The notes under the pieces were generated by a model. That model was not told the origin of the DNA, did not search any database, and worked only from the letters and a program-made list of their open reading frames with translations. DNA of 64,000 nucleotides, from the IMG/VR virus record IMGVR_UViG_3300032167_000069. One strand, written 5' to 3'. This DNA comes from a virus (Duplodnaviria; Heunggongvirae; Uroviricota; Caudoviricetes). Shown one piece after another: positions 1 through 64,000 of the stretch; positions within the stretch are counted from its first letter, which is position 1; each line of letters opens with the position of its first letter. A program made the translations under genes and the position numbers.

Positions 1-393
1 ATAAGAAAGTCCTGAACCAAAAGCTTGGCTTGCATCAGATTGCTGACCTACCATAGCCCACGGTACGATAACTCTGTCTTCAGGTTTATCATTGTTGACC
101 CAATGCCACTCCATATCGCAATGAACAAGAATTTCATTTACTTTATCTTCATAAATCTTTCCATCCCTCGTGGACTTTGTTTTTGTGTAGCTGTATGGTT
201 CTACCTGAGTAGTACCACCAACAATATTGGGCACAAGAGAAACACCAAGCTTATCCATTAATCCTGTTATCTTTGAAAGAATGACGTCTTCGGTTACATA
301 CTTATAACCGTACCCATCTTTATTTTTCTGTAAAATTTCAACAGGCTTACGGATTTTTGCAAGTTTTTGATAAATATTAAGTTCTTCAGCCAT
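1..393 (-). CDS. Phage protein, partial: gene starts at 393 and runs leftward off the window. Possible ssDNA-binding/annealing-type protein.
   Basis: A GGAGGG ribosome-binding site sits 4 nt before the ATG at 391-393 (minus). The frame stays open to position 1: MAEELNIYQKLAKIRKPVE... The six-frame track omits it only because no stop falls inside the window. Confidence 0.4.
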   Translation of the reverse strand, partial: MAEELNIYQKLAKIRKPVEILQKNKDGYGYKYVTEDVILSKITGLMDKLGVSLVPNIVGGTTQVEPYSYTKTKSTRDGKIYEDKVNEILVHCDMEWHWVNNDKPEDRVIVPWAMVGQQSDASQAFGSGLSY

Positions 394-444
394 ATAGCCC
401 TCCATTTATTATTCTTTATAATTGCATTGAACGGAAAAAATTTT

Positions 445-699
445 TTACTTCATCAAAACAACATTGTCTAAGAAGGTATAATATGTCTTTCCATCAATTT
501 TAACTTGTATTGCATCGGAATCCGAATAATCCTTCCAAGATTCAACCTTTCCTGATACAGTTGAACCATCTGGCATTGCAATAATTGCACTGTCAAACGA
601 ATATGTAGTATCAATTATCTGCTGATTGCATCCTGATAAAAATAACACGGCAATCAATGCTATAACTGACAACAATAAACATACTGTCTTCTTGCTCAT
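445..699 (-). CDS. Small lipoprotein
   Basis: The internal start MSKKTVCLLLSVIALIAVLFLSGC gives a signal peptide plus lipobox (LSGC). The upstream part of the listed ORF overlaps the neighbouring gene. Confidence 0.45.
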   Translation of the reverse strand: MSKKTVCLLLSVIALIAVLFLSGCNQQIIDTTYSFDSAIIAMPDGSTVSGKVESWKDYSDSDAIQVKIDGKTYYTFLDNVVLMK

Positions 700-700
700 T

Positions 701-1327
701 TTACTTAACCTCATTTCCTTCTTCCGCTTCGAGAAGATATGTCGCTTCCATATCAGCCAAGTGCAGCATTGCTGCCAATGGACACATCTCATAAGCTTTA
801 CTCATAGAAAAATCTCCGCCCTTCACGGCTGCATCAAATCCACCCATATGGTGCCTTATTGCAAGCAATTCATCAACGGATAACTCTTTCAAAAACCATT
901 GAATTATAATGCAACTTTTCTCACCGTGACCAATCGGAAACCTTTCGTCAACTTCATAAACCTCTTTTTTATACCACTGACCCGTTTCTTCATCTTTAAC
1001 GTTTCTTGTACCAACTTTGTAATAATTGGCTTTGCATAAATCGTGAAACAATGAACAAATCGCTATAGTTTCTTCGCTGATATTTAATTCTGGATATTTC
1101 TTAGCCATTCGCAATAAACATTCATACACATTCAATGAGTGAAAAACCAACCCACCGGCATATGAACCGTGAAATCTTGTGCTTGCTGGAGCAATAAAGA
1201 AATCGCTTTTCTCAAGCCAATCTATAAGTTCATTAATGCCTTCTCTATTTATTTTTTCTTTGCAAATACTCAAGAATTTATCTTTTAATGCTTGTATATC
1301 CACTTTCAGCATCCTCCTTTCATTCAA
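701..1327 (-). CDS. HD-domain phosphohydrolase
   Basis: The H..HD..K and HHMGGFD motifs (FHDLCK ... HHMGGFD) are typical of the HD metal-dependent phosphohydrolase superfamily. Confidence 0.6.
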   Translation of the reverse strand: MNERRMLKVDIQALKDKFLSICKEKINREGINELIDWLEKSDFFIAPASTRFHGSYAGGLVFHSLNVYECLLRMAKKYPELNISEETIAICSLFHDLCKANYYKVGTRNVKDEETGQWYKKEVYEVDERFPIGHGEKSCIIIQWFLKELSVDELLAIRHHMGGFDAAVKGGDFSMSKAYEMCPLAAMLHLADMEATYLLEAEEGNEVK

Positions 1328-1542
1328 AGATATCTATGTAAACCCTTTCGGGATAATTGTTTTAATAACACATAATATAATTTCAACGCTAATTTTTGAT
1401 GCCATCTTAAATTTTCATAATCATTTAAGGTTGGTTGTTGTGTATATGATGTGCTATGTTCTGGTTCTGAACACTTGTGACAAACCATTCTGCCTTCAGG
1501 TATGATTTTGCCACAACAGACGCAAGTATCGACGTTTTCCAT
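1324..1542 (-). CDS. Small zinc-ribbon protein
   Basis: CVCCGK...CHKC gives a CxxC...CxxC pair. Confidence 0.4.
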   Translation of the reverse strand: MENVDTCVCCGKIIPEGRMVCHKCSEPEHSTSYTQQPTLNDYENLRWHQKLALKLYYVLLKQLSRKGLHRYL

Positions 1543-1645
1543 CTCTCAATCACCTCTAACTATGTAATGATAGATTCTTTGAAACACCGTGAAAAAGAAC
1601 GGATAAATCGCTACTTTTCCCTAATGTTCAAATCGAAAATCAAAT

Positions 1646-2425
1646 TTAATGAACCGGAGATTTCCAGTTTTCATTTCTCAAATCAAAGGCATTGCCACAT
1701 TGTATAATGTCAGGAAAGTTACTGTGTGCTATTTCGATAGCATATTTATCAATTTCATAGGCGTAATATTTTATATTCGTAAACCCCATTTTGTCCAAGC
1801 AATATCTGCCTGTACCAATGCCATCATACATAGACAAAACAATAATTTCTTCATCTTTAGGTATGCCTTTTAAAACCTCATTTAAAATATGTATAATAAT
1901 CTCAGCAGTCCAACCATTTCCTAAAGCTTTACGAGCTTGATTAATGGAAACTGCTCTGCAATAATTTGATGGTAAGGTTTGTAGTCTACAACTCTCTGCA
2001 ACGGAAAGTTTTCTTATGGAATAAAACCCGTCTGTCAAATTCAAATCAATATATTTATCTTTAATTTTTATTTGACCATTTTTAACTTCGTAATCGCAAT
2101 CTATATAACGTCCAACCTCTTCTGGCGGATGTTCTATATATTTTATTGGGATTGCATACAAACCTGTTTTCGCACCTAACCCTCCACCAGCAGCTATCTG
2201 TGTTACGCTTTTACCATATGCGGAATAAATTCTTTCCCCTTGTCCACCTTTTCCTATCTTTCCAAGCAAGAGCGGTTTATTACAATATTCATTACTTAAT
2301 AAAATATTGTTTTTATACACATCTTTTGCGAAAGGAGGAATGTGTGATGATAAAGCTATTATTGGGAGGTTCTCCCTGTACTTACTGGAGTATTGCACAG
2401 AAGAACAACCGTGAAATTGAAGCAA
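1646..2425 (-). CDS. C5 cytosine DNA methyltransferase fragment carrying motifs IX-X followed by motifs I-III. True start uncertain.
   Basis: ESCRLQTLP...GNGWTAEII matches motifs IX/X. LSMYDGIGTGRYCL matches motif I. YAYEIDKYA...NFPD matches motifs II/III. No PC or ENV motif is present in this frame. The listed start overlaps the plus-strand gene 2347..2703. Confidence 0.5.
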   Translation of the reverse strand: MLQFHGCSSVQYSSKYRENLPIIALSSHIPPFAKDVYKNNILLSNEYCNKPLLLGKIGKGGQGERIYSAYGKSVTQIAAGGGLGAKTGLYAIPIKYIEHPPEEVGRYIDCDYEVKNGQIKIKDKYIDLNLTDGFYSIRKLSVAESCRLQTLPSNYCRAVSINQARKALGNGWTAEIIIHILNEVLKGIPKDEEIIVLSMYDGIGTGRYCLDKMGFTNIKYYAYEIDKYAIEIAHSNFPDIIQCGNAFDLRNENWKSPVH

Positions 2426-2703
2426 GCGGACAAGGTTGGGAGCTATTCAAAAACTATCTTATAGCAAAAGAAAAATTCCAGCCCGATTACTTTCTTTATG
2501 AAAATAACAAGTCCGCATCGCCTCAAATTAAAGAACAAATATGCCGAGAATTAGGCACTAATCTAATGTATATAAACAGCTCGCTCGTTTCCGCCCAGAA
2601 CAGACAGAGGTTTTACTGTTTTAATTGGGAAGTTGAGCAGCCGGTTGATAGGAATTTAGTATTGAAAGATATTTTAGACGCCGATGATAAAAACAATATT
2701 TGA
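2347..2703 (+). CDS. C5 cytosine DNA methyltransferase fragment carrying catalytic motifs IV-VIII only
   Basis: AGGAGG lies 9 nt upstream of the ATG at 2347. GGSPCTYWS matches motif IV (a PC variant), YENN matches motif VI, SAQNRQRFY matches motif VIII. The ORF ends soon after motif VIII. Confidence 0.5.
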   Translation: MIKLLLGGSPCTYWSIAQKNNREIEASGQGWELFKNYLIAKEKFQPDYFLYENNKSASPQIKEQICRELGTNLMYINSSLVSAQNRQRFYCFNWEVEQPVDRNLVLKDILDADDKNNI

Positions 2704-2708
2704 GACTT

Positions 2709-3386
2709 TTACCAAAGCTTGATAACTTTGTCGTAAAGTACAGTGTGTTTCTCATCCACATCTTGGTCAACGTGGTAATGACCACAATACCAATGATTAA
2801 ATTTTACATCTTCATCAATACATCTGAAGAAGTTTGTCAATTTATCGTGACTAAAGTGCTCCGATATTCTATCCTGTGTATTATCACTTGCACAATGAGT
2901 AAAAATATATTCTACTTCATTGTCATTCTTTTTCAAGTTTGATAGAGCTTCTGCATACTCCTCTTCGGATGGCATTTCTCTATCCCACCACGTCATACCT
3001 TCAATTCGATATTCTTTGTCGTGAGACTCAGCTCCGCCCATAGTGAATATCTTATGCCCGTCAATTGTATATACTTGTCCACGCATAAGATGGATAATAG
3101 AGTCGGAAATCATATGTACCTTTCCGCCATTCCACTCTACTACCGGTAATTCATCAAGAGCTTCGTGATTCTCGTGATTACCGTCTATATATAAAGTTGT
3201 CCAGTTCTTGCTGTTAAACCATTTCTGTATATAGGCGTCGTGGGAATCCATATCCCACACAGCAGCACAGTCACCGCAGATTAAAACATAATCGTTTTTG
3301 GTTAATGCTTTACTGTCAAATCTTTTTGAAGTTAATTTGTATATGTCATAATCTCCGTGAGTATCACCACATACATATAAACTCAT
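2709..3386 (-). CDS. Calcineurin-like metallophosphoesterase (Ser/Thr phosphatase family)
   Basis: GDTHG, GDCAAVWD and GNHE motifs. Confidence 0.65.
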   Translation of the reverse strand: MSLYVCGDTHGDYDIYKLTSKRFDSKALTKNDYVLICGDCAAVWDMDSHDAYIQKWFNSKNWTTLYIDGNHENHEALDELPVVEWNGGKVHMISDSIIHLMRGQVYTIDGHKIFTMGGAESHDKEYRIEGMTWWDREMPSEEEYAEALSNLKKNDNEVEYIFTHCASDNTQDRISEHFSHDKLTNFFRCIDEDVKFNHWYCGHYHVDQDVDEKHTVLYDKVIKLW

Positions 3387-3516
3387 AATCGCTACCTCCT
3401 AAAATCAATATAAAACAAGGATTTTATTATTTCTTTTTCAACGAATTAATGATTTCAGGCAGAGCTTCACATACTATAAATACACATACAACAACTGTAA
3501 TACAAATTAATTCCAT

Positions 3517-3777
3517 TTAGATTGCCTCCTTGCCAAGCAAGCCCTCAAAATTCGATACAATCTTGGAGTTTTCATTTCTCAGTTTATCAAGGGTGTTTTG
3601 CTCGTTCTCAATAGCCTTCAGTCTTTGTACATTGGCTGCCTTTTCTTCATCAATTCTTTGGTTTGTATCCTTTAAAGAGTTGATAAGGGTATGTATAACG
3701 CCAATAGCCTGACTTGATTGCTCCTGCAATGTTTCGAGTACACTCTTCTGAGCCGTCTTTTTAAATAGCTGAACCAT
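3517..3777 (-). CDS. Hypothetical coiled-coil protein
   Basis: ORF of 86 aa with a heptad-like charged sequence. Confidence 0.35.
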   Translation of the reverse strand: MVQLFKKTAQKSVLETLQEQSSQAIGVIHTLINSLKDTNQRIDEEKAANVQRLKAIENEQNTLDKLRNENSKIVSNFEGLLGKEAI

Positions 3778-3955
3778 AGTTATATATCCTTTCTATTAAA
3801 TATTAGCAATTATTCTCTCAAACTCTTCTATGTTAACAATAGGAGGTTCTTTTTCTTTGCTACGCCTAAGAACCCACTTTGTTACATTTAAAATTTTCTT
3901 GTGAGACCAATCGCTATGTTTTGTTTTAATGCTAAAATAAATTGTCAAAAAATGA

Positions 3956-5035
3956 TTATTCATCGTGCTTTAACAAGAATAAAGGATCGACGGCTTTAAA
4001 GCTCTGCTTACCGTCTTTACTTCTAAAAACCAAACCTTCTCTCAAAGTTTCGTGAAGTTGGCTCTGACCGTGAGCATAATCAAGAACCTCATTGACTGTA
4101 TCTGGTAACACATAATCTGTTGCAATAATAGGAACAAATTTCAAACCGTGTTGATTACAAATACTCTGAGCGGTTAAAGAATTCATCCTGCCTGTTGGAT
4201 AGATTAAATTAAATATGTATAAATCAGGCTCAGTAACCTTATACTTATTGCCTTGTACATTGGATGCAATGCATTCACCTTGTAATGCAATCCAATCTCT
4301 ATCACCAATCATATTCTTTAATGCGTTTTCAATTTGATATCTATCTGAAACACGCCAATATGATGAGTTATCTTTTGCTCCCAGTCTAAGATTTCTCGAA
4401 CAAACTATGTATTCAAACTTATCTTTTATTAATGGAATCCTTGATTTGTGACGTACTAAACAGAATGTTCCGCTTTGACCATCAATCTTTTCTGTAACAA
4501 TCCATTCCCTTTTGTCGTTTAGTATAAATGGCATATTTTGAATTCGTGTTTCATCTGTCTTACTAATGAAGTCAGGAAAACCTTTCTTTTGTTTTTTAGG
4601 TAACACAAGCTTTCTAAACCATTTAAACCTCATCAGAAATTTAGGGTACTTCTTAGCTTTGGTAGATACTTCGCTTCCCTCTGTTTCCCTATCCATTGTC
4701 TTTTCATATTGTTTAATCCCGATTATTTCTGTAACATCATCTTCGAGTTTGTACTCTCCCTCTGGCAAAATCGAGAGAGGAAAACAAATACCCTGAGAAA
4801 TCACACCTGCCATTTTCATCGTTTTAATTCTGTAATTATTTTTGCTTAAAAACTCAAATTCAGGCTTCGCAGGCAAAACAGAATCGATTTCAACGTAAAC
4901 GCATTTGTCTCCAATTTTAAACTCATCCTTTTTAACAATTACGCTCCAACCATCGACCATAGCCAAAACTATCCTGTCTTTACCTTCTATCGGAATGATA
5001 TCCGAGATAGCCTTAATGCTTGCCAATTTTCTCAT
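3956..5035 (-). CDS. ATP-dependent RNA ligase family nucleotidyltransferase
   Basis: TEKIDGQSG is a KxDG motif I of covalent nucleotidyltransferases. Its size and its neighbourhood with a kinase/HD enzyme suggest an RNA-repair ligase. Confidence 0.55.
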   Translation of the reverse strand: MRKLASIKAISDIIPIEGKDRIVLAMVDGWSVIVKKDEFKIGDKCVYVEIDSVLPAKPEFEFLSKNNYRIKTMKMAGVISQGICFPLSILPEGEYKLEDDVTEIIGIKQYEKTMDRETEGSEVSTKAKKYPKFLMRFKWFRKLVLPKKQKKGFPDFISKTDETRIQNMPFILNDKREWIVTEKIDGQSGTFCLVRHKSRIPLIKDKFEYIVCSRNLRLGAKDNSSYWRVSDRYQIENALKNMIGDRDWIALQGECIASNVQGNKYKVTEPDLYIFNLIYPTGRMNSLTAQSICNQHGLKFVPIIATDYVLPDTVNEVLDYAHGQSQLHETLREGLVFRSKDGKQSFKAVDPLFLLKHDE

Positions 5036-5614
5036 TTAATCATTTCCTTCCTTTGATAGTATTTCATCGAGTGTTACAGGTTCGTAATCCCAATACATAC
5101 ATCCAACGTTATATATGCGATTTTGAAAACCTGCATCATTTAATGTTTTTGCTATTTTTCTCTCTTCTACTGCCTCAGCCGTAGTGTGAGAATGACCGTG
5201 CAAATGAACTGTGCCATAATAATGTCCGTTATACATTGGCATAAAATAATGGCTTAATATACATCTTTGCTTATTACCATTTTCAAGAGTAACCACTATG
5301 TCATCGTAGTCTTTTATCCCGGCTAAACATTTCTTTGCCTTTGCATTATGTAAAAATTTATCGTGATTACCTTTGATTAGAATTATTTGACCATTTAATT
5401 GATTTAAAATATCTGAAGCATCATTATTACGAGTTGACCAAATTAAATCGCCTAAAACATACACAAGGTCTCCCGGTGATACTTTTTTATTCCATCTACG
5501 AATTAATTCTGCATCCATCTCCTCTACTGATGTAAAGGGTCTATTATCAAATCTTAGGACATTTGAATGTCCGAAGTGTAAGTCACTTGTAAAAAACACT
5601 TTTTGCTTTTGCAT
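5036..5614 (-). CDS. Metallophosphoesterase
   Basis: DLHFGH, GDL, GNHD and HGHSH motifs. Confidence 0.6.
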   Translation of the reverse strand: MQKQKVFFTSDLHFGHSNVLRFDNRPFTSVEEMDAELIRRWNKKVSPGDLVYVLGDLIWSTRNNDASDILNQLNGQIILIKGNHDKFLHNAKAKKCLAGIKDYDDIVVTLENGNKQRCILSHYFMPMYNGHYYGTVHLHGHSHTTAEAVEERKIAKTLNDAGFQNRIYNVGCMYWDYEPVTLDEILSKEGND

Positions 5615-5625
5615 ACTTTCACCTC

Positions 5626-6528
5626 TTAATGTGCTTCTCTATCGCACTCATGCAACATCATAATGTCATCATAAAACTGCTCGCCCAACAACTTCTTATA
5701 ACGTTTCTTTGTTTTTTCGAGAACCCAAAAATACGGAGCCATATGCCACTGTATATATGCGGCTCTTGATAAAACTTCTAAAGTATTTGAAACGCCACCC
5801 TGTTCAAACAAACTCATATATGCTGAAACGTGATGATGTTCATAATAATGTGCGACTCCATCTTTAAACGATTGTGTGTAAACCTTACCAATATCGTGTA
5901 ATAATGCAGCCTCTTTTAAGCTATCTACAAAAGTTGAACCACACATTATCTTATAGCAGTCATACATATGTTCACCGAGCGAAAGGCTGTGATGTGGATT
6001 CTTTTGGTCAAAGTCATATAACAATGAAGTTTTGTTAATCAAACCTTCAATATTATTTCCTGCACAATATTCGTCTGGATAACATAATTGAATATCATTC
6101 CAACCCTCATACCAATATGGTGTATAAAAAGCTCTGACCATTTTCCATATTACTTCTTTATCAACGACCCTGCTTCTCTGCTTTTGTCTATTGATACACT
6201 CTCTTATGGGTGTAGCCATTACAACAGCTATTGCTTTAAATTCAAATTTGCTTCTTAATTGTTCGAGCAACACCTTACGTCTTTTATAGTTAATGTTTGT
6301 TGCGTCATAGATTACAGACTTTCCTTGTCCTAATGCTGTAATCGTTCTTTTATACATTTCCTCGAAAACTTTAGTATTGTCAGTTTGGTCAGAAGCATCA
6401 CCAAACAATTCTTCTCTTATTGCATCCGAGGATAAAAGTATCGCATTATGTACCTTTGCAAGTTCCTTTGCTTTTTCTGTTTTCCCCGAACCCGGAAGAC
6501 CGACCATTTGAATAAACTTTAATTCCAC
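5626..6528 (-). CDS. Bifunctional P-loop polynucleotide-kinase-like / HD phosphohydrolase protein
   Basis: N-terminal GLPGSGKT Walker A and C-terminal HD motif (LHDIGK). This architecture is found in RNA end-healing enzymes. Confidence 0.55.
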   Translation of the reverse strand: MELKFIQMVGLPGSGKTEKAKELAKVHNAILLSSDAIREELFGDASDQTDNTKVFEEMYKRTITALGQGKSVIYDATNINYKRRKVLLEQLRSKFEFKAIAVVMATPIRECINRQKQRSRVVDKEVIWKMVRAFYTPYWYEGWNDIQLCYPDEYCAGNNIEGLINKTSLLYDFDQKNPHHSLSLGEHMYDCYKIMCGSTFVDSLKEAALLHDIGKVYTQSFKDGVAHYYEHHHVSAYMSLFEQGGVSNTLEVLSRAAYIQWHMAPYFWVLEKTKKRYKKLLGEQFYDDIMMLHECDREAH

Positions 6529-6531
6529 TTC

Positions 6532-7314
6532 CTACACCTCCAGTTCCATCAAAAACGACTTTTTCAACACGTTTATAAGAACATTGTTCATCAACTCCTC
6601 GACCTCGCCGTTAATAGCCAATGGCGTTTTGTTCATATACTCATTTTTCATTTCAATTGTTTCATCAAGCTTTTCTTTGGCTATTTTTCTTGCTTCGTCT
6701 AATGAATGACAACCACGTTTCACATCAATCAAATATTCAGATATTTCTGATTTTAAACACGCTTTATAAGTTTCTCCAGAAATGTATCTGCGTGTGAATT
6801 CGTGCATTCTTAATATGTGATGAAGTTGCTTTGGATCGTAACCATACTTCTGAATTTTCTCCACCAAAGTTGGATACGGATGTTCAAGGGCTTTATACTT
6901 CTCCATACTCATTCCAGCCATACAGTTGACAAATGCATAATTGTTATATCTTGCAATCAATTCTGCGTTATCAAGCATTGGCTGATATAAGGATTTGAAA
7001 GCTTCATTTATAAGGTTGTATTTTGTAAACAAAATTTCTACAAAATTAACATTCTGCTTTTTAAAGCACTCGAACATCAATCGAATATCTTTTAAATCAA
7101 TGTGTTCGTTGGATGGAAGTATAAGTGTAGTGCTTACGGGTTTCTTGTTAAGACAGAAATCTTCAAACGAGGGTAACACAATACATTTGGTGTCTATATC
7201 GCTCCCTTCATACTCCAATCCGTAGTTTTGAGAGCCTTGTAAGAATACGCCTAACACCTTATATCCCAAACCTTCGACATATTGGAAATCTTCATTTAAA
7301 CGTTTATGTATCAT
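6532..7314 (-). CDS. Pol-beta-superfamily nucleotidyltransferase
   Basis: The GS...YGLEYEGSDIDTKC pattern (GS x9-13 DxD). Confidence 0.45.
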   Translation of the reverse strand: MIHKRLNEDFQYVEGLGYKVLGVFLQGSQNYGLEYEGSDIDTKCIVLPSFEDFCLNKKPVSTTLILPSNEHIDLKDIRLMFECFKKQNVNFVEILFTKYNLINEAFKSLYQPMLDNAELIARYNNYAFVNCMAGMSMEKYKALEHPYPTLVEKIQKYGYDPKQLHHILRMHEFTRRYISGETYKACLKSEISEYLIDVKRGCHSLDEARKIAKEKLDETIEMKNEYMNKTPLAINGEVEELMNNVLINVLKKSFLMELEV

Positions 7315-7318
7315 ACAA

Positions 7319-7639
7319 CTACTCCTCTCGTAGTTCGCCTTTCAGATAAAGCGATTGTTTGTATCGCCTACATTCTCTTGTGGCTCTTGTTCTTTCTTCT
7401 TTGCTGCGTTGGAATTCTTTCCAGTTTTCTTTTCGGTATTGTTTAGCTCTTTCTGCACTTTCTGGATTTACAATAAGCAAAACAGTTTTCTTGCTTACCT
7501 CAAATCTTTGAGCTAATTTATTCAAACTCCAATTACCTGTTTCATATTCTTCTTTAATAAGTTGTTTCTGTTCGTCAGTTAATTTTCTTCTTCTGTCCTG
7601 AAGTCCACGCAACGGTATTGTTTCAGATTTGTATGGCAA
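7319..7639 (-). CDS. Small basic HTH DNA-binding protein
   Basis: LNKLAQRFEVSKKTV is HTH-like; the C-terminus is basic. Confidence 0.4.
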   Translation of the reverse strand: MPYKSETIPLRGLQDRRRKLTDEQKQLIKEEYETGNWSLNKLAQRFEVSKKTVLLIVNPESAERAKQYRKENWKEFQRSKEERTRATRECRRYKQSLYLKGELREE

Positions 7640-7675
7640 TTTTCTCTCTCCTATTTTTATTTTGTGAAATGCTCC

Positions 7676-7930
7676 CTACAGCTTAGATACGAAATTCTTA
7701 AACTCTTTAAGCTCATCCTTGCAAATCAAGATATCAAAATAACGATACTCTTTTCCTCTGATGATAAACCAAATACGCTTTAGCTTTTCCCAGAATACGT
7801 TTGTTTGTTTTGTGTAGAAGTTATCGCTTACAAGCTGTAAGGATAGTTCGGATTCTTCATTATCAGCTTTTAATACAACTCCGTTTCCGCAACCGCATTC
7901 ACAAAATATCACGTGTTCGTTCCTTTTCAT
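7676..7930 (-). CDS. Hypothetical protein with CxxC pairs
   Basis: ORF of 84 aa: CECGCGNG... Confidence 0.35.
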   Translation of the reverse strand: MKRNEHVIFCECGCGNGVVLKADNEESELSLQLVSDNFYTKQTNVFWEKLKRIWFIIRGKEYRYFDILICKDELKEFKNFVSKL

Positions 7931-7974
7931 ACTTTACCTCCTATATATGTAAAAGCAGTATTTACTGCTGAATT

Positions 7975-8637
7975 TTAGCTTGCTTCTTCCTCTTCTTCAG
8001 GCTCGCAAATTTTTAAAAACTCATCTTCTGTAGGTAGTTTAGATAATTTGAATTCTGCCTTTAGTTTTACTGGATAATATTCATTTTCAACACCTTCGGC
8101 TCGCTCTTTTGGTTTATCTTGACAAAACCGTTCATCTTCTGATAATGGTGTTTTGTTAAATCCCTCGTAAACTTCAAATGTATTTTTATCAAAATCAATC
8201 ACATACGCCCACTCACAGAACAGACTGTCATATGCGAAATTATAATTATCTAACAATGCTATTTCTTCTTTTGTGGAATCGGCTACAAAATGCAAAATAT
8301 CCGAACCCATATTCCTACTAAACTGGGGATATGCTTTGTAAAATTTCTCACTCGTTTCACTTTTTACAAAATGTTCTACATCTATATCAATCCCAAATCC
8401 ATTGAACCACAATGCCTTATATTCTGGCTCCGTAAGGAAGAAACATTTTCCCACATTTTTCTTTAAGCTTTCAAGTTTGTTGCTTTGTAAAAATTTTAAT
8501 ACACTTACACCTTGTCCACTTGGATAACCATCCCACTGCCCATATTGAGCTATGCGTGGAATTCCGTCTTTTACGACGCCTATCATATGTCTTGTGCCCA
8601 TTTCGCACCCTCCTTTATAAAATCGGTGATTTATCAA
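7975..8637 (-). CDS. Hypothetical protein
   Basis: ORF of 220 aa, tightly packed in the leftward operon. Confidence 0.45.
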   Translation of the reverse strand: MINHRFYKGGCEMGTRHMIGVVKDGIPRIAQYGQWDGYPSGQGVSVLKFLQSNKLESLKKNVGKCFFLTEPEYKALWFNGFGIDIDVEHFVKSETSEKFYKAYPQFSRNMGSDILHFVADSTKEEIALLDNYNFAYDSLFCEWAYVIDFDKNTFEVYEGFNKTPLSEDERFCQDKPKERAEGVENEYYPVKLKAEFKLSKLPTEDEFLKICEPEEEEEAS

Positions 8638-8659
8638 TGTTTATCTTGTTTGTTTATAG

Positions 8660-8917
8660 CTATATATCGCATCCTACAAGGGTAATCATACACGCAGCAA
8701 CCTCGCCAACATAATACAGTAGATTACCTCCATCATTGCTGCATATTCCTGTGATCGCATTTTGAGAACCTGTCAGCAATTTATGTGCTACATCACTTGA
8801 GTTTTCTTCAACCCCATCATAATATCCGTAAATATGCTCACCGCTTTTTAGTATAATTTCTATTTTCCATCTTCTGTTCATAAACATCACCCTTACTTTA
8901 AATAATAATAGTAACAA
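8660..8917 (-). CDS. Hypothetical protein
   Basis: ORF of 85 aa. Confidence 0.3.
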   Translation of the reverse strand: MLLLLFKVRVMFMNRRWKIEIILKSGEHIYGYYDGVEENSSDVAHKLLTGSQNAITGICSNDGGNLLYYVGEVAACMITLVGCDI

Positions 8918-9080
8918 TGTTTATACATAGTGCTGTGATGTTTAACCCAAGCAATCCAATGCGTGTATGTTTAGATGTAAAATATGAGCTTTCATTTTTC
9001 TTATCACTAACCATTCCGTATATCCACTCTCCTACGAAGAAGAGGAAAACCAAACACAATATAATAAACAACACTTTCAT
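8898..9080 (-). CDS. Small membrane protein
   Basis: 60 aa, hydrophobic. Confidence 0.3.
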   Translation of the reverse strand: MKVLFIILCLVFLFFVGEWIYGMVSDKKNESSYFTSKHTRIGLLGLNITALCINIVTIII

Positions 9081-9096
9081 CTATATCCTCCGATTG

Positions 9097-9336
9097 TTAA
9101 ACGCAATATTTTTGGATTTTTGTATAGATATCTTCATCAGATATACAATACAGAGATTTCCATTCTACAGAAGCCATTGCTCCAAGCAAACTTTTTCCGT
9201 TAACACAGAATCCGGCATCATCAATCAACTTTACATCTCCAGAAACAGTTGATACTGTATTTACAAAATCCATAATATCTGTTGTTGTAATTAATTCGAT
9301 TTTATGTTTAAACATAATTACCCTCCTCGTATTCAA
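9097..9336 (-). CDS. Hypothetical protein
   Basis: ORF of 79 aa. Confidence 0.35.
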   Translation of the reverse strand: MNTRRVIMFKHKIELITTTDIMDFVNTVSTVSGDVKLIDDAGFCVNGKSLLGAMASVEWKSLYCISDEDIYTKIQKYCV

Positions 9337-9359
9337 TTATCTGTTATGTATAACTCAGT

Positions 9360-10025
9360 TTATTTTGAAACTGTAGCAGTTTGTAAAGCGTCGCTAAAAA
9401 GCTCTTTTAAAACACGTGGCTCATAAGCTTGTTCGCTAATTTCTTTAAAAGCATTTTCAATACCACCGTTTGCAATATCGGAATAACTCATTCCCAATAC
9501 TGAATTGGCTTTCCATAGCTCATCTTTTAAAAATCTTCTCTTTATTCTTCGTTCTCTTATCATTGCATACAATTTATATCCGTGAGCCGCATCACACTTG
9601 AAAAATTCACAAGCGTGCTCACAATCACACAACTCAGCTTCAATATGATTTAGCTGTGAAGATAGTTTTTCTTTATATGCAATAATCTCTGAAAACGATT
9701 CTGTTATATTTTGTCTCACCTTTTCCCAGTCGAACTCTTCCTCGGATATAGGAGATGAATTATAGACATCAGTTCTAAATCTCTTTTGAGGTTTCGGCTC
9801 GGTCTTTGGCTCTTCCTTAATGTTTTGTTTCGGCTCGTATGAAATAACTTTCCAACCGTCTCTCTTTTTCTTAGACATCTGCGTTGTAAGTATTCTCCAA
9901 GCTTTAGCTGCATCCGGAAATTTTGCTGCTTTTTCAGGCTTGTTTGTTACACTCATTTTTCCCCCGCCCTCATAGCAGACAAATCTGTCTTGTGCCGAAA
10001 CGCTTGCAATAATAAATTCCGCCAT
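9360..10025 (-). CDS. Hypothetical protein
   Basis: ORF of 221 aa. Confidence 0.45.
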   Translation of the reverse strand: MAEFIIASVSAQDRFVCYEGGGKMSVTNKPEKAAKFPDAAKAWRILTTQMSKKKRDGWKVISYEPKQNIKEEPKTEPKPQKRFRTDVYNSSPISEEEFDWEKVRQNITESFSEIIAYKEKLSSQLNHIEAELCDCEHACEFFKCDAAHGYKLYAMIRERRIKRRFLKDELWKANSVLGMSYSDIANGGIENAFKEISEQAYEPRVLKELFSDALQTATVSK

Positions 10026-10123
10026 CGTTCCTCCTATTACTCTTTATAATTGTTTTGATGTATTAAAAAAAGAACAAGGGTGTAAAAAAATCTCCTTGCT
10101 CTTTACAATATTTGTATGTTAAC

Positions 10124-11167
10124 CTACATAGTGAATGCACATTTCCATTTTTCATAATCTGCAAGATACTCACGTTTCATCCTGTTAGATATTGTTGTGA
10201 GCGTTCTTGTTTTAGTGGTTGTGTATTTTTTAATTTTTTCTTTTCTGTCTATCTCAAGTGCAATAATGTTTGAAAAATCCACGGGTAAACCTGCACGTTC
10301 TTGCTCATAAGCTCTATAAAATATACCAGAAAGATAGATGCGTTTATAGGAAATCCTGCTCTTTTGACGGTTTGTGTCTTGTCGATTATCCATGTCATTT
10401 TCTGAGAATTTCTTATTAATTATAGGTCTTATAGTTTTTAAATCAACCGTTGGAGACCTAAATCCACGCATAATTACATTTCCTTCAGCTCTTGGTCTGC
10501 AAGTAACATAATGTGGATGTTCATAATTGAATGCGGTTAGTTTGCAAGCTTTTTCAAAATCTTCCTTGCACTCTTTATAGATTTCATAACTATGTCCTTC
10601 AAAATTAATCTTTAGATTATCTAAATCAACATCGTCTGATGTTACCCTAACCGCATCTTTATCTTCAAGCCCCGCAAAAGCCATCCAAAGGAACACTCTA
10701 TATGTTATATCCACTGTTTCTTTCTCCAATGAATCAAAATTACTTTTTTCATCATCAAGTATAGCTTTTAGATGGAGCGGAGATGCAACCATTTGATTTT
10801 GGATTTTATCTATGGTGTTAATTCTAACATCAAATATACCTTTGCTTACCTCGTATCCATTACGAGCGCACCATTTTACATATTCCTTTAAAATAATTAT
10901 AATTAATTCAGTGCTCTTTTCTCTCACGCCAGTCAATTCATTCACTACCGGCTGTAATACATCGGTTGTCTGTTGGGATAAATCAAGCCCCCATACATTT
11001 TCATATGGTTCAAACCAATTAAACACCTGCGTAATAAATGCTGACGTACTCTTTTTATGGGTATATGATGCCAAAAACTCTCTTTTCACTTTTTCGTTGT
11101 ACATATACAAACACCTCCCCTTAGTTATGCAGCTACAATACAATTCATCTGAACAGCCTTTTCCCAT
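10124..11167 (-). CDS. Hypothetical protein
   Basis: ORF of 347 aa. Confidence 0.45.
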   Translation of the reverse strand: MGKGCSDELYCSCITKGRCLYMYNEKVKREFLASYTHKKSTSAFITQVFNWFEPYENVWGLDLSQQTTDVLQPVVNELTGVREKSTELIIIILKEYVKWCARNGYEVSKGIFDVRINTIDKIQNQMVASPLHLKAILDDEKSNFDSLEKETVDITYRVFLWMAFAGLEDKDAVRVTSDDVDLDNLKINFEGHSYEIYKECKEDFEKACKLTAFNYEHPHYVTCRPRAEGNVIMRGFRSPTVDLKTIRPIINKKFSENDMDNRQDTNRQKSRISYKRIYLSGIFYRAYEQERAGLPVDFSNIIALEIDRKEKIKKYTTTKTRTLTTISNRMKREYLADYEKWKCAFTM

Positions 11168-11562
11168 ACAAGAATTAGCGATTCTTTATCAATAAAAGAT
11201 ATTGCGGATGTTGCAATAAGATTTGCCATTGCAATCTCCTTCATATAACTTTCAGGTAGTGTTGTTATAAATTTACCCACTTTGTCTTTAGACATCTTTT
11301 CTGGATTTTCACAAATAACCATACTGTCACGTCTTAATCCTGTATCCGTAGACCTCACTAATACGTGAGTGGGCATATATAACTTCTTCAGCGATGAAGT
11401 TAAGGGTAATGCTATAATATTCGGGCTATTAACATTACCCACATTATTCTGAAATACGACACCGGGACGCCAGCCCGATTGCTCAGACCCCGTGCCATTA
11501 AAGTACATATTATAAACTTCCCCTATAAGGGGAGCTCTCTCATTATCTTGTGTTTTATACAC
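11125..11562 (-). CDS. MazF/PemK-like endoribonuclease (toxin-like)
   Basis: GSEQSGWRPGVVFQNN...NIIALPLTS matches the MazF/Kid signature (GSEQ.G.RP.vV ... vPiTs). Confidence 0.55.
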   Translation of the reverse strand: MYKTQDNERAPLIGEVYNMYFNGTGSEQSGWRPGVVFQNNVGNVNSPNIIALPLTSSLKKLYMPTHVLVRSTDTGLRRDSMVICENPEKMSKDKVGKFITTLPESYMKEIAMANLIATSAISFIDKESLILVWEKAVQMNCIVAA

Positions 11563-11677
11563 GCTCTCAAACCTCGCTTTAATCTATATAAATCATATTG
11601 ATATATGTATAATAACACAAAATTTGCGTTTTGTCAATACTATTATAAAGAATAATTCAAGATTTTTTGTAAAATTT

Positions 11678-11992
11678 TTATGAACGTGTTAATTTTATTG
11701 TAGTTTCAAGCCCTTTAAGTACTCCGCAAAGCAGTGTATAGGTACACTTCGCCCCATTCTTTTGCCTTGTTATTTTCTTAATTTGACTCAAATTGATATA
11801 ACTATCCCCACTTTTCAATACAATTCTTTCGGGAAAAGTAGTTACAACAATTATTTTATCAGTTTTATAATGCACACAAATGGGTGAGGCACCACATACT
11901 TGTAGAAGAGCGTCAATATCTACAACAAATTCCGATGCTTGAGATACATCGTTTTCAAAATCTTTAAGCGAGATTTCCTCAAATGTACACAT
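11678..11992 (-). CDS. Hypothetical protein; possible partner of the MazF-like gene
   Basis: ORF of 104 aa immediately upstream on the same strand. Confidence 0.35.
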   Translation of the reverse strand: MCTFEEISLKDFENDVSQASEFVVDIDALLQVCGASPICVHYKTDKIIVVTTFPERIVLKSGDSYINLSQIKKITRQKNGAKCTYTLLCGVLKGLETTIKLTRS

Positions 11993-12057
11993 AAAACTCC
12001 TTTCTATTTTTGGGCATAATTATGCACCCCTTAAATTAGGGGTGCATAATCTGCCTA

Positions 12058-12363
12058 TTAATCCTTCAAATTACAATAGATACCGTATGCACATATTCCT
12101 AAAAAGATAATACCGAAAATTGATACTCCTATAATCTTTCCTATATAAATGCCATTTTGATCGCCTATAATACAACCTATCAAATATCCAATACCTTGAA
12201 ATATGAAGTATGCGGCTACAAAAATTGCAATATATTTTATTGAATCTTTTATACCATCTCGAATATGTTTTTCCTCTTTTATTATTTTAAATACAATGCA
12301 CACTATATATATAATTAGAAGAATAAACCATATAGCACTCAGTCCTATCACCGCCTTTAACAC
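12058..12363 (-). CDS. Membrane protein
   Basis: 101 aa, multi-TM, hydrophobic. Confidence 0.4.
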   Translation of the reverse strand: MLKAVIGLSAIWFILLIIYIVCIVFKIIKEEKHIRDGIKDSIKYIAIFVAAYFIFQGIGYLIGCIIGDQNGIYIGKIIGVSIFGIIFLGICAYGIYCNLKD

Positions 12364-12605
12364 ACATTGTTTATACTCTCAGATGCTTGTTCAATACAAT
12401 CTATAGCTTCCTCAAGTCCATCAATTGCGTCTTCCATAGCAGTGTAGCGCTCGCTATTTTGTAAATTTTCTGGAAAATTATCAAGAGCGTCCTGTTCTTC
12501 ATCTTTAACAGCATAAATTATTTGTAATGCCCTTGCAAGTAAAGAATTCGACTCTCTTAAACGTATGCGCCGTTGTTTATTCATCCACTGCGACACCTCC
12601 AGCAA
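12357..12605 (-). CDS. Hypothetical protein
   Basis: ORF of 82 aa. Confidence 0.35.
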   Translation of the reverse strand: MLEVSQWMNKQRRIRLRESNSLLARALQIIYAVKDEEQDALDNFPENLQNSERYTAMEDAIDGLEEAIDCIEQASESINNVC

Positions 12606-12674
12606 TTAGAGGTATAATCCATAATGCCCTCACTTCCGCCGTGAATGCTTTTGCAACTGATTTATATTATTATA

Positions 12675-13439
12675 TCACAAATCTTCGCAATTTTCAAGCA
12701 TTACACGAACTGTTTTCTTAAATTTTCGTAAAACGCTATCATTGCTAACTATTACTGTCAGTTTAGATGGTGTTTTTTCAAGATTGTTTTTACGCATAAA
12801 TCTCGTTTGCAAATTATTCCACGAACAATCCATATTTTCACATACATCATTAAAAGTATCTATGTAACCATAAGAATCGTCGTTATGTTTTATTGCCAAA
12901 GGAATAATGATTTTCATCACGGTCTCTTCTGGCGTTTCTTTAACACACGCAACTTCCTCACCTCCTTCATCAATGATGTCTAATACTTCATCATCAAAGT
13001 AATCAGCCGGAAATAAAGCCATCAATAGCGAATCAAAAATTTCTCTCACTGTATCATCTGCACTAATAGCTTCAAACGCTGACGGATAACGAAGTGTATA
13101 TGTATTATATCTGAAATCTTTACGTAGTTGGTCAAGTACAACTCCGTAAACATCTCTTAATCTTATGTATATCGGTACTAATACCGAGTTGAACGTAGGA
13201 TATGTTTCCCTATCAACTTTCATTAATTCTTTAATCATTTCAGAGGCTCGTCTTCGCCACGCTTCATCAGACATTCTCTTTGGGTTGTTATTAAATTCAC
13301 CTGTTTTGACGATGTAACCTGCATACTTCTTTAAATTTACGATGGTATTTTCAAGCCCTCGAAGCTGTTTTTGAGCCTCTTCATATTGAGCATCAAGCTC
13401 TTTAAGTCGCTTGTTTATCAAGTCTATATTACTCATCAA
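12675..13439 (-). CDS. Hypothetical protein
   Basis: ORF of 254 aa. Confidence 0.45.
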   Translation of the reverse strand: MMSNIDLINKRLKELDAQYEEAQKQLRGLENTIVNLKKYAGYIVKTGEFNNNPKRMSDEAWRRRASEMIKELMKVDRETYPTFNSVLVPIYIRLRDVYGVVLDQLRKDFRYNTYTLRYPSAFEAISADDTVREIFDSLLMALFPADYFDDEVLDIIDEGGEEVACVKETPEETVMKIIIPLAIKHNDDSYGYIDTFNDVCENMDCSWNNLQTRFMRKNNLEKTPSKLTVIVSNDSVLRKFKKTVRVMLENCEDL

Positions 13440-13451
13440 ATCGCCTCCTGA

Positions 13452-14606
13452 TTAAATTTCTCTTAACACCTTTATGCAACCAACAATTATTTTTGCAGCC
13501 TTACGCATATTATCAATAGTGTCCTTTTCAGAAAATGAGATACGAATACTTTCTCTTGCACTCTCATCTGTATATCCTAAAGCTTTCAATACGTGGCTTG
13601 ATTTCATTGAATGAGATGAGCAAGCAGAGCCAGCAGAAACGCATACTCCTGCATTACTCAACATTAATACTAAGGTGTTCGCATCTATTCCCTCAAATCT
13701 AATATTCAAAATTTTAGGAGAATGTGTCGGAGATGCAGAATTTATGCGAATTTTTATATCGTTTTTATTACACAATTCATATAAACTATTCATAAATTCT
13801 GAATTTAAACTGTCTAATTTTTGAACTGCATAATTGATATTCGCATTTGCATAATATGTCGCCATTCCAAACGCAGCAATATATGCAACGTTTTCTGTTC
13901 CGGGACGCAAACCATACTCTTGTTCTCCGCCAAAAATAACATTAGATAAAAACTGCTTGTGTTTTGTGCACAAGCACCCTATGCCTTTTGGAGCATATAT
14001 TTTATGACCTGAGATGGAAACTAAATCTGCCATCTCGCTCATATTAATTGGATTAACACCAGCAGCTTGTACACAGTCAGAATGAAATAATATCTCTCTT
14101 TCTTGACAGAATTTATAAATTGACTTCACATCATTAACTGCACCTATCTCATTATTCACATACATAATTGACACTAAGCCCGTATCGTTTCTTACATTTG
14201 AAACAAAATCATCATATGAAACCATACCACTACTTACGTCCAAGTATGTAACCTCAAATCCTCTGTGCTCCATTTCCTTCATAGCATTTAATACAGAATG
14301 ATGTTCATATTTAGATGTAATAATGTGTTTCAAATTCAAATCAGATAAATGTTTAGAAAGTCCGAGTATAGCCATTGTGTTTGCTTCGGAGCCAGATGAT
14401 GTAAATATGATATTGTCAGGTTCAGTGTTTACAAAAGAAGCAACTTGTCTTCTGGCACTATCAATCGCATCTTTTGATTTTTTTCCCATAAAATGAGGAC
14501 TTCCTGCATTTCCAAAGCTTGAATAAAGATATTCGTCAATAATATCCCTAACCTTTTCAGATACTTGTGTGGTCGAAGCGTTATCAAGATATATCATTGT
14601 TATCAC
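13452..14606 (-). CDS. Class V aminotransferase / cysteine desulfurase (NifS/IscS-like)
   Basis: SGHKIYAPKG carries the PLP-binding lysine. Size and fold are typical of the class. Confidence 0.6.
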   Translation of the reverse strand: MITMIYLDNASTTQVSEKVRDIIDEYLYSSFGNAGSPHFMGKKSKDAIDSARRQVASFVNTEPDNIIFTSSGSEANTMAILGLSKHLSDLNLKHIITSKYEHHSVLNAMKEMEHRGFEVTYLDVSSGMVSYDDFVSNVRNDTGLVSIMYVNNEIGAVNDVKSIYKFCQEREILFHSDCVQAAGVNPINMSEMADLVSISGHKIYAPKGIGCLCTKHKQFLSNVIFGGEQEYGLRPGTENVAYIAAFGMATYYANANINYAVQKLDSLNSEFMNSLYELCNKNDIKIRINSASPTHSPKILNIRFEGIDANTLVLMLSNAGVCVSAGSACSSHSMKSSHVLKALGYTDESARESIRISFSEKDTIDNMRKAAKIIVGCIKVLREI

Positions 14607-14614
14607 CTCTCCAA

Positions 14615-15271
14615 TTAGATGTGGCAGTCAACGATAGATAACTCCCATTCTGGATTTGCATTTTTAATAAATCTCTCTGCAAACTTTTCTTTCCATTCTT
14701 CGTACTCATCGTCGGTTTCAGAACTCATTCCCCACCAACCCATATTTCCGGGTGCGTGCCATTGTCCGTTTGGTGTCAATACGGCATATGTACGAAAATC
14801 TTCCATCTTATCAAAATCAATATCTTTAACTTTTGCAGAATTTGCCGTATCTCCATTTTTTAATAGCAAAAGATTGCCCCATCTTCCGCCAATATCATAC
14901 CAGTCCCATTTAGAATTTGGATTATAAGATGAAAATAAAGCTCCATCTTCACGAATATTTTCAGGTTCTTCATACTTAATTGCTTCCTGATAAAATTCCT
15001 CGTCTCCCCAATCAAACCTTTTGGGAAACTCTTCTGATATATACTTTATATGTTCAGGCATTCTTGTGTTTCGTATGTATTCTGCTGGATTTTTCAAATA
15101 CAGAGCATATGTAGTATCTCTATATTGTTCAAAACGCTTACGCTCTCTGCTAATTAACTCCTTTTTTGACGTATAATGTGGAACCTCAAGTCCTTCATCA
15201 TATGGAGCTAAGAGTTCTTCTATACTTTTTCCATTTTGCTCAGTAAAAACTGCAACTGTAAAATGACTCAT
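14615..15271 (-). CDS. Hypothetical protein
   Basis: ORF of 218 aa. Confidence 0.45.
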   Translation of the reverse strand: MSHFTVAVFTEQNGKSIEELLAPYDEGLEVPHYTSKKELISRERKRFEQYRDTTYALYLKNPAEYIRNTRMPEHIKYISEEFPKRFDWGDEEFYQEAIKYEEPENIREDGALFSSYNPNSKWDWYDIGGRWGNLLLLKNGDTANSAKVKDIDFDKMEDFRTYAVLTPNGQWHAPGNMGWWGMSSETDDEYEEWKEKFAERFIKNANPEWELSIVDCHI

Positions 15272-15274
15272 TGT

Positions 15275-15997
15275 TTACACCTCTTCCTTATCTTCATCAT
15301 AAAACCCATAAACTTTTCCATCATCAAGACAATACAGGGCTATAAAATTGCTTGCAGCGGTTCCGCAATCCAAATCTAATTTGTGACCATTATTATATAG
15401 ATATAAAGCCTTTCTATTATAATTTTCACATTTTAGATAATCTCCTGCTATTCCGCAATCAAATAAATGCCGACCAGAAGTGTGACCATGCACTAATATG
15501 ATATTTTCAGGAATTTCATCATCAACATAAAAGTGTTCTCTGTCCCACAAATAATCCCTAATTGCTTCTGGAGCACTATACGAAAATCCAGCATGGCTCA
15601 TTATGTATTTAACACCATTTTGATTAGTGTATGTGGCGGTTAATGGAAGATTATCAATTTCTTTTATCAGAGCAATTGGCGGACTATCGCTTTTAAACTC
15701 CTCAAAAGTTGTATAACCACCATTTTGAAACCAACATCGCATATAACTTCCATCCTGAGTTAAAACAGTTGTCGCAAATAAATCTTCGTGATTTCCTTTT
15801 AAATATATAAATTTGTTATCGCTCAAAATTTCTTTAATTATCGTATAGCCTCTTTTTCCACGATCTGCACAATCTCCTAAAACATAGCAGATGTCTTCTG
15901 GTTTTAAAAATGTTTTTATTTGCTTAAACAAGTTATAGTTCCCGTGTATGTCTGAAAAAGCATAACACTTTCCCATTTTTATCACCTCAAAATTCAA
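15275..15997 (-). CDS. Metallophosphoesterase (protein phosphatase / ApaH-like)
   Basis: DIHGN, GDCADRG and GNHE motifs. Confidence 0.6.
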   Translation of the reverse strand: MNFEVIKMGKCYAFSDIHGNYNLFKQIKTFLKPEDICYVLGDCADRGKRGYTIIKEILSDNKFIYLKGNHEDLFATTVLTQDGSYMRCWFQNGGYTTFEEFKSDSPPIALIKEIDNLPLTATYTNQNGVKYIMSHAGFSYSAPEAIRDYLWDREHFYVDDEIPENIILVHGHTSGRHLFDCGIAGDYLKCENYNRKALYLYNNGHKLDLDCGTAASNFIALYCLDDGKVYGFYDEDKEEV

Positions 15998-16715
15998 ACA
16001 CAGGCATTAGTTCAAGTTTAAATTTGTTTTTTTCGTGAAGATAATCAATGCGTTTTCTTGTTTCATCATCTTCACATACTCCTTCACGAATATATTTATC
16101 AAGAACGTCATAGGTAAATCCGAGATTATCTTCATCCGTTTTTTGACATAATCCATCCGAAGGAACTTTATCGACAAGATTGTCTGGCAGTCCTAATTCT
16201 TTGCCTATTTGTTTAACTTCACTCACGGTTAATTTGCCTAATAGTGAGACATCCCCAACACTGTCACCGTATCTTGTAGAATATCCAACCCAATCTTCAG
16301 ATAAGTTACAAGTGTTTATAACTCTACCATTTACCGACTGAGATACAGCGTATAATACGGACATACGGATTCTTGGGGGTAGGTTAATCGTTGCCTGTTC
16401 TGAAACAGCAATACCACTATGTTCTAATTGATTGTGAATCCCTGCCACAGCCACAGAAATAGGTATGGTAAAACTTTTGATGTCAAGATGCTCAACGAGC
16501 TGATAACTATCTTCAATATCATCCTGTTTTAGATTTGGCATAAGAACGCCTATAACTCTGTCTTTTCCTAATGCTTCAACACATAATGCAGCACATATCG
16601 AACTATCTTTTCCACCTGAAATTCCGATAACCGCATTACAACCCTTTCCGTTTTCTTCAAACCATTTTCTAATCCAATTAATTAAATCGCTTTTTACTGC
16701 TTTTGCGTCAAACAT
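15987..16715 (-). CDS. nadE: NH3-dependent NAD+ synthetase
   Basis: SGGKDSS is the PP-loop ATP pyrophosphatase motif. Overall length fits NadE. Confidence 0.6.
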   Translation of the reverse strand: MFDAKAVKSDLINWIRKWFEENGKGCNAVIGISGGKDSSICAALCVEALGKDRVIGVLMPNLKQDDIEDSYQLVEHLDIKSFTIPISVAVAGIHNQLEHSGIAVSEQATINLPPRIRMSVLYAVSQSVNGRVINTCNLSEDWVGYSTRYGDSVGDVSLLGKLTVSEVKQIGKELGLPDNLVDKVPSDGLCQKTDEDNLGFTYDVLDKYIREGVCEDDETRKRIDYLHEKNKFKLELMPVFEF

Positions 16716-16725
16716 TCACTCTCTC

Positions 16726-18036
16726 CTATTCGTAATTTACTTCATTTTTGTCTGTTCTTAATGCAACAAATACTGGGAACTGCAAACTTTCTGCATTTGT
16801 CCTCTTATCTGTTGATATTTCCTTATATTTAACTTCGCACAACATTCCGATTAAGTCATCCTTTTGCTTCCAATACAGTTGTCGTTGTTCGTCTGAAAAA
16901 CCAGAGCCCACCTTTACCTCGTTTCCTTTGTAATCGAGAACAAGAGCCCCCAACGTGCCTGATAACCTGCCTCCGCCCTCTTCATATCCGATGATTGGCA
17001 AGTCCATAGTATAAAACCGTTTAACTTTTAATATGCCATTATGCCTACAGCACTTATACGGAACATCAAGATTAACCATCAACCCTTCTTTATCCTCTTC
17101 TACCATTTTGTTGAGATAATAATTAATCTTTTCCACATTGCTCCCGCTATATAATACTGGTAGCACTTTTACATCATCACCCAATCGGTGAAGGCGAGAT
17201 ATTTTCATCAAATGTGCTCTTCTAAGAGAATAATTCAACGTTCCTTTATTTGAGCAAAACTCGTCTGTTGGGATTACATCAAACATTGTAAAACAGATAT
17301 CAGATTTATCACCATCGGAGTTAATTATTCCTGTGGCAACTCTAAATGCTTCATTGTCGCTTAATTCTCCCTTGTTTTTTAATGTAAGTTCTCCATCATA
17401 AACCATATCGCCATCAAGACTTTTTAATACCCTGATGATATGATCGAGTCCCTCAAATGGCATTCCGCTTCTTGCAATAAGTTCACCGTTATAGTATGTT
17501 GCTCTCACACCATTTAGTTTCTGAGTAAGAGTAAACCAAGCACCGTCTTTAATCGGATATTTTTCTATTGGGTATGCTTGTTGAACTTCCCATTCCGGAA
17601 TTAAATCAGGAATTACCTTATTAACAGTTTTCGCAGTAATCCCAAGTTTCAAAGACTTGGAGAGAATTTTTATATAAAACACTCTTTCATCTTCTGTGCA
17701 TTTCTTAAATAAGAAAGAATGGATTAACTCTATGAGTGCACTATTCACACTTTTAAGTTTTGATAAATGATCACATAATTCAAAAATATCATCAAACGCA
17801 TCAACCTTACGTTCTACGACTGGACTTACAACTAATTTTTTGGCTATTTCTTTTGAAATGTTATATGTAAGCAGTGGATTTAATGTATAAAAGAGTAGTT
17901 TTATAAACATTTCATTATCTTTGTTGTTTGCGATAATTTCTTGTTTTTTAAGCATTCCTCTTGTGTCTTTCAGCTTATTGATTTGCTCAATAGCCTCTAA
18001 CATCTTTTGCATCAAATCACCCCTTATCGCATTCAT
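16726..18036 (-). CDS. ATP-dependent DNA ligase
   Basis: KLNGVRA is motif I (KxDG/NGxR); the 436-aa ORF is nucleotidyltransferase plus OB sized. Confidence 0.6.
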   Translation of the reverse strand: MNAIRGDLMQKMLEAIEQINKLKDTRGMLKKQEIIANNKDNEMFIKLLFYTLNPLLTYNISKEIAKKLVVSPVVERKVDAFDDIFELCDHLSKLKSVNSALIELIHSFLFKKCTEDERVFYIKILSKSLKLGITAKTVNKVIPDLIPEWEVQQAYPIEKYPIKDGAWFTLTQKLNGVRATYYNGELIARSGMPFEGLDHIIRVLKSLDGDMVYDGELTLKNKGELSDNEAFRVATGIINSDGDKSDICFTMFDVIPTDEFCSNKGTLNYSLRRAHLMKISRLHRLGDDVKVLPVLYSGSNVEKINYYLNKMVEEDKEGLMVNLDVPYKCCRHNGILKVKRFYTMDLPIIGYEEGGGRLSGTLGALVLDYKGNEVKVGSGFSDEQRQLYWKQKDDLIGMLCEVKYKEISTDKRTNAESLQFPVFVALRTDKNEVNYE

Positions 18037-18466
18037 ATATTGTTACATCACAATCAGTTAAAGTTTCCTCAATCATTTTAGAAACAACAGCCCAATCTCC
18101 GCCACCTCTGCAACAACCCATACGATATGGAATCGCAATACTTCTTCCATAGCATTCTTTGTTGATAGTTGCCAAACATTGACGCAGGGCTTCGTAGTCT
18201 GTGTATTGGGCACCGTCATACCCATAGTCTTTTTGCGAAAAAATATTTACGACACTTCTTCTCTCATCAATAAATACACGAAGTATTCTTCCGAAGAGAT
18301 ATTCGCCACCACGTTTGTTATATATGTTTTTGTATGCACCATACACCCAAGGATACTTTTCTCTTACTTGCTTTGCAACACCAGAGTTCATTTTTCCACG
18401 ACAATTTACTTGATGTAAGATTACATCTTCTTCGCTTTCAAAAATATCACCTTTGATATGCTTCAT
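18017..18466 (-). CDS. Macro domain protein (ADP-ribose binding/processing)
   Basis: GDIFESEEDVILHQVNCRGKMNSGVA follows the macro-domain N-terminal pattern. Confidence 0.55.
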   Translation of the reverse strand: MKHIKGDIFESEEDVILHQVNCRGKMNSGVAKQVREKYPWVYGAYKNIYNKRGGEYLFGRILRVFIDERRSVVNIFSQKDYGYDGAQYTDYEALRQCLATINKECYGRSIAIPYRMGCCRGGGDWAVVSKMIEETLTDCDVTIYECDKG

Positions 18467-18475
18467 ATTCTTACC

Positions 18476-19348
18476 TCACTCAAAATTTATTAGTGTTTCA
18501 ATATAATCTCTTTCCTCGCCCTTAAAAATAGGTATATCATTGTCGATAACCCAATGAGCTCTCTCTCCATTTTCTCCAATAGTATTCTCTGGCTTTCTTA
18601 TACAACAACTACCCCTTTTCTTATGAACAGGTAAATCGTTCCAATTTATACCCTTTTGTTCCATAAGCATATCCTGTATGTTACTACAGGTTTTATTATG
18701 TAATTCATTGTGCGAAAAATATGCTTGTCCTAACATTTGAATGCTATTTCGTGAAGCGTCGAGTTGTCTCCAGTAAATAAGATTTGTCACTTCTTCTTTT
18801 GGTATATTGAAGCAACGTGCATCGAACATAGCACCTTTGAGTATTGCTCCTCGTAAAACACTCATATAATCATTGTGACGTTGTTGCATCTCAACACTTT
18901 GAGGAGTTAAGCCGTTTTTCCAGTTCAAATCATATTCTCTTACATTATCTACAAAGAACTTATTAAATGCCATAGTTGCCATGCTTGCGGAGATACTGCA
19001 CATTTTCTGAACCTCATAATCAAACCAAGCATTTGTAGTTAATTTTTTATAATCGACCAATATTAAAGTTATCTCATCGGATTGAGTATAACCCAAAACA
19101 CAACCCTGTATATGCTCACACAGATATTGCATTGTTTCCTGCATCGACTTAATCAAAATATCATCAAATGGCTTAGCAAAGCCTCTTGTAAATGTGTGAA
19201 ACGCTTTGCCGTCAATTCTTATTGCAACTGGTGTGCGTCTCATTAATTTTGTTTTTGGAATTGTCTCATAAAATTCTTTCATTCGACATCCAAGTTCGTC
19301 GTGTACTGGCATATGTATCCTCCTTTTACGGAATAATATAATCAACAA
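18476..19348 (-). CDS. Thg1-like protein (tRNA-His guanylyltransferase family, 3'-5' polymerase)
   Basis: VAIRIDGKAFHTFTRGF matches the Thg1 signature (RIDGRxFH.F). Confidence 0.55.
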   Translation of the reverse strand: MLIILFRKRRIHMPVHDELGCRMKEFYETIPKTKLMRRTPVAIRIDGKAFHTFTRGFAKPFDDILIKSMQETMQYLCEHIQGCVLGYTQSDEITLILVDYKKLTTNAWFDYEVQKMCSISASMATMAFNKFFVDNVREYDLNWKNGLTPQSVEMQQRHNDYMSVLRGAILKGAMFDARCFNIPKEEVTNLIYWRQLDASRNSIQMLGQAYFSHNELHNKTCSNIQDMLMEQKGINWNDLPVHKKRGSCCIRKPENTIGENGERAHWVIDNDIPIFKGEERDYIETLINFE

Positions 19349-19526
19349 CTGAATTATCGGCTACAGGACAGATAATCTCTTCGCTATAATCTTCGTAAAC
19401 AGATCGTTCAGCAAGCTGCCTTGCTTGTGAGGGGGTGGTTTGACTCAACCAATCTTGCACAGCTTCTTCAGACTTACCTTCAACAAATAATTCAACTGTG
19501 TATGATAATTTTACTTTATACTTCAT
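19326..19526 (-). CDS. Hypothetical protein
   Basis: ORF of 66 aa. Confidence 0.3.
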   Translation of the reverse strand: MKYKVKLSYTVELFVEGKSEEAVQDWLSQTTPSQARQLAERSVYEDYSEEIICPVADNSVVDYIIP

Positions 19527-19547
19527 AACTTTTACCTCGTCCTTATA

Positions 19548-28912: not shown

Positions 28913-29290
28913 TTATGATATAATTTTCAAAAAGATGTCTTCCTCAACATCTTCTATATCTTCTTCGTAATCATATTCCTCTTCATATTCTTCCTCGTCA
29001 AAATCGCCGAACTCATCGGCTGCGTCATTTTTATATTCTTCAAAATCGTTATCATTTAGATTGACAAGCTCTCCATTAGAATATAGGAAATACTCTTCAT
29101 CAAAATCGTCAATATCTCTCAGAAGATAATACACATATTTGATACCATCTGCTCTCAATGTCTCATACACCAAATCATCAATTTGGTCATAGTAATAGAT
29201 ATCATCACAAGTGTCTAATCCATTGTCAGAACAGAAGTCAATCAATTCTCCCCAAGTAGTTATTTGCTCATCATATTCAGCTCTTGTCAT
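28913..29290 (-). CDS. Highly acidic hypothetical protein
   Basis: 125 aa, rich in D/E/Y. Confidence 0.4.
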   Translation of the reverse strand: MTRAEYDEQITTWGELIDFCSDNGLDTCDDIYYYDQIDDLVYETLRADGIKYVYYLLRDIDDFDEEYFLYSNGELVNLNDNDFEEYKNDAADEFGDFDEEEYEEEYDYEEDIEDVEEDIFLKIIS

Positions 29291-29304
29291 TAGAACACCT
29301 CCTA

Positions 29305-29865
29305 TTACTCAGCATTTCCCCAATGAAATGCGTATATGGTATCGCCTAAGTTAATCACCTTGAACCCCATTTGGAAATAATATCTCCACACAGTATTCCA
29401 ATCTATAACGTCAACTAAGTTTTCACTAATGCTTTCAAGATAATCGGTGGTTATATTTTTGGCAAAAGGTATAAGCATTTCAGTTGCAAGATAGCACGCA
29501 CACTTTTCTTCTTCGGAACTCATTAACCATTTTTCAGTCCCTACTAATTCCTCCAGCATAAAGTCACTATCGCATATCTTTTCTAAAAATCTTTTATCAT
29601 TCAACGAAGAACTATTTGATGCTTCAAGTATAATTTCAAGTAACTCCAATGTCATACAAGGGTTCTCAGAATTTATATCCTCAATTGCCTCGTTAAGCTC
29701 AACAACATCATCAAAACCAATGCAGAAGTTTCCTTCCCAATCAATTATCTGTAGTTCGTGTGAAACATCAATGCTATTTTTCACCTCGCAAGGAAGTGTC
29801 AACTGAGTTGTTTCACCAGTATCCCAGTCGTCAACTTCGACCTTTAGTTTAATCAATACAAACAC
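29305..29865 (-). CDS. Hypothetical protein
   Basis: ORF of 186 aa. Confidence 0.45.
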   Translation of the reverse strand: MFVLIKLKVEVDDWDTGETTQLTLPCEVKNSIDVSHELQIIDWEGNFCIGFDDVVELNEAIEDINSENPCMTLELLEIILEASNSSSLNDKRFLEKICDSDFMLEELVGTEKWLMSSEEEKCACYLATEMLIPFAKNITTDYLESISENLVDVIDWNTVWRYYFQMGFKVINLGDTIYAFHWGNAE

Positions 29866-29989
29866 CTCTTTTCTTGAATAACTCTACAATCTAAAATAAT
29901 AAATAATCCTGAAGAAGACCGGGCGGAGATGAGTTACCAGTATATTAACGGGTTGTTCTGGGTAAGTTTAAGTTCAGAAAGATTGAGTT

Positions 29990-30200
29990 ATGTTAACTAA
30001 TGGTGTCTGTTATGTGGATAACTGCTTGGTTTCTTCTGACTTATCCCACTCACCTTTCTTCCCCTCGCCGAGTTCATCGAGCTTCTTTACGTGCCCAGTG
30101 TGAACCGTGCAGTCACCTGCGGGTGCAGGGGAATTCTTTTCCGCCAGCAAAGTGTTACTTCGGCTGACAACACAAAGCGCCTGTAAAAACAAGACAATAC
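29990..30200 (-). ncRNA. Structured GC-rich ncRNA locus A. A paralog of the RT-adjacent ncRNA, sharing a conserved module of about 45 nt.
   Basis: On the plus strand at 30138-30185 it reads ttcttttccgccagcaaagtgttacttcggctgacaacacaaagc. Near-identical modules occur at 34216-34262 and 35150-35192. A GC-rich hairpin-rich unique segment follows. The region is ORF-poor, and the ORF 30010..30285 is just a translation of the repeat. Confidence 0.45.
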
Positions 30201-30211
30201 ATTGTAAAGTT

Positions 30212-30301
30212 TGGCGGAGAGTAGAGGACTCGAACCTCTGCCCCGGATAAACGGGGAACGGTTTAGCAAACCGTGGCAGTACCAACTATGCTTAACTCTC
30301 C
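30212..30301 (-). tRNA. tRNA-Ser (GCU)
   Basis: Acceptor ggagagt/actctcc, anticodon arm acggt-ttGCTaa-accgt, long variable arm, T-arm, CCA. Confidence 0.7.
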
Positions 30302-30463
30302 ATATTGGCTCTTAGGTCAGCCAGCCGCACATCTTAACCCGAAAAATACTGGGGTTGGAATTTGCTCCCAAACAGCAGACTATTGCGAACTTGTGGTCTG
30401 CCAGCACGACTCATTTAATTTCTCCTCTATAGGATGCGGCACAGTGACATAACTGTGCAGTAC

Positions 30464-30551
30464 TGGCGGAGGGTCAGAGACTCGAACTCTGAAGCCCTTG
30501 CGGACTCGGCAGTTTTCAAGACTGCTGCCTTACCAATTAGGCTAACCCTCC
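30464..30551 (-). tRNA. tRNA-Ser (UGA)
   Basis: Acceptor ggagggt/accctcc, anticodon loop ctTGAaa, long variable arm, CCA. Confidence 0.65.
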
Positions 30552-30716
30552 ATATGGAAGCTTCCCCCGTAGGGAGGTATTACCAACCCACTTGCAAGTT
30601 TGCTGCTTTTTTAATTTAACCCATCCTAAAGCACCTGAAACACTGGGCATCCCGTGAAACCTTTTTTGAGGTGTCACCCTCGGAGTGGAGTACGGGCAAC
30701 GACAATCTCTCCCGAC

Positions 30717-30792
30717 TGGTCTGAGTAGCAGGTCTCGAACCTGCGACCTCGTGTTCCCAAAACACGTGCTCTACCAACTGAGCTATACCCAG
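30717..30792 (-). tRNA. tRNA-Pro (UGG)
   Basis: Canonical D-arm gctcagttggtagagc, anticodon arm cgtgt-ttTGGga-acacg, T-arm gcagg-ttcgaga-cctgc, CCA. Confidence 0.75.
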
Positions 30793-30800
30793 ATATATAA

Positions 30801-30874
30801 GTGTAGACTGACGACTTGAACGTCACCCCTCGACTAACACGAGACTCAGTACTCCCAATTATACGAAGCCTACA
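30801..30874 (-). tRNA. tRNA-like element (degenerate; D and anticodon arms not resolved)
   Basis: T-arm tgacg-ttcaagt-cgtca. Acceptor tgtaggc/gtctaca with a G-U pair. Confidence 0.3.
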
Positions 30875-30877
30875 CTT

Positions 30878-30964
30878 TGGTGCCGCTGACCGGACTTGAA
30901 CCGGTACGGTATTACTACCGAGGGATTTTAAGTCCCTTGTGTCTGCCAATTCCACCACAACGGC
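30878..30964 (-). tRNA. tRNA-Leu (UAA)
   Basis: D-loop gtggaattggcagacac, anticodon arm aggga-cuUAAaa-ucccu, long variable arm, T-arm, CCA. Confidence 0.7.
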
Positions 30965-30967
30965 ATA

Positions 30968-31044
30968 TGGTTGCGGGGGTGGGACTCGAACCCACGACCT
31001 CCAGCTTATGAGGCTGGCAAGCTGACCATCTGCTCTACCCCGCA
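30968..31044 (-). tRNA. tRNA-Met/fMet (CAU)
   Basis: Acceptor tgcgggg/ccccgca, anticodon loop ctCATaa, T-arm gtggg-ttcgagt-cccac, CCA. Confidence 0.7.
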
Positions 31045-31049
31045 ATATA

Positions 31050-31132
31050 TGGTGCCCGTAGCAGGACTCGAACCTGCACTCTCACGAACTGGTTCCTAAG
31101 ACCAGCGTGTCTGCCAATTCCACCATACGGGC
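31050..31132 (-). tRNA. tRNA-Leu (UAG)
   Basis: Acceptor gcccgta/tacgggc, anticodon arm ctggt-ctTAGga-accag, long variable arm, T-arm gcagg-ttcgagt-cctgc. Confidence 0.7.
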
Positions 31133-31166
31133 ATATTTCAACGCCCCGAAAGGCGTTGAAGTTTAA

Positions 31167-32795
31167 TTATTCGTCGTCTTCAACAACGTCAGTTTCTTCA
31201 ACTGCAATACCATAAGGCACGTCGCTTTCTTCGCACTCATAGTATCCTTCGTTAACTACTGCCTCATTATACTCTCCGCTTTCGGTTGCATCTAATGATG
31301 TATCATCTTTTGAACCACCAAAAATTCCCTTGAGAGGCTCAGCAAAACCCTTAACTAATTCCTGAATTTCGCCACTAAAAGACTGACCATTTAACGCCTT
31401 GTTCTCAACATCAAGCTTCTTCATCATACTGGGAATGCTGGAAAGTGTGTCAATTAAAACGTTTCCAGTTGCACCCTGAGCACTGCTACCACCGATATTT
31501 ACGAATTCTGCATTCTTACCGATGTCAGCCATAATCTGGGCTGTCTTTGTTGCAATTTCAATACGAGCATTAGCTTCAATCTTTAAACGCTCAATCTCAA
31601 AGTTAACCTTGTCATTTCCGGCACGAGCTTCAGCAAGAGCTTTTTCACCTTCGGCTTTTGCAAACAACATAGCCTTTTCTGCTTCAGCTTCCGCAGCACC
31701 CTTTTTGGCAATAATCTCAGCTTCAGTTTCACCCTCAACTTTAATTCTGTTAGCATTTGCCCTCGCTTCCTCTTCGATAGCTTTTGCCTTACCTTTTGCC
31801 ACCTGCTCCATAACCTTAGCTTCCGCCTCTGCGTTGATTGTGGCAACTCGTGCTTCCTCTTCAGCCTTGATTTCTGCCCTTACTCTCTCAGCCTCAGCCT
31901 TTGTTTTGATAACTTCTTTCTCTTTTACAGCCGCAAGATTAGCCTGTTCCTGTCTTACAACAGCCACACGACCTTCCTGTTCTGCAATTTCCTGCAACCT
32001 TACAGTTCTCTGGAGTTCACCAGCGATTTCAGCATCCGCATTTGCCTTGTCTGTTTCAGCCTTAAACTCTGCCTTTTTCAAACTGTTATCTCTGTTCTTT
32101 TCAGCAATCTGAAGCTCAGTATCGAGTTCGCTTTGTTTTGCAGCCTTTTCAGATTCAGCATTCTGCTGTCTAATCTGCTGATTTGCAGTAGCTTTTACTT
32201 TTTCGGCTTCTTTTCTCTTTTCTTCACGGTCAATCGCTGCGATATCATCATAATATCCATACTTATCCGTAATATCCTGAATGTTAAGCGATACAAGCTC
32301 AAGACCCATATCTGTCAATTCATCACTTACAGATTCAACAATTGCTTCCTTAAATGTTTCTTTGTCGTTCTGTACCTGTTCAGGTGTCATACTTGCAACA
32401 ACACTTCTTACAGAACCCATAAGCGTGAGCTTAACATCCTCAATAATACCTCTCTGTCCTCTTTCCTTAAACGAAACAATCGCTTTCTTTAATACATCGA
32501 GGTCTTTTGTGTTAGGTCTAATCTGAGCTGTCCAGTCAACGATAATCGGCACAGATGTTTTTGTCTTAATCTCATCTCCGTCAGTTGGAACTGTTAACAT
32601 ACACAAATCAAAGTATGATGCTTTTCTGAAAATCGGGATAACGAAGCTACCGCCAGAAACCTTGATTTTAGGCTCTTTTCCGCCTGTGATAATTAACGCT
32701 TTGTCAACATCTGCAACTTTGTAGATGCAACAAAGAAAAATAATAAGTGCCGCAAGAATACCAAGTGAAATTCCACCGTAAATTAAAAACTGCAT
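31167..32795 (-). CDS. SPFH/band-7 (flotillin-like) membrane protein with a long Ala/Glu-rich coiled coil
   Basis: An N-terminal TM helix, then an SPFH-like core, then an EA-rich coiled-coil repeat region and an acidic tail. It lies directly downstream of the RT on the same strand. Confidence 0.55.
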   Translation of the reverse strand: MQFLIYGGISLGILAALIIFLCCIYKVADVDKALIITGGKEPKIKVSGGSFVIPIFRKASYFDLCMLTVPTDGDEIKTKTSVPIIVDWTAQIRPNTKDLDVLKKAIVSFKERGQRGIIEDVKLTLMGSVRSVVASMTPEQVQNDKETFKEAIVESVSDELTDMGLELVSLNIQDITDKYGYYDDIAAIDREEKRKEAEKVKATANQQIRQQNAESEKAAKQSELDTELQIAEKNRDNSLKKAEFKAETDKANADAEIAGELQRTVRLQEIAEQEGRVAVVRQEQANLAAVKEKEVIKTKAEAERVRAEIKAEEEARVATINAEAEAKVMEQVAKGKAKAIEEEARANANRIKVEGETEAEIIAKKGAAEAEAEKAMLFAKAEGEKALAEARAGNDKVNFEIERLKIEANARIEIATKTAQIMADIGKNAEFVNIGGSSAQGATGNVLIDTLSSIPSMMKKLDVENKALNGQSFSGEIQELVKGFAEPLKGIFGGSKDDTSLDATESGEYNEAVVNEGYYECEESDVPYGIAVEETDVVEDDE

Positions 32796-32864
32796 AATAA
32801 AAGTCTCCTTAGAAAAATATTTGTTGTTTGTTTACTGTGATTTTGTTTTGCTAAAACTGTTTCT

Positions 32865-34019
32865 TCACGATAAATCCCCCTTTATTAGCTTTTCTATGTC
32901 TGCGCCAAACTTCTGGTTATTATGAGAAATAACATAGTTTATATAATCTGGCTCAATCATTCTATAATAGGAAATAAGCCCAGCAAATACTTGTACGTCG
33001 TGCCTATCCCAATTAACGTTTTTCTTTTTGTCGCAAATATAATTGCAACACATAGCTTTGAATGCTTTTTTCTTTTGATGACCAATGGTTATCTCGTTAT
33101 CTTTGTTAAGCATAACACCCAAATTCCAGTTCCGACCAGCGGATGAACCGTATCTCGTTTTTTCTTTTTTGATTGCAAATGGAGCATCAAATCTTTTCAG
33201 AACATCGAGAACATATTCCTGCACCGCTTTGTAATCAAAATTCACTTTTGATGAAATCAAAATATCATCAGCATATCGTGTGTAAACAAAATGCTCGTCC
33301 ATCTTCCTTAAATCATTACAAAGTTGATGGTCGATTGGAATCATCATAATATTGGTGATTGTCGGCGATATAGGTGTTCCCTGTGGCAAACCGCCGTTTA
33401 AAAAACAAAGACTCAAAGCTCTTTTTAAGGCTTCGAGTCCATTTCTTCTTTTCACTATTTCACTAAACGGGAATATTTTTGAAAACATTGATAACACAAA
33501 CTCCTCTGTTGTGCTACCAAAAAAGTCCGAGAAATCAAGTTTTGCGAACCATTTACTTTCGTTCTGCTGATGTCTCTTAATTGAGTCAATTGTGCATCTA
33601 CCTTTTACATATGCAAAAGCAGATGTATGATACAATGCAAACATATTCTTTTCAAAAATAGTTTTCAAATTACGCAATGCATTCATCAATTCAGGTACAG
33701 GTGCATTAATTTCTCTCAAACCGCCACTTTTCTTTGGTATATGGAACGTTTCATACAGCGACTTCCTATCTACCTCAAATAAATTTGCATATTGAGAATT
33801 AAACTGTTCAAGAGCATAAATCATTGCGTTAAAATTGAATTTATCAAGAAATTTTTCGTTTAACTGCTCTCTGTAATGTGTTCTTGTGTTTGTTACATTG
33901 GGCACAATCATTCTTGATACATCAACCGCACCCGCCAGAATATCATCTAATGATAACTGATAATATATTGGCGATTGTTGAATTGTTACATAAGGCATAC
34001 TAATTCTCCTTTCGTACAT
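32865..34019 (-). CDS. Reverse transcriptase, retron/Abi-like type (not DGR type)
   Basis: IPKKSGGLREINAP (RT motifs 1/2), AKLDFSDFFGS (motif 3), GLPQGTPISP (motif 4), YTRYADDILISS (motif 5, YADD). KTRYGSS...NLGVMLN...IGHQKKKAF follows the pattern of the retron region after YADD. AYVKGRCTIDSIKRH sits at the NAxxH position. At 384 aa it has no maturase or endonuclease domain. Confidence 0.75.
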   Translation of the reverse strand: MYERRISMPYVTIQQSPIYYQLSLDDILAGAVDVSRMIVPNVTNTRTHYREQLNEKFLDKFNFNAMIYALEQFNSQYANLFEVDRKSLYETFHIPKKSGGLREINAPVPELMNALRNLKTIFEKNMFALYHTSAFAYVKGRCTIDSIKRHQQNESKWFAKLDFSDFFGSTTEEFVLSMFSKIFPFSEIVKRRNGLEALKRALSLCFLNGGLPQGTPISPTITNIMMIPIDHQLCNDLRKMDEHFVYTRYADDILISSKVNFDYKAVQEYVLDVLKRFDAPFAIKKEKTRYGSSAGRNWNLGVMLNKDNEITIGHQKKKAFKAMCCNYICDKKKNVNWDRHDVQVFAGLISYYRMIEPDYINYVISHNNQKFGADIEKLIKGDLS

Positions 34020-34059
34020 ACTGTAATCTACAAGATATATAAGCGTCTATGCAGCACGA

Positions 34060-34290
34060 GATGCTAAGCTTTTGCTGGTAACTTGGTCATCAGTGAGATG
34101 AGAGTTCATCTGATGAAAACCCAGTATTTATGCGGTATTTCTCTATTGATGGATTTGGGCAGACCTGTCGGGAAGCGTAAGCCACGGCTGTGGGTGATTG
34201 CCATCCTGAGCTGTCTCCCTGTGTTTTTCTCCAGCAAAGTGTTACTTTGGCTTATAACACAAAGCATCTGAAAACTCAGATTATTCATTA
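34060..34290 (-). ncRNA. Structured GC-rich ncRNA locus B, immediately upstream of the RT start (retron msr/msd-like position)
   Basis: Conserved module at 34216-34262. Inverted repeats cttttgctgg (34069-34078) and ccagcaaag (34221-34229) bracket about 160 nt. Several GC hairpins are present. The ORF 34106..34288 is a translation of the repeat. Confidence 0.5.
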
Positions 34291-34305
34291 CAAGTATGTT
34301 AATAT

Positions 34306-34545
34306 TTATTCATAACATTCATCTAAATCCTCATTGTCTATATTCACCTCTGAGTTGTCTTGTTCTACGTGAATATAGCAATAGGAATCTCCGCATATTG
34401 CAATTTTTGCTTCTGGCGGATAATTATTTAATTGTTCGATTAACTGTTTTACAGTTGTGTTTGGCAAGAAAACTTTTCTGTTTGCATCATACATATCATC
34501 TCTCCTAAATTTCATCAATATCGCAAGTCCATTGACGCCATTCAA
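34306..34545 (-). CDS. Hypothetical small protein
   Basis: 79 aa, between ncRNA loci C and B. Confidence 0.35.
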   Translation of the reverse strand: MNGVNGLAILMKFRRDDMYDANRKVFLPNTTVKQLIEQLNNYPPEAKIAICGDSYCYIHVEQDNSEVNIDNEDLDECYE

Positions 34546-34873
34546 ATCTCAAAAACTTCTGAATAGCTTCTTCGAGCGAATCAGCCTCGATAACTTTAGT
34601 CCACATATGGCTACCTATCAAAACTTCATCGTATCTTTTAGGTTCATCGCATACTACAATATCGCCGATGCGTTTCTCTGGAGTGTAACAACCTTTAGTT
34701 TCAGCGGTATAATATGCAATTAGGCGAGTGTTTAAGTAAAATTCACTTCCATAATATCCACAGAAACTTCCACGTCCATCAGTTTTGCACTGTTCAAACA
34801 GCCCAATTAAACTGTTTTCATATGCAACCTTTTTAACAGAGTCGTCATAAAACTTATTTACATAAAACTTCAT
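34505..34873 (-). CDS. Hypothetical protein
   Basis: 122 aa. Confidence 0.4.
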   Translation of the reverse strand: MKFYVNKFYDDSVKKVAYENSLIGLFEQCKTDGRGSFCGYYGSEFYLNTRLIAYYTAETKGCYTPEKRIGDIVVCDEPKRYDEVLIGSHMWTKVIEADSLEEAIQKFLRFEWRQWTCDIDEI

Positions 34874-35039
34874 TGAAAATACGCTCCTTTACATATAAAA
34901 TCAGTCTTTTATAAACACCTACGATCAAACATTATAAAATACAATCTTGAGGAAATCCGGATACCTTCGTCGGAACCACTTCAGATATATAAATTATAAA
35001 TTAAAGTAGGGATTTGTCTATGAAAAGTGTTGATAAATT

Positions 35040-35222
35040 GAGAATTTATCGACATAAGGACTTGACAAAGCACGCAATGACCTGTAGTGGAGGTGGTAGC
35101 ACCCGGCATCGGGCTCTGGAGGCGTCATCGCCGTCCCCTTCTTTTCGCCTATCAAAATATCACTTCGGCTGACAACACAAAGCATTTGAAATTAATCAAA
35201 TAATGCATCGTAGGTGTTTATG
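35040..35222 (-). ncRNA. Structured GC-rich ncRNA locus C, immediately 3' of the CLec-like gene stop. Shares the conserved module.
   Basis: cttttcgcctatcaaaatatcacttcggctgacaacacaaagc at 35150-35192, then a unique GC-rich hairpin segment. It shares an 11-nt identity (cccgatgccgg) with the VR-like region of the upstream gene. Confidence 0.45.
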
Positions 35223-35224
35223 GT

Positions 35225-36106
35225 TTATATTGTTAATATTGAAAAAAGTTCTTCTTCAGACACATCTTCGTACACGATTTCAGTTTGGATTACATCATAA
35301 TAACCCATATCGTCTGGTTCGTCACTTATAAGGATTTCAGGATTGATTTTCAAAGCGGGACGGACACCCAAAATGCCATCATACGCACTGCAATAGTAGT
35401 AATCACCGCCACGACTGACGTACCTGACGCCGCAACCACCGCCGGCATCGGGAGAACGGAGCAAATAATACCAGTTCTCGTCATATTCCACTTCTTCATC
35501 AACATTAGAATATTCTACGGCGTAATCAGTGGGCATAGCGGCTCTATCTGCATTTATTTCATTTTTAAAATATTCCCAGTAATCACCTTCGGACACGTTT
35601 CTTATTGTTCCACCGTACAAATTGGTGTATGAAGGCAGAAATACCTTTCTGGTTATTACGTCAAGTCGCTCATCTTCACGGGTCACTTCGCAATCAGGAA
35701 GTGCCGTCATTACCGTAGAATCATCTATTGCATCAATTTCCCAGCCCTCAAAAAATCTCAAGAAGCCGTGATGATTTGCATATCCTGTGTTTCCTGAAAC
35801 CAAATTTCCTGTGGGTGGCTCATCGTATTCGTGGCGTTTAATAAAGCATTCATCATCGCTACTGTTTAAAAACTGGTCGATATTTGATACCGAGTAGCGA
35901 TTATTACCATAACGCTGACGATAAGCATCGGGGTTTTCCACTTCTCTCGCATCGAATGCACGGAAATCCTCAATCCTTTCTGACATAAAGGTATTATCTC
36001 CGTTTACCTTTATCCAAGTAATCTTATGAGTACCCTCATCGCCAATACTATACGCACCAAAACGCACCTTTTCGCCAACATTGAGTTCGCTTATTCTTCG
36101 TGCCAT
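35225..36106 (-). CDS. CLec/FGE-fold protein with a DGR-variable-region-like C-terminus (putative receptor-binding/adhesin-type protein)
   Basis: The C-terminus NWYYLLRSPDAGGGCGVRYVSRGGDYYYCSAYDGILGVRPAL resembles FGE/CLec-type DGR target ends (LRS...RGG...GxRP/C.). It is Y/S/G-rich. Confidence 0.5.
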   Translation of the reverse strand: MARRISELNVGEKVRFGAYSIGDEGTHKITWIKVNGDNTFMSERIEDFRAFDAREVENPDAYRQRYGNNRYSVSNIDQFLNSSDDECFIKRHEYDEPPTGNLVSGNTGYANHHGFLRFFEGWEIDAIDDSTVMTALPDCEVTREDERLDVITRKVFLPSYTNLYGGTIRNVSEGDYWEYFKNEINADRAAMPTDYAVEYSNVDEEVEYDENWYYLLRSPDAGGGCGVRYVSRGGDYYYCSAYDGILGVRPALKINPEILISDEPDDMGYYDVIQTEIVYEDVSEEELFSILTI

Positions 36107-36128
36107 ACATTACCACCCTTTCTATATA

Positions 36129-36800
36129 TTAAAAAGCATCGACAGTATGACCAAAAGCATCAATTAAAATCAACTTACTGATACTGCCACCTTTTGCAAA
36201 ATTTATAAAATTAGATACACCGTGGGCAACAATCATTCTAACCGTCGGAACAACAGAAAGAGTCATATTACAAGCTGACACAGGTGTTTCGGCTTTTGCT
36301 TCTTCGTGAGTAAAAGCCATAGATTTAAGGAAATCTTCAACCATCTTCTTATTCTTCCAGTCCGCAGCATAATGCTGAGCGTCTGTAAGTCTCATACGGA
36401 AATCGAACATAGCTTTTACATAAGGATTGTCCTTGCAACTTTCCGCAATTTCACGTCTCAAATCAATGTTATCAACACAGAGGAAAACATAGCCAGACAA
36501 CTTCTGCCCTACATATCCTTTGTCAACAAGCTTGATTTCCTTTTTTACTTCAGGGTTGATTTCGTAAAGCATATCTGCCAATGCCTCAACCTTTGTTTTT
36601 CCGATATCAACCTGTCTGAACATCTGATTCGCAATGTTGTGTGGTTCTACGTGGTCAAAATCATAAAGAGTTATATTTGTGAGACCAAATCTGACAAGAT
36701 TTTCTGCGACCGTAGAGCCGATTGCACCACAGCCTATAATGTGTAATCTTTCTTTGCACATTTCAGGCTGAAAAAATTCATATGATTTTGCTAAATCCAT
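36129..36800 (-). CDS. ThiF/MoeB-family E1-like adenylyltransferase
   Basis: IIGCGAIGS is a Rossmann nucleotide loop. LYDFDHVEPHNIANQ fits E1. At 223 aa it is a minimal E1. Confidence 0.6.
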   Translation of the reverse strand: MDLAKSYEFFQPEMCKERLHIIGCGAIGSTVAENLVRFGLTNITLYDFDHVEPHNIANQMFRQVDIGKTKVEALADMLYEINPEVKKEIKLVDKGYVGQKLSGYVFLCVDNIDLRREIAESCKDNPYVKAMFDFRMRLTDAQHYAADWKNKKMVEDFLKSMAFTHEEAKAETPVSACNMTLSVVPTVRMIVAHGVSNFINFAKGGSISKLILIDAFGHTVDAF

Positions 36801-36812
36801 ACCCTCAACTCC

Positions 36813-37703
36813 TTATGTATCAAATCTGTCCTGACGATAGATATCATAAGCCTCATCTTCCATATCCTCAGAACCTCTGTTTTTCCAACCACTACCAACA
36901 TTAGATTTACCCTGCTGGTGTTGGTTTACTTTAGGCTTTTCCTTATCTTTTCCGGTGCTCGGTGTGTTATTTGCAGGCTTTGTACTACCGTTATACCCAC
37001 CATATCCACCGTTATAACCGCCATAGCTTTTTCCACCATAACTATACCCAGTTACAACCGTTGTCTTCTTTTTAACCTGCTCTTTTGCTTCCTCAACAAA
37101 AGCATCAAGGTCGTATCCGTCACCAAGAATGCCATACGAAATATCCTTGTTTTCATACAAAGTGTTGTTCTGGAGATCGTAAATCTTTGTGTTATTCTCC
37201 AGTTTCTTGTTCCAAATCATAAAAATATAATACATATCATCTGTAAGCTGAGCGAGAATGCTCTCCTGATGATTTGTATCAACCGCAGACGGTGTGGTGC
37301 CGAAATTTACGTGGCTATGACCCTGCATAATGATGTGATTAAAACGTTCATCTTCAATGTTGTCCATAATCCATTTAGCATACGCTTCTGTGTCCATTTC
37401 AACCGTAGAGCCCGTTACCGTCTGAGGATACACAACAAGGTCTGAAATAAGGAAGTTTGCACCCTCAATGCGCTCACCGACACCGTGCCAAGCAACCTCT
37501 GAATCAAAAGACATAAGTAATGCAATCATTTTTGAATAAGCTTCCGGTGTAAAGAAGATTGTTGCTTTTTCATCTTCTTTATATGTAAAATTCTTATTGT
37601 AGCTGATTTTTCCATCAGCCATTTTTGTTCCAGCAAGTGTTTTTGCAAACTCTTCAAGTGCCTGTTTCTTTAACTCTTCTGTGAGTTTAATAGGTTTTGC
37701 CAT
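36813..37703 (-). CDS. JAMM/JAB (MPN+) metallopeptidase with a Gly/Tyr-rich C-terminal tail
   Basis: HSHVNFGTTPSAVD carries the HxH...S..D JAMM motif; an upstream E is present. The tail is GYSYGGKSYGGYNGGYGGYNG. Confidence 0.6.
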   Translation of the reverse strand: MAKPIKLTEELKKQALEEFAKTLAGTKMADGKISYNKNFTYKEDEKATIFFTPEAYSKMIALLMSFDSEVAWHGVGERIEGANFLISDLVVYPQTVTGSTVEMDTEAYAKWIMDNIEDERFNHIIMQGHSHVNFGTTPSAVDTNHQESILAQLTDDMYYIFMIWNKKLENNTKIYDLQNNTLYENKDISYGILGDGYDLDAFVEEAKEQVKKKTTVVTGYSYGGKSYGGYNGGYGGYNGSTKPANNTPSTGKDKEKPKVNQHQQGKSNVGSGWKNRGSEDMEDEAYDIYRQDRFDT

Positions 37704-39166
37704 TATTTTTCGACCTCCTGTGCTTCATTTTCCTGTTCCTGACTTAAAAGCCAGTTATATGCTTCTGTAGGCGTGCAAGATGTTCCATCGGGAAGCTGAA
37801 TTACAGCCTTACAACTTGATGTGAACAATCTACCCATAAATGGTGCAACCGTCTGTGAGCCCTCTGACAAATTGAGGTTTTTCGCAGATGATACACACTG
37901 TTCTATAGCAGCGATATAATCGCCTTTTGCTAAAAGCTGGTCTATGAGCGGTCTGTTATTTCCGATACAAGCATGGAAATCAAAATGAGGATTTGTTAAA
38001 TAGTCATTATATTCCATCGGATAATCATATCTCTGTATCGTATCAACTCTACCACGCATATCTAAATCGTAGTACGCACGTACTTTAATCTTTAATAATG
38101 GTTCATCGCCAAAAACAGCATCGAGCAATTTCTTTCGAGCTGCTTCTTCGTAAAAAGCTTCCGCAGAAACATTATAACCAGTAAACAAATAGCTTCTCGA
38201 ATTTTTCGTCATACGCTCGTACATCTCAGGATCATAATTTTCAATAGTTGTACCAACAATGATTTTTATGTGCTGATTGTCAACATATATTGGGTTAATA
38301 TGTCTGTTACAAACAAAGTAATCAACAATTTCCGAATCATTGCCAGCTTCTTTTATCTGATAAGCCAAGCCACTCTCTTTAATACGAAGATTATCCATAT
38401 TTTCAATCATATTCTGATAATCTGCCATTAAACGTTCCATTCTTGACTGCTGATTTGCAATTTCATTCTTTACAACATCCAACTGTCTCTGTTTTGCTCT
38501 GGCTTCAAACCCGCCGAGCAATTTCTGTATCTGTGCAGTTCTGAAGTCATATTTTGATGCAAACTCCTCAATAATTCTCTCATATTCAGGAGCATAACGG
38601 TTGGTGAGTGCTTTTACGAGAGCCTTTTCTTCTTCATTGATAGGATTCTCTGCGAAATACCACGGCACCAACCTTGAGATAAGCGACTGTATAAAGTGCC
38701 AAATTCTTGTATTAAGACACGCAACAAATATTGCGACGCTTTTCTCTTCCTCATTTATATAAAAACGAACATTTGCCTGCTTTGCAACGAATACGTGAAG
38801 GTCTTCCAATTCTGTAAATTTAGGATAGACCTGTGTAAAATGACTTTCAATCTTATTGAAAGATGTAGTAATACTGCTTTCTGTACCATTGAAACCGCAA
38901 ACAAAGATCGTGTTATTGCCTATGCCATCTGACAGAATTCTTACTATATCCTCATCAGAATAATCTCTCAATGAGGAATCTCTGTCATTTCTAACCTTAA
39001 CATTTAATGAAATGTGTTCCTTTTTCTTCATTCTTGGAGCTAACAAAGCTCTGAGTGTCGCAAGAAACGAATTATCACCGTTAAAAGTTGCGCCCACAAT
39101 GTTAGGAAACATTTCGTTTGCAATTTCGTTTGTCAGAGTCAGTCCATATAATTCTTTATTAAACAT
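37703..39166 (-). CDS. Hypothetical 487-aa protein in the Ubl-E1-JAB operon (possible E2-like or accessory; unassigned)
   Basis: ORF translationally coupled to the JAB gene; no motif recognised. Confidence 0.45.
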   Translation of the reverse strand: MFNKELYGLTLTNEIANEMFPNIVGATFNGDNSFLATLRALLAPRMKKKEHISLNVKVRNDRDSSLRDYSDEDIVRILSDGIGNNTIFVCGFNGTESSITTSFNKIESHFTQVYPKFTELEDLHVFVAKQANVRFYINEEEKSVAIFVACLNTRIWHFIQSLISRLVPWYFAENPINEEEKALVKALTNRYAPEYERIIEEFASKYDFRTAQIQKLLGGFEARAKQRQLDVVKNEIANQQSRMERLMADYQNMIENMDNLRIKESGLAYQIKEAGNDSEIVDYFVCNRHINPIYVDNQHIKIIVGTTIENYDPEMYERMTKNSRSYLFTGYNVSAEAFYEEAARKKLLDAVFGDEPLLKIKVRAYYDLDMRGRVDTIQRYDYPMEYNDYLTNPHFDFHACIGNNRPLIDQLLAKGDYIAAIEQCVSSAKNLNLSEGSQTVAPFMGRLFTSSCKAVIQLPDGTSCTPTEAYNWLLSQEQENEAQEVEK

Positions 39167-39280
39167 CGTACTGCCTCCTGCTTATATTTTTTGTCAACCC
39201 CAGATTTTCGGGGTAATAAAAAGCGGATGCCTCTGAGTGAAGCATCCGCCATACCACGAATTATTTATATGTATTGCGAC

Positions 39281-39511
39281 TTACGCAGCGTTGTCAGCCT
39301 TAACAACGTTAAGGAGATAACACTTCTCAGTAATTCCGTGCTGAGCAAAAGTCTTATCGAGATCGCCGGGGTTAAGTGAAGAACCGTCAAGATGCATTAC
39401 ACCACTTGTGTAATCAATGCCGTTATCCTCAAGCACCGCTCTTAAAGTTGTGTTTTCGTCAACAATAACTGCTTCTCTTCTTGTGTTATTACCAATAGTT
39501 ACCTTAATCAT
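39281..39511 (-). CDS. Ubiquitin-like beta-grasp protein (ThiS/MoaD/Ubl-like), 76 aa, with no terminal GG
   Basis: MIKVTIGNNTRREAVIVDENTTLRAVLEDNGI...LDGSSL... has a ThiS/Ubl-like pattern. Its size and its position at the head of the E1/JAB operon agree. Confidence 0.45.
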   Translation of the reverse strand: MIKVTIGNNTRREAVIVDENTTLRAVLEDNGIDYTSGVMHLDGSSLNPGDLDKTFAQHGITEKCYLLNVVKADNAA

Positions 39512-39589
39512 AATAAATCTCCTTTAATTCTTAAAAATTTCTGATTTTACTTTTTCGGCGGGCTCTAAGCCCGCCGATGCCGACCGCAA

Positions 39590-39982
39590 TTACATTACAG
39601 TAATGTTCTCACGTACTTCTGCCTTTTCAGCTTCAACACCTTCAAGTGCATCTTCAAACTGCGCTTCAACCTTATTAAGCTTGATAATCGCATTGCCGAT
39701 TACATCTTCAGCGTATGCTGCTGCGTCTGCTGTGTCTGCGGGAATTCTCATTGTGATAATAGCTTTCTTCTCACCGTTCTTAGAAACGCTTCCGAAGCTT
39801 GCGCCATATCCGTTGATGTTACCCTCGCCTGCTGTTGTGCCAACCTTAAAAACAACTTCTTTGCCGTCTTCGCTGTAAAGGCAAAGTGCCTTCGGGCGAT
39901 GCTTTTCAAGTGTCTTCAAAGTTTCAAGTGTGTGTGCCGATTCGATGACCATAGCGTCACCAGCGATTAAAATTTTTGCCAT
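39590..39982 (-). CDS. Hypothetical protein
   Basis: 130 aa. Confidence 0.4.
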   Translation of the reverse strand: MAKILIAGDAMVIESAHTLETLKTLEKHRPKALCLYSEDGKEVVFKVGTTAGEGNINGYGASFGSVSKNGEKKAIITMRIPADTADAAAYAEDVIGNAIIKLNKVEAQFEDALEGVEAEKAEVRENITVM

Positions 39983-40117
39983 AATAGGCTCCTCCTTTAT
40001 TGAGCTTTCGCTCGTTCATTTATGTATTCCATTAGCTATTCCTTGCGGAATATTGCCCACCCCAAACCACGTGGCGGTTGGAACCATATGGGGCTACCCA
40101 GCTAAATGCTGGGCATA

Positions 40118-40396
40118 TTACATAAAGCAGTTTATGATAGCAGCAATGCCAAACATAATGGTCATTGTAACTGCTGCCGCAAGAGCATAACTGCACATAT
40201 CCTCGCCGTTTTTAATCTTTTTAGTTGAGCCGGAACTAATCATCATACCGCACACCATCGCAATTCCCATTGCGTGTGCAACTGAAATGCTTGGCAATCC
40301 GAGAGGAACCATAAACCACATCCACATCTTAGATGCGTAAAATCCCTGTAAAATACTACCAAGAATTGCTAAAATGAATCCAAGTACATACCACAT
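40118..40396 (-). CDS. Small multi-TM membrane protein
   Basis: 92 aa with three predicted hydrophobic helices. Confidence 0.4.
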   Translation of the reverse strand: MWYVLGFILAILGSILQGFYASKMWMWFMVPLGLPSISVAHAMGIAMVCGMMISSGSTKKIKNGEDMCSYALAAAVTMTIMFGIAAIINCFM

Positions 40397-40401
40397 ATAA
40401 T

Positions 40402-41964
40402 TTACCCCCTCAAAACATCTTCGATTGGCTGGTATCTTTCCGAGTTGATTGTTTCAAGTAAACATTCATACGGGTCTGTCTTTCCGCTCATAACCATTTT
40501 ACAAATATTTACCGAAAATCCACTCACGAGAGCAACGCCCAGCTTGTTACTTCTCACCGGAATTGTTCCCGTTCTTGAATTAACATTCCAGAAAACAAGC
40601 CTTGGCAATTCATAGCCAACCTGCTTATATCTTGCACCAATTACATCGAACAACTTATCGTTTTTAATTGCATAGTCGCAATTATATCTTCCGCCGTGTC
40701 CAACAGTTGCACAACCATCAAATTCCATATCAGAAATAATCAGGATGTTCTTCGGCATATCTTCCTGTGCCATATTGTTATTAACCGCAGTTTTCAAAAT
40801 TAAGTCAAATACTGCTTCGATATTTGTATTGGCAACTTCGTTATGCTGAGCCGCAATAGCCAATTTATCTCTCAGGCTATTAGCGTGTCCAAAGTCAACC
40901 AATTGTGGACGTTCAGAGAAAGTAATATATTTATCTTTTAGGCACCCCGAAGACCTTTCTGCGAAATATACAGCCAAGCTGTTAGCAACTTCAAGAGCCG
41001 TTACATTTGTGCCACCTACTGTTGTTCTCATAGAACCAGAACCATCAGCTACAACAATTGTGTTTCCGCAACCCTCAACCATATCAGGAAGATTGTTCCA
41101 GAGAGCTTCAACAGAAGCATCATAATCCTTTAACTGATTTCCATAGTATCCGTAACTACCAGCATAATACTTGTGAACAATGTCGTGCGGATAAAGTGTT
41201 GCCGCATTGATTTTTGCTTCGCCATTTTCAATTTTGCCGAGAAACTCTCTTCTTCTTTCCTCGTCGTTTCTTAAAAAGGCATTATTATAAATAAGGTTTG
41301 CACGTGACGGAACCGTTTCATAGTTGATTTCGCCCCACTGCTTTGCAGACATCTTAATTTCGACAACATCAATGTGTTTGCGAAGCTTACTCAAAAGCTT
41401 ACGATAGTCAGCCTCTTTGATATCTAAGTGCTTACGAATTATTTTTGAAAGTTTTTTACTTTCCTCTGAAGACGCATTTGCTGACGGAAGCCATTTTGCT
41501 AACAATGAGATTGGCTTGCCATTTTCGCACCCCTCGACGTCAGCTTTAAGCTGTTTCTTTATGTATTCAATAACCGCACCGCAAAGTTTTTCGTTTTCAA
41601 GGAAAACCCACAAATCATCGAATCTTCCGTATTCTGCAACAAGCGGAATAAGCTTTTCGGCAAAATCGGATTCGTATTCAGCAACAAATTTCATCGCCGT
41701 TCTGAACAATCTACGCTCACCCAAACCACCACGGACATCTCTTGCAAAGAAAAGCCATTTCATAGCAAGGATTTTATCCTCAAGAAATGCTGCCGCAAAC
41801 TTCTTTGCAATACCCTCTTCGCTTGCTGAACGCAACGATGCAACCGCAAAATTGATGTCAAGCAAATTCTTGCCGGTTGTTTTATAACCAAGTGCACCGT
41901 TTTCTGTTGTGGATGTGTTGAAATCTTCAAGTGCAGTTTCTTTTAACTTCTCAATAAATGACAT
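40402..41964 (-). CDS. Helical N-domain + C-terminal vWA (MIDAS) protein; Ro60/Rsr-like (TROVE-like + vWA) architecture
   Basis: A C-terminal vWA domain with a MIDAS motif (TIVVADGSGSMRTT ... ILIISDMEFD). An N-terminal helical domain of about 330 aa. Total of 520 aa, matching Ro60/Rsr domain order and size. TROVE identity was not verified. Confidence 0.45.
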   Translation of the reverse strand: MSFIEKLKETALEDFNTSTTENGALGYKTTGKNLLDINFAVASLRSASEEGIAKKFAAAFLEDKILAMKWLFFARDVRGGLGERRLFRTAMKFVAEYESDFAEKLIPLVAEYGRFDDLWVFLENEKLCGAVIEYIKKQLKADVEGCENGKPISLLAKWLPSANASSEESKKLSKIIRKHLDIKEADYRKLLSKLRKHIDVVEIKMSAKQWGEINYETVPSRANLIYNNAFLRNDEERRREFLGKIENGEAKINAATLYPHDIVHKYYAGSYGYYGNQLKDYDASVEALWNNLPDMVEGCGNTIVVADGSGSMRTTVGGTNVTALEVANSLAVYFAERSSGCLKDKYITFSERPQLVDFGHANSLRDKLAIAAQHNEVANTNIEAVFDLILKTAVNNNMAQEDMPKNILIISDMEFDGCATVGHGGRYNCDYAIKNDKLFDVIGARYKQVGYELPRLVFWNVNSRTGTIPVRSNKLGVALVSGFSVNICKMVMSGKTDPYECLLETINSERYQPIEDVLRG

Positions 41965-42076
41965 AAAAAATCCTCCTTTTGATTTATATAAAATCCCAAG
42001 ACGGATTTCTGAATAATAGATTAAAAGTCTACTCCAAAAATGATTGCTGTTACCGTCTTTAGGATTTTTTATTATA

Positions 42077-42224
42077 GGTGGGGATGGTAGGATTTGAACC
42101 TACGAAATCTTCTTGATTTACTGTTTTATGAAAAAGATTGCTGTTGGTGTCAAACTAAACACCTTTCATTAGACAATTTCCTTCAGCCACTTGGATACAT
42201 CCCCAAATATTTAATTATCATCCT
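42077..42224 (-). ncRNA. Oversized tRNA-like ncRNA (about 148 nt) with class-II D-arm, T-arm and acceptor, plus an internal insert carrying the AACAGCAAT motif
   Basis: Acceptor ggggatg/catcccc, D-arm tcc-aagtggctgaa-gga, variable hairpin aaatc-aagaa-gattt, T-arm gtagg-ttcaaat-cctac. The insert contains the ggtgtttagtttgacacc hairpin followed by aacagcaat. Confidence 0.5.
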
Positions 42225-42420
42225 CACAACAAATATGAACCACAAGCTCATTGCCTTGATTTATATCAAACCTGCTGTAATCGAAGATGACTTTCCGGAC
42301 TTTATAACGTTTATTCTCAAAGATTACTGTATCACCAACACTTGGCACTGGATAACTTGACGATGAACTTTTATATCCGCCAATTGCATTTCCTTTGTTA
42401 TAAATCATAATACTAAACAT
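42211..42420 (-). CDS. Small hypothetical protein
   Basis: Starts at the internal Met MFSIMIYNKG... The listed N-terminal extension reads through the tRNA-like gene. Confidence 0.35.
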   Translation of the reverse strand: MFSIMIYNKGNAIGGYKSSSSSYPVPSVGDTVIFENKRYKVRKVIFDYSRFDINQGNELVVHICCEDDN

Positions 42421-42449
42421 CTTCTTGCCTCCTTGAGTTATGATAATTA

Positions 42450-42571
42450 TGGTGAGGGTGGCAGGACTCGAACCTACGACACACGGCTCCCAAAGCATTA
42501 AGAATATTGCTGTAAGCGTTTATCACTAAACACATTCTTATACGTTGCTCTGCCAACTGAGCTACACCCTC
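42450..42571 (-). ncRNA. Oversized tRNA-like ncRNA (122 nt) with the GTGATAAAC...ACAGCAAT insert
   Basis: Acceptor gagggtg/caccctc, canonical D-arm gctcagttggcagagc, T-arm, encoded CCA. A 45-nt structured insert (helix taagaat/attctta; hairpin gttta-gtga-taaac; acagcaat) replaces a normal anticodon arm. Confidence 0.5.
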
Positions 42572-42588
42572 ATATAAAGATGGCATTG

Positions 42589-42701
42589 TGGAAGATTGAG
42601 GAGTTGAACCTCAAAGCTAAAGTTTTTTCAGAACTCTTCTTGTAAAGTTGCTGTATGCGATTGCCATCCATTTCGCTTATGTTGCTGTAACCGACTCTTC
42701 C
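42589..42701 (-). ncRNA. Oversized tRNA-like ncRNA (113 nt) with two ACAGCAAC motifs
   Basis: Acceptor ggaagag/atcttcc, T-arm tgagg-ttcaact-cctca, no encoded CCA. The internal sequence ggttACAGCAACataagcg...catACAGCAAC carries the motif twice. Confidence 0.4.
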
Positions 42702-42793
42702 ATATTTCAAGGCACCCTAAGACTTATGCTTGTCTTAAAAAATTTTTAAAATCTGTAGCATTATATATCTTGCTGTGAGTGCCTTTTCAATGT

Positions 42794-43180
42794 TTACTCA
42801 ATAATTTCCAACTTCATAAAAATATCGCTTGGAACATTACCTTTCCAAACGAACTCATTTTTCAGAATGAAATTGTTATATGCCGAAGCTGTTTTGTTAG
42901 CTCTCATTTTTGCCTGCTCAGCCCACGATTGTTTTTCTTCGCTCTCGGAATTTTTATACTGCTCATATGTAAGTTTATCCGACTCGTATGAAGTAATCAT
43001 TGACCTGCAAGTATCTTCAACCTGCTTAATTGTTTCGTAATTTGTTGCATCATCTGCTTTCTGAACCTGAAAGAAGTATGTGTTAATAACACCTCTACCA
43101 GCAGGTGTTATTGCGAACACTCCAAAACAAATCAGAAGCACACAAAGTATAGCAACAACTATTGTTGATACCTTTCCCAC
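42794..43180 (-). CDS. Membrane-anchored hypothetical protein
   Basis: 128 aa with an N-terminal TM helix. Confidence 0.4.
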   Translation of the reverse strand: MGKVSTIVVAILCVLLICFGVFAITPAGRGVINTYFFQVQKADDATNYETIKQVEDTCRSMITSYESDKLTYEQYKNSESEEKQSWAEQAKMRANKTASAYNNFILKNEFVWKGNVPSDIFMKLEIIE

Positions 43181-43182
43181 TC

Positions 43183-43776
43183 TTATTCACCAACTTTCAA
43201 AATTGGATTGTCTATTTCAAACGGAATGTCGGAATATAAGTATGTCCCCGTCCATTCAACATACTTACCATCGGGCGTAAAGAAGAAAATTCCTGCATCA
43301 TTTTCGCCATAAGAACCGTCAACATCTGCCAACCATTCACTGTAACTTGCTGCATATTCCTCGCTATCAGGTGTAAGATAGCTATTCAAACTACTTACCT
43401 TGCCGTCAACAATAAACTTTTCTACAACAGCACCGCTTGTTGTGAATAATGCAATATAACCCAACGGCTTTTCAATTTCGCACACAAGTGCATTTGCTTT
43501 TTCTCTCTGACCGTTAACCCAATACGCTCTGCGAATTAAGTTGTATCTTTCCAACGAATAGTTGATATCCGTAGGTGTAGGCTGATTAGCCTGCAAATTA
43601 TTTGACACCTGTTTAGTGTTTGCCTGATCGCTGTAGCTTCCGCTCATTTCGCACCCGGCACAAACTCCAACCACTAAAACAAGCGCCAGTACAATTCCTA
43701 AAATCTTTTTCATACTCCAACTTACCGCCTTTCTACATAAAACCCTTATTTTATAAATGGAATTCCTACAAGACAC
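43183..43776 (-). CDS. Lipoprotein / secreted hypothetical protein
   Basis: Signal peptide and Cys-rich lipobox region (LVVGVCAGC). Confidence 0.45.
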   Translation of the reverse strand: MSCRNSIYKIRVLCRKAVSWSMKKILGIVLALVLVVGVCAGCEMSGSYSDQANTKQVSNNLQANQPTPTDINYSLERYNLIRRAYWVNGQREKANALVCEIEKPLGYIALFTTSGAVVEKFIVDGKVSSLNSYLTPDSEEYAASYSEWLADVDGSYGENDAGIFFFTPDGKYVEWTGTYLYSDIPFEIDNPILKVGE

Positions 43777-44167
43777 AAAAAGCTTTTATAATCCCAAATT
43801 ATATGCATTAAATATTGCTGCGTGTGTCTTTAAAAGGTATATATCAATCCGCAAATGCGGTTATTGTTGAATGTTGGGTAAGTTTTTGCTTACCCGACGG
43901 AATTTCACCGTCCCATTACTCTAAAACCCGACCACCCATTACATAATCTACGAAAAGTTATGTAAAATGCCTTTGAGTAAATTGAACTTCACAAAAATTA
44001 GAAACGAGAGGCTAAAAAGTTTCAGAAAGGAGATGCTACTTCTTAGACCAAAAGAAGTATTTGCGCTGTGTTATGCCAAAAACTGACAGCAAAGCAAAAT
44101 CAAAAAATTTGTAAATTTGATAATATGTTTTATTATGTATTTGCTGTAAGCCTCTCTTATATGTTGA

Positions 44168-44286
44168 GCGGCGGGTGAGAATCGAACTCACGACACATAG
44201 TTTGGATTCTTGAAAAAATCGCTGTTAGTGAAGTTTATCACTCCACATTTTTTCGACTATTATTCTACCATCTGAACTACCGCCGC
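44168..44286 (-). ncRNA. Oversized tRNA-like ncRNA (119 nt) with the GTGATAAAC...ACAGCGAT insert
   Basis: Acceptor gcggcgg/ccgccgc, D-arm gttcagatggtagaat, T-arm gtgag-ttcgatt-ctcac. The insert has an 8-bp helix gaaaaaat/attttttc, then hairpin gtggag-tgataaa-cttcac, then aacagcgat. Confidence 0.5.
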
Positions 44287-44290
44287 ATAA

Positions 44291-44409
44291 GGTGCCCAGA
44301 GTTGGACTCGAACCAACGACCACGGAGTTACCAGCTCAATATAAAGTTGCAGTTTAAGGCTTTTTCAAACCTCAATTATTACGTGCTCTACCGACTGAGC
44401 TATCTGGGC
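44291..44409 (-). ncRNA. Oversized tRNA-like ncRNA (119 nt) with the GAAA-tetraloop hairpin plus AACTGCAAC insert
   Basis: Acceptor gcccaga/tctgggc, canonical D-arm gctcagtcggtagagc, T-arm gttgg-ttcgagt-ccaac. The insert is aggttt-gaaa-aagcct followed by aaactgcaac. Confidence 0.5.
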
Positions 44410-44428
44410 AAATTTAATGGTGGCTTTT

Positions 44429-44573
44429 GTGGGACGCCTGAGAGTTGAACTCAGGAGCAATATGTAGCTAATGCCACACATTCTTCATATCTATCTTTAA
44501 ATAAGTTATACTTGTAAGTTTGCTGTTAGTGTTCGCCACCCTATACACCATAAAGCTGTACCCTACCGTCCCA
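44429..44573 (-). ncRNA. Oversized tRNA-like ncRNA (about 145 nt) with the AACAGCAAAC motif
   Basis: Perfect 7-bp terminal stem tgggacg/cgtccca and T-arm cctgag-ttcaact-ctcagg. The D-arm is not canonical. The internal segment contains aacagcaaac. Confidence 0.35.
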
Positions 44574-45096
44574 TATTGATAATTGCAAAGAAGTCGTTTT
44601 CGTCAATCGGAGCGGTATTGAAATCGTCCCACGAATCACCTGACAATGCAGGCAAAGAAAACAAATACCGTATCACATCATCTGGCACCTCTTCTTTTAA
44701 CCAAGAACTTCCGAATTTATAACCGTTATCATATAACAAATCGGCACTTTCAAGAATTTCACAAACTCTTTTGTAGTCGTTTGCGTAATTGGCTATGTTG
44801 TTTTCCCTGAGAAACTCCATTTGTTTAGGTGTGCCAGCCCTTAAATCGTTTAAATGCCATCGTTTCCAAATTTCTTGGATTTTCTTTAAATCCTCACACT
44901 CGAATCCGTCAGATGGAATCAAACTTTCATCCGTTAAATCATCATAAATTTGACCTTGCGAATGCCAATTACCGTGTATTTTTAAAACGCCATTTCTTTG
45001 AAAGACTATCTGAACACGAAACCTACGGCACCCACCCCAACCAATTTGATAGGCTGGACAAATCAAACGCTTCATATCTCTATTTACTTCAAGCAT
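44563..45096 (-). CDS. Hypothetical protein
   Basis: 177 aa. Confidence 0.45.
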   Translation of the reverse strand: MLEVNRDMKRLICPAYQIGWGGCRRFRVQIVFQRNGVLKIHGNWHSQGQIYDDLTDESLIPSDGFECEDLKKIQEIWKRWHLNDLRAGTPKQMEFLRENNIANYANDYKRVCEILESADLLYDNGYKFGSSWLKEEVPDDVIRYLFSLPALSGDSWDDFNTAPIDENDFFAIINMGR

Positions 45097-45213
45097 CAGT
45101 AAACTTTACCATAAGACAATAGAGTTAATTTTTTCGAGTGTTCCACTTTACGAATGAATTTTTCTGCAATGTAATACGAGTAGATAACTTTTTCGACTAT
45201 TGCGCCGGTTGCA

Positions 45214-45759
45214 TTAACCATAAACCTCACCCTCATAGTCTCCGTCCTCCTCGACAATCGTTTCACCACGATCAACAACCAACCCGAAATCGTTATACAA
45301 AACTTCTTCAAAGCTTTCCAGAATCATAGCCACTAATTCTTCATCGTCAAATGCATCTACCGGAATATCAAGAATCACAGTCAAAAACTCTGCTAAAGCT
45401 TCGAGAATTTCATCTTCTCTTTCGTAGTTGATAAGCTCTTCGTTTTCTTCCTCAACCTCAAAGCTTTCGTTCAATCTTTCCGCAGTGCTTTCAAATGTTG
45501 TGTAGAGTTTCCGTGATACAATATCACAATCAGACTTTGATATTGCACACTCTTTCTCAAGCACATCATCCTCAAGCTCTAACGTGAGCTTCGGATATCC
45601 ACTATCCTCTGTTATGCAAACCTGTAACTTGGTTTTATCGTCAAGCTCAACCTCTGCAATAACCTCAACGACTTCTTCGAGGTGCTTCTTGTTTTTCTGA
45701 AAGTAATCCCAAATTTCATCAGGTTTAACATAAATGTTCACTTTATACACCTCACGCAA
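45214..45759 (-). CDS. Highly acidic hypothetical protein
   Basis: 181 aa, E/D-rich. Confidence 0.4.
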   Translation of the reverse strand: MREVYKVNIYVKPDEIWDYFQKNKKHLEEVVEVIAEVELDDKTKLQVCITEDSGYPKLTLELEDDVLEKECAISKSDCDIVSRKLYTTFESTAERLNESFEVEEENEELINYEREDEILEALAEFLTVILDIPVDAFDDEELVAMILESFEEVLYNDFGLVVDRGETIVEEDGDYEGEVYG

Positions 45760-45982
45760 TCGTTAACAAAACCGCAGCCTTTACTGCTTTTAAAGTCCAC
45801 GCAACACTATAAAAAGCGTTTGCACAAATCTTTCCTACAAGGCACTGTCCGTCAACAAACTCTTCTTTCATTTTCTTTGCGGTCATCGCATAAGCTGTAA
45901 CGAAATTAACAATTAACCAAGCGGCAATAACCACAATTTGCAAAACTTTAATCATCATACCATTCTCTCCTTTACTTTCCAT
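45752..45982 (-). CDS. Small membrane protein
   Basis: 76 aa with two hydrophobic helices. Confidence 0.35.
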   Translation of the reverse strand: MESKGENGMMIKVLQIVVIAAWLIVNFVTAYAMTAKKMKEEFVDGQCLVGKICANAFYSVAWTLKAVKAAVLLTIA

Positions 45983-46053
45983 AGGTATTAAATTTTAAGC
46001 ATACAAAAAACACTACCGAAAAGCTCGATAGTGTTTATCATTAAAGTATTAAG

Positions 46054-46440
46054 TTATTTGTTTACCGGAACGAAAACTTCCGGCACAGTTACCGAAATAC
46101 AAATTCCGTCCTCAGTTCCGTCAATCGTGATGGCTGAAGTGTATCTCATAACATCACAATATTTTTGAATATCATCGCCAATAATATCGAACACGATAAA
46201 TGTTGCGGTTACTCCGCCGTGTTCTTCTTTAGGCGTAAGTTTAACAGGTTCAACCTTACCATTACTCTTTCTTGCAGCATCAAGGAAAAAGTTTAATACC
46301 TCAATAAGCTTATCCATCTGAGGCTGATTTACAACGTAATCATCATCCTTGCGCATACTCAAAATTTTATCATAAAGTTGAGTAATTCTTCTTACATATT
46401 CCTCGTTAGTCAAGTCCTCACCTCCAAAAAACGATTTCAC
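46054..46440 (-). CDS. Hypothetical protein
   Basis: 128 aa. Confidence 0.4.
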   Translation of the reverse strand: MKSFFGGEDLTNEEYVRRITQLYDKILSMRKDDDYVVNQPQMDKLIEVLNFFLDAARKSNGKVEPVKLTPKEEHGGVTATFIVFDIIGDDIQKYCDVMRYTSAITIDGTEDGICISVTVPEVFVPVNK

Positions 46441-46485
46441 CTTAAATATTTCTATTCACCAATTAGGGTTTGGCATACCCGTATG

Positions 46486-46809
46486 CTAACAGTCTTGCAA
46501 GTATTTTTCATAATCAGACTTCCAAGCATTCTCATCATTAAACAGAACTTTTGAAAATCTTCTGACTGCCTTGCTCAAACGAAGAGCCACTGAAGACCTT
46601 TCGTTACTCTTTAGCTTTGGGAAATAAAGAGATTTTACAATATTATAAATGTCATTATCTTCTATCCCTTTACCCTCATCAATAACGGCTTTAGCCGCAG
46701 ACAAAAAGCCCTCAACCGAGAGCAAAAAATCTAAATCGCTTTTTGGTAAAGATGATTTCTTAAACAAAAACCCGAAATTATCCACTTCTGTTGACCTCCG
46801 CATTTGCAT
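46486..46809 (-). CDS. Hypothetical protein
   Basis: 107 aa. Confidence 0.4.
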   Translation of the reverse strand: MQMRRSTEVDNFGFLFKKSSLPKSDLDFLLSVEGFLSAAKAVIDEGKGIEDNDIYNIVKSLYFPKLKSNERSSVALRLSKAVRRFSKVLFNDENAWKSDYEKYLQDC

Positions 46810-46886
46810 ATACGGATTATATTATATCACAAAACTTCTGTTTTGTCAATCGGTGGTAGCCACTTATTCAAAAAATCTGAAACCCT

Positions 46887-47084
46887 TTATCGTTTTGTCG
46901 ATTTGCTGTCCTCGAAATAAGCGACTACCTCATTGTGGGTGTGTGCAATGGCACATCTATCGCAATTCAAATGTATGCCTTTATGACAGCACACATTACA
47001 CGAATGCTTAAAACTCTGGAGTGCTTCATATTTATTGGTGCTTTCGAGTTGACGTTCAACGCCAATTTGCTCAAACTTTAACAT
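46887..47084 (-). CDS. Small Cys/His-rich zinc-binding protein
   Basis: CHKGIHLNCDRCAIAHTH. Confidence 0.35.
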   Translation of the reverse strand: MLKFEQIGVERQLESTNKYEALQSFKHSCNVCCHKGIHLNCDRCAIAHTHNEVVAYFEDSKSTKR

Positions 47085-47142
47085 TTTTATAACACCTCCG
47101 ACTTACCCACATTTCCGATTTTAATAGGCAGAGAAAAGCCTT

Positions 47143-48015
47143 TTAGTTGGCTTTCTCTACCACAACAGTTTCAACCTTTTCAGCGCTTTCCTGTTCTTTG
47201 CCTTTTGCCTCAGACTTAGCCTTAGCTGCCGCTTTAGCTTCAACAACCTTTGTATCAGAAATCATACGATATTCAAGGTCGTAAACCTTGCCGGTAACTA
47301 CACGATGCATAATATCAAACACGAGTCTGTGCATATAGGTGTTCTTTGCAACCGATACAGAAAGAACCTTTTTTCCACGTTTTGTATAACACATCAGCAA
47401 ATATGCCACGTCATGTGTGTTCGCACGATAAACGTTCTTACCCTTGCCATTGTCCTCATACAGAACTCTGTCAATAATCATCTGGAGCTGCTTACAGATA
47501 GCGGTATTGCTATCAGGTGTTCCGCCCATTTCGACTTCACGAGCCAATTTGCTCATATAGAAGCTATCGCAGATTTTCTTAATCTGAGCCTTAGTCATTT
47601 TCAGCTCATTTGCCGCCCTCAGAGCGAGCAACTGATTAAACTTTTCGACATTATGCTGCCAATCCGTATCCTTGTGGCAATATTTGCAGAATTTCACAAG
47701 GTCAATCTGTCTTACCTTATCTTCGATAAGTTCAAAACCTTCGTTCACTCCGCCCTCACCTTTGCGCATTTTGTGCGCAATTACAAAATAGGAATGTTCA
47801 GCAATAGCAGCCTTAACCGGATTCTCTTCCTTTGCGAGTCTTTCAAAAAGTTCCTCACACTTGGCTTCCGCATAGGCAGCCTCATTTTCCTTGAGTTCCT
47901 GCTCAAGTCTGACCATTTTGGCATTATCGTTTTCTTTCAGTGCCGCATTGTACTCGTCAATTTTAGCGATACAATCATTGCGTCTTTCGCTGATTACTTC
48001 TTTGATAGTAGCCAT
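47143..48015 (-). CDS. Hypothetical protein
   Basis: 290 aa with a Lys/Ala/Glu-rich C-terminal tail. Confidence 0.45.
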   Translation of the reverse strand: MATIKEVISERRNDCIAKIDEYNAALKENDNAKMVRLEQELKENEAAYAEAKCEELFERLAKEENPVKAAIAEHSYFVIAHKMRKGEGGVNEGFELIEDKVRQIDLVKFCKYCHKDTDWQHNVEKFNQLLALRAANELKMTKAQIKKICDSFYMSKLAREVEMGGTPDSNTAICKQLQMIIDRVLYEDNGKGKNVYRANTHDVAYLLMCYTKRGKKVLSVSVAKNTYMHRLVFDIMHRVVTGKVYDLEYRMISDTKVVEAKAAAKAKSEAKGKEQESAEKVETVVVEKAN

Positions 48016-48039
48016 TTTTCCAACCTCACTTTATAGTAG

Positions 48040-48595
48040 ATTTATAAGCCTACGCATAAGCCTATATGAAAACACACCTATCCGCATCTCATAACTACGA
48101 ACAGGTGTGCTTGATATATAGGTTTATACAAAAGGGCAGACCTCAAGCAAGTCAAAGCCTACCCTGTTATTTTTATGTTTCTCAAATCACACTCCATTAG
48201 ACCTTGCTAAACCAAACCTCAGTAACAAGTTTCCTTTCCCGTTGGGAACACCCACCTCAACTCATATAGCCTACCTTACACATTCCTGATGTGGCTCAGT
48301 ATTACTGACTATTGAGAAATAACATCACTTTGGAGAAGTTCGGAAAAACTTCGTGCTTATCAGCAGTTGCACAAGCCGAGTTTAGGTTGAGCTGAATACC
48401 TGTTGCCATTTTCACTATCTGACACGCTACGGGCTTAATTCCTCATAGCTTAACCGACGCCTTATGATTTGGGATAAGGTTCCCTTATGCCTGCGCATAT
48501 GCCCTCAACCACTATACTCTGGTTAGGAAAGAGTTTGCACGTATTCAGTTAGCCTTACGGCTATCCACCCTCACGAACTTGGACGACCGTGCATT
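48040..48595. ncRNA. Candidate large structured noncoding RNA region (about 550 nt with no ORF of 60 aa or more on either strand)
   Basis: No listed ORF lies between 48095 and 48593 in an otherwise tightly packed genome. GC content is higher than the surroundings. Local helices are numerous (cacacct/aggtgtg, ggtgcc-atca-ggcacc, cccacttcgg...). Confidence 0.3.
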
Positions 48596-48651
48596 AAGGG
48601 CAAGGTGCCATCAGGCACCCACTTCGGAGAAAAAAATGAAAAGAAAATTTT

Positions 48652-48768
48652 TTCGGTTTGCGGTGTTGCCGCTCCGTCCGCTTGTATAGTAGCGGTGTTC
48701 GGTTTGCGGTGTTGCCGCTCCGTCCGCTTGTATAGTAGCGGTGTTCGGTTTGCGGACGTATGCGGCGC
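48652..48768. repeat. 2.5 tandem copies of a 47-bp unit, each with an internal dyad (iteron-like)
   Basis: The unit is cggtttgcggtgttgccgctccgtccgcttgtatagtagcggtgtt, repeated head to tail. Related degenerate copies occur at about 50033-50067, 50100-50140 and 50283-50310. Confidence 0.7.
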
Positions 48769-48825
48769 AAAGTTACCAAAACAAAGAAAAGCGGCGGAAT
48801 ATATCCGCCGCCCCTTTGTGTTTGT

Positions 48826-49083
48826 TTATGCTCTTATATATTCAACTGTTATTGGATGCCCCAATTCTTGCGCCCTTGTAAATGCTTTTTGTATCTGCTT
48901 TTTGTTTTCGCTCTTGTGTTCGTTGCTTAATTGCTCTATCAATTCACAATATTTTATTGATAAATTGTACTTGATTTTTTCAAGTTGCGCCGCCCTTGTT
49001 TTCGTTGGCTTGTCTGCTTGTTTCTTTTCAAGTCTTTTTATAAGTCTTTCAGCCGCCGCCGCTCTTTCTGATAATGTCATCAT
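48826..49083 (-). CDS. Hypothetical small protein in the GC-rich cassette
   Basis: 85 aa. Confidence 0.4.
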   Translation of the reverse strand: MMTLSERAAAAERLIKRLEKKQADKPTKTRAAQLEKIKYNLSIKYCELIEQLSNEHKSENKKQIQKAFTRAQELGHPITVEYIRA

Positions 49084-50075
49084 ATAGCCGCACCCCCTTT
49101 GTTGTTTTCTGCTTTCTTTCTTGCCCTGTACTCTCTGTAATATTCGGCGGTGTTGTTGCGCCTTTTCTTGCTTTCGTTTGTACCCTTTGCGGCGTTTACC
49201 TCTGCTGATTTGATTATATGCAGAAATTCCGGCGCATTTTCTGTAAAATAGTCAAGATATTTCTTTCTTATGTGTGTTATGTGTTCATTTACTGTTGATA
49301 CTGATTTTATATTGAGTCTATCAGCCGCCGCCCTTTGTGATAAGCCGCCGCCTATAAGTGCGGCAATCTGTTTCTGTCGTGGTGTAATTGTAGCCGCCGC
49401 CGCTCTGAGTGCCGCCCCTAATCTGTTCGCTGTTTCTTCGTCCATTTCGTCCCATTCGTCCGTATATGGTGTATATCTTTCGCCGCCTTTTATAAGCCTT
49501 GCAATGTATGTATTTACTGCTACCAATGCGCCGCCGCTTTCTTGTATAAATTCGTTGCTTAATTCGTATTCAGTAGCCGCCCTTTGTTTCATTATGTAGT
49601 TGTTTATTTCTATGTATGCTCTATGATACTGTTCGGCTATTGTTTCGCCTTCTGCTATTCCGTCAAGTATGCCGCTATAAGCTTGTGCAAAAAATTCTTG
49701 ACTGTCTGCGCTTGTTCGTGCGATTAAGTCAAACACATAAGCCGCCCCCAATGGTTCAGCCGCCGCTTGTTCTGCTTTCATCTTTGCGCCCGTCAATTCG
49801 TTTAGTATGCGGTATTGAGTATCAGTGCCGCCGCTCCTTTCGCAAGATTTGGCGGCGCTCTTTCTTGCTACCATAAGCGCCCCCCTTGCTATTCCTATGT
49901 CAATAGGTGCGCCGCTTTCGTCCGTTGTTGTCGGGTAGACTCTTATTTGCTCCGCTTTCGCCGCCGCTTTCTTGTCTGCCCTTGCTTGTTCGTGTGCCGC
50001 TTTTGTTGTTGGTGCGTCAACTGTTTTTGTTGTTGCCGCTCCGTCCTTGTGTAAATAGATAATTGAATGTAGCAT
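49080..50075 (-). CDS. Ala-rich protein with a C-terminal sigma-70 region-4-like HTH (sigma/anti-terminator-like regulator)
   Basis: TPRQKQIAALIGGGLSQRAAADRLNIKSVSTVNEHITHIRKKY resembles sigma region 4.2. The composition is strongly GC/Ala-biased (many gccgccgcc runs), unlike the rest of the window. Confidence 0.5.
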   Translation of the reverse strand: MLHSIIYLHKDGAATTKTVDAPTTKAAHEQARADKKAAAKAEQIRVYPTTTDESGAPIDIGIARGALMVARKSAAKSCERSGGTDTQYRILNELTGAKMKAEQAAAEPLGAAYVFDLIARTSADSQEFFAQAYSGILDGIAEGETIAEQYHRAYIEINNYIMKQRAATEYELSNEFIQESGGALVAVNTYIARLIKGGERYTPYTDEWDEMDEETANRLGAALRAAAATITPRQKQIAALIGGGLSQRAAADRLNIKSVSTVNEHITHIRKKYLDYFTENAPEFLHIIKSAEVNAAKGTNESKKRRNNTAEYYREYRARKKAENNKGGAAI

Positions 50076-50666
50076 TTTCTGCTCCTTTCTTATCGGCTAA
50101 AGTGTGCCGACTCCGCTTGTGTTTGGTGCGGAATACCAATATTATATAGTACCCTTTGCGGCGGTGTTCACTCTTGCAAGTGTGCCGCCGTTGTCAAGAT
50201 ACTATATATATAATAGCACACTTTTTCCGACTTGTCAATACAATTTTTTTGATTTTTTGAAAAAAGTTGTTTTTGCTCTCTATTAGTAGCGGTGTTCGGT
50301 TTGCAAATATACCGAAACAACAAATATATTATATAATTGTTTTATATGGTAGTTTTGCCGCCTTTCGTCCGTCCATTGTTTTTCCGTCCGTTTCTATGTT
50401 ACAATTTAACACTATGTAACAAAGGGGGGCTATTTTCCATATTTTCGTCCCCTTGAAATTCCACAGAATTGACAAGTTGCTTCATCACACCAGCACTTTT
50501 CCCTCTTTTCTCCTGAGCTCACCTTTTCTTCCATAAATAATAGGAAATATCGTACTTATTTAATGGTGTTTTTAAAGAACCGATGTCTCGTGATTCCTTG
50601 AAAATACCCAGAACGAGGGTTTAAACAAGAAATATCGAAAATTTATCAAAACAATTATAAAAAATA

Positions 50667-50695
50667 CTTGACAAACGCCTCTAAATATGCTATAA
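50667..50695 (+). promoter_or_regulatory. Consensus sigma70 promoter (TTGACA-17 nt-TATAAT) driving the rightward arm
   Basis: ttgaca aacgcctctaaatatgc tataat, about 55 nt before the ATG at 50748. It is flanked by two copies of the 16-bp motif tcaaaacaattataaa. Confidence 0.65.
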
Positions 50696-50747
50696 TGATT
50701 ATAGTCAAAACAATTATAAAGAATATAAGAAAGGAAACGATAAGACG

Positions 50748-51578
50748 ATGGGAACCATTATTTCAATTGACTTTACATCAAAGGTGAATAAGAAGAATGA
50801 CGGTATCATAAATGCAAAGGTTGTATCCGACTCCCGAAGATACCTTAAAAGAGATGCTCTTCTTCCGGCTCAAGAAGAAGTTCATATCGAACTTGCAAAC
50901 GAGCATACATCAGAACCAATTAAAAGCCTTGAAGATATAGAACGTTTTTCAAGCTATCTCATAAACAATGGTAGATACAGAGACAATATGCTCTTTATAG
51001 TTGGTATTAACTTTGGACTTCGTGTAAGTGATTTATTACAGTTAAGATTTACTCAGCTCATTAATGATGACCTATCTTTCAAAACCACATTCCCTATTCT
51101 GGAAAAAAAGACTAAGAACACCAGAAAGGTAAGACGTAACAGATACTTAACCATTAATGATGCAGTAATGGATGCAATTACACTGTACCTTGAACATACG
51201 CAGTGCAGGCTTGACGATTATATGTTCCGCAGTGAAAGCAACAGAGGCTCTAATCTTAACAAACCAATGAGCAGAATGTCAGTTGACCGCATTCTCAAAG
51301 AGGTTGCTAACACACTCAATTTGGATGTCAAGATTGCTACTCACACTATGAGAAAGACATTTGCTTATCATCAGATGTTAATGTCCAACAACGATCCTCG
51401 TAAACTTTTATTATTACAAAAGATGTTTGGACACTCATCAGCAGCACAGACACTCGACTACATCGGTATTACTGGTGAAGAGATTGAAGAAGCTTATATA
51501 AAGCTCAACTTGGGAAGCAGAGACCATTATCTTGTTGATAGCGTTATACAGGAGACTACATATTATCCTGCAAGCTAA
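50748..51578 (+). CDS. Tyrosine recombinase/integrase (small)
   Basis: ATHTMRKTFAYH gives HxxR. C-terminal LDYIGIT carries the catalytic Tyr. An arginine-containing box I region is present. Confidence 0.6.
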   Translation: MGTIISIDFTSKVNKKNDGIINAKVVSDSRRYLKRDALLPAQEEVHIELANEHTSEPIKSLEDIERFSSYLINNGRYRDNMLFIVGINFGLRVSDLLQLRFTQLINDDLSFKTTFPILEKKTKNTRKVRRNRYLTINDAVMDAITLYLEHTQCRLDDYMFRSESNRGSNLNKPMSRMSVDRILKEVANTLNLDVKIATHTMRKTFAYHQMLMSNNDPRKLLLLQKMFGHSSAAQTLDYIGITGEEIEEAYIKLNLGSRDHYLVDSVIQETTYYPAS

Positions 51579-51853
51579 TTAACAAACATTGTACCTTGAC
51601 AACTGAATACTGAAATCATAGAAGAACATTATCTCGCTCGAACTAAAGCTGTAAGTAAGATACGTTACATTGTCTTGCCGTATCTTACTCAACGAAATCA
51701 ACAGACCTAAAGAATGTCTACGTCACTATTAGACCCCGATTTTTAAAACCGCATATTTACGGGCTTTTCGGGCATCAAAAATTCAATTTTACAACCCAAA
51801 AGTTTTAAATGCGAGTTTTCGGGACGACAAAAACAACTTAAAAAAGGAGGAAT

Positions 51854-53131
51854 TTGATGGCGATAAAAGTATGTGATGCCATTATGGGCTCTGGTAAGTC
51901 CAGTGCGGCTATCAACTATATGAATGCACATCCTACACAAAAGTTTATATATATAACACCCTACTTAGAAGAAGCGGCAAGGATACGCAACTCTTGCCCC
52001 GACCTTCATTTCAAAGAACCCAGTAACAAGATACCTGAGTTCGACTTTCGTAAGTTTAAACACACAATTGAGTTAATCAACGCTGGCGAGAATATAACCA
52101 GTACACACAATATGTTCTTGAGATACTCGGACGATATGATAGATATGATTCGCAAACAGGGTTATACGCTGATTGTTGATGAAGCGGTTGAAGTATTGAG
52201 ACCTTCCTCTATCACCAAATCGGATATGATGCTTCTGGAAAGTGCCGGTTGGGTATCTAAAGAGGGCGACGTTATAAAGCTACTACCATCTTTTAACTAT
52301 GAGTATGGATTAGCCAGTGAGATTGTGGCTCTATCCAAGGGCAATCGTCTTGTAGATATGCCCGATGTAAAACAAGGTAATGTTTATTATTACTGGCTAT
52401 TTTCAAAAGACATACTTATGGCGTTTAAAGATGTGTTTGTTCTTACCTACTTGTTTGAAGCACAGACAATGAAGTATTATTTTGACATTGCTGATATTCC
52501 TTACAGATATATCGGTATTGTAAAGGATAAAAAGGGATTTCATTTTAGCGAAACACCTCAATATATCCCCGAATATACAAAAGAGCTCTCAAGTAAGATA
52601 CATATTTTCGATAATGACAAAATCAATTCTGTTGGCGACGATAAACACGCATTATCATTTACGTGGTTTAAGAAGAGCACGGAAGCTGTAAAGAATAACA
52701 AAGAAGCTTTGAAGAAAAATGTATATAACTTTTTCATCAACTACCACAGAGATAAACCGTCGAACACCCGGTTGTGGGCAACTTATAAGACCGGTCAATC
52801 ATTATTGAGGGGAAAAGGTTATTTTTACAGCGATATTGCTTTTAATACAAAGGCAACAAATGACTATCGTGATAAGCAGGTTCTTGCATATTGCGTTAAC
52901 ATATTTATGCAACCAAATGAGAAGCAGTATCTTTTAAATAGCGGAGTTGATATACAAGAAGACAGATATGCACTATCTGTAATGATACAATGGATATGGC
53001 GTTCTGCTATTCGTGATGGTAAAGAAATATGGATTTATATTCCAAGCAAAAGAATGCGCACACTTCTTCAAGATTGGATTGAGGAAACCGAGCGTAAATA
53101 CTATATACATATTAAAGGAGAAACAGCATGA
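51854..53131 (+). CDS. P-loop NTPase (Zot-like / replication or assembly ATPase)
   Basis: GGAGG RBS. Walker A AIMGSGKSS near the N-terminus; Walker B LIVDEA. Confidence 0.45.
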   Translation: MMAIKVCDAIMGSGKSSAAINYMNAHPTQKFIYITPYLEEAARIRNSCPDLHFKEPSNKIPEFDFRKFKHTIELINAGENITSTHNMFLRYSDDMIDMIRKQGYTLIVDEAVEVLRPSSITKSDMMLLESAGWVSKEGDVIKLLPSFNYEYGLASEIVALSKGNRLVDMPDVKQGNVYYYWLFSKDILMAFKDVFVLTYLFEAQTMKYYFDIADIPYRYIGIVKDKKGFHFSETPQYIPEYTKELSSKIHIFDNDKINSVGDDKHALSFTWFKKSTEAVKNNKEALKKNVYNFFINYHRDKPSNTRLWATYKTGQSLLRGKGYFYSDIAFNTKATNDYRDKQVLAYCVNIFMQPNEKQYLLNSGVDIQEDRYALSVMIQWIWRSAIRDGKEIWIYIPSKRMRTLLQDWIEETERKYYIHIKGETA

Positions 53132-53661
53132 GCAAAACATTAAATGACACACAGAGGAAACTCGTAGAAGATAATCATAATCTTATATATTCATACATAC
53201 ATAGTCACAAACTTAACCTTGATGCAGTCGAAGATTGGTACGGAGCTGCGGCAGTTGGGTTGTGCAAAGCAGCTCTTATTTATGACGAGAGCAGAGGTTG
53301 CAAATTTTCCACTCTGGCTTATTTGTGCATAGATAACGAAGTTAAGATGGAAATGCGACGAAACCGCAAGCTTGTATCACCCACTTTGAGTTTGCACGCA
53401 CCGATTAATCAGGCAGATGGTTGTTGTATGGCTGATATTATACCAGATAACCAAGATTTTATGTTTTCAATATATCTGAATGATGCGGTAGCGATTACAA
53501 CCAAAGGATTAAGTAAAAGAGATAGCGAGTTTATACATCTGATTTTTGAACAAGGATATACTCAAAAAGAAGTTGCAGATAAGTTTGGAGTATCAAGAAC
53601 ACTCGTACAAAGGGTATATAGCTCATTTAAGAAAAAAATCAGAGATTATTTTGCTGAATAA
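53128..53661 (+). CDS. Sigma-70 family RNA polymerase sigma factor (phage-encoded)
   Basis: Region-2-like AAAVGLCKAALIYDESRG...LAYLCIDNEV. Region-4 HTH GYTQKEVADKFGVSRTLVQRV. Confidence 0.6.
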   Translation: MSKTLNDTQRKLVEDNHNLIYSYIHSHKLNLDAVEDWYGAAAVGLCKAALIYDESRGCKFSTLAYLCIDNEVKMEMRRNRKLVSPTLSLHAPINQADGCCMADIIPDNQDFMFSIYLNDAVAITTKGLSKRDSEFIHLIFEQGYTQKEVADKFGVSRTLVQRVYSSFKKKIRDYFAE

Positions 53662-53771
53662 GCATTATTTTTTAAATCTATCAAAACAATTATAAAGAGT
53701 AAAAGGAGTGATGCGTTATTTCTAAGCAACAGACATCTCAAAAATACATATTTAAGATACATAGCGCCCGT

Positions 53772-56459
53772 TTGAGAAAAGCAAAGTGGAATTTAACCCT
53801 TCCGCTCTCTGAGGCTCGCAAAAATGACGAGGTAATTTCCTTGAGTGATAGCCAGATATTACGCTGGATTGATGAATTAAACCACATAGAAAATGCCGAT
53901 TTTGAGGCAAAAAAGCTGAAAAAAAGCATAAAAATGCTCAAAAAACAGCCAAATTCGCTCCAAAATAGGCGAGAAATCAAGAAATTGTATGAAAAACTCG
54001 ATAAAGTGCAGCATAAACCGGACTATATGTGCTTGGTAATAGATAAAGAGAAAGATTACCGTCGTGCTTGCAAAGGGTTTATAATTAACGGTATAAAGTA
54101 TGTACGATTGCTCGGAACTAATGGTGGCGTTAAAAATGAGACTATAGTTTTCGTCAGTGAGCGTTTATCTGGTGAACTAAGAAAGCGAATCAGCAATGGT
54201 CGTGATGAAAGTGTTAAACTTATTCCTGCAAAATTTGAAGCATATAGAGCATTAACTTGCAGTGGTTCAATTCCAGTTTCGATGCCTAAAGGAATTTTAG
54301 TAGTAAATGATTGCGAAACGGAGTTTTGTGAAGATATTATCAGTTTAAATGATGAAAATAGTGATGAGCCAAAGATGGAGCATATCACTAACGAAAAGAT
54401 TTTGCTTGATGAGTCTGATGGATATGGTCTTATGCTCCCCTCTCTTGCTGAACGCTGGTCAAAGGAATTGGGGCTCGACTATATAGTAAGTGGTGTAAAC
54501 ACCCGATTTTCGTGGGAAAAAGGTATGGTATTCTGCTTTGATTTCCTTGAATTTGCAGATACGGTTGCACACACGAGGATTGTGACGGATGCTTGGGGTA
54601 ATCAGGTAGATATTTCAAATGTAGAACTTATTCTTACAACGTCAATGCTTAAATTGTGGAGCTGCTACGACAGTATCGAACATTATTTACAATGTTGTGA
54701 AGAAAATCACTATACTTTCGGAATTGCTAAGACTTGTCCAAAAGAATTAGAAACAGAACGTGACTTGAACTATCAATTTATACAGAGCTACAATTTAGAT
54801 GATGACCAGATAAACGAGCTAATACAACCAACGATTGATGATATAAAGGATATTTTAAGCGGAGATTATAAAAAGGCAATACTTTTTCTCAAGGGTATGT
54901 ACTTGAATGAAAATAATATTGATTACATTGAAAGCGACTTTACAAAAGCTTTAATGATTGATAAAAGGATATATGATGATCCATTTGTTAAGAAGAAGAT
55001 TTACCAAATGATAAGAAAACGAATTACCGATGCTAAGATTGGTGTAATTCGAGTTCACGGAAACTACTCTATTGTTTCTGGAGACCCTTATTCTCTCTGT
55101 CAGAGCATATTTGGTTTACCGGTAACTGGTTTACTACGCAAGGGTGAAGCTTATAATCAGTTCTGGGCTGACCTTAATACAGATAAGGTTGCTTGTTTTA
55201 GGGCACCTATGACTTGCCATAACAATATTCGTTTAATGAAGATTGCTAATGGCGACGAAGTGAGACATTGGTATAGATATATGACCACCTGTACGGTATT
55301 CAACTCTTGGGACACTGCTGCTCACGCATTAAACGGTATGGACAAAGACGGAGATTTAGTTCTGTTGACGGATAACAAGGTTCTTGTAAACAATTACAGA
55401 CCGCTTCAAACTATAATGTGCGCTCAGCGAAATGCCACAAAGGTGGAAGTCACCGAGGAACATCTTATACAATCCAATATTGATAGTTTTGGTGATGATA
55501 TTGGTAAGACTACCAACTGGATTACAACTATGTTTGATGTTCAAGCCAGTTTCCCGCCTGAAAGCAAAGAGTATCAAACTCTTGAATATCGAATTATGTG
55601 CGGTCAGCTCTATCAACAAAATGCTATTGATAAGGCAAAGGGTATAATTGCAAAACCAATGCCGAAAGAATGGTATGATAGAGCAGCAAACCGTATAACC
55701 GAGGGGTTGTCTGAAGAAGAAATCGCTCGCAGAGAATTTAACCTCAGCATACTGGCTGATAAGAAACCTTATTTTATGAGATACATTTATCCTAATTTAA
55801 TGAGCCAGTATAATACATACATAAAAAACACAGACAAAAAGTGTATCAGAGAGTTTAGACAAAGTATTGATGAACTGTTGTCAAAAAATAAATCAGAGTT
55901 AACTGAAGCCGAAGCTGAGTTTGTTAGCTATTATTATCAAAGAATGCCCGTTGGAATACACGATTGCGTAATGAATAAGATATGTCGAAGATTTGAAGAT
56001 GAGTTTGACGGGTATTTTCTGAAAAATATATCTGATACAGAGTTTGATTATAGCATTATGAAAAGTGGTCAAGATTATACGACCACACAGTATAATACAA
56101 TTTCCAGATTATATGAACAATATACAAAACGTTTACAAGAGTATATGCAGTACAGTAAACGTGAACGTATTGACGAAGATGAATCTGCAAGCAAGCGTAG
56201 TTTAATGGTTCAAGATTTTAAAGTTGAATGTCAAAGAGCTTGCTCAAACGCTGCACAATTATGTGATATTATCTTAGATTTATGTTATAGCCGGAATGGT
56301 TCTAAGCAATTTTGCTGGGATATATGTAGCGAAGAGATAATATATAATTTGCTTATACATAACAACAATACTATATACTTCCCCACCAAGAACGATGATG
56401 GCGATATAGAATTTTGCGGAAAGAGATTTTCGCTTGAATCTAAAGGGGGAATACAATGA
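53772..56459 (+). CDS. Large hypothetical protein (895 aa)
   Basis: Long ORF directly after the sigma factor; no motif recognised. Confidence 0.5.
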   Translation: MRKAKWNLTLPLSEARKNDEVISLSDSQILRWIDELNHIENADFEAKKLKKSIKMLKKQPNSLQNRREIKKLYEKLDKVQHKPDYMCLVIDKEKDYRRACKGFIINGIKYVRLLGTNGGVKNETIVFVSERLSGELRKRISNGRDESVKLIPAKFEAYRALTCSGSIPVSMPKGILVVNDCETEFCEDIISLNDENSDEPKMEHITNEKILLDESDGYGLMLPSLAERWSKELGLDYIVSGVNTRFSWEKGMVFCFDFLEFADTVAHTRIVTDAWGNQVDISNVELILTTSMLKLWSCYDSIEHYLQCCEENHYTFGIAKTCPKELETERDLNYQFIQSYNLDDDQINELIQPTIDDIKDILSGDYKKAILFLKGMYLNENNIDYIESDFTKALMIDKRIYDDPFVKKKIYQMIRKRITDAKIGVIRVHGNYSIVSGDPYSLCQSIFGLPVTGLLRKGEAYNQFWADLNTDKVACFRAPMTCHNNIRLMKIANGDEVRHWYRYMTTCTVFNSWDTAAHALNGMDKDGDLVLLTDNKVLVNNYRPLQTIMCAQRNATKVEVTEEHLIQSNIDSFGDDIGKTTNWITTMFDVQASFPPESKEYQTLEYRIMCGQLYQQNAIDKAKGIIAKPMPKEWYDRAANRITEGLSEEEIARREFNLSILADKKPYFMRYIYPNLMSQYNTYIKNTDKKCIREFRQSIDELLSKNKSELTEAEAEFVSYYYQRMPVGIHDCVMNKICRRFEDEFDGYFLKNISDTEFDYSIMKSGQDYTTTQYNTISRLYEQYTKRLQEYMQYSKRERIDEDESASKRSLMVQDFKVECQRACSNAAQLCDIILDLCYSRNGSKQFCWDICSEEIIYNLLIHNNNTIYFPTKNDDGDIEFCGKRFSLESKGGIQ

Positions 56460-57208
56460 CAAATATTGTTTTAAACGAAAAGGCTTGTGCGGAATACGCA
56501 CTTGAGAACTTAACGCTTGGCTCAAAGCCAGTAGAGACACTTGGAAGAGTTGCACGATATTATTATAGTGAGGGTTATAAAAAGCGAGAAATCGGTAATT
56601 TGTTAGAGGATTTTATGTTAAAGTGTGACCCAACAATTAATATTGTTAAATGGCAAGCGGCAATTGATAGACAAGTCAACTCCGCTGATAAATACGAACT
56701 CATTGACATTTCTGGCATTGCCATAACAAAGGCTGAGATTGAGGCAATCCAAAAGATTGACGGCAAATTGCTTCAAAGACTGATGTTTACGATGTTATGC
56801 CTTGCTAAATATGGTAATGCAATAAATCCCAATAATAACAATTGGGTTAACCGTAAAGACAAGGAGATATTCAGTCTTTCAAATATTGCAATTACCACAA
56901 AAAAACAATCTTTGATGGTCAATGATCTGTGGTCTCTGGGATACATAGGCTATAGCCGTGTTGTCGATAACGTTAATATAAATGTGAAGATAATCAACGA
57001 TAATAGCCCCACCGAAATATTTATAACCGATTTTAGGAATTTGGGAAACCAATATATGCGTTATTGTGGCGAGAAATATATTGAGTGTCAAAGTTGTGGA
57101 AAAATCGTTAAACAAAATAAGAACGTCCAGAAATATTGTAGAGAATGTGCTATAGAAATTGACCGCCAGAAAGCTATCGAAAGATACCATAAACGGCTTA
57201 TTTCTTAA
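56456..57208 (+). CDS. Hypothetical protein with a C-terminal zinc ribbon
   Basis: CQSCGK...CRECA. Confidence 0.45.
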   Translation: MTNIVLNEKACAEYALENLTLGSKPVETLGRVARYYYSEGYKKREIGNLLEDFMLKCDPTINIVKWQAAIDRQVNSADKYELIDISGIAITKAEIEAIQKIDGKLLQRLMFTMLCLAKYGNAINPNNNNWVNRKDKEIFSLSNIAITTKKQSLMVNDLWSLGYIGYSRVVDNVNINVKIINDNSPTEIFITDFRNLGNQYMRYCGEKYIECQSCGKIVKQNKNVQKYCRECAIEIDRQKAIERYHKRLIS

Positions 57209-57348
57209 TTTATCAATACAATTATAAACAATATTTTCGATTTGAGCATTTCCAGAAAGGTGCGAGAAATCGCATCTTTTTGGGGTTGGTTCAATCTGTC
57301 TATAATGATAGAAAATAAACATTTTTCGGAACGAAAGGATATTTTTAA

Positions 57349-57495
57349 TGATTAAAATTACTCAACAAGAAGCAAAACTTATCAGAAAATATTATCCGTA
57401 TGTCAATATTACACGAACTGTACACAAGTACTATATGGATGAAAATGATAAGGCGATTAAGTTTCTAAAAAACTATAACACGAATAAGGAGTGAG
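57349..57495 (+). CDS. Small hypothetical protein (48 aa, below the ORF-track threshold)
   Basis: gaaagga RBS-like sequence about 10 nt before the ATG. MIKITQQEAKLIRKYY... Confidence 0.25.
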
Positions 57496-57498
57496 GGC

Positions 57499-58725
57499 GT
57501 GAGCGTTTATGTTAATTTTCAAAAAAGCCCCGACGAATCTGAGCTCCAATATATTTGGAGATTATGCTCAGCAAAAGACTCTGGAGTTATTGAATTAACA
57601 TGGCAAGAGCTCGCTGAGATGCTCAACAAACAATTGATTGACGATGAAGAAGATTATCTTGGAGAGTCTGCCTACAGAAAGAAATATCAGCAGGCAAAGG
57701 CTTTTTATGATGAAGTCTTTTCCAAAATGATTTCAGATGAATATCATAGTCAAATATCATCTATGCGTCGGGAACTCCAAAAAGAGCGTTATAAGCTACA
57801 GACTGAAAAGTTGGAGTATAATAGATGGCTTCGTGAAGATGCCAGAGATGAGTTATTTGAAGAAAAGGTTATTGAGGCAATAACTAAAAACACAAAAGTT
57901 TCTGAGCCTCCTAAAACAATCGAAGTGGTTCACGGCAAACGTGTGGGCGTACTATGCCTCGCTGATTGCCACTTTGGTAAGGAGTATAAGATTTATGGAT
58001 TATTTAATGAGATAATCAATGAATACAGTCCTGAAATTTTTTATTCTCGTATGGAGCAGATATACAATGAAACGATTGAGCAGATTGAAAAAGAAAATCT
58101 ATCTGTTATACATATATACAATCTTGGTGATAGCGTTGAGGGCTTCATTAGAAATTCTCAACTGTGGAGTTTGCGTTACGGCGTAATCGACTCCGCAACA
58201 ATATTCGGCAACTATATGGGTGACTGGCTGAGAAAATTATCTGAAAAAGTTTCTATCATATATTTCCAAACAGACGGTAATCACGATGAGTTAAGACTGT
58301 TAGATGGAAAGAAAGGTCAGCATTTATGTGAATCTGCTGGAAAAATAATTAAGAATTGCATTGTTTTAAAAAATGAAGGGAATCCGAATTTTCAGTACGT
58401 TGAAAACAAAACAGGTTTAATCTTTGATAACGTTTGTGGTTATAACATTCTCGGAATACACGGCGAGGTTAAAGATTTATCAAAAGCTATACAAGAATAT
58501 GACAATTTGTATGATACAAAAATTTCATATCTAATCGGTGGTCATAAGCATCACGGTGAGTTTAAAAACTGTGGTGTAAGAAAAGGTTGCATTGGTGTTG
58601 GTTCAATTATCGGTAGCGACGAATTTTCAATGACTATACGACAATGTGCTGATGCAACTGCTTCCTTCCTTGTGTTTGAAGAAGGTAAAGGAAAAGTTGA
58701 TGAACATACATACGTTTTAAATTAA
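57499..58725 (+). CDS. Calcineurin-like metallophosphoesterase (SbcD/Mre11-like nuclease family)
   Basis: LADCHFG, GDSVEG, GNHDE, GIHGE and GGHKHHGE motifs. Confidence 0.55.
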   Translation: MSVYVNFQKSPDESELQYIWRLCSAKDSGVIELTWQELAEMLNKQLIDDEEDYLGESAYRKKYQQAKAFYDEVFSKMISDEYHSQISSMRRELQKERYKLQTEKLEYNRWLREDARDELFEEKVIEAITKNTKVSEPPKTIEVVHGKRVGVLCLADCHFGKEYKIYGLFNEIINEYSPEIFYSRMEQIYNETIEQIEKENLSVIHIYNLGDSVEGFIRNSQLWSLRYGVIDSATIFGNYMGDWLRKLSEKVSIIYFQTDGNHDELRLLDGKKGQHLCESAGKIIKNCIVLKNEGNPNFQYVENKTGLIFDNVCGYNILGIHGEVKDLSKAIQEYDNLYDTKISYLIGGHKHHGEFKNCGVRKGCIGVGSIIGSDEFSMTIRQCADATASFLVFEEGKGKVDEHTYVLN

Positions 58726-58733
58726 CGATTATT

Positions 58734-59780
58734 TTGAAAGGAGTGACTTGCGTGGCGAGGAAAACGAAGATGAATTTATTGACAAGCGAAGAGTTAATTA
58801 AGCAGGTCAATCCAGAAAACTTACGATTAAAAAAGGACTTCTTGGCTTACCTACAATCTTTGCAAAGAAGTCCTAAAACTATATATTGTTACGAAAATGA
58901 CCTTGATATATTTTTTGTTTGGAATGCTCAAAATAATGGGAATAAATTCTTCCCCCAGATAACCAAAAGAGATTTGGTAGCATATCAACACTGGTTATTA
59001 AATGAAAATGGCAACTCCCCCGCTCGTGTTCGTAGATTAAAATCTACAATATCTTCTCTAAGCAATTATATTGAAAGTATTTGTGATGACGAACCAGAGT
59101 TTCAAGGATTTCGTTCTATAATTAAGAAAGTTGAAAATCCTGTTAATCAACCAGTCAGAGAGAAGACTGTTTTGAAGGATGAGCAATTGGATGATTTGCT
59201 AAATTATTTAGTAGAAAAGAAAAAATATGAAAAAGCCTGTATGCTTGCTTTAGCAATGTGTTCGGGAAGACGTAAAGCTGAGCTTGTTAGATTTAAAGTT
59301 TCTTACTTTGATGATGAAAATATTATATATGGTTCACTTTATAAAACACCGGAGAAAGTTAAAACAAAAGGTCACGGTAACGGGAAATACATAAATTGCT
59401 ATACGCTATACCATAAATTTAAGCCTTATCTTGATTTATGGCTTAAAGAGCGTAAGATTCTTGGAATAGAAAGTGAATGGCTCTTCCCAAACAAATCAAA
59501 TCACGAGGAGCATTTGAAACCCGAAACATTAAATAGCTGGGCTAATACATTTACCAGAATATTGGGTGTAGATTTTTATTGGCACTGTTTAAGACATTAC
59601 TTTACCACTCATTTAGTTCGTATGGGGCTTCCTGATGGTGTAATTCAAGATATTATAGGTTGGTCATCGGCTGATATGTTGAGGTTATATACAGATATTC
59701 CTGTAGATGAACAATTAGGTAAGTATTTTGATGAAAACGGTATTAAGTCGGTAGAAAAGAAATCTATATCTGATTTATAA
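58734..59780 (+). CDS. Tyrosine recombinase (XerD/integrase-like)
   Basis: WHCLRHYFTTH gives HxLRH. C-terminal LRLYTDI carries the catalytic Tyr. An N-terminal SAM-like core-binding domain is present. Confidence 0.6.
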   Translation: MKGVTCVARKTKMNLLTSEELIKQVNPENLRLKKDFLAYLQSLQRSPKTIYCYENDLDIFFVWNAQNNGNKFFPQITKRDLVAYQHWLLNENGNSPARVRRLKSTISSLSNYIESICDDEPEFQGFRSIIKKVENPVNQPVREKTVLKDEQLDDLLNYLVEKKKYEKACMLALAMCSGRRKAELVRFKVSYFDDENIIYGSLYKTPEKVKTKGHGNGKYINCYTLYHKFKPYLDLWLKERKILGIESEWLFPNKSNHEEHLKPETLNSWANTFTRILGVDFYWHCLRHYFTTHLVRMGLPDGVIQDIIGWSSADMLRLYTDIPVDEQLGKYFDENGIKSVEKKSISDL

Positions 59781-59783
59781 CGA

Positions 59784-60092
59784 ATGAAAGGATTTATAAA
59801 TATGTTAAAAAGAAATGATATTATTGAGCGACTTGCTCAAAAAGGATATACAAAAAAGGATGCGGGAATTATTCTTGATGACATCATTAAGATGATCACG
59901 GAGGCTCTTGTTGACGGCGAGAGTGTACAAATTCACGGCTTTGGTACATTTGATGTTAAAGAATGTGCTCCGAGAGAAACTGTGGATTTACAGACAAAAC
60001 AGAGAATAGTTATACCTGCATACAAAGCTCCAAAGTTTACTGCCGGAAAACTATTAAAACGTGCGGTTAAAGAGGGCTTTTTAAGAGAATAG
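59784..60092 (+). CDS. HU/IHF-family DNA-binding protein
   Basis: LAQKGYTKKDAGIILDDIIKMITEAL...GFGTF...R...P matches the HU fold signature. Confidence 0.6.
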   Translation: MKGFINMLKRNDIIERLAQKGYTKKDAGIILDDIIKMITEALVDGESVQIHGFGTFDVKECAPRETVDLQTKQRIVIPAYKAPKFTAGKLLKRAVKEGFLRE

Positions 60093-60106
60093 GTCGGTGA
60101 TGTGCT

Positions 60107-61150
60107 ATGCCTAAAACAAGTAAAGTTCAAACAATGAGTACAAAGCCGAAGCAAGCTTCTCCAGTTGAAGATATGCCTACTTCATTTTATTGCAGTAGAT
60201 GTCATCGGACGCATAAGAAGCAAAAAGGTAATTATCCCGCTTCTCAATCTCCGCTCTACAAGGGTAATGGCGGTTATCTAAACCATTGCAACCATTGTAT
60301 TGACGAGATGTTTGAACATTACAAGGCAGCCCTTGGCGATGAGCCTGAAGCTATCAGAAGAATTTGCTTAAAATTTGATATATATTGGAATATGGAAATA
60401 TATTCAATGTTAAATAAAGCAAGCACAAGCCAATCTCGTGTAAGAGCATATATAAGCAAAACAAATTTGTATAAGTATATCGGCAAAACATTCGACGATA
60501 CGCTTGATGAAGAATATGCTGCAAGTTTAGAGGCGGAACAATTAAAAGATATTGTAATTACCGATACAGAAAATATTCCCGAAGTCGAGGGTGTCGAAAT
60601 TTCTCCAGACATAGTTGAATTTTGGGGAACTGGCTTTGAACCCAATTTTTATCTCGAACTTGACAGAAAATACAAATACTGGACTGAGGGATTACCACAG
60701 AAACCTGAAAAGGGCGAAGAAGCAATATACAAGCAGGTTTGTATTTTAGAGGCTACAATCAACAGAGACAGTGCTGCTGGCAAATCTATTGAAAAGAATG
60801 TTAATGCATTAAACACGCTTCTTGGTAGTGCAAATTTAAAGCCAAGCCAGAAGAAACAAGACGAAGCTATTGATACAGCTTTTGACAGTAAACCATTTGG
60901 TGTTGGCATTAGATTATATGAAAATTCAAAGCCTATTCCTGAGCCTGATCCTGAATTACAGGACGTTGATGGAATAGTTAAATATATTTCAATTTGGTTC
61001 TTAGGGCATTTGTGTAAAATGCTTGGTATTAAAAATACATATTGCAAACTTTACGAGCAAGAGCTTGAAAAAATGCGTATTGATAATCCAGAGTTAGAAG
61101 AGGAAGACGACGAAACGTTGTTTAACGATATATTTGGTAGTGAAACTTAA
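60107..61150 (+). CDS. Hypothetical protein with an N-terminal zinc ribbon; possible terminase small subunit by position
   Basis: CSRCHRTHKK...CNHC. It lies immediately upstream of the large terminase. Confidence 0.4.
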   Translation: MPKTSKVQTMSTKPKQASPVEDMPTSFYCSRCHRTHKKQKGNYPASQSPLYKGNGGYLNHCNHCIDEMFEHYKAALGDEPEAIRRICLKFDIYWNMEIYSMLNKASTSQSRVRAYISKTNLYKYIGKTFDDTLDEEYAASLEAEQLKDIVITDTENIPEVEGVEISPDIVEFWGTGFEPNFYLELDRKYKYWTEGLPQKPEKGEEAIYKQVCILEATINRDSAAGKSIEKNVNALNTLLGSANLKPSQKKQDEAIDTAFDSKPFGVGIRLYENSKPIPEPDPELQDVDGIVKYISIWFLGHLCKMLGIKNTYCKLYEQELEKMRIDNPELEEEDDETLFNDIFGSET

Positions 61151-62913
61151 TGGATACACAAGCAACGTCTCGCCTAAAAGCTGAAAGACAACAGCGTATT
61201 CTCGATGGTGTTGCAGCTTGGGCTGGATATTATCGTAGTAATCCACATCGTTTTGCTAAAGACTTCCTCCATCTTGATTTACATCTATTTCAAAAAATCT
61301 TGTTAGTAATTATGAACATATCTAACTCATTTGTTTTTATTGCCAGTCGTGGTATAGGTAAAACATTCTTGAGTGCTATATATTGCTGCATACGCTGTAT
61401 TCTTTATCCCGGAACAAAGATATGCATTGCGTCTGGTACGAGAGGACAGAGTATAAATGTTCTTGAAAAAATCATGACAGAATTAAAGCCTAACTCTCCT
61501 GAGTTAGCGTATGAGATTGATGATAAAGAAACTCATATGAATGGTAATAATGCGCAAATTATGTTTAAAAATGGTTCATTCATAAAGGTAGTAACCGCTG
61601 GCGATAGTAGCCGTGGTAACAGAGCTCATATACTCTTAATTGATGAGTTCAGAATGGTTAAAAAAGATATTATTGATACTATTCTCAAAAAGTTCTTATC
61701 AAATCCAAGACATCCTAAATATATGGACAAACCAGAATATAAACATAGAAAAGATTTAAAAGAACCAAATAAAACATTATACCTGTCATCCGCTTACTAC
61801 AAAGATCATTGGTCATACGTTAAGACTAAGGACAATTGTAAGTTTATGTTGGATGAACGAAGAAAAGATTTTGTTTGCGGTTTCCCATATCAGCTCGCTC
61901 TTAAAGAGGGATTGCTTATGGAGGAAACTGTTATTGAACAAATGACAGAATCGGATTTTAGTGAAATCAAATGGGGTATGGAAATGTGTGCCGAATTTTG
62001 GGGAGACTCAGACGGCACCTTTTTTAATTTTGAATCAATTGCAAAAAACAGAAAAATTCAATTTCCAATGTTACCAGATTCACTATCATCTAAACTATCA
62101 AATAATACCAAAGTTCGCATTCAGCCAAAACAAAATGGTGAAAAAAGAATATTGTCAGCCGATATAGCTCTTATGTCGAGTAGCAAACACAAGAACGACG
62201 CATCGGCAATATTCATAAATCAACTCTTCCCCACTAAGGCTGGGCGATATTCAAATAATATTATATACACAGAAACATCAGAAGGAGCTCACACAGAAGA
62301 CCAAGCTCTTCGCATAAGAAAATTATTCGAGGAGTACGAGTGCGATTACATCGTTCTTGACGTAAAAGGTGTTGGTTTAGGTGTATATGATGCTCTTGCA
62401 AGAGTTATTACCGACTCAGAAACAGGAGAAATTTATCCTGCTTTATCGTGTTGTAACAATCCTGAAATGGCTGCAAGATGTACAGATCGTGGAGCTGAAA
62501 AGGCTATATGGGCTATAAATGGCTCTGCTCGTTTTAACTCTGATTGTGCGATTTTGTTGCGAGAAGGATTTAAGACAGGAAAAATACGTTTATTAGCAAC
62601 TGAATATGACGGCGAAGAAGCTCTTGGAGGTATAAAAGGATATAACTCCCTATCTTCTTCAGATAAAATGATATTTACATTGCCGTATGTACATACAACT
62701 TTGTTAATTAGCGAACTTATTAACCTAAAACACGAAGAGTCGGGCGGACTGGTAAAAATCATCGAAAAAAGCGGTATGAGAAAAGATAGATATTCAAGCT
62801 TGAGCTACAATTATTATGTTGCGTGCCAACTTGAAAAGAATATTAAGAAACGTTCAAGTTCTGATGATATTAACAGTCTGTTTATGTTTAGAGCTCCAAA
62901 AATTAAACGATAA
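61150..62913 (+). CDS. terL: Terminase large subunit
   Basis: Walker A IASRGIGKT, Walker B ILLIDEF. 587 aa with a C-terminal nuclease-sized domain. Confidence 0.65.
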   Translation: MDTQATSRLKAERQQRILDGVAAWAGYYRSNPHRFAKDFLHLDLHLFQKILLVIMNISNSFVFIASRGIGKTFLSAIYCCIRCILYPGTKICIASGTRGQSINVLEKIMTELKPNSPELAYEIDDKETHMNGNNAQIMFKNGSFIKVVTAGDSSRGNRAHILLIDEFRMVKKDIIDTILKKFLSNPRHPKYMDKPEYKHRKDLKEPNKTLYLSSAYYKDHWSYVKTKDNCKFMLDERRKDFVCGFPYQLALKEGLLMEETVIEQMTESDFSEIKWGMEMCAEFWGDSDGTFFNFESIAKNRKIQFPMLPDSLSSKLSNNTKVRIQPKQNGEKRILSADIALMSSSKHKNDASAIFINQLFPTKAGRYSNNIIYTETSEGAHTEDQALRIRKLFEEYECDYIVLDVKGVGLGVYDALARVITDSETGEIYPALSCCNNPEMAARCTDRGAEKAIWAINGSARFNSDCAILLREGFKTGKIRLLATEYDGEEALGGIKGYNSLSSSDKMIFTLPYVHTTLLISELINLKHEESGGLVKIIEKSGMRKDRYSSLSYNYYVACQLEKNIKKRSSSDDINSLFMFRAPKIKR

Positions 62914-62936
62914 ATGAAAGGCGGTGATTGCCCGAA

Positions 62937-64000
62937 ATGAGTAACACAAAAAACAAGGAAATTGTTGTGTCAGACGGTGCAATTCCAAACAGTAATTCGG
63001 TTCATAATAAAAATATGAGCTTGGATAGTATGTTTCATATGCCGCAACGATTTTCTGCAATGAACAAACTCATATTAAGAGATTTGAACGGTGCCGCATC
63101 GTCGCCTACTTTCTATTTATATAGCAAAGATAAAATCACTGAGTTTTTGCAAAATCCATATACTAACGAGAAAAATATTAGAAATGCTGTAATTTATATT
63201 TATAGTGCGAGCTCGCATTTCAGACGACTTATTCAGTATTTTTCAAGTTTATCGGATTTGGCTTACGTTGTTTCTCCGCATAAAATCGACACTTCGACTG
63301 CCAAGCCGCAGTCAATCAGGCGAAACTATACAAAGGTTTTAAATTTATTATCATCTATGGATATAAAAAATCAGTTTGCAAAAGTGTTAACTGTATGTTT
63401 GCGTGAAGATGTGTTTTATGGAACCATGTGGGTAAATACAGATAGTGTAATTATTCAACAATTACCATCAGATTATTGTACCGTCGCAATCATAGAAGAT
63501 AATGTTTTAAATGTGTCGTTTGATTTCTCCTATTTTGACAGTAATGCAAAATATCTTGAAACATATCCACCTGAGTTTAAGGTGAAATATGCTGCATATC
63601 AAAAAGACAGAACCAATATGAAGTGGCAGGAGTTAGACTCCCCCACTTCTTTTGCTATAAAATGCAATAACGATATTTTGAATTATGCCGTACCTCCTTT
63701 TGTCGGCTTACTTAGAGAAATATACGATATTGAAGATTATAAACAATTAAAATTAACAAAAACCGAACTTGAAAACTATGCAATGCTCGTTATGACACTT
63801 GGTATTAATGACGAGGGTGAATGGGAAATGGATTTCGACAAAGCCAAAGAGTTCTGGAGGAACTTAGATAGTGTTTTGCCGGAAGAAATTGGTTCAATTT
63901 TAACACCGATGCCCATTAACAAAATAAGCTTTGAAAAGAATAATGTTGGTGATACCGACACGATATCTAAAGCCGAACAAAACCTATTTACCGCTGCCGG
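62937..64000 (+). CDS. Probable portal protein (partial; runs off the window end)
   Basis: ATG at 62937 preceded by aaaggcgg. The frame stays open to the end of the window. Position directly after terL. Confidence 0.4.
   Translation, partial: MSNTKNKEIVVSDGAIPNSNSVHNKNMSLDSMFHMPQRFSAMNKLILRDLNGAASSPTFYLYSKDKITEFLQNPYTNEKNIRNAVIYIYSASSHFRRLIQYFSSLSDLAYVVSPHKIDTSTAKPQSIRRNYTKVLNLLSSMDIKNQFAKVLTVCLREDVFYGTMWVNTDSVIIQQLPSDYCTVAIIEDNVLNVSFDFSYFDSNAKYLETYPPEFKVKYAAYQKDRTNMKWQELDSPTSFAIKCNNDILNYAVPPFVGLLREIYDIEDYKQLKLTKTELENYAMLVMTLGINDEGEWEMDFDKAKEFWRNLDSVLPEEIGSILTPMPINKISFEKNNVGDTDTISKAEQNLFTAA

What the first reader, a model, noticed from the sequence alone, without database searches (positions are those of the whole stretch)
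1646..2703. C5-methyltransferase motifs split across two head-to-head ORFs on opposite strands
The minus-strand ORF encodes motifs IX/X followed by I-II-III and then stops exactly where motif IV (PCQ) should begin. The missing catalytic core (motifs IV PC, VI ENN, VIII QxRxR) is encoded on the plus strand about 200-700 bp away, with its own strong AGGAGG RBS. Neither ORF alone is a complete enzyme. Possible explanations are an inverted segment (pseudogene or invertible switch), a two-subunit permuted MTase, or a sequencing or assembly inversion.
Basis: seen in the sequence. Interest (0 to 1): 0.55.

Follow-up and report, generated by a model that had tools for sequence, protein, structure and literature searches.

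The report
Flip switch in phage methylase gene
A gut-phage gene for a DNA cytosine methylase is cut in two because its first third, with its ribosome-binding site, sits on a 370-bp segment flanked by 15-bp inverted repeats; near-identical phages carry that segment in either orientation, so it looks like a reversible on/off switch caught in the off position.

Summary
ORF 1646-2425 (-) carries TRD, IX, X, I, II, III. ORF 2347-2703 (+) carries IV, VI, VIII and has its own AGGAGG site.

A perfect 15-nt inverted repeat (2302-2316 / 2687-2701) brackets the 370-bp segment that holds the ribosome-binding site, start codon and motifs IV-VIII. Inverting that segment in silico gives one seamless 336-aa ORF. 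This ORF is colinear with thousands of single-chain homologues, so the family is circularly permuted (IV-VIII, TRD, IX-X, I-III) and the stop after motif III is its normal end.

Public contigs of the same phage group show both orientations, with breakpoints exactly at the repeats. Two off/on pairs differ by no more than 9 positions outside the segment, yet lie on backgrounds that differ at 34 positions. The inverted piece is under strong purifying selection (dN/dS 0.03). A second, unrelated phage contig has the same architecture, with repeat arms that co-vary in their central 6 bp.

Best reading: a programmed inversion switch (partial-intergenic inverton) for a phage orphan C5-methyltransferase, here in the off state. 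Pseudogene and assembly error are rejected; a two-subunit enzyme is unlikely.

The invertase, the GCGC specificity and the biological payoff are inferred. No on-state contig was found for the window's own sub-lineage.

The parts
1646..2301 (-). Fixed 3' two-thirds of the methyltransferase gene: TRD (HhaI-like, 2156-2254), motif IX (1970-2014), X (1907-1921), I (1808-1828), II (1748-1762), III (1682-1696), natural stop at 1646-1648
   Evidence: Colinear with residues 118-336 of the full-length natural proteins P0163 and P0158.
2302..2316 (.). Inner inverted-repeat arm (AAATATTGTTTTTAT on the + strand). It lies in frame in the coding sequence (K-N-N-I) and is part of the perfect dyad ATAAAA-N6-TTTTAT at 2299-2316.
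2317..2686 (.). 370-bp invertible segment, here in the OFF orientation. It carries the SD (2332-2341), the ATG (2347) and codons 1-113 (motifs IV, VI, VIII).
   Evidence: In-silico inversion gives one 336-aa ORF. The same segment is found in the opposite orientation in L091-L094, with breakpoints at the inner IR edges.
2347..2703 (+). N-part ORF (118 aa) as it reads in the OFF state: motifs IV (2365-2382), VI (2494-2508), VIII (2596-2610). It ends in the outer arm (KNNI) followed by TGA.
2687..2701 (.). Outer inverted-repeat arm (ATAAAAACAATATTT), 5 nt after the stop of the upstream gene. In the ON state it lies upstream of the SD.
2709..3386 (-). Upstream gene of the same minus-strand transcription unit (calcineurin-like phosphoesterase). 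In the ON state the methyltransferase follows it directly.
10124..11167 (-). Candidate recombinase 1: protein with an MrpR-type N-terminal core-binding domain. It is conserved near the locus in L091. No catalytic domain was detected by Pfam or NCBIfam.
50748..51578 (+). Candidate recombinase 2: tyrosine recombinase (Phage_integrase, Xer-like)
58734..59780 (+). Candidate recombinase 3: tyrosine recombinase (SAM-like N domain plus Phage_integrase), between the YonJ-like and HU/YonG-like genes

Best explanation
The locus is one gene for a circularly permuted DNA cytosine-5 methyltransferase (order IV-VI-VIII, TRD, IX, X, I, II, III) in a large SPbeta-like phage of ruminant-gut Clostridia. The one host hint is a Ruminococcus MAG.

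The 5' module of the gene (SD, ATG and codons 1-113) lies on a 370-bp segment bounded by 15-16-bp inverted repeats. One arm is just upstream of the SD. The other is in frame at the motif VIII/TRD junction.

Conservative recombination between the arms flips the module:
- ON: a single 336-aa enzyme is made from the long minus-strand operon.
- OFF (the window): the catalytic N-part points the wrong way, and the remaining C-part has no conserved start or SD, so no enzyme is expected.

Shown here: the anatomy, the seamless in-frame restoration, both states in nature on near-identical backgrounds, at least two independent flips, purifying selection, and a second lineage with co-varying arms.

Inferred:
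- The flip is catalysed by a site-specific (probably tyrosine) recombinase of phage or host.
- The enzyme methylates GCGC (HhaI-like TRD).
- The switch hedges between evading classical restriction (methylated progeny) and avoiding methyl-dependent restriction or the cost of methylation (unmethylated progeny).
For: 1. A perfect 15-nt IR sits at 2302-2316 / 2687-2701. This is rare by simulation.
2. Inverting 2317-2686 gives a 336-aa ORF with no gap at the joint. More than 8000 homologues exist, and many cover 99% of it as one chain. Pfam PF00145 positions 62-322 map to residues 2-261, and HhaI residues 15-55 map to residues 274-316. An AF2 model has pLDDT 77.7 and pTM 0.79, with M.HhaI as best PDB match (E 2e-12).
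3. The 90% cluster of the C-part holds two natural 336-aa proteins. Their contigs L091-L094 have the same synteny, both arms, and the segment inverted exactly at the inner arm edges.
4. blastn of L089 (OFF) against L091 (ON): flanks are 99.85-100% identical on one strand and the central 401 nt are 100% identical on the other. The same holds for L096 (OFF) against L092 (ON); L098 and L100 show the same inverted 401-nt core with more flank differences. ON contigs L091 and L092 differ at 34 of 680 flank positions, yet each has an OFF partner at 0-1 differences. This implies at least two flips.
5. Window against L001: the N-part has 33 synonymous and 6 non-synonymous differences (omega 0.027). The C-part has omega 0.083, similar to neighbouring genes.
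6. An unrelated phage contig (L085/L238) has the same head-to-head layout. Its arms are ATAAAA-GCGACA-(T/C)TT, against ATAAAA-ACAATA-TTT here, and inversion restores a 348-aa ORF.
7. None of 201 other loci with same-strand genes has such an IR.
8. The C-part has no conserved start. The GTG in the window is GTA in L001 and L086, and the ATG of L001 is absent here. No SD is present.
Against: - ON contigs were found only in one sub-lineage (4 ON against 10 OFF).
- The window's own sub-lineage (about 29 contigs), a second sub-lineage (4 contigs) and L085 are all OFF, and the exact fused proteins are not in the collection.
- No read-level data were available, so coexistence of both states within one population is not shown.
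- No recombinase gene adjoins the switch. None lies in the 15-kb L238 contig.
- The arm core coincides with a dyad motif (ATAAAA-N6-TTTTAT) that recurs upstream of other genes. Part of its conservation could therefore have a regulatory cause.
- Motif III reads GNAFD rather than the family's near-invariant GDAF.
- No methylation data exist.
Confidence: 0.8

Rival explanations
1. Two-subunit enzyme. In the OFF arrangement, the 118-aa N-part (IV-VIII) and the C-part (TRD-IX-X-I-III) are both made from divergent transcripts and assemble into an active methyltransferase. The inversion would then be a stable design rather than a switch.
For: - The N-part keeps a strong SD and start, and is under purifying selection.
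- OFF is by far the commoner state in assemblies.
[quoted passage not shown] Natural M.AquI is split at that site (PMC5944983).
Against: - The C-part has no conserved start codon or SD in a Firmicute-type genome, and gene callers choose four different starts for it.
- The tail of the N-part after the arm is not conserved: an immediate TGA here, 7-11 extra codons elsewhere.
- Full-length single-chain genes exist in the same phage and are the family norm.
- Co-varying repeat arms are not needed for a fixed split.
Confidence: 0.07
2. Neutral or deleterious rearrangement. Rare recombination between two chance or regulatory repeats inverts the segment. OFF alleles are simply knock-outs drifting in phage populations, with no selected switching.
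For: - Loss-of-function alleles of this family are common elsewhere. L241 has an in-frame TAA, and L239 has a frameshifted or truncated TRD.
- The arms overlap a dyad motif used upstream of other genes.
- There is a strong OFF bias.
Against: - Sub-lineages that are both OFF differ by dS about 0.8 in the inverted piece, with omega 0.027. The piece must therefore be expressed often enough to be selected.
- At least two independent flips occurred between near-identical genomes.
- The same architecture, with matched changes in both arms, occurs in an unrelated phage.
Confidence: 0.1
3. Assembly or sequencing artefact: the segment was mis-oriented by the assembler.
For: Short repeats at both ends of a small segment are a classic place for mis-joins. 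ON contigs come only from one assembly resource (Logan).
Against: - The repeat (15-16 nt) is shorter than the k-mers used (31 to 141), so junction k-mers must come from reads.
- OFF is reproduced in JGI, ENA (two pipelines), NCBI MAG and Logan contigs.
- ON is reproduced identically in three samples, plus a 28.5-kb contig from another study.
Confidence: 0.01

Closest known systems
Partial-intergenic / intragenic invertons of gut bacteria (Jiang et al. 2019; Chanin et al., PMC10028968) and gene-altering programmed inversions (Milman et al. 2023, PMC9881135)
   Same: A short segment bounded by short inverted repeats is flipped. One arm lies outside the gene and one inside. One orientation gives the full protein, and the other truncates it. 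Both states are seen in natural populations.
   Different: - It is carried by a phage, not a bacterial chromosome.
- The target is an orphan C5-methyltransferase, split at the motif VIII/TRD junction.
- No invertase gene is adjacent.
- Within-sample heterogeneity is not yet shown.

The papers I read list Type I hsdS, Type II/IIG N6 enzymes, BREX, DISARM and tail fibres as inversion targets. In the term-matched passages I read, none of the three mentions a cytosine methyltransferase as a target.
Phage invertible segments (Mu G / Gin, P1 C / Cin)
   Same: A phage-borne DNA inversion produces two kinds of progeny.
   Different: Those swap alternative tail-fibre C-termini, use serine invertases encoded next to the segment, and have 26-34-bp sites plus an enhancer. 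Here there is a simple on/off of an enzyme gene with 15-16-bp arms. No serine recombinase was found in the window.
Phase-variable DNA methyltransferases (phasevarions; Type I hsdS shufflons; Type III mod repeats)
   Same: Reversible genetic switching of DNA methylation capacity.
   Different: Those are bacterial, act by simple-sequence-repeat slippage or by shuffling specificity cassettes, and change host gene expression or specificity. Here a single cassette turns a viral C5 enzyme on or off.
Natural circularly permuted C5-methyltransferases (M.BssHII, M.Alw26I, M2.Eco31I, M.Esp3I, M2.BsaI)
   Same: The conserved C5 motifs are present but not in the canonical I-X order.
   Different: In those, the new N-terminus lies in the variable region (IX-X precede I-VIII). 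A 2018 REBASE survey found only that type in nature (PMC5944983). Here the N-terminus is at motif IV and the C-terminus is after motif III, an order like that of beta-class amino-methyltransferases. The nearest engineered analogue is cp62 M.MpeI (cut between II and III), which was the most active permutant.
M.AquI (natural two-subunit C5-methyltransferase)
   Same: [quoted passage not shown]
   Different: The M.AquI subunits are canonical-order pieces, each with its own translation signals, and are permanently split. Here the break is reversible and the second piece lacks translation signals.
Multispecific C5-methyltransferases of Bacillus phages SPbeta, phi3T, SPR (own knowledge)
   Same: A phage-encoded orphan C5 enzyme in an SPbeta-like genome (YonJ and YonG homologues). 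Relatives of this protein carry two to four tandem TRD-like modules (P0001, P0006).
   Different: Those have canonical motif order and no inversion switch. The window's protein has one TRD.

Membership tests
DNA cytosine-5 methyltransferase (Pfam PF00145) | Motif I (FxGxG-type AdoMet loop) and motif II acidic residue | tested here: met
   YDGIGTG at 1808-1828 and AYEID at 1748-1762. These align to M.HhaI residues 15-55.
DNA cytosine-5 methyltransferase (Pfam PF00145) | Catalytic motif IV Pro-Cys, motif VI ENV-type Glu, motif VIII QxRxR | tested here: met
   GGSPCT, LYENN and QNRQR on the + strand piece. PF00145 positions 62-166 are matched. These residues are invariant in a 42-sequence alignment.
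DNA cytosine-5 methyltransferase (Pfam PF00145) | Motif III Asp contacting AdoMet | tested here: inconclusive
   The window lineage has GNAFD where the family has GDAF. Asn may still hydrogen-bond. The lineage is under purifying selection.
DNA cytosine-5 methyltransferase (Pfam PF00145) | Complete two-domain fold in one chain | tested here: met
   Met for the ON form only. AF2 of P0163 gives pLDDT 77.7 and pTM 0.79. The top Foldseek PDB hits are M.HhaI (E 2e-12, TM 0.54-0.55), with DRM and DNMT3 further down the list.
DNA cytosine-5 methyltransferase (Pfam PF00145) | m5C-forming activity and target sequence | not testable with these tools
   GCGC is predicted only from TRD similarity to M.HhaI (GKGGQGERIYS...GGG.AKTG.Y).
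Programmed DNA inversion switch (inverton) | Segment bounded by inverted repeats | tested here: met
   Perfect 15-nt arms here and 16-nt arms in sister lineages.
Programmed DNA inversion switch (inverton) | Both orientations occur in nature on otherwise identical DNA, with breakpoints at the repeats | tested here: met
   L089 against L091, and L096/L098/L100 against L092-L094. This was seen in a sister sub-lineage about 90% identical to the window, not in the window's own sub-lineage.
Programmed DNA inversion switch (inverton) | Both orientations coexist within one clonal population | not testable with these tools
   No read data were available. Within one run series (SRR33036522-33), 3 samples assemble ON and 4 OFF for the same strain.
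Programmed DNA inversion switch (inverton) | A site-specific recombinase that flips it | tested here: inconclusive
   The window holds two tyrosine recombinases and one MrpR-like protein, at 7-56 kb from the switch. No serine invertase was found. There is none in the 15-kb L238 contig. The arm anatomy (conserved 6-bp flanks, co-varying 6-bp centre) fits a crossover site.
Programmed DNA inversion switch (inverton) | Orientation changes the gene product | tested here: met
   ON gives a 336-aa complete enzyme. OFF gives a 118-aa N-part on the opposite strand, plus a C-part with no start or SD.
BssHII-type (variable-region) circularly permuted C5-MTases | New N-terminus in the variable region, so that IX-X precede I-VIII | tested here: not met
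   The order here is IV-VIII, TRD, IX-X, I-III. The definition is taken from PMC5944983.
M.AquI-type two-subunit C5-MTase | Two separately translated subunits, each with its own start and SD | tested here: not met
   Only the N-part has an SD and ATG. Candidate starts for the C-part are not conserved.
Shufflon / multi-cassette specificity switch | Several alternative cassettes and more than two repeat copies | tested here: not met
   The locus has one segment and two arms. The other two copies of the 11-mer core lie 54 kb away, with no sign of inversion there.

The most novel reading that the evidence does not exclude
The switch is a phage-autonomous bet-hedging device. A phage-encoded tyrosine recombinase flips the 5' module of the methylase gene at a dyad element (ATAAAA-N6-TTTTAT) that doubles as the phage's own gene-start regulatory motif. 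A phage population therefore always contains genomes that will be GCGC-methylated (safe from classical restriction) and genomes that will not (safe from methyl-dependent Type IV restriction).

The enzyme itself would represent a large, so far undescribed natural class of C5-methyltransferases, permuted between motifs III and IV.
Probability: 0.25. Interest if true: 0.8.

Novelty: new member of a known kind. Interest (0 to 1): 0.6.

Why it matters
Inversion switches are well known for bacterial surface structures, for restriction-modification specificity subunits and for phage tail fibres. A reversible on/off switch inside a phage's own anti-restriction methylase is not in the surveys I could read.

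If it works as proposed, it shows a virus hedging between two opposed host defences: restriction of unmethylated DNA and restriction of methylated DNA.

It also gives a compact, testable system. There are 370 bp, 15-bp arms and a read-out by restriction digestion, and natural ON and OFF alleles differ by nothing else.

It is also a warning for annotation. More than 40 public contigs carry this gene as two 'partial' methylase ORFs.

The family itself has thousands of gut-phage members with the order IV-VIII, TRD, IX-X, I-III, some with tandem TRDs. This fills a permutation class that a 2018 survey of REBASE reported as absent from nature.

Tried and rejected
- **megablast of 1-6000 against GenBank phages:** no match.
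- **Junction-spanning peptide search:** it returned only 46 candidates and missed even P0013, so its silence on ON forms was not informative. The ON forms came from the cluster listing instead.
- **Exact look-up of the in-silico fused proteins** of the window, L001, L086 and L085: none is in the collection.
- **Cluster of the L085 proteins:** singletons, with no ON partner.
- **IRs flanking the N-part in 201 same-strand loci:** background only, apart from one unverified 15-nt (1 mismatch) case in L234.
- **Short N-part-only proteins in other lineages:** the two I could look up are a nonsense allele (L241) and a frameshifted or truncated allele (L239), not invertons.
- **Possible second target of the same recombinase at 56461/57226:** all 10 places (23 contigs) have the same orientation.
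- **Promoter and terminator scan of 1400-3600:** counts are at shuffle level.
- **IMG/VR scan for the arm of the second 15-nt IR (34911):** only single chance hits, because the phage lineage is not in IMG/VR.
- **Rfam:** only tRNAs.
- **Reading the arm as a pure Xer/dif-like core site:** I weakened this after finding the same dyad upstream of other genes.

Full report
**1. What is in the sequence**

Two ORFs face each other.

- The minus ORF 1646-2425 carries an HhaI-like target-recognition domain, then motifs IX and X, then I, II and III. It ends at a stop codon.
- The plus ORF, read from its ATG at 2347 (SD AAAGGAGGAA at 2332-2341), carries motifs IV (GGSPCT), VI (LYENN) and VIII (QNRQR), and ends at 2703.

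Pfam PF00145 matches both. Profile positions 62-166 fall on the plus piece, and positions 234-322 plus an N-terminal stretch fall on the minus piece.

**2. The repeat and the in-silico flip**

A perfect 15-nt inverted repeat, AAATATTGTTTTTAT (2302-2316) / ATAAAAACAATATTT (2687-2701), brackets a 370-bp segment. The segment holds exactly the SD, the ATG and codons 1-113.

In the whole 64-kb window there are only two perfect inverted repeats of 15 nt or more within 1 kb. The mean in 100 first-order Markov simulations was 0.2.

Both arms encode K-N-N-I in frame. Inverting 2317-2686 in silico produces one uninterrupted 336-aa minus-strand ORF: MIKLLLGGSPCT...DADDKNNILLSNEY...GNGWT...YDGIGTG...NWKSPVH.

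**3. The joined protein is the family norm**

- The 336-aa sequence has more than 8000 database relatives. Many cover 99% of it as a single chain of 330-460 aa at 50-66% identity.
- In natural full-length members, PF00145 positions 62-322 map to residues 2-261. M.HhaI residues 15-55 (motifs I-II) map to residues 274-316.
- The family is thus circularly permuted between motifs III and IV. The stop after motif III is its normal end, not a truncation.
- An AlphaFold model of the natural ON protein P0163 (42-sequence alignment) has pLDDT 77.7 and pTM 0.79. Its best PDB matches are M.HhaI structures (E 2e-12).
- The TRD is strikingly like that of M.HhaI (GKGGQGERIYS...GGGLGAKTGLY). This suggests, but does not prove, GCGC specificity.
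- More distant relatives have the canonical order.
- A 2018 survey found natural permuted C5 enzymes only with the break in the variable region (PMC5944983). This arrangement appears undescribed there.

**4. Both orientations exist in nature**

The 90%-identity cluster of the C-part has 16 member sequences. Fourteen are truncated 'OFF' products with four different called starts. Two are 336-aa proteins, P0158 and P0163.

The contigs of these two proteins are L091 (28.5 kb, SRR17221324) and L092-L094 (SRR33036527, SRR33036522 and SRR33036529 respectively). They show the same gene order as the window: phosphoesterase, methylase, 72-aa ORF, HD protein, ERF. They keep both repeat arms, and have the segment inverted exactly at the inner arm edges.

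The blastn comparison shows the classic inversion signature:

- L089 (OFF) against L091 (ON): flanks are 99.85-100% identical on one strand and the central 401 nt are 100% identical on the other strand.
- L096 (OFF) against L092 (ON): the same pattern. L098 and L100 against L093 and L094 show the same inverted 401-nt core, with more flank differences (up to 11).

The two ON backgrounds differ from each other at 34 of 680 flank positions. Each has an OFF partner at 0-1 differences. Orientation therefore does not follow phylogeny, and at least two independent flips are needed.

In one run series (SRR33036522-33), the same strain assembles ON in three samples and OFF in four.

**5. Not a decaying pseudogene and not an artefact**

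Between the window and the sister lineage L001 (both OFF), substitution counts are as follows:

| Region | Result |
|---|---|
| Inverted N-part | 33 synonymous, 6 non-synonymous; omega 0.027 |
| C-part | omega 0.083 |
| Neighbouring genes | omega 0.025-0.06 |

The OFF state is reproduced in contigs from JGI, two ENA pipelines, an NCBI MAG (Ruminococcus sp. RGIG6142, sheep rectum) and Logan. The repeat is shorter than any assembler k-mer, so both junction types must be read-supported.

**6. A second lineage**

An unrelated phage-like contig, L085/L238 (NCBI GCA_965335935.1), has Dam, NrdD and a further 528-aa C5 methylase. Its N-part is 74% identical to the window's.

It has the same head-to-head layout, with repeats at the same two positions but a different sequence: ATAAAA-GCGACA-(T/C)TT against ATAAAA-ACAATA-TTT. 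The three changed positions all lie in the central hexamer and are changed in both arms. Inversion restores a 348-aa ORF.

Matched change of both arms is what repeated recombination between them, or a requirement for identical crossover regions, would produce. By contrast, none of 201 loci with the gene in one piece shows such a repeat.

**7. How it most likely works**

- In the ON state, the outer arm sits 5 nt after the upstream gene's stop. It is followed by the SD and ATG, so the gene is read as part of the long minus-strand operon.
- In the OFF state, the catalytic N-part points against that operon. The C-part follows antisense sequence without a conserved start or SD. The window's GTG is GTA in sister lineages, and the ATG of L001 is absent here. 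I therefore infer that OFF means no enzyme.
- The recombinase is not identified. The window encodes two Xer-like tyrosine recombinases (50748-51578 and 58734-59780) and an MrpR-like protein (10124-11167). It encodes no serine invertase. A host enzyme is equally possible.
- The biological rationale is inference. The proposal is hedging between classical restriction and methyl-dependent restriction, or the cost of methylation.
- Two observations fit that rationale. Knock-out alleles are frequent elsewhere in the family. The phage shows extreme avoidance of several restriction sites while keeping 33 GCGC sites.

**8. Caveats**

- ON contigs were found only in one of three sub-lineages (4 ON against 10 OFF). 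The window's own sub-lineage (about 29 contigs) is always OFF, and its arm is 15 nt rather than 16 nt.
- No reads were available to show mixed populations.
- The arm core is part of a dyad, ATAAAA-N6-TTTTAT, that occurs six times in the window (0.05 expected). It lies mostly 4-40 nt upstream of SD sequences, and occurs again in L238. In the ON state the outer arm has this same gene-start layout. The dyad may be a regulatory element that was co-opted, or the binding site of the flipping protein. I cannot tell which.
- Motif III has Asn where the family has Asp.

**9. Comparison and novelty**

Mechanistically this is a partial-intergenic inverton, in the sense of Chanin et al. (PMC10028968). It is related to the gene-altering inversions catalogued by Milman et al. 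(PMC9881135).

It differs from the Mu/P1 tail-fibre switches, from hsdS shufflons and from repeat-driven phasevarions in the ways listed under Closest known systems.

I file it as a new member of a known kind. The kind is the inversion switch. The new member is a phage orphan C5 methylase cut at the motif VIII/TRD junction. The permuted enzyme family is a separate point of interest.

Noticed in passing
window 2299-2316, 3410-3427, 17887-17904, 26404-26421, 34895-34912, 43737-43754; L238 1135, 9959, 11899: The perfect dyad ATAAAA-N6-TTTTAT occurs 6 times in the window (0.05 expected). Four copies lie 4-40 nt upstream of an SD and start on the minus strand. The unrelated phage contig L238 has three copies with at most 1 mismatch (0.07 expected), two of them upstream of gene starts. 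It is probably a phage gene-start regulatory element, and it overlaps the switch's inner arm.
   Followed up: partly
window 56461-56471 (-) and 57226-57236 (+): The 11-mer core of the switch arms (AAACAATATTT) occurs only four times in the window (0.23 expected). The other two copies form an inverted pair flanking ORF 56456-57208, just upstream of a YonJ-like gene and a tyrosine recombinase gene. All 10 places examined (23 contigs) have the same orientation, so there is no evidence of inversion there.
   Followed up: yes
window 34911-34925 / 35207-35221: This is the only other perfect 15-nt inverted repeat within 1 kb (ATAAACACCTACGAT). It brackets a 281-bp G+C-rich intergenic segment between a DUF6273 gene (35225-36106) and a 122-aa ORF, 0.9 kb from a reverse transcriptase gene (32865-34019, RVT_1). 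It could be a second inverton or part of a retroelement. A 58-nt direct repeat (34216-34273 / 35134-35191, 74% identical) lies in the same area. It could not be tested because the lineage is absent from IMG/VR.
   Followed up: partly
whole window: Extreme avoidance of short palindromes. Observed against expected: GGCC 0 vs 72, CGCG 0 vs 58, CCWGG 0, CATG 13 vs 206, GATC 29 vs 202, GCGC 33 vs 76.
   Followed up: partly
window 25074-25495, 30215-31132, 42079-42571, 44167-44409: Thirteen tRNA genes on the minus strand. Five of the matches span 107-126 nt (25176-25283, 42079-42204, 42453-42571, 44167-44286, 44293-44409), which suggests inserts or introns.
   Followed up: no
window 700-22400 and 26650-27438: A dense set of likely counter-defence genes. 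RNA repair: RNA ligase 3956-5035, AAA_33/KTI12 kinase-type protein 5626-6528, RlaP 6532-7314, Thg1, HD and Metallophos proteins. NAD salvage: NAMPT/NAPRTase, NAD synthase, PRPP-synthetase-like. Also a PemK/MazF-type toxin and an ATP-dependent DNA ligase.
   Followed up: no
P0001, P0006 and other homologues: Longer members of the permuted family carry two to four tandem TRD-like modules (repeats of ...RVYS..GKSVT..GGG.G.KTGLY...). They may be multispecific enzymes, as in SPbeta/phi3T-type phages.
   Followed up: no
L241 3001-3798; L239 3001-3965: Other lineages carry the gene on one strand but broken. L241 has an in-frame TAA between motif VIII and a short TRD (three contigs). L239 has a frameshifted or truncated TRD. 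Loss-of-function alleles seem common in this family.
   Followed up: partly
window 1682-1696: Motif III reads GNAFD in the window lineage (all three sub-lineages), where the family and L085 have GDAF. The usually conserved AdoMet-contacting Asp is Asn here.
   Followed up: no
L234 (MAG Ruminococcus sp. UBA3855), around 196-700: A canonical-order relative has a 15-nt inverted repeat (1 mismatch) flanking its motif IV-VIII region. This could be chance (the score is just above the controls) or another intragenic inversion site.
   Followed up: no

What the first reader, a model, noticed from the sequence alone, without database searches (positions are those of the whole stretch)
29990..35222. Three paralogous ncRNA loci share a conserved module of about 45 nt but have unique GC-rich bodies
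Plus-strand positions 30138-30185, 34216-34262 and 35150-35192 share ttcttttc.gcc...caaagtgttacttcggctgacaacacaaagc. Copies A and C are identical over acttcggctgacaacacaaagc. Each module is followed (on the minus strand) by a different hairpin-rich GC segment of about 150 nt. Copy B sits in front of the RT. Copy A lies between a tRNA-Ser and the next gene. Copy C starts right after the stop of the CLec-like gene. One RT with several templates that share a recognition module would explain this; I know of no multi-template retron-like system of this kind. A less exciting explanation is a repeated promoter: the module has a TTTG...TA..TTTG-like pattern on the minus strand.
Basis: seen in the sequence. 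Interest (0 to 1): 0.85.

Follow-up and report, generated by a model that had tools for sequence, protein, structure and literature searches.

The report
Phage retron with five template RNAs
A gut phage carries one retron-type reverse transcriptase and five separate retron-style template RNAs that share its recognition hairpin but have unique, fast-evolving bodies; I found no description of such a natural one-enzyme, many-template array, though one possibly relevant 2026 preprint could not be read.

Summary
The repeat is real and larger than reported. The window holds five copies, not three, all on the minus strand between 28012 and 35221.

Each copy is a complete retron-type msr-msd unit of 241-332 nt. 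Each has:
- a unit-specific a1/a2 inverted repeat
- an invariant G directly 3' of a1, the candidate branching G
- two covarying hairpins, P0 and P1
- a UAACAnnUUG tail and a unique body
- a conserved UAG just before a2

The only reverse transcriptase (RT; 32865-33998, minus strand) is retron-type, not DGR-type. No TR/VR pair exists.

About 95 non-independent related phage contigs show the same layout, with up to 6 units per locus. All 292 covariance-model hits lie on the RT strand. The inner part of P1 is 85% identical within a genome and 48% between genomes, so it tracks the RT. P0, a1/a2 and the bodies are unit-specific.

Between close relatives the bodies diverge about four times faster than the RT gene, with sharp boundaries.

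The plain-promoter reading is rejected. The multi-template retron reading is supported by sequence and comparison. Production of msDNA and its biological role are untested. No conserved effector gene was found.

Verdict: new variant of a known kind, high interest.

The parts
32865..33998 (-). Retron-type reverse transcriptase, 377 aa. The real start is probably the second ATG at 33998, because the first ATG (34019) lies inside a2 of unit B.
   Evidence: Pfam RVT_1 1.9e-19. PADLOC RT_II-A 3.1e-50. NCBIfam retron_St85_RT 2.2e-53, 181 bits, below the 235-bit cutoff. The top PDB sequence matches are almost all retron RTs: Ec83, Ec78, St85 family, E about 1e-21. YADD is present. Database homologues are called at 377-378 aa.
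34016..34299 (-).
   Evidence: Covariance-model hit of 74.6 bits, E 1e-16. The unconstrained MFE fold closes a1/a2. Coordinates.
34287..34299 (-). Unit B a1 (ACAUACUUGUAAU). It pairs with a2 with one bulged U.
34286..34286 (-). Unit B invariant G directly 3' of a1; candidate branching G.
   Evidence: Invariant column 13 of alignment A1, 44 of 44 sequences. Coordinate.
34231..34281 (-). Unit B msr module: hairpin P0 (34281-34266), hairpin P1 (34265-34244), tail AACACUUUGCUGG (34243-34231).
34016..34027 (-). Unit B a2 (AUUACAGUAUGU), preceded by UAG and followed by the RT ribosome-binding site.
34911..35221 (-).
   Evidence: Covariance-model hit of 61.3 bits, E 2.4e-13. The a1/a2 pair is inverted repeat I9, 15 of 15 bp. 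The MFE fold closes a1/a2.
35207..35221 (-). Unit C a1 (AUAAACACCUACGAU).
35206..35206 (-). Unit C candidate branching G.
35148..35201 (-). Unit C msr module: P0 (35201-35184), P1 (35183-35162), tail (35161-35148).
34911..34925 (-). Unit C a2 (AUCGUAGGUGUUUAU), preceded by UUG.
29880..30211 (-). Unit A, a complete msr-msd unit (332 nt). It starts one base after the 3' end of tRNA-Ser(gct).
   Evidence: Covariance-model hit of 66.1 bits, E 1.5e-14. a1/a2 is 11 of 11 bp with one G-U pair. The MFE fold closes a1/a2. tRNA position.
30201..30211 (-). Unit A a1 (AACUUUACAAU).
30200..30200 (-). Unit A candidate branching G.
30144..30195 (-). Unit A msr module: P0 (30195-30179), P1 (30178-30157), tail (30156-30144).
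29880..29890 (-). Unit A a2 (AUUGUAGAGUU), preceded by UAG.
28667..28907 (-). It has a long P0 loop and a long near-perfect 87-nt hairpin (28813-28727).
   Evidence: Covariance-model hit of 38.8 bits, E 1.3e-7. a1/a2 is 8 of 8 bp, anchored at the G. MFE fold. Coordinates.
28836..28892 (-). Unit E msr hairpins: P0 (28892-28859) and P1 (28858-28836). a1 is 28907-28900, the G is 28899, a2 is 28674-28667.
28012..28254 (-). Unit D, a fifth and most divergent unit (243 nt). It has a long 75-nt hairpin (28150-28076) and lies upstream of the isochorismatase-like gene.
   Evidence: Partial covariance-model hit of 24 bits, E 7.6e-4. Two mismatches on the 21-nt core. Folding z-score -5.26. The MFE fold closes the 8-bp a1/a2. 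Coordinates.
28181..28239 (-). Unit D msr hairpins: P0 (28239-28203) and P1 (28202-28181). a1 is 28254-28247, the G is 28246, a2 is 28019-28012.

Best explanation
This is a phage-borne retron in which one reverse transcriptase serves an array of five separate msr-msd template RNAs. Each unit is transcribed on the minus strand; whether from its own promoter or as part of a longer transcript is not known. Unit A abuts a tRNA, and in relatives neighbouring units lie about 8 nt apart, which suggests co-transcription. Each RNA folds so that its own a1 and a2 ends pair. That places an invariant G (AAU-G) opposite a conserved UAG at the foot of the helix. The RT is proposed to recognise the shared msr module, mainly hairpin P1 plus the UAACAnnUUG tail, which is kept alike among units of one genome. 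It would then prime from the 2'-OH of that G and copy the unit-specific body from the a2 side, giving five different msDNAs. Shown here: the anatomy, base-pair covariation, conservation of the array in relatives, the retron affinity of the RT, and the hypervariability of the bodies. Inferred: RT recognition of P1, branch priming, and msDNA production. The biological role is not established. The system sits in phages, has no conserved effector, lies in an accessory region with NAD-salvage genes and tRNAs, and has very fast-evolving bodies. My best guess is therefore a role in phage-host or phage-phage conflict, with the msDNAs acting as a variable repertoire of decoys or sensors.
For: Five units, all on the minus strand. 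Structure counts on 44 modules: 92% of cells paired against 69% in shuffles (0 of 500 reach the observed value) and 31-48% in slid controls; 13 of 15 pairs show compensatory changes; P1 is 99.2% paired. RNAalifold independently predicts a1/a2, P0 and P1 on full-length units. Exact a1/a2 complementarity of at least 8 bp, anchored at the G, occurs in 64 of 104 units against 2-3 with shifted anchors; a2 lies 225-350 nt downstream. G is at position -1 of a2 in 51 of 55 units. There are 292 model hits in related loci, all on the RT strand, with up to 6 per locus. The RT is retron-type. The inner part of P1 is 85% identical within genomes and 48% between them (0 of 1000 permutations), while P0 is 43% against 44%. 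Bodies are unique within the window. They are hypervariable with sharp boundaries: for L007 against L011, RT 95%, msr 98%, body 69%. An RNase H gene lies near the RT in 7 related loci from four clades.
Against: There is no experimental evidence for transcripts, a 2'-5' branch or msDNA. The RT scores below the curated NCBIfam cutoff (181 against 235 bits), and the retron motifs NAxxH and VTG are variant (DSIKRH and NLG). No Rfam family matches the units at E up to 1. No conserved effector was found: the SPFH gene after the RT has no homologue in the 95 related loci held at that point. Units A and C fold no better than shuffled sequence (z -0.43 and -0.01). Unit D matches the model only partly. 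A third helix enclosing the GC-rich hairpin is not clearly above chance (mean score 6.5 against 5.8). The related loci are not independent samples; several come from the same contig or from near-identical phages.
Confidence: 0.75

Rival explanations
1. Only unit B, the one next to the RT, is a working retron template. The other units are RT-binding RNAs, decoys or regulatory leaders that reuse the msr module but are not copied.
For: Unit B scores best against the model (74.6 bits). D and E are more divergent (24 and 38.8 bits). All five window units lie 14-102 nt upstream of the next ORF.
Against: All five keep the features needed only for priming: the anchored a1/a2, the invariant G, and a G before a2. 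Non-adjacent units in relatives keep them as well. In relatives units 2 and 3 follow each other in tandem with no ORF between them.
Confidence: 0.1
2. The units act like the hybrid RNA of type VI retrons. Template and downstream coding sequence share one transcript, and reverse transcription of the leader switches on translation of the gene that follows.
For: In the window, a2 ends 14-37 nt from the next start codon for units A, B, C and D. A precedent exists in Retron-Vpa2 (bioRxiv 10.1101/2025.10.22.683967).
Against: The downstream genes are unrelated: the RT, an isochorismatase-like protein, and small unknown proteins. They are not conserved partners. In many relatives a unit is followed by another unit rather than a gene. 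This reading is compatible with the best explanation and would add to it rather than replace it.
Confidence: 0.1
3. The shared module is a repeated promoter or 5'-leader with no retron function.
For: The end of a1 (TGTAAT, TACAAT) resembles a -10 hexamer. The consensus scan places a weak promoter-like site over a1 of unit C (35236-35207, 9 of 12 matches).
Against: Promoters do not show compensatory base-pair substitutions. They also do not need a complementary partner 225-350 nt downstream that changes with them. Many units read TGTAAC at that position. Promoter-like sites are only modestly enriched in the region (31 found against 20.5 +/- 4.9 expected).
Confidence: 0.03
4. It is a diversity-generating retroelement whose RT mutagenises the neighbouring DUF6273 (CLec-like) gene.
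For: It is a phage-encoded RT beside a surface-type gene, and the template-like segments are hypervariable.
Against: No TR/VR repeat links the gene's 3' part to anything in the window. The bodies match nothing else in the window. The RT matches retron models, not DGR models. No Avd-like gene was found. Substitutions are not clearly adenine-specific: 62% involve A, against about 54% expected (my estimate) from base composition.
Confidence: 0.02

Closest known systems
Bacterial retrons of RT clade 1 (type I-A Ec78/Ec83, type II-A St85 family)
   Same: The RT is closest to these. The ncRNA lies upstream of the RT on the same strand. It has an a1/a2 inverted repeat, a conserved G at the 3' end of a1, msr stem-loops and a structured body.
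   Different: There are five ncRNAs per RT instead of one. The system is carried by phages (terminase in the window; IMG/VR contigs). No conserved effector gene was found. The units are long (241-332 nt) and their bodies are hypervariable. The NAxxH and VTG motifs are variant, and the RT scores below the curated family cutoff.
Engineered retron arrays, or 'multitrons' (PMC10370050)
   Same: One RT produces several different DNAs from an array of ncRNAs or msds that share the msr recognition element.
   Different: Those arrays are synthetic and built from Eco1 parts. Here the array is natural. Each unit has its own a1/a2 and its own P0, and the arrangement is conserved across a phage family.
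Type VI retron hybrid RNA (Retron-Vpa2, bioRxiv 10.1101/2025.10.22.683967)
   Same: The reverse-transcription template is physically joined to a downstream coding sequence on one transcript.
   Different: That system has a single template, a defined toxin and HTH partners, and is a bacterial defence. No such partners are present here.
Diversity-generating retroelements
   Same: A phage-encoded RT is paired with a dedicated template RNA, and sequence variability is localised.
   Different: There is no template/variable repeat pair, no Avd, and the RT belongs to a different clade. Here the template itself varies between genomes.
Stand-alone (msr-msd)-RT cassettes noted by Mestre et al. 2020 (PMC7736814, RT clades 2 and 11)
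   Same: A retron RT plus ncRNA with no associated effector gene.
   Different: Those are bacterial cassettes. In the passages I retrieved by term search, no cassette with more than one ncRNA is mentioned.

Membership tests
Retron | RT belongs to the retron clade of prokaryotic RTs | tested here: met
   Best PADLOC, NCBIfam and PDB matches are almost all retron RTs. The score is below the curated St85-family cutoff (181 against 235 bits), so this is a divergent member of the clade, not of that subfamily.
Retron | ncRNA gene directly upstream of the RT on the same strand | tested here: met
   Unit B ends 17 nt before the RT start. A unit sits upstream of the RT in nearly all related loci.
Retron | a1/a2 inverted repeats bracketing msr-msd | tested here: met
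   All five window units have them. Of 104 units, 64 have at least 8 exact anchored bp, against 2-3 in controls.
Retron | Conserved branching G at the 3' end of a1 | tested here: met
   The G is invariant in 44 of 44 aligned modules. The position is met at sequence level only.
Retron | 2'-5' branched RNA-DNA product (msDNA) | not testable with these tools
   Needs RNA and DNA extraction, debranching and sequencing.
Retron | Structured msr stem-loops recognised by the cognate RT | tested here: met
   P0 and P1 are supported by covariation. The inner part of P1 tracks the genome and RT lineage. Physical recognition by the RT is inferred.
Retron | Retron-specific RT motifs NAxxH and VTG | tested here: inconclusive
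   Aligned to Ec83, NAKIH becomes SIKRH (in the context DSIKRH) and HVTG becomes WNLG. The H and the G are kept. YADD is present.
Retron | Associated effector protein (tripartite system) | tested here: not met
   The SPFH gene after the RT has no homologue in the 95 related loci held at that point. Neighbours downstream of the RT differ between clades. ThiF is a constant upstream neighbour, but that may only be phage synteny.
Retron | One ncRNA per RT | tested here: not met
   Five units in the window; up to 6 per locus in relatives, commonly 2-5.
Rfam retron msr RNA family | Match to the curated covariance model | tested here: not met
   No retron-related family was reported at E up to 1 over 28000-38000.
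Diversity-generating retroelement | Template repeat nearly identical to a variable repeat in a target gene | tested here: not met
   No such pair within the 64-kb window. The rest of the genome was not available.
Diversity-generating retroelement | DGR-clade RT and an Avd accessory gene | tested here: not met
   The RT matches retron models. The small neighbouring ORFs have no family match.

The most novel reading that the evidence does not exclude
A widespread family of gut phages uses one retron RT and an array of hypervariable templates to make a repertoire of different msDNAs. Functionally this would resemble a CRISPR array, but made of reverse-transcribed single-stranded DNA. Each msDNA could act as a specific decoy, sensor or inhibitor in conflicts with host defences or rival phages. 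The sharp hypervariability of the bodies could come from diversifying selection. It could also come from error-prone cDNA being recombined back into its own template locus, which would make this a self-diversifying retron.
Probability: 0.2. Interest if true: 0.95.

Novelty: new variant of a known kind. Interest (0 to 1): 0.78.

Why it matters
Retrons are known as bacterial anti-phage systems with one RT, one ncRNA and one effector. Here the same machinery sits in phage genomes, lacks a conserved effector, and serves an array of up to six templates whose copied parts evolve far faster than the enzyme.

If the units are all reverse transcribed, three things follow:
- Phages make several msDNAs, for a purpose not yet known, plausibly counter-defence.
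- It would be a natural counterpart of engineered multiplexed retron editors. It would show which parts of the ncRNA the RT needs (P1 and the tail) and which are free (a1/a2, P0 and the body).
- The question of how one retron RT selects its templates becomes directly testable, using five natural substrates in a single genome.

Tried and rejected
- **DGR reading.** I looked for a template/variable repeat linking the DUF6273 gene or any body to the rest of the window and found none.
- **Rfam.** Only tRNAs and chance hits over 28-38 kb.
- **GUGUU/AACAC hairpin.** My first reading of the module was wrong. Relatives show the real stem is CUUUG/CRAAG.
- **Bacteroides-type promoter (TTTG...TAnnTTTG).** The spacing and sequence do not fit. 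Genes have Shine-Dalgarno sites, which suggests a Firmicutes-like host (sequence).
- **Small proteins starting at the conserved ATG.** Rejected. Many units read AACG instead, and close relatives differ by indels that are not multiples of three.
- **A third helix (P2) between the tail and a segment after the GC-rich hairpin.** Clear in some units, such as B, but not above shuffled controls overall.
- **SPFH/flotillin gene as effector.** Not conserved.
- **Co-occurrence test with RT-less relatives.** Of 33 ThiF-anchored loci, 32 carry the RT and the 33rd ends at a contig end just after ThiF. The test could therefore not be made.
- **Weak sixth model hit (28534-28473, E 0.27).** It lies inside a plausible ORF and lacks P1, so it is treated as chance.
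- **Literature.** Ten searches found no description of natural multi-ncRNA retrons or of this phage family. One preprint could not be opened: bioRxiv 10.64898/2026.09.22.753630. It holds 'ncRNA array' 10 times, 'reverse transcriptase' 14 times, 'cDNA' 24 times and 'retron' twice, so it may be relevant prior art.


Full report
**1. The observation**

The three copies exist where stated. The repeat finder reports a 51-nt family at 30137-30187, 34224-34274 and 35142-35192, 76-84% identical. A 31-nt degenerate pattern finds exactly these three, against none in 100 shuffles. All genes in the area run on the minus strand, so I read everything on that strand. A looser 21-nt pattern already hinted at a further copy at 28181-28201.

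**2. What the RT is**

The 384-codon ORF at 32865..34019 matches Pfam RVT_1. It scores best against retron models:
- PADLOC RT_II-A, 3.1e-50
- NCBIfam retron_St85_RT, 2.2e-53, though at 181 bits it is below the 235-bit cutoff

Its nearest solved structures by sequence are retron RTs: Ec83, Ec78 and St85-family, E about 1e-21. YADD is present. The retron motifs NAxxH and VTG appear as DSIKRH and NLG in the alignment to Ec83.

Database homologues are called at 377-378 aa. The first ATG lies inside a2 of unit B, so the true start is probably 33998.

This is not a DGR. The neighbouring DUF6273 / Hoc-like gene has no template repeat anywhere in the window.

**3. Relatives reveal the real anatomy**

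A scan of IMG/VR with the RT returned 64 loci at 45-81% identity, on phage contigs of 7-148 kb, mostly above 50 kb. Reading the 330 nt upstream of each RT showed that the module is conserved but with compensatory changes. The real stem is CUUUG/CRAAG, seen also as CUUCG/CGAAG, CUCUG/CAGAG, CUUCA/UGAAG and CUCCU/AGGAG.

A second hairpin of free sequence (P0) lies just upstream. Before it comes a conserved UGUAAUG. Just before the RT's ribosome-binding site comes a conserved UAGAUUACAG, whose core is the reverse complement of the UGUAAU. That is the a1/a2 arrangement of a retron ncRNA, with a conserved G at the 3' end of a1.

**4. Five units in the window**

I aligned 44 modules (A1). Counting pairs for P0 and P1 gave:
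- 92% of cells paired, against 69% in shuffles (0 of 500 as high) and 31-48% when partners were slid
- 13 of 15 pairs with changes on both sides
- P1 99.2% paired

The G after a1 is invariant. A covariance model built from this alignment and run without filters finds five units in the 64-kb window, all on the minus strand:

| Unit | Model score | E-value |
|---|---|---|
| B | 74.6 bits | 1e-16 |
| A | 66.1 bits | 1.5e-14 |
| C | 61.3 bits | 2.4e-13 |
| E | 38.8 bits | 1.3e-7 |
| D | 24 bits (partial) | 7.6e-4 |

Exact coordinates are in the parts list.

Each unit has its own a1/a2: 15 bp in C (also inverted repeat I9), 12-13 bp with one bulge in B, 11 bp in A, and 8 bp in E and D. Unconstrained MFE folds of all five units close a1/a2 on their own. 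E and D carry long near-perfect hairpins of 87 and 75 nt, typical of msd stems. D folds far better than shuffles (z -5.26) and B moderately (z -2.05). A and C do not (z -0.43 and -0.01).

**5. The array is a family trait**

The model finds these hits in related loci:

| Source of loci | Loci | Hits |
|---|---|---|
| IMG/VR, via RT | 64 | 168 |
| Gut MAG contigs, via RT | 27 | 66 |
| IMG/VR, via ThiF | 31 | 42 |
| Metagenome contigs | 3 | 16 |

All 292 hits are on the RT strand, with up to 6 per locus. These loci are not independent, since several share a contig or are near-identical. The usual layout is unit, RT, unit, unit. Neighbouring units are about 8 nt apart, which leaves no room for separate promoters. 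In a close relative (L092) units fill whole intergenic gaps, starting within a few bases of the preceding stop codon.

Across 104 units, exact a1/a2 complementarity of at least 8 bp anchored at the G occurs in 64, against 2-3 when the anchor is shifted. a2 lies 225-350 nt downstream. The base before a2 is G in 51 of 55 units, with consensus yAUGUAG|AUU. RNAalifold on twelve full-length units predicts a1/a2, P0 and P1 by itself.

**6. What is shared and what is unique**

The inner stem and loop of P1 is 85% identical among units of one genome but 48% between genomes (0 of 1000 permutations). P0 is 43% against 44%. So P1 tracks the RT lineage, as expected for a recognition element. P0, a1/a2 and the bodies are free to differ.

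The five bodies resemble neither each other nor anything else in the window. Positional counterparts in relatives with 81-84% identical RTs share only the first 60-80 nt.

Between very close phages the divergence has sharp edges:

| Pair | RT gene identity | msr module identity | Body identity |
|---|---|---|---|
| L007 / L011 | 95% | 98% | 69% |
| L047 / L049 | 93% | 98% | 60% |

Over six close pairs the bodies carry 315 substitutions in about 1,300 nt, with a transition/transversion ratio of 1.16. The RT genes carry 428 in about 6,800 nt, with a ratio of 4.4. The indels are not multiples of three, so the bodies are not coding.

**7. Context**

- The window is phage DNA. It holds a large terminase at 61150..62913 and eight tRNAs. 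Only the tRNAs match known phage records.
- Unit A starts one base after tRNA-Ser(gct).
- The gene after the RT is SPFH/flotillin-like. It has no homologue in the 95 related loci held at that point.
- In 7 related loci from four clades an RNase H gene sits near the RT. That is consistent with msDNA maturation.
- Upstream synteny is very stable: DUF2828/DUF7788, two unknown genes, ThiF, then often DUF6273. Of 33 ThiF-anchored loci, 32 carry the RT.
- Downstream lie an isochorismatase-like gene, a PRPP-synthetase-like gene and NAMPT.
- No conserved effector emerges.

**8. Mechanism**

Shown: five RNAs with full retron ncRNA architecture and one retron-type RT, with the array conserved and co-oriented across a phage family.

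Inferred from established retron biology: the RT binds the shared msr module, primes from the 2'-OH of the invariant G, starts copying at the G before a2, and produces one msDNA per unit.

The role is open. The phage location, the missing effector, the accessory-gene neighbourhood and the hypervariable bodies point to a conflict function.

**9. Rivals**

A plain promoter cannot explain covariation or long-range complementarity. A DGR is excluded within the window. "Only B is copied" and "type VI-like translational control" remain possible and testable.

**10. Novelty**

Ten literature searches found engineered retron arrays (PMC10370050) and effector-less bacterial cassettes (PMC7736814). They found no natural multi-ncRNA retron and no phage family of this kind. 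One September 2026 preprint that mentions "ncRNA array" together with reverse transcriptase and cDNA could not be read and may overlap with this finding.

I file this as a new variant of a known kind.

Noticed in passing
window 20355-21842, 26650-27438, 27454-27984 (minus strand): A set of NAD-salvage-type genes: NAMPT/NAPRTase, a PRPP-synthetase-like phosphoribosyltransferase, and an isochorismatase/nicotinamidase-like protein. The same trio is found downstream of the RT in relatives. It may be an NAD-replenishing counter-defence.
   Followed up: partly
window 36129-36800 with 36813-37703 and 37703-39166 (minus strand): A ThiF/E1-like gene preceded by two unknown genes (296 and 487 aa). It is a constant upstream neighbour of the RT: 32 of 33 ThiF-anchored loci carry the RT 0.3-1 kb downstream, sometimes with only a unit between them. 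Whether this is a functional link or phage synteny is unresolved.
   Followed up: partly
window 31167-32795 (minus strand): A 542-aa SPFH/flotillin-like protein (FloT-like, below cutoff) between the RT and the tRNA array. It has no homologue in the 95 related loci held at that point, so it looks like a recent insertion in this phage.
   Followed up: yes
L092 11917-12351; also L068, L084, L050, L085, L086: A phage RNase H gene lies next to or near the RT in seven related loci from four RT clades. No copy was found in this window.
   Followed up: partly
window 30212-31132 and 25071-25495 (minus strand): Eight tRNA genes: Ser x2, Pro, Leu x2, Met x2, Gln. Unit A begins one base after tRNA-Ser(gct), and the same junction occurs in L001. 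tRNA 3' processing could therefore define the 5' end of that retron RNA.
   Followed up: partly
window 35020-34993 (minus strand), inside unit C: The best sigma-70-like site of the region (TAGACA, 16 nt, TATAAT; 11 of 12 matches) lies in the AT-rich 3' part of unit C. TTGACA or TTGTCAAG motifs recur at similar places in units of relatives. They could be internal promoters for downstream genes or one strand of a helix.
   Followed up: partly
alignment A2 columns 187-203 (e.g. L007 about 7345-7362): A small conserved island, CCAUUG-nnnCA-CAAUGG, forms a short hairpin within the otherwise variable bodies of the unit that follows the RT in one clade. Its function is unknown. It might be a stop signal or a binding site.
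   Followed up: no
window 40402-41964 (minus strand): A DUF2828/DUF7788 protein is conserved in the same position in relatives. Rhizobium phage records that matched the query's tRNA-Leu genes annotate a TROVE-domain protein beside their own tRNA-Leu genes; any link to the DUF2828/DUF7788 protein is speculative.
   Followed up: no
window 22862-23986 (minus strand): An AAA / nSTAND3-like ATPase gene lies within the same accessory region. A homologue occurs next to the NAD-salvage genes in L095.
   Followed up: no
window 28646-28553 and 28564-28259 (minus strand): After unit E a good ribosome-binding site precedes a TTG-start ORF of only about 31 codons. This overlaps the start of the listed 101-aa GTG ORF in another frame, so the gene model here is uncertain.
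   Followed up: no
L065-L091 (genome contigs): The related contigs in MAGs are assigned to very different taxa: Alistipes, Prevotella, Clostridia, Roseburia, even 'archaeon'. This is what mis-binned phage contigs look like. Shine-Dalgarno sites suggest a Firmicutes-like host.
   Followed up: no

What the first reader, a model, noticed from the sequence alone, without database searches (positions are those of the whole stretch)
32865..34290. Retron-type reverse transcriptase in a phage, with a structured ncRNA immediately upstream
The 384-aa RT carries the PQG and YADD motifs, and the region after YADD follows the retron-like KT.Y.S..G pattern. It lacks the IGxxxSQ/YMDD signature of DGR RTs and has no maturase domain. 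The 230 nt directly upstream are ORF-free and GC-rich in an AT-rich genome. They are bracketed by the inverted repeats cttttgctgg and ccagcaaag, which is the geometry of a retron msr/msd locus. RTs of this kind are normally host defence genes, so a phage-borne copy beside an SPFH protein and a Ubl/E1/JAB module is unusual.
Basis: partly seen in the sequence, partly recalled or inferred. Interest (0 to 1): 0.85.

Follow-up and report, generated by a model that had tools for sequence, protein, structure and literature searches.

The report
Phage retron-like RT with ncRNA array
A large gut phage carries a retron-type reverse transcriptase flanked by five retron-like non-coding RNA units rather than one; relatives keep this arrangement next to an E1/JAB gene module, so it looks like a core phage device, not a borrowed host defence gene.

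Summary
ORF 32865-33998(-) is an intact retron-clade RT. Its true start is probably ATG 33998 (377 aa), not 34019. The conserved closing helix is a1/a2 (34287-34293 with 34021-34027). It covaries strongly across 66 distinct units and abuts an invariant G, as at a retron branch point. Two covarying hairpins and a GUAACA motif follow.

The element is not single. The window holds five units on the RT strand: C, B, A, D and E. Relatives carry one unit upstream and one to three directly downstream of the RT. All 164 model hits in 64 related phage loci lie on the RT strand. Unit interiors are unrelated to each other and evolve fast.

The RT family is large and sits on contigs assigned to gut Clostridia. 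In 59 of 60 loci it lies just downstream of a p487-JAB-E1 block. SPFH is a neighbour in 0 of 60.

Best reading: a phage-core retron-like system in which one RT serves an array of msr/msd-like templates. cDNA synthesis and biological role are untested. It is a new variant of a known kind.

The parts
32865..33998 (-). Retron-clade reverse transcriptase, 377 aa. The 384-aa reading from ATG 34019 is less likely. It has a family-specific N-terminal extension of about 75 aa.
34021..34293 (-). ncRNA unit B, directly upstream of the RT (273 nt from a1 to a2)
   Evidence: CM R1 68.8 bits, E 9e-12; the MFE fold closes a1/a2; the architecture is conserved in 60 upstream regions
34287..34293 (-). a1 arm of unit B (UUGUAAU)
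34286..34286 (-). Invariant G immediately 3' of a1; candidate 2'-OH priming (branching) G
   Evidence: invariant column G14 in 66 distinct units
34266..34281 (-). Hairpin P1 (AUCUGAGUUUUCAGAU)
   Evidence: its sequence differs between units but always forms a hairpin; 94% of 51 distinct 5' domains fold into exactly two hairpins
34244..34265 (-). Hairpin P2 (GCUUUG...CAAAGU)
   Evidence: 9 pairs, 6 with compensatory changes
34240..34245 (-). Conserved GUAACA motif after P2 (its first two bases overlap the 3' end of P2)
   Evidence: A51, G52 and T53 are invariant and the following bases near-invariant in A1; retained in the distant clade L067
   Evidence: not conserved
34028..34032 (-). Conserved UGUAG just 5' of a2. 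Its G is nearly invariant. It is the predicted first template bases.
34021..34027 (-). a2 arm of unit B (AUUACAG)
34911..35221 (-). ncRNA unit C. It is closed by a perfect 15-bp a1/a2 helix (35207-35221 with 34911-34925); the G is at 35206.
   Evidence: (I6)
29880..30211 (-). ncRNA unit A, with G at 30200. It corresponds to the first unit downstream of the RT in relatives and is displaced here by the SPFH gene and six tRNAs.
28667..28907 (-). ncRNA unit D, with G at 28899. Its interior is a long imperfect hairpin like a retron msd.
   Evidence: interior z -11.8
28012..28254 (-). ncRNA unit E, with G at 28246. It has an 8-bp perfect a1/a2 helix and a long-hairpin interior.
   Evidence: partial CM hit; (z -6.7)
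36129..36800 (-). ThiF/E1-like adenylating enzyme. It is a conserved linked neighbour; a functional link is inferred only.
36813..37703 (-). JAB/JAMM protein with an intact HxHx7SxxD motif. Conserved linked neighbour.
37703..39166 (-). 487-aa protein of unknown fold (p487). Conserved linked neighbour.

Best explanation
This is a phage-encoded, retron-like reverse-transcription system in which one RT serves a set of msr/msd-like ncRNAs.

Proposed mechanism.
- Each unit is 217-372 nt (five in this window) and is transcribed on the RT strand.
- The unit folds so that its ends pair (a1/a2). This places an invariant G at the base of the helix, opposite the first template bases (UGUAG).
- The RT recognises the conserved 5' scaffold: P1, P2 and GUAACA.
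- The RT primes from the 2'-OH of that G and copies the variable interior into a branched RNA-DNA molecule like msDNA. The predicted cDNA 5' end is CTACA.
- Because the interiors differ, the phage would make several different cDNAs at once.

Status of each step.
- Shown here: RT clade and intact catalytic motifs; conservation, covariation and strand of the RNA units; their exclusive co-location with the RT; the conserved gene neighbourhood.
- Inferred: RT binding, self-priming at the G, cDNA synthesis and its extent.

Biological role. The element is a vertically inherited core cassette of a large lineage of gut Clostridia phages and has no recognisable retron toxin or effector. I therefore favour a role serving the phage, in which the nucleic-acid products act during infection in counter-defence or competition between phages. 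I judge a classical abortive-infection role less likely. The role is the weakest part of the account.
For: RT.
- All retron RT profiles match, the best being type II-A, in all 41 sampled family members.
- St85-family is the best NCBIfam model in all 41.
- The full-length alignment to the solved retron Ec83/Ec78 RTs has E about 5e-21.
- YADD, PQG and the motif-A Asp are invariant in 53 sequences.

RNA.
- The a1/a2 helix lies next to an invariant G in 132 unique units. Its position is 240-360 nt downstream, and shuffle p<=0.01 for most units.
- 83% of helix cells are paired, against 64% when shuffled and 30-40% when slid. All 13 pairs show compensatory changes, and 0 of 500 shuffles reach the observed value.
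- P2 covaries and P1 covaries.
- MFE folds of units A, B, C, D and E all close a1/a2.
- Units D and E have msd-like long hairpins.

Association.
- All 164 CM hits in the 64 RT loci lie on the RT strand, flanking the RT.
- The same layout occurs at 36-37% RT identity and in L181.
- In a search starting from the RNA motif, every true unit lay on an RT-bearing contig, 21 of 21.
- The window's five units lie within 28.0-35.3 kb of a 64-kb window.

Literature definition of retron geometry: PMC7736814.
Against: - No cDNA or transcript data exist.
- The strict retron signatures are altered. NAxxH reads (A/S/L)(V/I/L)KRH and VTG reads NLG. Only H and G are kept, although these are the most conserved residues according to PMC7736814.
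- The RT scores below the NCBIfam St85 cutoff, 181 against 235.
- There is no match to any Rfam family.
- The interior of the RT-adjacent unit B, and of units A and C, is not a stable long hairpin (z -0.9 to -1.8) and is A/C-rich.
- No known retron effector is adjacent.
- In the window each unit sits just upstream of a ribosome-binding site and ORF, which also fits a leader-RNA role.
Confidence: 0.58

Rival explanations
1. The units are substrates or partners of the RT, but the chemistry is not retron-like. Options include 3'-end or protein priming, template jumping or rolling-circle copying as in DRT2, or homopolymer or non-templated synthesis as in DRT9 or AbiK. In this case a1/a2 would only define a folded module.
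For: - The NAxxH and VTG hallmarks are altered.
- Most interiors are unstructured and A/C-rich rather than msd hairpins.
- The RT has an extra N-terminal region of about 75 aa that ordinary retron RTs lack.
- A terminal helix that brings the template ends together would also suit template jumping.
Against: - Similarity to UG/DRT and Abi RTs is far weaker than to retron RTs: Drt2 46 bits and Drt3a 43 bits against 181 bits.
- The invariant G sits exactly at the 3' end of a1, which is the retron signature.
- No stop-free frame spans the units, so a Neo-like concatemer gene is unsupported.
Confidence: 0.2
2. The units are RNA elements that do not depend on the RT. They could be leader, processing or stability modules, or stable small RNAs of the phage's RNA-gene island, which also holds tRNAs and tmRNA-like genes. 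The RT would merely share the neighbourhood.
For: - In the window every unit ends 10-25 nt before a ribosome-binding site and ORF.
- The units lie next to tRNA arrays and, in L001 and L003, tmRNA predictions.
- Units are up to 5 kb from the RT in this window.
Against: - In most relatives the units are packed head to tail with no ORF between them.
- One unit immediately precedes the RT in nearly all loci, including clades at 36-37% RT identity.
- No unit was found on a contig that lacks the RT.
- The geometry of a terminal helix plus an invariant G has no known leader-RNA counterpart.
Confidence: 0.14
3. The units are non-autonomous retro-mobile copies, like SINEs or the dispersed msr-msd repeats reported for Retron-Nex1. 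The RT would spread them, and a1/a2 would be terminal repeats.
For: - Copy number and position differ between relatives: five dispersed copies here against two or three in tandem elsewhere.
- Duplicated msr/msd copies without a nearby RT have a precedent in Nannocystis (PMC6868368).
Against: - Interiors of units in one genome share no similarity, so there has been no recent copying.
- The outer a1/a2 bases differ between copies yet stay complementary. That pattern indicates selection on RNA pairing, not transposase sites.
- The RT has no endonuclease or integrase domain.
- No target-site duplications were seen.
Confidence: 0.05
4. The RT is a diversity-generating retroelement RT or a group II intron RT.
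For: Both are common in gut phages and bacteria. The group II RT/maturase model gives a weak hit of 70.6 bits.
Against: - There is no IGxxxSQ motif.
- No template/variable repeat pair exists: unit interiors match nothing else in the window.
- There is no maturase domain, and the score is far below the cutoff of 300.
- No group II intron RNA was found by Rfam.
Confidence: 0.01

Closest known systems
Retrons of types II-A (St85/Sen2 family) and I-A (Ec78, Ec83)
   Same: - These are the closest RT profiles and solved structures.
- The ncRNA lies immediately upstream on the same strand.
- Terminal inverted repeats pair next to a conserved G.
- One to three hairpins follow in the msr-like part (definition in PMC7736814).
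   Different: - No NDT or ATPase/HNH effector is present.
- NAxxH and VTG are altered.
- The RT has an extra N-terminal region of about 75 aa.
- There are several ncRNA units per RT.
- Most interiors are not long hairpins.
- The element is carried as a core gene of a large phage, not on a bacterial defence island.
Retron-Eco3 (Ec73) on retronphage phiR73, and the Ec67/Ec86 retrons in 186-like prophages
   Same: A retron carried on a phage-like element (PMC6868368).
   Different: Those are sporadic cargo of temperate elements in Enterobacteria, each with a single msr-msd. Here the cassette is syntenic across a deep phage lineage (RT identity down to about 36%) and holds arrays of units.
Retron-Nex1 (Ne160) of Nannocystis exedens, and engineered 'multitrons' (retron arrays)
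   Same: More than one msr/msd copy per genome or per RT (PMC6868368; PMC10370050, listed).
   Different: The Nex1 copies are described as duplicates lying away from an RT, and multitrons are synthetic. Here the units are natural, tandem, mutually unrelated in their interiors and adjacent to the RT.
DRT2/DRT9-type defence RTs with dedicated ncRNA templates
   Same: An RT with a structured ncRNA encoded next to it that presumably serves as template.
   Different: The RT clade differs: Drt2 scores 46 bits and Drt3a 43 bits, both far below cutoff. No repeat-generating or homopolymer template features were seen, and no stop-free frame exists.

Membership tests
Retron | RT belongs to the retron/retron-like RT clade | tested here: met
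   All PADLOC retron RT models match; the best is RT_II-A at 3e-50, and this holds for 41 of 41 family members. The best PDB relatives are the retron Ec83/Ec78 RTs. It scores below the NCBIfam St85 trusted cutoff, 181 against 235, so it is a separate subfamily. No formal phylogeny was made.
Retron | Region X NAxxH motif between RT2 and RT3 | tested here: inconclusive
   The aligned position reads SIKRH here and (A/S/L)(V/I/L)KRH in 53 family sequences. H is invariant; N and A are replaced. The literature states that H is the most conserved residue and that two validated retrons lack the N.
Retron | Region Y VTG triplet in RT7 | tested here: inconclusive
   The aligned position reads N-L-G. G is invariant; V and T are replaced. 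G is the most conserved residue according to PMC7736814.
Retron | Contiguous ncRNA on the RT strand whose terminal inverted repeats (a1/a2) pair | tested here: met
Retron | Conserved G at the 3' end of a1 (branching G) | tested here: met
   A G is invariant at that position in 66 distinct units. Whether it acts as a branch point cannot be tested here.
Retron | msr part with one to three hairpins | tested here: met
   Two covarying hairpins, P1 and P2
Retron | msd part forming a long stable stem-loop | tested here: inconclusive
   Met in units D and E (z -11.8 and -6.7). Not met in B, A and C (z -0.9 to -1.8). Across the family the median z is -1.5.
Retron | Production of msDNA joined 2'-5' to the RNA | not testable with these tools
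   Needs nucleic-acid extraction or cDNA sequencing
Retron | Associated effector (tripartite system of a known type I-XIII) | tested here: not met
   PADLOC finds no retron effector among the neighbours, only E1- and JAB-like hits. SPFH is not conserved, 0 of 60.
Retron | Match to a curated Rfam RNA family | tested here: not met
   No Rfam hit on any unit, either at gathering threshold or at E<=5. Retron ncRNAs are very diverse, so this carries little weight.
Diversity-generating retroelement | DGR-type RT motif (IGxxxSQ) and a template/variable repeat pair | tested here: not met
   The motif is absent. No repeat of any unit interior occurs in the window.
Group II intron | RT with a maturase (X) domain inside an intron RNA | tested here: not met
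   TIGR04416 scores 70.6 bits against a cutoff of 300. No intron RNA was found by Rfam.
UG/DRT and Abi reverse transcriptases | Membership of the Drt2, Drt3, Drt4 or AbiA families | tested here: not met
   Drt2 scores 46 against 390 and Drt3a 43 against 200. AbiA and Drt4 match only 1-3 of 41 relatives, weakly.

The most novel reading that the evidence does not exclude
The RT and its ncRNA array may be one arm of a five-part phage cassette, p487 - JAMM/JAB protease - ThiF/E1 - ncRNA(s) - RT, that works as a single system. One possibility is that the E1/JAB pair conjugates or matures a protein under control of, or onto, the reverse-transcribed products. That would give a phage-encoded counter-defence or host-takeover device with no described counterpart. 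It would also be a natural multiplexed retron, with several unrelated cDNAs made by one RT.
Probability: 0.2. Interest if true: 0.9.

Novelty: new variant of a known kind. Interest (0 to 1): 0.78.

Why it matters
Retrons are understood as bacterial abortive-infection systems built from one ncRNA, one RT and a toxin. This case differs in three ways.

- A very large retron-like RT family is a syntenic core cassette of large gut Clostridia phages. It has 459 clusters at 50% identity with E<1e-30.
- It has no recognisable toxin.
- It carries natural arrays of two to five mutually unrelated msr/msd-like units.

If the units are reverse-transcribed, three consequences follow.

- It would show what a virus uses a retron for.
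- It would provide a natural precedent for multiplexed retron arrays, which are of interest for genome editing.
- It would supply a compact conserved RNA scaffold (a1-G-P1-P2-GUAACA) that tolerates arbitrary interiors of about 200 nt.

The strict linkage to an E1/JAB module raises the possibility of an undescribed combined system.

Tried and rejected
- Rfam, at gathering threshold and at E<=5, found nothing on the units.
- A Neo-like stop-free ORF in the units or their cDNA: none spans a unit.
- Homology of unit interiors to the rest of the window, to each other or to related loci, as expected for a DGR template/variable pair or for recombination donors: none.
- SPFH as a partner: 0 of 60 loci.
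- Function of p487: no Pfam, PHROG, PADLOC or PDB sequence hit. A confident AF2 model (pLDDT 91.6) has no significant PDB fold match.
- Promoter and terminator scan of 27.9-36.2 kb: not enriched over shuffles.
- A full-length consensus structure of the interiors by MAFFT and RNAalifold: the interiors are too divergent to align.
- Literature: no paper was found on phage retron arrays.
- One bioRxiv preprint (10.64898/2026.09.22.753630) mentions 'ncRNA array', reverse transcriptase and cDNA but could not be opened. Term counts suggest it barely mentions retrons or phages. When I searched for ThiF, JAB, ubiquitin and Clostridia it did not rank among the listed papers, so it probably mentions none of them. 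Overlap cannot be excluded.

Full report
**1. The observation**

ORF 32865..34019(-) of 384 aa is present. It matches Pfam RVT_1 at 1.9e-19. The translation shows LPQGTP, YADD and KTRYGSSAG. It has no IGxxxSQ and no maturase domain.

The probable start is ATG 33998, giving 377 aa. An AAAGGAG ribosome-binding site and the 3' arm of the RNA helix lie between 34019 and 33998. Called homologues are 377-378 aa.

The upstream 270 nt contain only mechanical 60-62 aa ORFs. Their GC is 0.42, and 0.48 in the interior, against 0.37 for the window.

The window is phage DNA. It encodes a terminase large subunit, an exonuclease, DNA and RNA ligases and NAMPT.

**2. The RT**

Profile evidence:
- Every PADLOC retron RT model matches, the best being RT_II-A at 3e-50.
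- NCBIfam gives retron_St85_RT at 181 bits, below its cutoff of 235.
- Other RT classes score far lower: group II 71 bits, Drt2 46, Drt3a 43.
- The best solved relatives are the retron Ec83 and Ec78 RTs, aligned over the whole RT at E about 5e-21.

Motifs, in 53 distinct family sequences:
- YADD, PQG and the motif-A Asp are invariant.
- The retron NAxxH position reads (A/S/L)(V/I/L)KRH.
- The VTG position reads N-L-G.
- Only H and G are kept. The literature calls these the most conserved residues of those motifs (PMC7736814).

Family size and distribution:
- There are 459 clusters at 50% identity with E<1e-30. The best 150 are 39-60% identical.
- All 41 sampled members hit the retron models best.
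- In a scan of one genome per species, full-length relatives at 40% identity or more, including the N-terminal extension of about 75 aa, lie mostly on MAG contigs labelled Clostridia from animal, termite and human guts. The labels include Oscillospiraceae, Lachnospiraceae, Defluviitaleaceae and Acutalibacteraceae.
- The next tier is ordinary bacterial retron RTs at 30% identity or less, matching residues 82-372 only.

**3. The RNA**

Upstream regions of 60 distinct relatives share one plan:
- a1, typically UGUAAY;
- an invariant G;
- a hairpin P1 of variable sequence;
- a hairpin P2;
- GUAACA(N)nUUG;
- a variable interior of about 200 nt;
- UGUAG;
- a2, then a ribosome-binding site and the RT.

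Support for each helix:
- P2 has 9 pairs, 6 with compensatory changes.
- 94% of 51 distinct 5' domains fold into exactly two hairpins, although the P1 sequences differ.
- In 132 unique units, the 7-15 nt just 5' of the G pair with a segment 240-360 nt downstream. Shuffle p<=0.01 for most.
- On 66 distinct end pairs, 83% of cells pair, against 64% when shuffled and 30-40% when slid. All 13 pairs show changes on both sides, and 0 of 500 shuffles reach the observed value.
- That alignment was anchored by complementarity, which favours the inner pairs. The a2 position is independently fixed by the conserved G/UGUAG motif and by the next unit or ribosome-binding site.

This matches the published retron geometry: the terminal repeats hybridise next to a conserved branching G, with one to three msr hairpins.

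It is not conserved in L001 and not supported as a class.

**4. An array, not a single RNA**

A covariance model of the 5' domain finds units in the window as follows.

| Unit | Coordinates (-) | CM score |
|---|---|---|
| B | 34231-34296 | 68.8 bits |
| A | 30144-30210 | 58.3 bits |
| C | 35149-35216 | 50.7 bits |
| D | 28823-28909 | 32.7 bits |
| E | 28176-28202 | partial hit |

Unit E has a perfect 8-bp a1/a2 helix.

In the 64 related loci the model gives 164 hits, all on the RT strand. Typically one lies upstream and one to three lie directly downstream of the RT. They are packed less than 10 nt apart. In L007, for example, U is 5659-5994, the RT 6001-7158, D1 7190-7463 and D2 7472-7774.

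The same layout holds at 36-37% RT identity and in L181.

In the reverse test I scanned IMG/VR for an RNA motif and filtered with the model. All 21 loci with true units are RT-bearing contigs.

Properties of the unit interiors:
- They share no similarity with each other, with the rest of the window or with relatives.
- They diverge several-fold faster than the RT gene: 79-87% identity where the RT is 95-98% identical at the nucleotide level.
- They begin GC-rich and continue A/C-rich and G-poor.
- In D and E they form very stable long hairpins, but in A, B and C they do not.

**5. Neighbourhood**

- p487, a JAB protein with an intact HxHx7SxxD motif, and a 223-aa ThiF/E1 lie upstream of the RT in 59 of 60 loci. 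The gap holds only a unit, or a unit plus a DUF6273 gene.
- The same block is present in 32 of 32 evaluable loci retrieved through E1, and in distant clades.
- SPFH is a neighbour in 0 of 60 loci.
- orf186, which follows unit A here, follows the first downstream unit in L001-L006 and L015. The SPFH gene and six tRNAs are therefore an insertion between the RT and unit A.
- All these loci belong to one phage lineage. Synteny alone does not prove a functional link.

**6. Interpretation**

The best-supported reading, at confidence about 0.58, is a phage-core retron-like system in which one RT uses several msr/msd-like RNAs.

The alternatives I weigh are:
- non-retron chemistry on the same RNAs, 0.2;
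- RT-independent RNA elements, 0.14;
- retro-mobile copies, 0.05;
- DGR or group II intron, about 0.01.

What has not been shown is any cDNA, the branch point or the biological role. Phage-borne retrons (Ec73 on phiR73) and duplicated msr/msd copies (Nex1) have precedents. Conserved tandem arrays of unrelated units in a core phage cassette next to E1/JAB do not appear in the literature I could search. One unreadable preprint remains a caveat.

Noticed in passing
window 42076-42204, 42453-42571, 44167-44286, 44293-44409 (all -), also 25176-25283 (-); gene 40402-41964 (-): Several tRNA-like RNAs of 108-129 nt are present. The two whose alignments I inspected (44293-44409 and 44167-44286) have intact acceptor, D and T arms and a 53-57 nt insert at the anticodon loop. 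Rfam tRNA scores are 34-49 bits, but ARAGORN does not call them. Four of them flank a DUF2828/DUF7788 protein that PHROGs annotates as RNA-binding. The arrangement recalls Ro60 with Y-RNA-like (YrlA) partners, or intron-bearing tRNAs.
   Followed up: partly
window 31167-32795 (-): An SPFH/flotillin-like protein (Band_7 at 7e-20; FloT-like at 169 bits, below cutoff) lies directly downstream of the RT. It is absent from all 60 related loci that have downstream sequence. It is probably a recent insertion together with the tRNA array.
   Followed up: yes
window 30212-31132 (-) and 25071-25495 (-); L001 2543-2918; L003 10214-10632: Six tRNA genes lie between the SPFH gene and unit A, and two more lie at 25 kb. 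In relatives, tRNA arrays follow the ncRNA units. ARAGORN also predicts tmRNA genes in L001 and L003.
   Followed up: partly
window 20355-21842 (-), 27454-27984 (-), 3956-5035 (-), 16726-18036 (-): The phage encodes NAMPT (phrog_448 at 9e-157), an isochorismatase-family protein that may be a nicotinamidase, an RNA ligase and an ATP-dependent DNA ligase. Together these suggest NAD+ salvage and RNA repair functions, of the kind phages use against NAD-depleting or tRNA-cleaving defences.
   Followed up: no
window 36813-37703 (-) and 36129-36800 (-): The JAB protein has an intact JAMM motif (HSHVNFGTTPSAVD) and a Gly/Tyr-rich low-complexity tail. The E1 is only 223 aa: an adenylation domain with no E2-like part, and weak similarity to TcdA and ThiF. 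I identified no Ubl gene.
   Followed up: partly
window 37703-39166 (-): The 487-aa protein is conserved with the cassette. Its AF2 model is confident (pLDDT 91.6, with a long central helix) but has no significant PDB fold match and no family hit. Invariant His, Glu, Asn and Cys residues hint at an enzyme.
   Followed up: partly
window 34993-35020 (-): The strongest sigma-70-like match in the region (TAGACA-16-TATAAT, 11 of 12) lies inside the AT-rich 3' part of unit C, upstream of ORF 34505-34873.
   Followed up: no
L181 (GCA_948693885.1, contig CAPRNP010000001.1, 223 kb): The whole cassette occurs on a 223-kb contig: p487, a 303-aa gene at the JAB position, ThiF, a unit, the RT and two more units. 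An identical p487 protein is labelled Acutalibacter muris by a source. This may offer a route to a culturable host.
   Followed up: partly

What the first reader, a model, noticed from the sequence alone, without database searches (positions are those of the whole stretch)
35225..36106. CLec/FGE-fold protein ends in a sequence that looks like a DGR variable region, but no template repeat is visible
The C-terminus ...NWYYLLRSPDAGGGCGVRYVSRGGDYYYCSAYDGILGVRPAL has the composition and conserved framing (LRS, RGG, GxRP) of variable regions in C-type-lectin-fold DGR targets. The neighbouring RT is not DGR-type, and none of the three ncRNA bodies aligns to this region with adenine-only differences. 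Locus C, right after the stop, shares only 11 nt (cccgatgccgg). Either this is a non-diversified adhesin, or its TR lies outside the window, or the retron-like RT with its ncRNAs diversifies it by a non-canonical route.
Basis: partly seen in the sequence, partly recalled or inferred. Interest (0 to 1): 0.7.

Follow-up and report, generated by a model that had tools for sequence, protein, structure and literature searches.

The report
Remote DGR target; template found 60 kb away
The gene encodes a lectin-fold binding protein of a 123-kb sheep-gut phage whose tip really is hypermutated by a diversity-generating retroelement, but the template and its enzyme lie about 60 kb away outside the window, so this is a clear, ordinary example of a known system and not a new mechanism.

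Summary
Window 35225-36106 (-) encodes a 293-aa DUF6273 protein. Its AlphaFold model (pLDDT 91) has a C-type-lectin/FGE-like fold. The window holds no template repeat (TR), and the neighbouring RT is retron-type.

I located the TR on an ENA contig that overlaps both window ends at 100% identity, which closes a 123,135-bp circular map. There a canonical cassette reads Avd, then TR (112 nt), then a DGR-type RT. It has no target beside it.

- The TR matches window 35353-35464 (-) at 100 of 112 bases. All 12 mismatches sit at TR adenines.
- All 17 adenine-containing TR codons vary among close homologues, against 2 of 20 adenine-free codons.
- No TR adenine is at a third codon position.
- The VR lies 59.6-63.3 kb from the TR, on the opposite strand.

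A second DGR cassette with an adjacent 2181-aa DUF6273 target sits just upstream of the first. The retron-like RT and its three ncRNA loci carry no TR homology and are not needed to explain the variation.

DUF6273 proteins are published DGR targets, including remote ones. This is a new member of a known kind.

The parts
35225..36106 (-). DGR target gene: a 293-aa single-domain DUF6273 (CLec-like) protein. It starts 22 nt after the stop of the upstream ThiF-like gene, so it is probably co-transcribed with it.
35342..35995 (-). DUF6273 / C-type-lectin-like domain, residues 38-255.
35353..35464 (-). Variable region (VR): the 112 nt homologous to the template repeat TR1, which lies outside the window at L038 13559-13670.
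   Evidence: BLAST of the gene's 3' part against L038 gives 100/112 identical, with 12 mismatches, all 12 at adenines of the TR.
35372..35434 (-). Hypervariable core, codons 225-245. It contains the 17 codons that have an adenine in the TR.
   Evidence: Within-cluster variation maps here. The amino-acid sets at each position fit A-to-N changes of a single codon. 17 of 17 A-containing TR codons vary against 2 of 20 A-free codons, Fisher p = 1.2e-8, and no TR adenine is at codon position 3.
35355..35368 (-). G+C-rich 3' end of the VR/TR homology (GGTGTCCGTCCCGC), a candidate IMH-like element. Homology to the TR stops 2 nt further on.
   Evidence: VR/TR alignment. The assignment as IMH is an inference by analogy with phage BPP-1. 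No significant hairpin follows it (z = 0.58).
35228..35341 (-). Conserved, non-variable acidic C-terminal tail (KINPEILISDEPDD...EELFSILTI) ending in a helix. It is probably a docking or oligomerisation segment.
   Evidence: Nearly invariant among 43 homologues while the VR just upstream varies. Helix 284-292 in the model, pLDDT about 70. The function is inferred.

Best explanation
The gene encodes a small ligand-binding protein with a C-type-lectin-like (DUF6273) fold. Its binding surface is rewritten by a canonical diversity-generating retroelement (DGR) located elsewhere in the same phage genome, a 123-kb SPbeta-like phage from sheep gut and related samples.

The cassette reads Avd1 (137 aa, four-helix-bundle protein), TR1 (112 nt), then RT1 (378 aa, DGR clade). 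It sits at the end of the tail module, just before the endolysin and integrase genes. That is 59.6-63.3 kb from the VR, and on the opposite strand.

Proposed mechanism:
1. TR1 is transcribed.
2. RT1 with Avd1 copies it into cDNA, inserting random bases opposite the 24 template adenines.
3. The cDNA replaces the homologous 112 nt of the target gene.
Seventeen codons can therefore change while the scaffold codons stay fixed. No stop codon can arise, because no adenine is at a third codon position.

What is shown: the TR/VR pair with adenine-only mismatches; the Avd and DGR-type RT flanking the TR; physical linkage to the window genome; variation in the population confined to the TR-adenine codons; and VR framework bases that follow the cognate TR in a second strain.

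What is inferred: that RT1, rather than the neighbouring RT2, does the copying; the homing step itself; and the biological role (binding of a host-surface or other ligand).

The adjacent retron-like RT and its ncRNA loci form a separate element.
For: 1. Finding the TR. A framework pattern with N at the variable positions hit two contigs of one MAG (Ruminococcus sp. RGIG6142, sheep rectum). One hit is the VR. The other is a TR flanked by an Avd-like ORF and an RT carrying LPIGYQSSQ and YVDDF.

2. The cassette in the window's own strain. Locus L038 (ENA contig k141_2666649) carries TR1 at 13559-13670, between bAvd (13119-13532) and RVT_1 (13806-14942).

3. Adenine-only mismatches.
- Window VR against TR1: 12 mismatches, 12 at TR adenines.
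- L001 VR against the identical TR of the same sample: 14 of 14.
- MAG VR against its own TR: 7 of 7. That VR also shares the non-adenine substitutions specific to its TR.

4. Physical linkage.
- The contig overlaps the window at 100% identity over 13,386 nt at one end and 1,748 nt at the other.
- The target protein, the tail tube protein and Avd1 all report the same longest-contig length, 116,166 nt. This is a contig-length match, not a contig I read.

5. RT identity. RT1 is 48% identical to the DGR RT of phage nd12 (E = 3e-123). It aligns with the window's retron-like RT at only 26% over 134 aa.

6. Population pattern. Hypervariability is confined to the VR in five 90%-identity clusters. It coincides codon by codon with the TR adenines.

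7. Fold. The CLec fold is confirmed.

8. Literature. DUF6273 is a published DGR target domain with the VR at its C-terminus, including remote single-domain targets.
Against: - The identical VR allele, at 100% nucleotide identity over the whole gene, occurs in 10 contigs from several samples. Homing may therefore be infrequent, or this clone may have spread recently.
- No hairpin or cruciform follows the VR. Such a structure enhances homing in phage BPP-1.
- No target lies next to TR1 within 13.5 kb upstream or 6.7 kb downstream. That is an unusual layout.
- About 13 kb of the genome was not seen.
- Nothing shows which of the two RTs acts on TR1, or what the protein binds.
Confidence: 0.93

Rival explanations
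1. The neighbouring retron-type RT (32865-34019) and its ncRNA loci diversify the gene by a non-canonical route.
For: The RT lies 1.2 kb downstream of the target. This adjacency is conserved in every lineage examined, down to 40% target identity. ncRNA locus C sits directly after the stop codon and shares an 11-mer with the VR.
Against: - No ncRNA locus, and nothing else in the window, has TR-like homology.
- A canonical Avd-TR-RT cassette with 12 of 12 adenine mismatches accounts for the VR.
- The 11-mer contains mutagenised bases and is absent from the TR and from other alleles.
- The L003 ortholog has the retron-like RT, yet its equivalent region has ordinary composition, with K/E codons and third-position A.
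- All of this RT's best NCBIfam and PADLOC matches are retron RT models, whereas the DGR RT of phage nd12 matches a different set of models.
Confidence: 0.01
2. The VR is a relic. The protein was diversified in the past, but the DGR no longer acts on it in this strain.
For: The same allele occurs at 100% identity in 10 contigs from several samples. The target is 60 kb away, inverted, and has no downstream hairpin.
Against: - TR1, Avd1 and RT1 are intact, and the VR shows zero non-adenine mismatches over 112 nt.
- L001 comes from another sample with an identical TR. Its whole gene differs from the window's at 16 nt, and 8 of these lie in the VR, all at variable codons.
- The MAG strain's VR carries the non-adenine changes of its own TR, which indicates transfer after the TRs diverged.
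Confidence: 0.05
3. It is a non-diversified adhesin whose C-terminus only resembles a VR by composition.
For: Some orthologs (P0052-P0063 and L003) have ordinary sequence in this region. Similar framework motifs (WxxxLRSP...GxRPAL) occur in non-phage DUF6273 proteins.
Against: Population variation is confined to the TR-adenine codons, and a cognate TR exists.
Confidence: 0.01

Closest known systems
tgt2 proteins of gut phages nd4 and nd12 (Baykov et al. 2023, PMC10743442)
   Same: Both are single-domain DUF6273 / CLec-like proteins of about 290-300 aa, flanked by short helices, with the VR at the C-terminal end of the domain. Both are encoded away from the DGR cassette, among non-structural genes. 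In both phages a second, large DUF6273 target lies next to a cassette. In nd12 I re-found TR 17824-17925 with VR1 (14 of 14 A) and the remote VR2 at 31950-32025 (13 of 13 A).
   Different: In nd4 and nd12 one TR serves both targets, and the remote one is 12-14 kb away. Here the remote target has its own Avd-TR-RT cassette, separate from the cassette that serves the large tail protein. It lies about 60 kb away on the opposite strand. Sequence identity to the nd12 domain is only 32%.
Second DUF6273 target of Toutatisvirus gut phages (bioRxiv 10.1101/2024.10.15.618418)
   Same: Both are core-genome DUF6273 proteins of unknown function with a C-terminal VR, located far from the TR (17.5 kb there). 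The authors also note that some phages keep the targets but lack the DGR. That parallels the orthologs here with ordinary sequence in this region.
   Different: It belongs to a different phage group, has one cassette for two targets, and the distance is shorter.
Bordetella phage BPP-1 DGR (Mtd / TR / Brt / Avd)
   Same: Both have adenine-specific TR-to-VR transfer, a CLec-fold target with the VR at the end of the domain, an Avd four-helix-bundle protein, and a G+C-rich 3' end of the VR (established knowledge of the family).
   Different: The BPP-1 target is adjacent to the cassette and is followed by a cruciform. Here the target is remote and inverted, with no detectable hairpin. Mtd is a tail-fibre tip protein, whereas the location of this protein in the virion or in the cell is unknown.
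Treponema denticola TvpA (PDB 2y3c) and Thermus TaqVP (5vf4)
   Different: Sequence identity is 8-13%. They are bacterial lipoproteins or surface proteins, and they are not DUF6273 members.

Membership tests
Diversity-generating retroelement (DGR) target / VR | A TR/VR repeat pair whose mismatches are (almost) all at adenines of the TR | tested here: met
   Window VR 35353-35464 against TR1 (L038 13559-13670): 100/112 identical, 12 of 12 mismatches at TR adenines. Two further strains give 14 of 14 and 7 of 7.
Diversity-generating retroelement (DGR) target / VR | A DGR-clade reverse transcriptase next to the TR, with the [I/L/V]GxxxSQ motif and YxDD | tested here: met
   RT1 (L038 13806-14942) contains LPIGYQSSQ and YVDDF. 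It is 48% identical to the nd12 DGR RT, E = 3e-123, and has a precomputed Pfam RVT_1 hit.
Diversity-generating retroelement (DGR) target / VR | An accessory variability determinant (Avd) in the cassette | tested here: met
   A 137-aa ORF lies directly upstream of TR1. Its precomputed Pfam hit is bAvd (weak), and NCBI names it 'four helix bundle protein'.
Diversity-generating retroelement (DGR) target / VR | TR and VR on the same replicon | tested here: met
   ENA contig k141_2666649 carries TR1 and overlaps both window ends at 100% identity. The target protein and Avd1 both report a longest contig of 116,166 nt.
Diversity-generating retroelement (DGR) target / VR | Hypervariability in natural populations limited to the TR-adenine codons, with stop codons avoided | tested here: met
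   Five 90%-identity clusters vary only in residues 225-246. 17 of 17 A-containing codons vary against 2 of 20 A-free codons, and no adenine is at codon position 3.
Diversity-generating retroelement (DGR) target / VR | An IMH at the 3' end of the VR, followed by a hairpin/cruciform (BPP-1 type) | tested here: inconclusive
   A G+C-rich 14-mer ends the homology. The 108 nt downstream fold no better than shuffles, z = 0.58. No VR/TR difference of the IMH/IMH* kind could be defined within the homology.
Diversity-generating retroelement (DGR) target / VR | Ongoing mutagenic homing (cDNA synthesis and VR replacement) | not testable with these tools
   This needs reads or an experiment. The indirect evidence is allele differences between near-identical strains that share one TR.
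DUF6273 (PF19789), CLec-like fold | A Pfam match above the gathering score | tested here: met
   68.8 bits against a cut-off of 23.5, covering profile positions 3-171 of 172.
DUF6273 (PF19789), CLec-like fold | A C-type-lectin / FGE-like three-dimensional fold | tested here: met
Retron (for the neighbouring RT only, considered as a possible diversifier) | A retron-clade RT | tested here: met
   NCBIfam retron_St85_RT at 181 bits, below the 235-bit cut-off. All top PADLOC hits are retron RT models.
Retron (for the neighbouring RT only, considered as a possible diversifier) | An ncRNA that carries a template homologous to the VR, which would be needed for it to be the diversifier | tested here: not met
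   No TR-like homology exists in loci A, B or C, or anywhere else in the window.

The most novel reading that the evidence does not exclude
The diversified CLec protein may not be a virion receptor-binding protein. It would instead be an early- or middle-expressed soluble or intracellular binder. It is encoded in the non-structural, minus-strand gene block. It starts 22 nt after a ThiF/E1-like gene, which follows a JAB-like gene, and it lies next to a retron-like element. It is served by its own DGR cassette, which has no adjacent target. On this reading a phage uses a DGR to diversify a host-takeover or counter-defence factor rather than an adsorption protein.
Probability: 0.12. Interest if true: 0.75.

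Novelty: new member of a known kind. Interest (0 to 1): 0.33.

Why it matters
It settles the finding. The apparent 'variable region without a template next to a retron' is a canonical DGR acting on a distant target, not a new retron-based diversification route.

The case has some value beyond that:
- It shows that a reader limited to a window, and metagenome surveys that require the VR next to the RT (Roux et al. 2021 state this limit), will miss targets of this kind.
- It documents a phage with two tandem DGR cassettes. One serves an adjacent 2181-aa DUF6273 protein in the tail-gene region. The other has no target nearby, and its only identified target is a small DUF6273 protein about 60 kb away on the other strand.
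- It adds a large, well-sampled family to the single-domain 'tgt2-type' DUF6273 targets, whose function is still unknown. This family counts 140 homologues at E ≤ 0.001, some of them standing for 90%-identity clusters of up to 202 members.

Tried and rejected
1. A scan of metagenome contigs with an 'every base or A' pattern matched only a poly-A tract in an unrelated contig. It did not even find the VR, so that collection lacks this phage.

2. I looked for the TR within 10 kb of the target in six lineages (L001, L002, L003, L011, L012, L030/L031), and in the 7-9 kb beyond both window ends. None was found.

3. I searched 1.84 billion representative proteins with the 49-aa VR segment, looking for a second target with the same framework. 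The 11 hits included orthologs and unrelated DUF6273 proteins, but no second target. That agrees with TR1 having a single known target.

4. I tried to walk along the contig from the tail tube protein with a homology search. Registering exact sequences through the listing of cluster members solved this.

5. The phage collection has no close relative at the DNA level. By protein it holds only nd4, nd12 and Bacillus jumbo phages, at 33% identity or less.

6. Rfam has no family matching the three ncRNA loci.

7. The TR of a second lineage (L041) is not cognate to any VR I hold at the DNA level. Its translation does have the same framework residues as the L011 VR.

8. I did not test whether phages with ordinary-sequence orthologs (for example the L003 contig) lack cassette B.

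Full report
**1. The observation**

It matches Pfam DUF6273 over residues 38-255 (E = 6.7e-19).

- FGE-like domains such as PvdO;
- dozens of animal C-type lectin domains;
- the DGR protein TaqVP.

The CLec/FGE fold is therefore real.

The neighbouring RT (32865-34019, -) is retron-type. Its best NCBIfam hit is retron_St85_RT at 181 bits, below that model's cut-off. All its best PADLOC hits are retron RT models. A bona fide DGR RT from phage nd12 hits a quite different set of models.

The window contains no template repeat. Four tests found none:
- an ungapped scan tolerant of adenine mismatches;
- a BLAST self-comparison scored for A/T-biased mismatches;
- an IUPAC pattern allowing 'VR base or A' at each position;
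- a pattern of the invariant (framework) bases with N at the variable positions.

The two pattern searches matched only the VR itself. The BLAST method recovered the known TR and both VRs of phage nd12, with 14 of 14 and 13 of 13 adenine mismatches. A regular-expression search for YxDD found no second RT-like ORF in the window.

**2. Is the region really hypervariable?**

Yes. In an alignment of 43 homologues, the segment WYYxLRSP...GVRPAL alternates invariant and free positions. The 45 residues after it are almost invariant even at 89% overall identity.

Within five clusters of sequences at 90% identity or more, variation is confined to about 20 positions of residues 225-246.

For the window's own lineage (13 sequences), the amino acids at every variable position can be produced from a single codon by changing adenines only. 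Examples are {Y,C,S,F} from TAC, {D,G,V} from GAC and {I,V,F,L} from ATT. That is the signature of adenine-specific mutagenesis, not of generic fast evolution.

**3. Finding the template**

No TR lies within 10 kb of the target in six lineages, nor in the 7-9 kb beyond the window ends.

A pattern made of the invariant framework bases of this lineage, with N at the variable positions, was scanned through one genome per species. It hit two contigs of one MAG, Ruminococcus sp. RGIG6142 from sheep rectum. One hit is the VR. The other is an adenine-rich copy...CCC AAT GCC GAC AAT GGT TAC AAC GTC AGG.... It lies between a 137-aa ORF and a 390-aa RT that carries the DGR hallmark LPIGYQSSQ and YVDDF.

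The 137-aa protein is named 'four helix bundle protein' by NCBI.

A look-up of the neighbouring Avd2 then returned locus L038, from ENA contig k141_2666649 of 106,354 nt. Other loci from this contig overlap the window at 100% identity: window 1-13,386 (L028) and window 62,253-64,000 (L035). Window and contig together close a circular map of 123,135 bp.

On L038 the gene order is:
- tail genes;
- a 2181-aa DUF6273 protein, with VR2 at 9649-9779;
- Avd2;
- TR2 at 10409-10539, with 15 of 15 adenine mismatches to VR2;
- RT2;
- two small genes;
- Avd1 at 13119-13532;
- TR1 at 13559-13670;
- RT1 at 13806-14942;
- endolysin;
- integrase.

**4. The decisive comparison**

TR1 matches window 35353-35464 (-) at 100 of 112 positions. 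All 12 mismatches are at TR adenines, and none is at another base.

Two other strains behave the same way:
- L001, from a sample whose TR is identical, shows 14 of 14.
- The MAG's VR against its own TR shows 7 of 7. That VR also carries the non-adenine substitutions that distinguish its TR from TR1. This is what one-way TR-to-VR transfer predicts.

All 17 TR codons that contain an adenine are variable in the population, against 2 of 20 adenine-free codons (Fisher p = 1.2e-8). No adenine sits at a third codon position, so nonsense codons cannot arise.

RT1 is 48% identical to the nd12 DGR RT (E = 3e-123). It is only marginally similar to the window's retron-like RT, at 26% over 134 aa.

In the window's coordinate frame TR1 lies at 98,758-98,869 on the + strand. 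The VR is on the - strand, 63.3 kb away in one direction and 59.6 kb in the other.

TR1 has no VR within 13.5 kb upstream or 6.7 kb downstream. A relative with a 72%-identical RT1 (L041) shows the same layout: an orphan TR1-like repeat plus an adjacent TR2/VR2 pair.

**5. What the neighbours are not**

The retron-like RT and the three ncRNA-like loci are a separate element. Those loci share a 51-nt block at 30137-30187, 34224-34274 and 35142-35192. Locus C is bracketed by a perfect 15-nt inverted repeat, 34911-34925 and 35207-35221.
- They contain nothing homologous to the VR.
- Their adjacency to the target is conserved in every lineage examined, down to 40% target identity. That includes L003, whose equivalent region has ordinary composition with AAA, GAG, GAA and ATA codons.
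- The 11-mer shared by locus C and the VR includes two mutagenised bases. It is absent from the TR and from other alleles, so it is coincidence.

**6. Comparison with what is known**

DUF6273 is a published CLec-like DGR target domain with the VR at its C-terminus. Three precedents apply:
- Phages nd4 and nd12 have a large adjacent target plus a small, single-domain, remote 'tgt2'.
- Toutatisviruses have a core-genome DUF6273 target 17.5 kb from the TR.
- Some of those phages keep the targets without the DGR.

Remote targets are acknowledged to be missed by contig-based surveys.

The present case is therefore a new member of a known kind. Its particular features are:
- a separate Avd-TR-RT cassette that has no adjacent target;
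- two cassettes in tandem;
- a distance of about 60 kb and inverted orientation;
- no detectable hairpin after the VR;
- a location in the non-structural gene block, directly after a JAB-like gene and a ThiF/E1-like gene.

**7. Caveats**

- The same VR allele is found at 100% nucleotide identity in 10 contigs from several samples. Homing at this site may be infrequent.
- Which RT copies TR1, whether homing is ongoing, whether the protein is part of the virion, and what it binds are all inferred or unknown.
- About 13 kb of the genome was not examined.

Noticed in passing
window 32865-34019 (-); 30137-30187, 34224-34274, 35142-35192; 34911-34925 / 35207-35221: A retron-type RT lies near three ncRNA-like loci that share an 85-nt conserved 5' part and then diverge. 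Locus C is bracketed by a perfect 15-nt inverted repeat resembling retron a1/a2. None matches an Rfam family. The RT is adjacent to the DUF6273 gene in every lineage examined. A phage-borne retron-like RT with several candidate ncRNAs deserves its own study.
   Followed up: partly
window 34960-35140 compared with L009 and L010: Between related strains, the central part of ncRNA locus C is far more diverged than its flanks. It shows 20-23 differences per 60 nt, including an insertion, which is more than in the DGR variable region itself. This is unexplained.
   Followed up: no
L038 3240-9785, 10001-10354, 10409-10539, 10788-11915 (outside the window): A second DGR cassette sits in the same phage, just upstream of the first. 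It comprises a 2181-aa DUF6273 protein in the tail-gene region with VR2 at 9649-9779, then Avd2, TR2 (15 of 15 adenine mismatches) and RT2.
   Followed up: partly
window 36129-36800 (-), 36813-37703 (-), 37703-39166 (-), 39281-39511 (-): Directly upstream of the target, in conserved synteny, lie a ThiF/E1-like protein, a JAB-like protein, a 487-aa protein with no family match in Pfam, NCBIfam or PADLOC, and a 76-aa protein that I did not scan. On my reading this could be a ubiquitin-like conjugation module, and the 76-aa protein might be the ubiquitin-like component, but that was not tested. The DUF6273 gene starts 22 nt after the ThiF-like gene's stop.
   Followed up: partly
window 42079-42204, 42453-42571, 44167-44286, 44293-44409, 25176-25283 (-): Several tRNA matches are unusually long, at 108-126 nt against the 71-position model. 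This suggests introns or large insertions. They lie within arrays totalling 13 tRNA genes.
   Followed up: no
window 35225-36106, compared with L012-L021: The whole target gene, including the hypervariable region, is 100% identical at the nucleotide level in 10 contigs from several JGI, ENA and Logan samples. Either one clone is widespread or homing at this site is infrequent.
   Followed up: partly
window 50748-64000 (+) and L023/L033: The late genes match the Pfam Yon/Yom families (YonV, YonJ, YonG, YonD, YonB, YomX, YomW, YomV, YomU). These names come from Bacillus phage SPbeta, so the phage is SPbeta-like. The circular map is 123,135 bp. The phage was binned into a Ruminococcus sp. MAG from sheep rectum.
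   Followed up: partly
window 40402-41964 (-) and 31167-32795 (-): A DUF2828/DUF7788 protein and an SPFH/Band-7 protein flank the region that holds the target and the retron-like RT. Both are conserved in relatives. Their roles are unknown.
   Followed up: no
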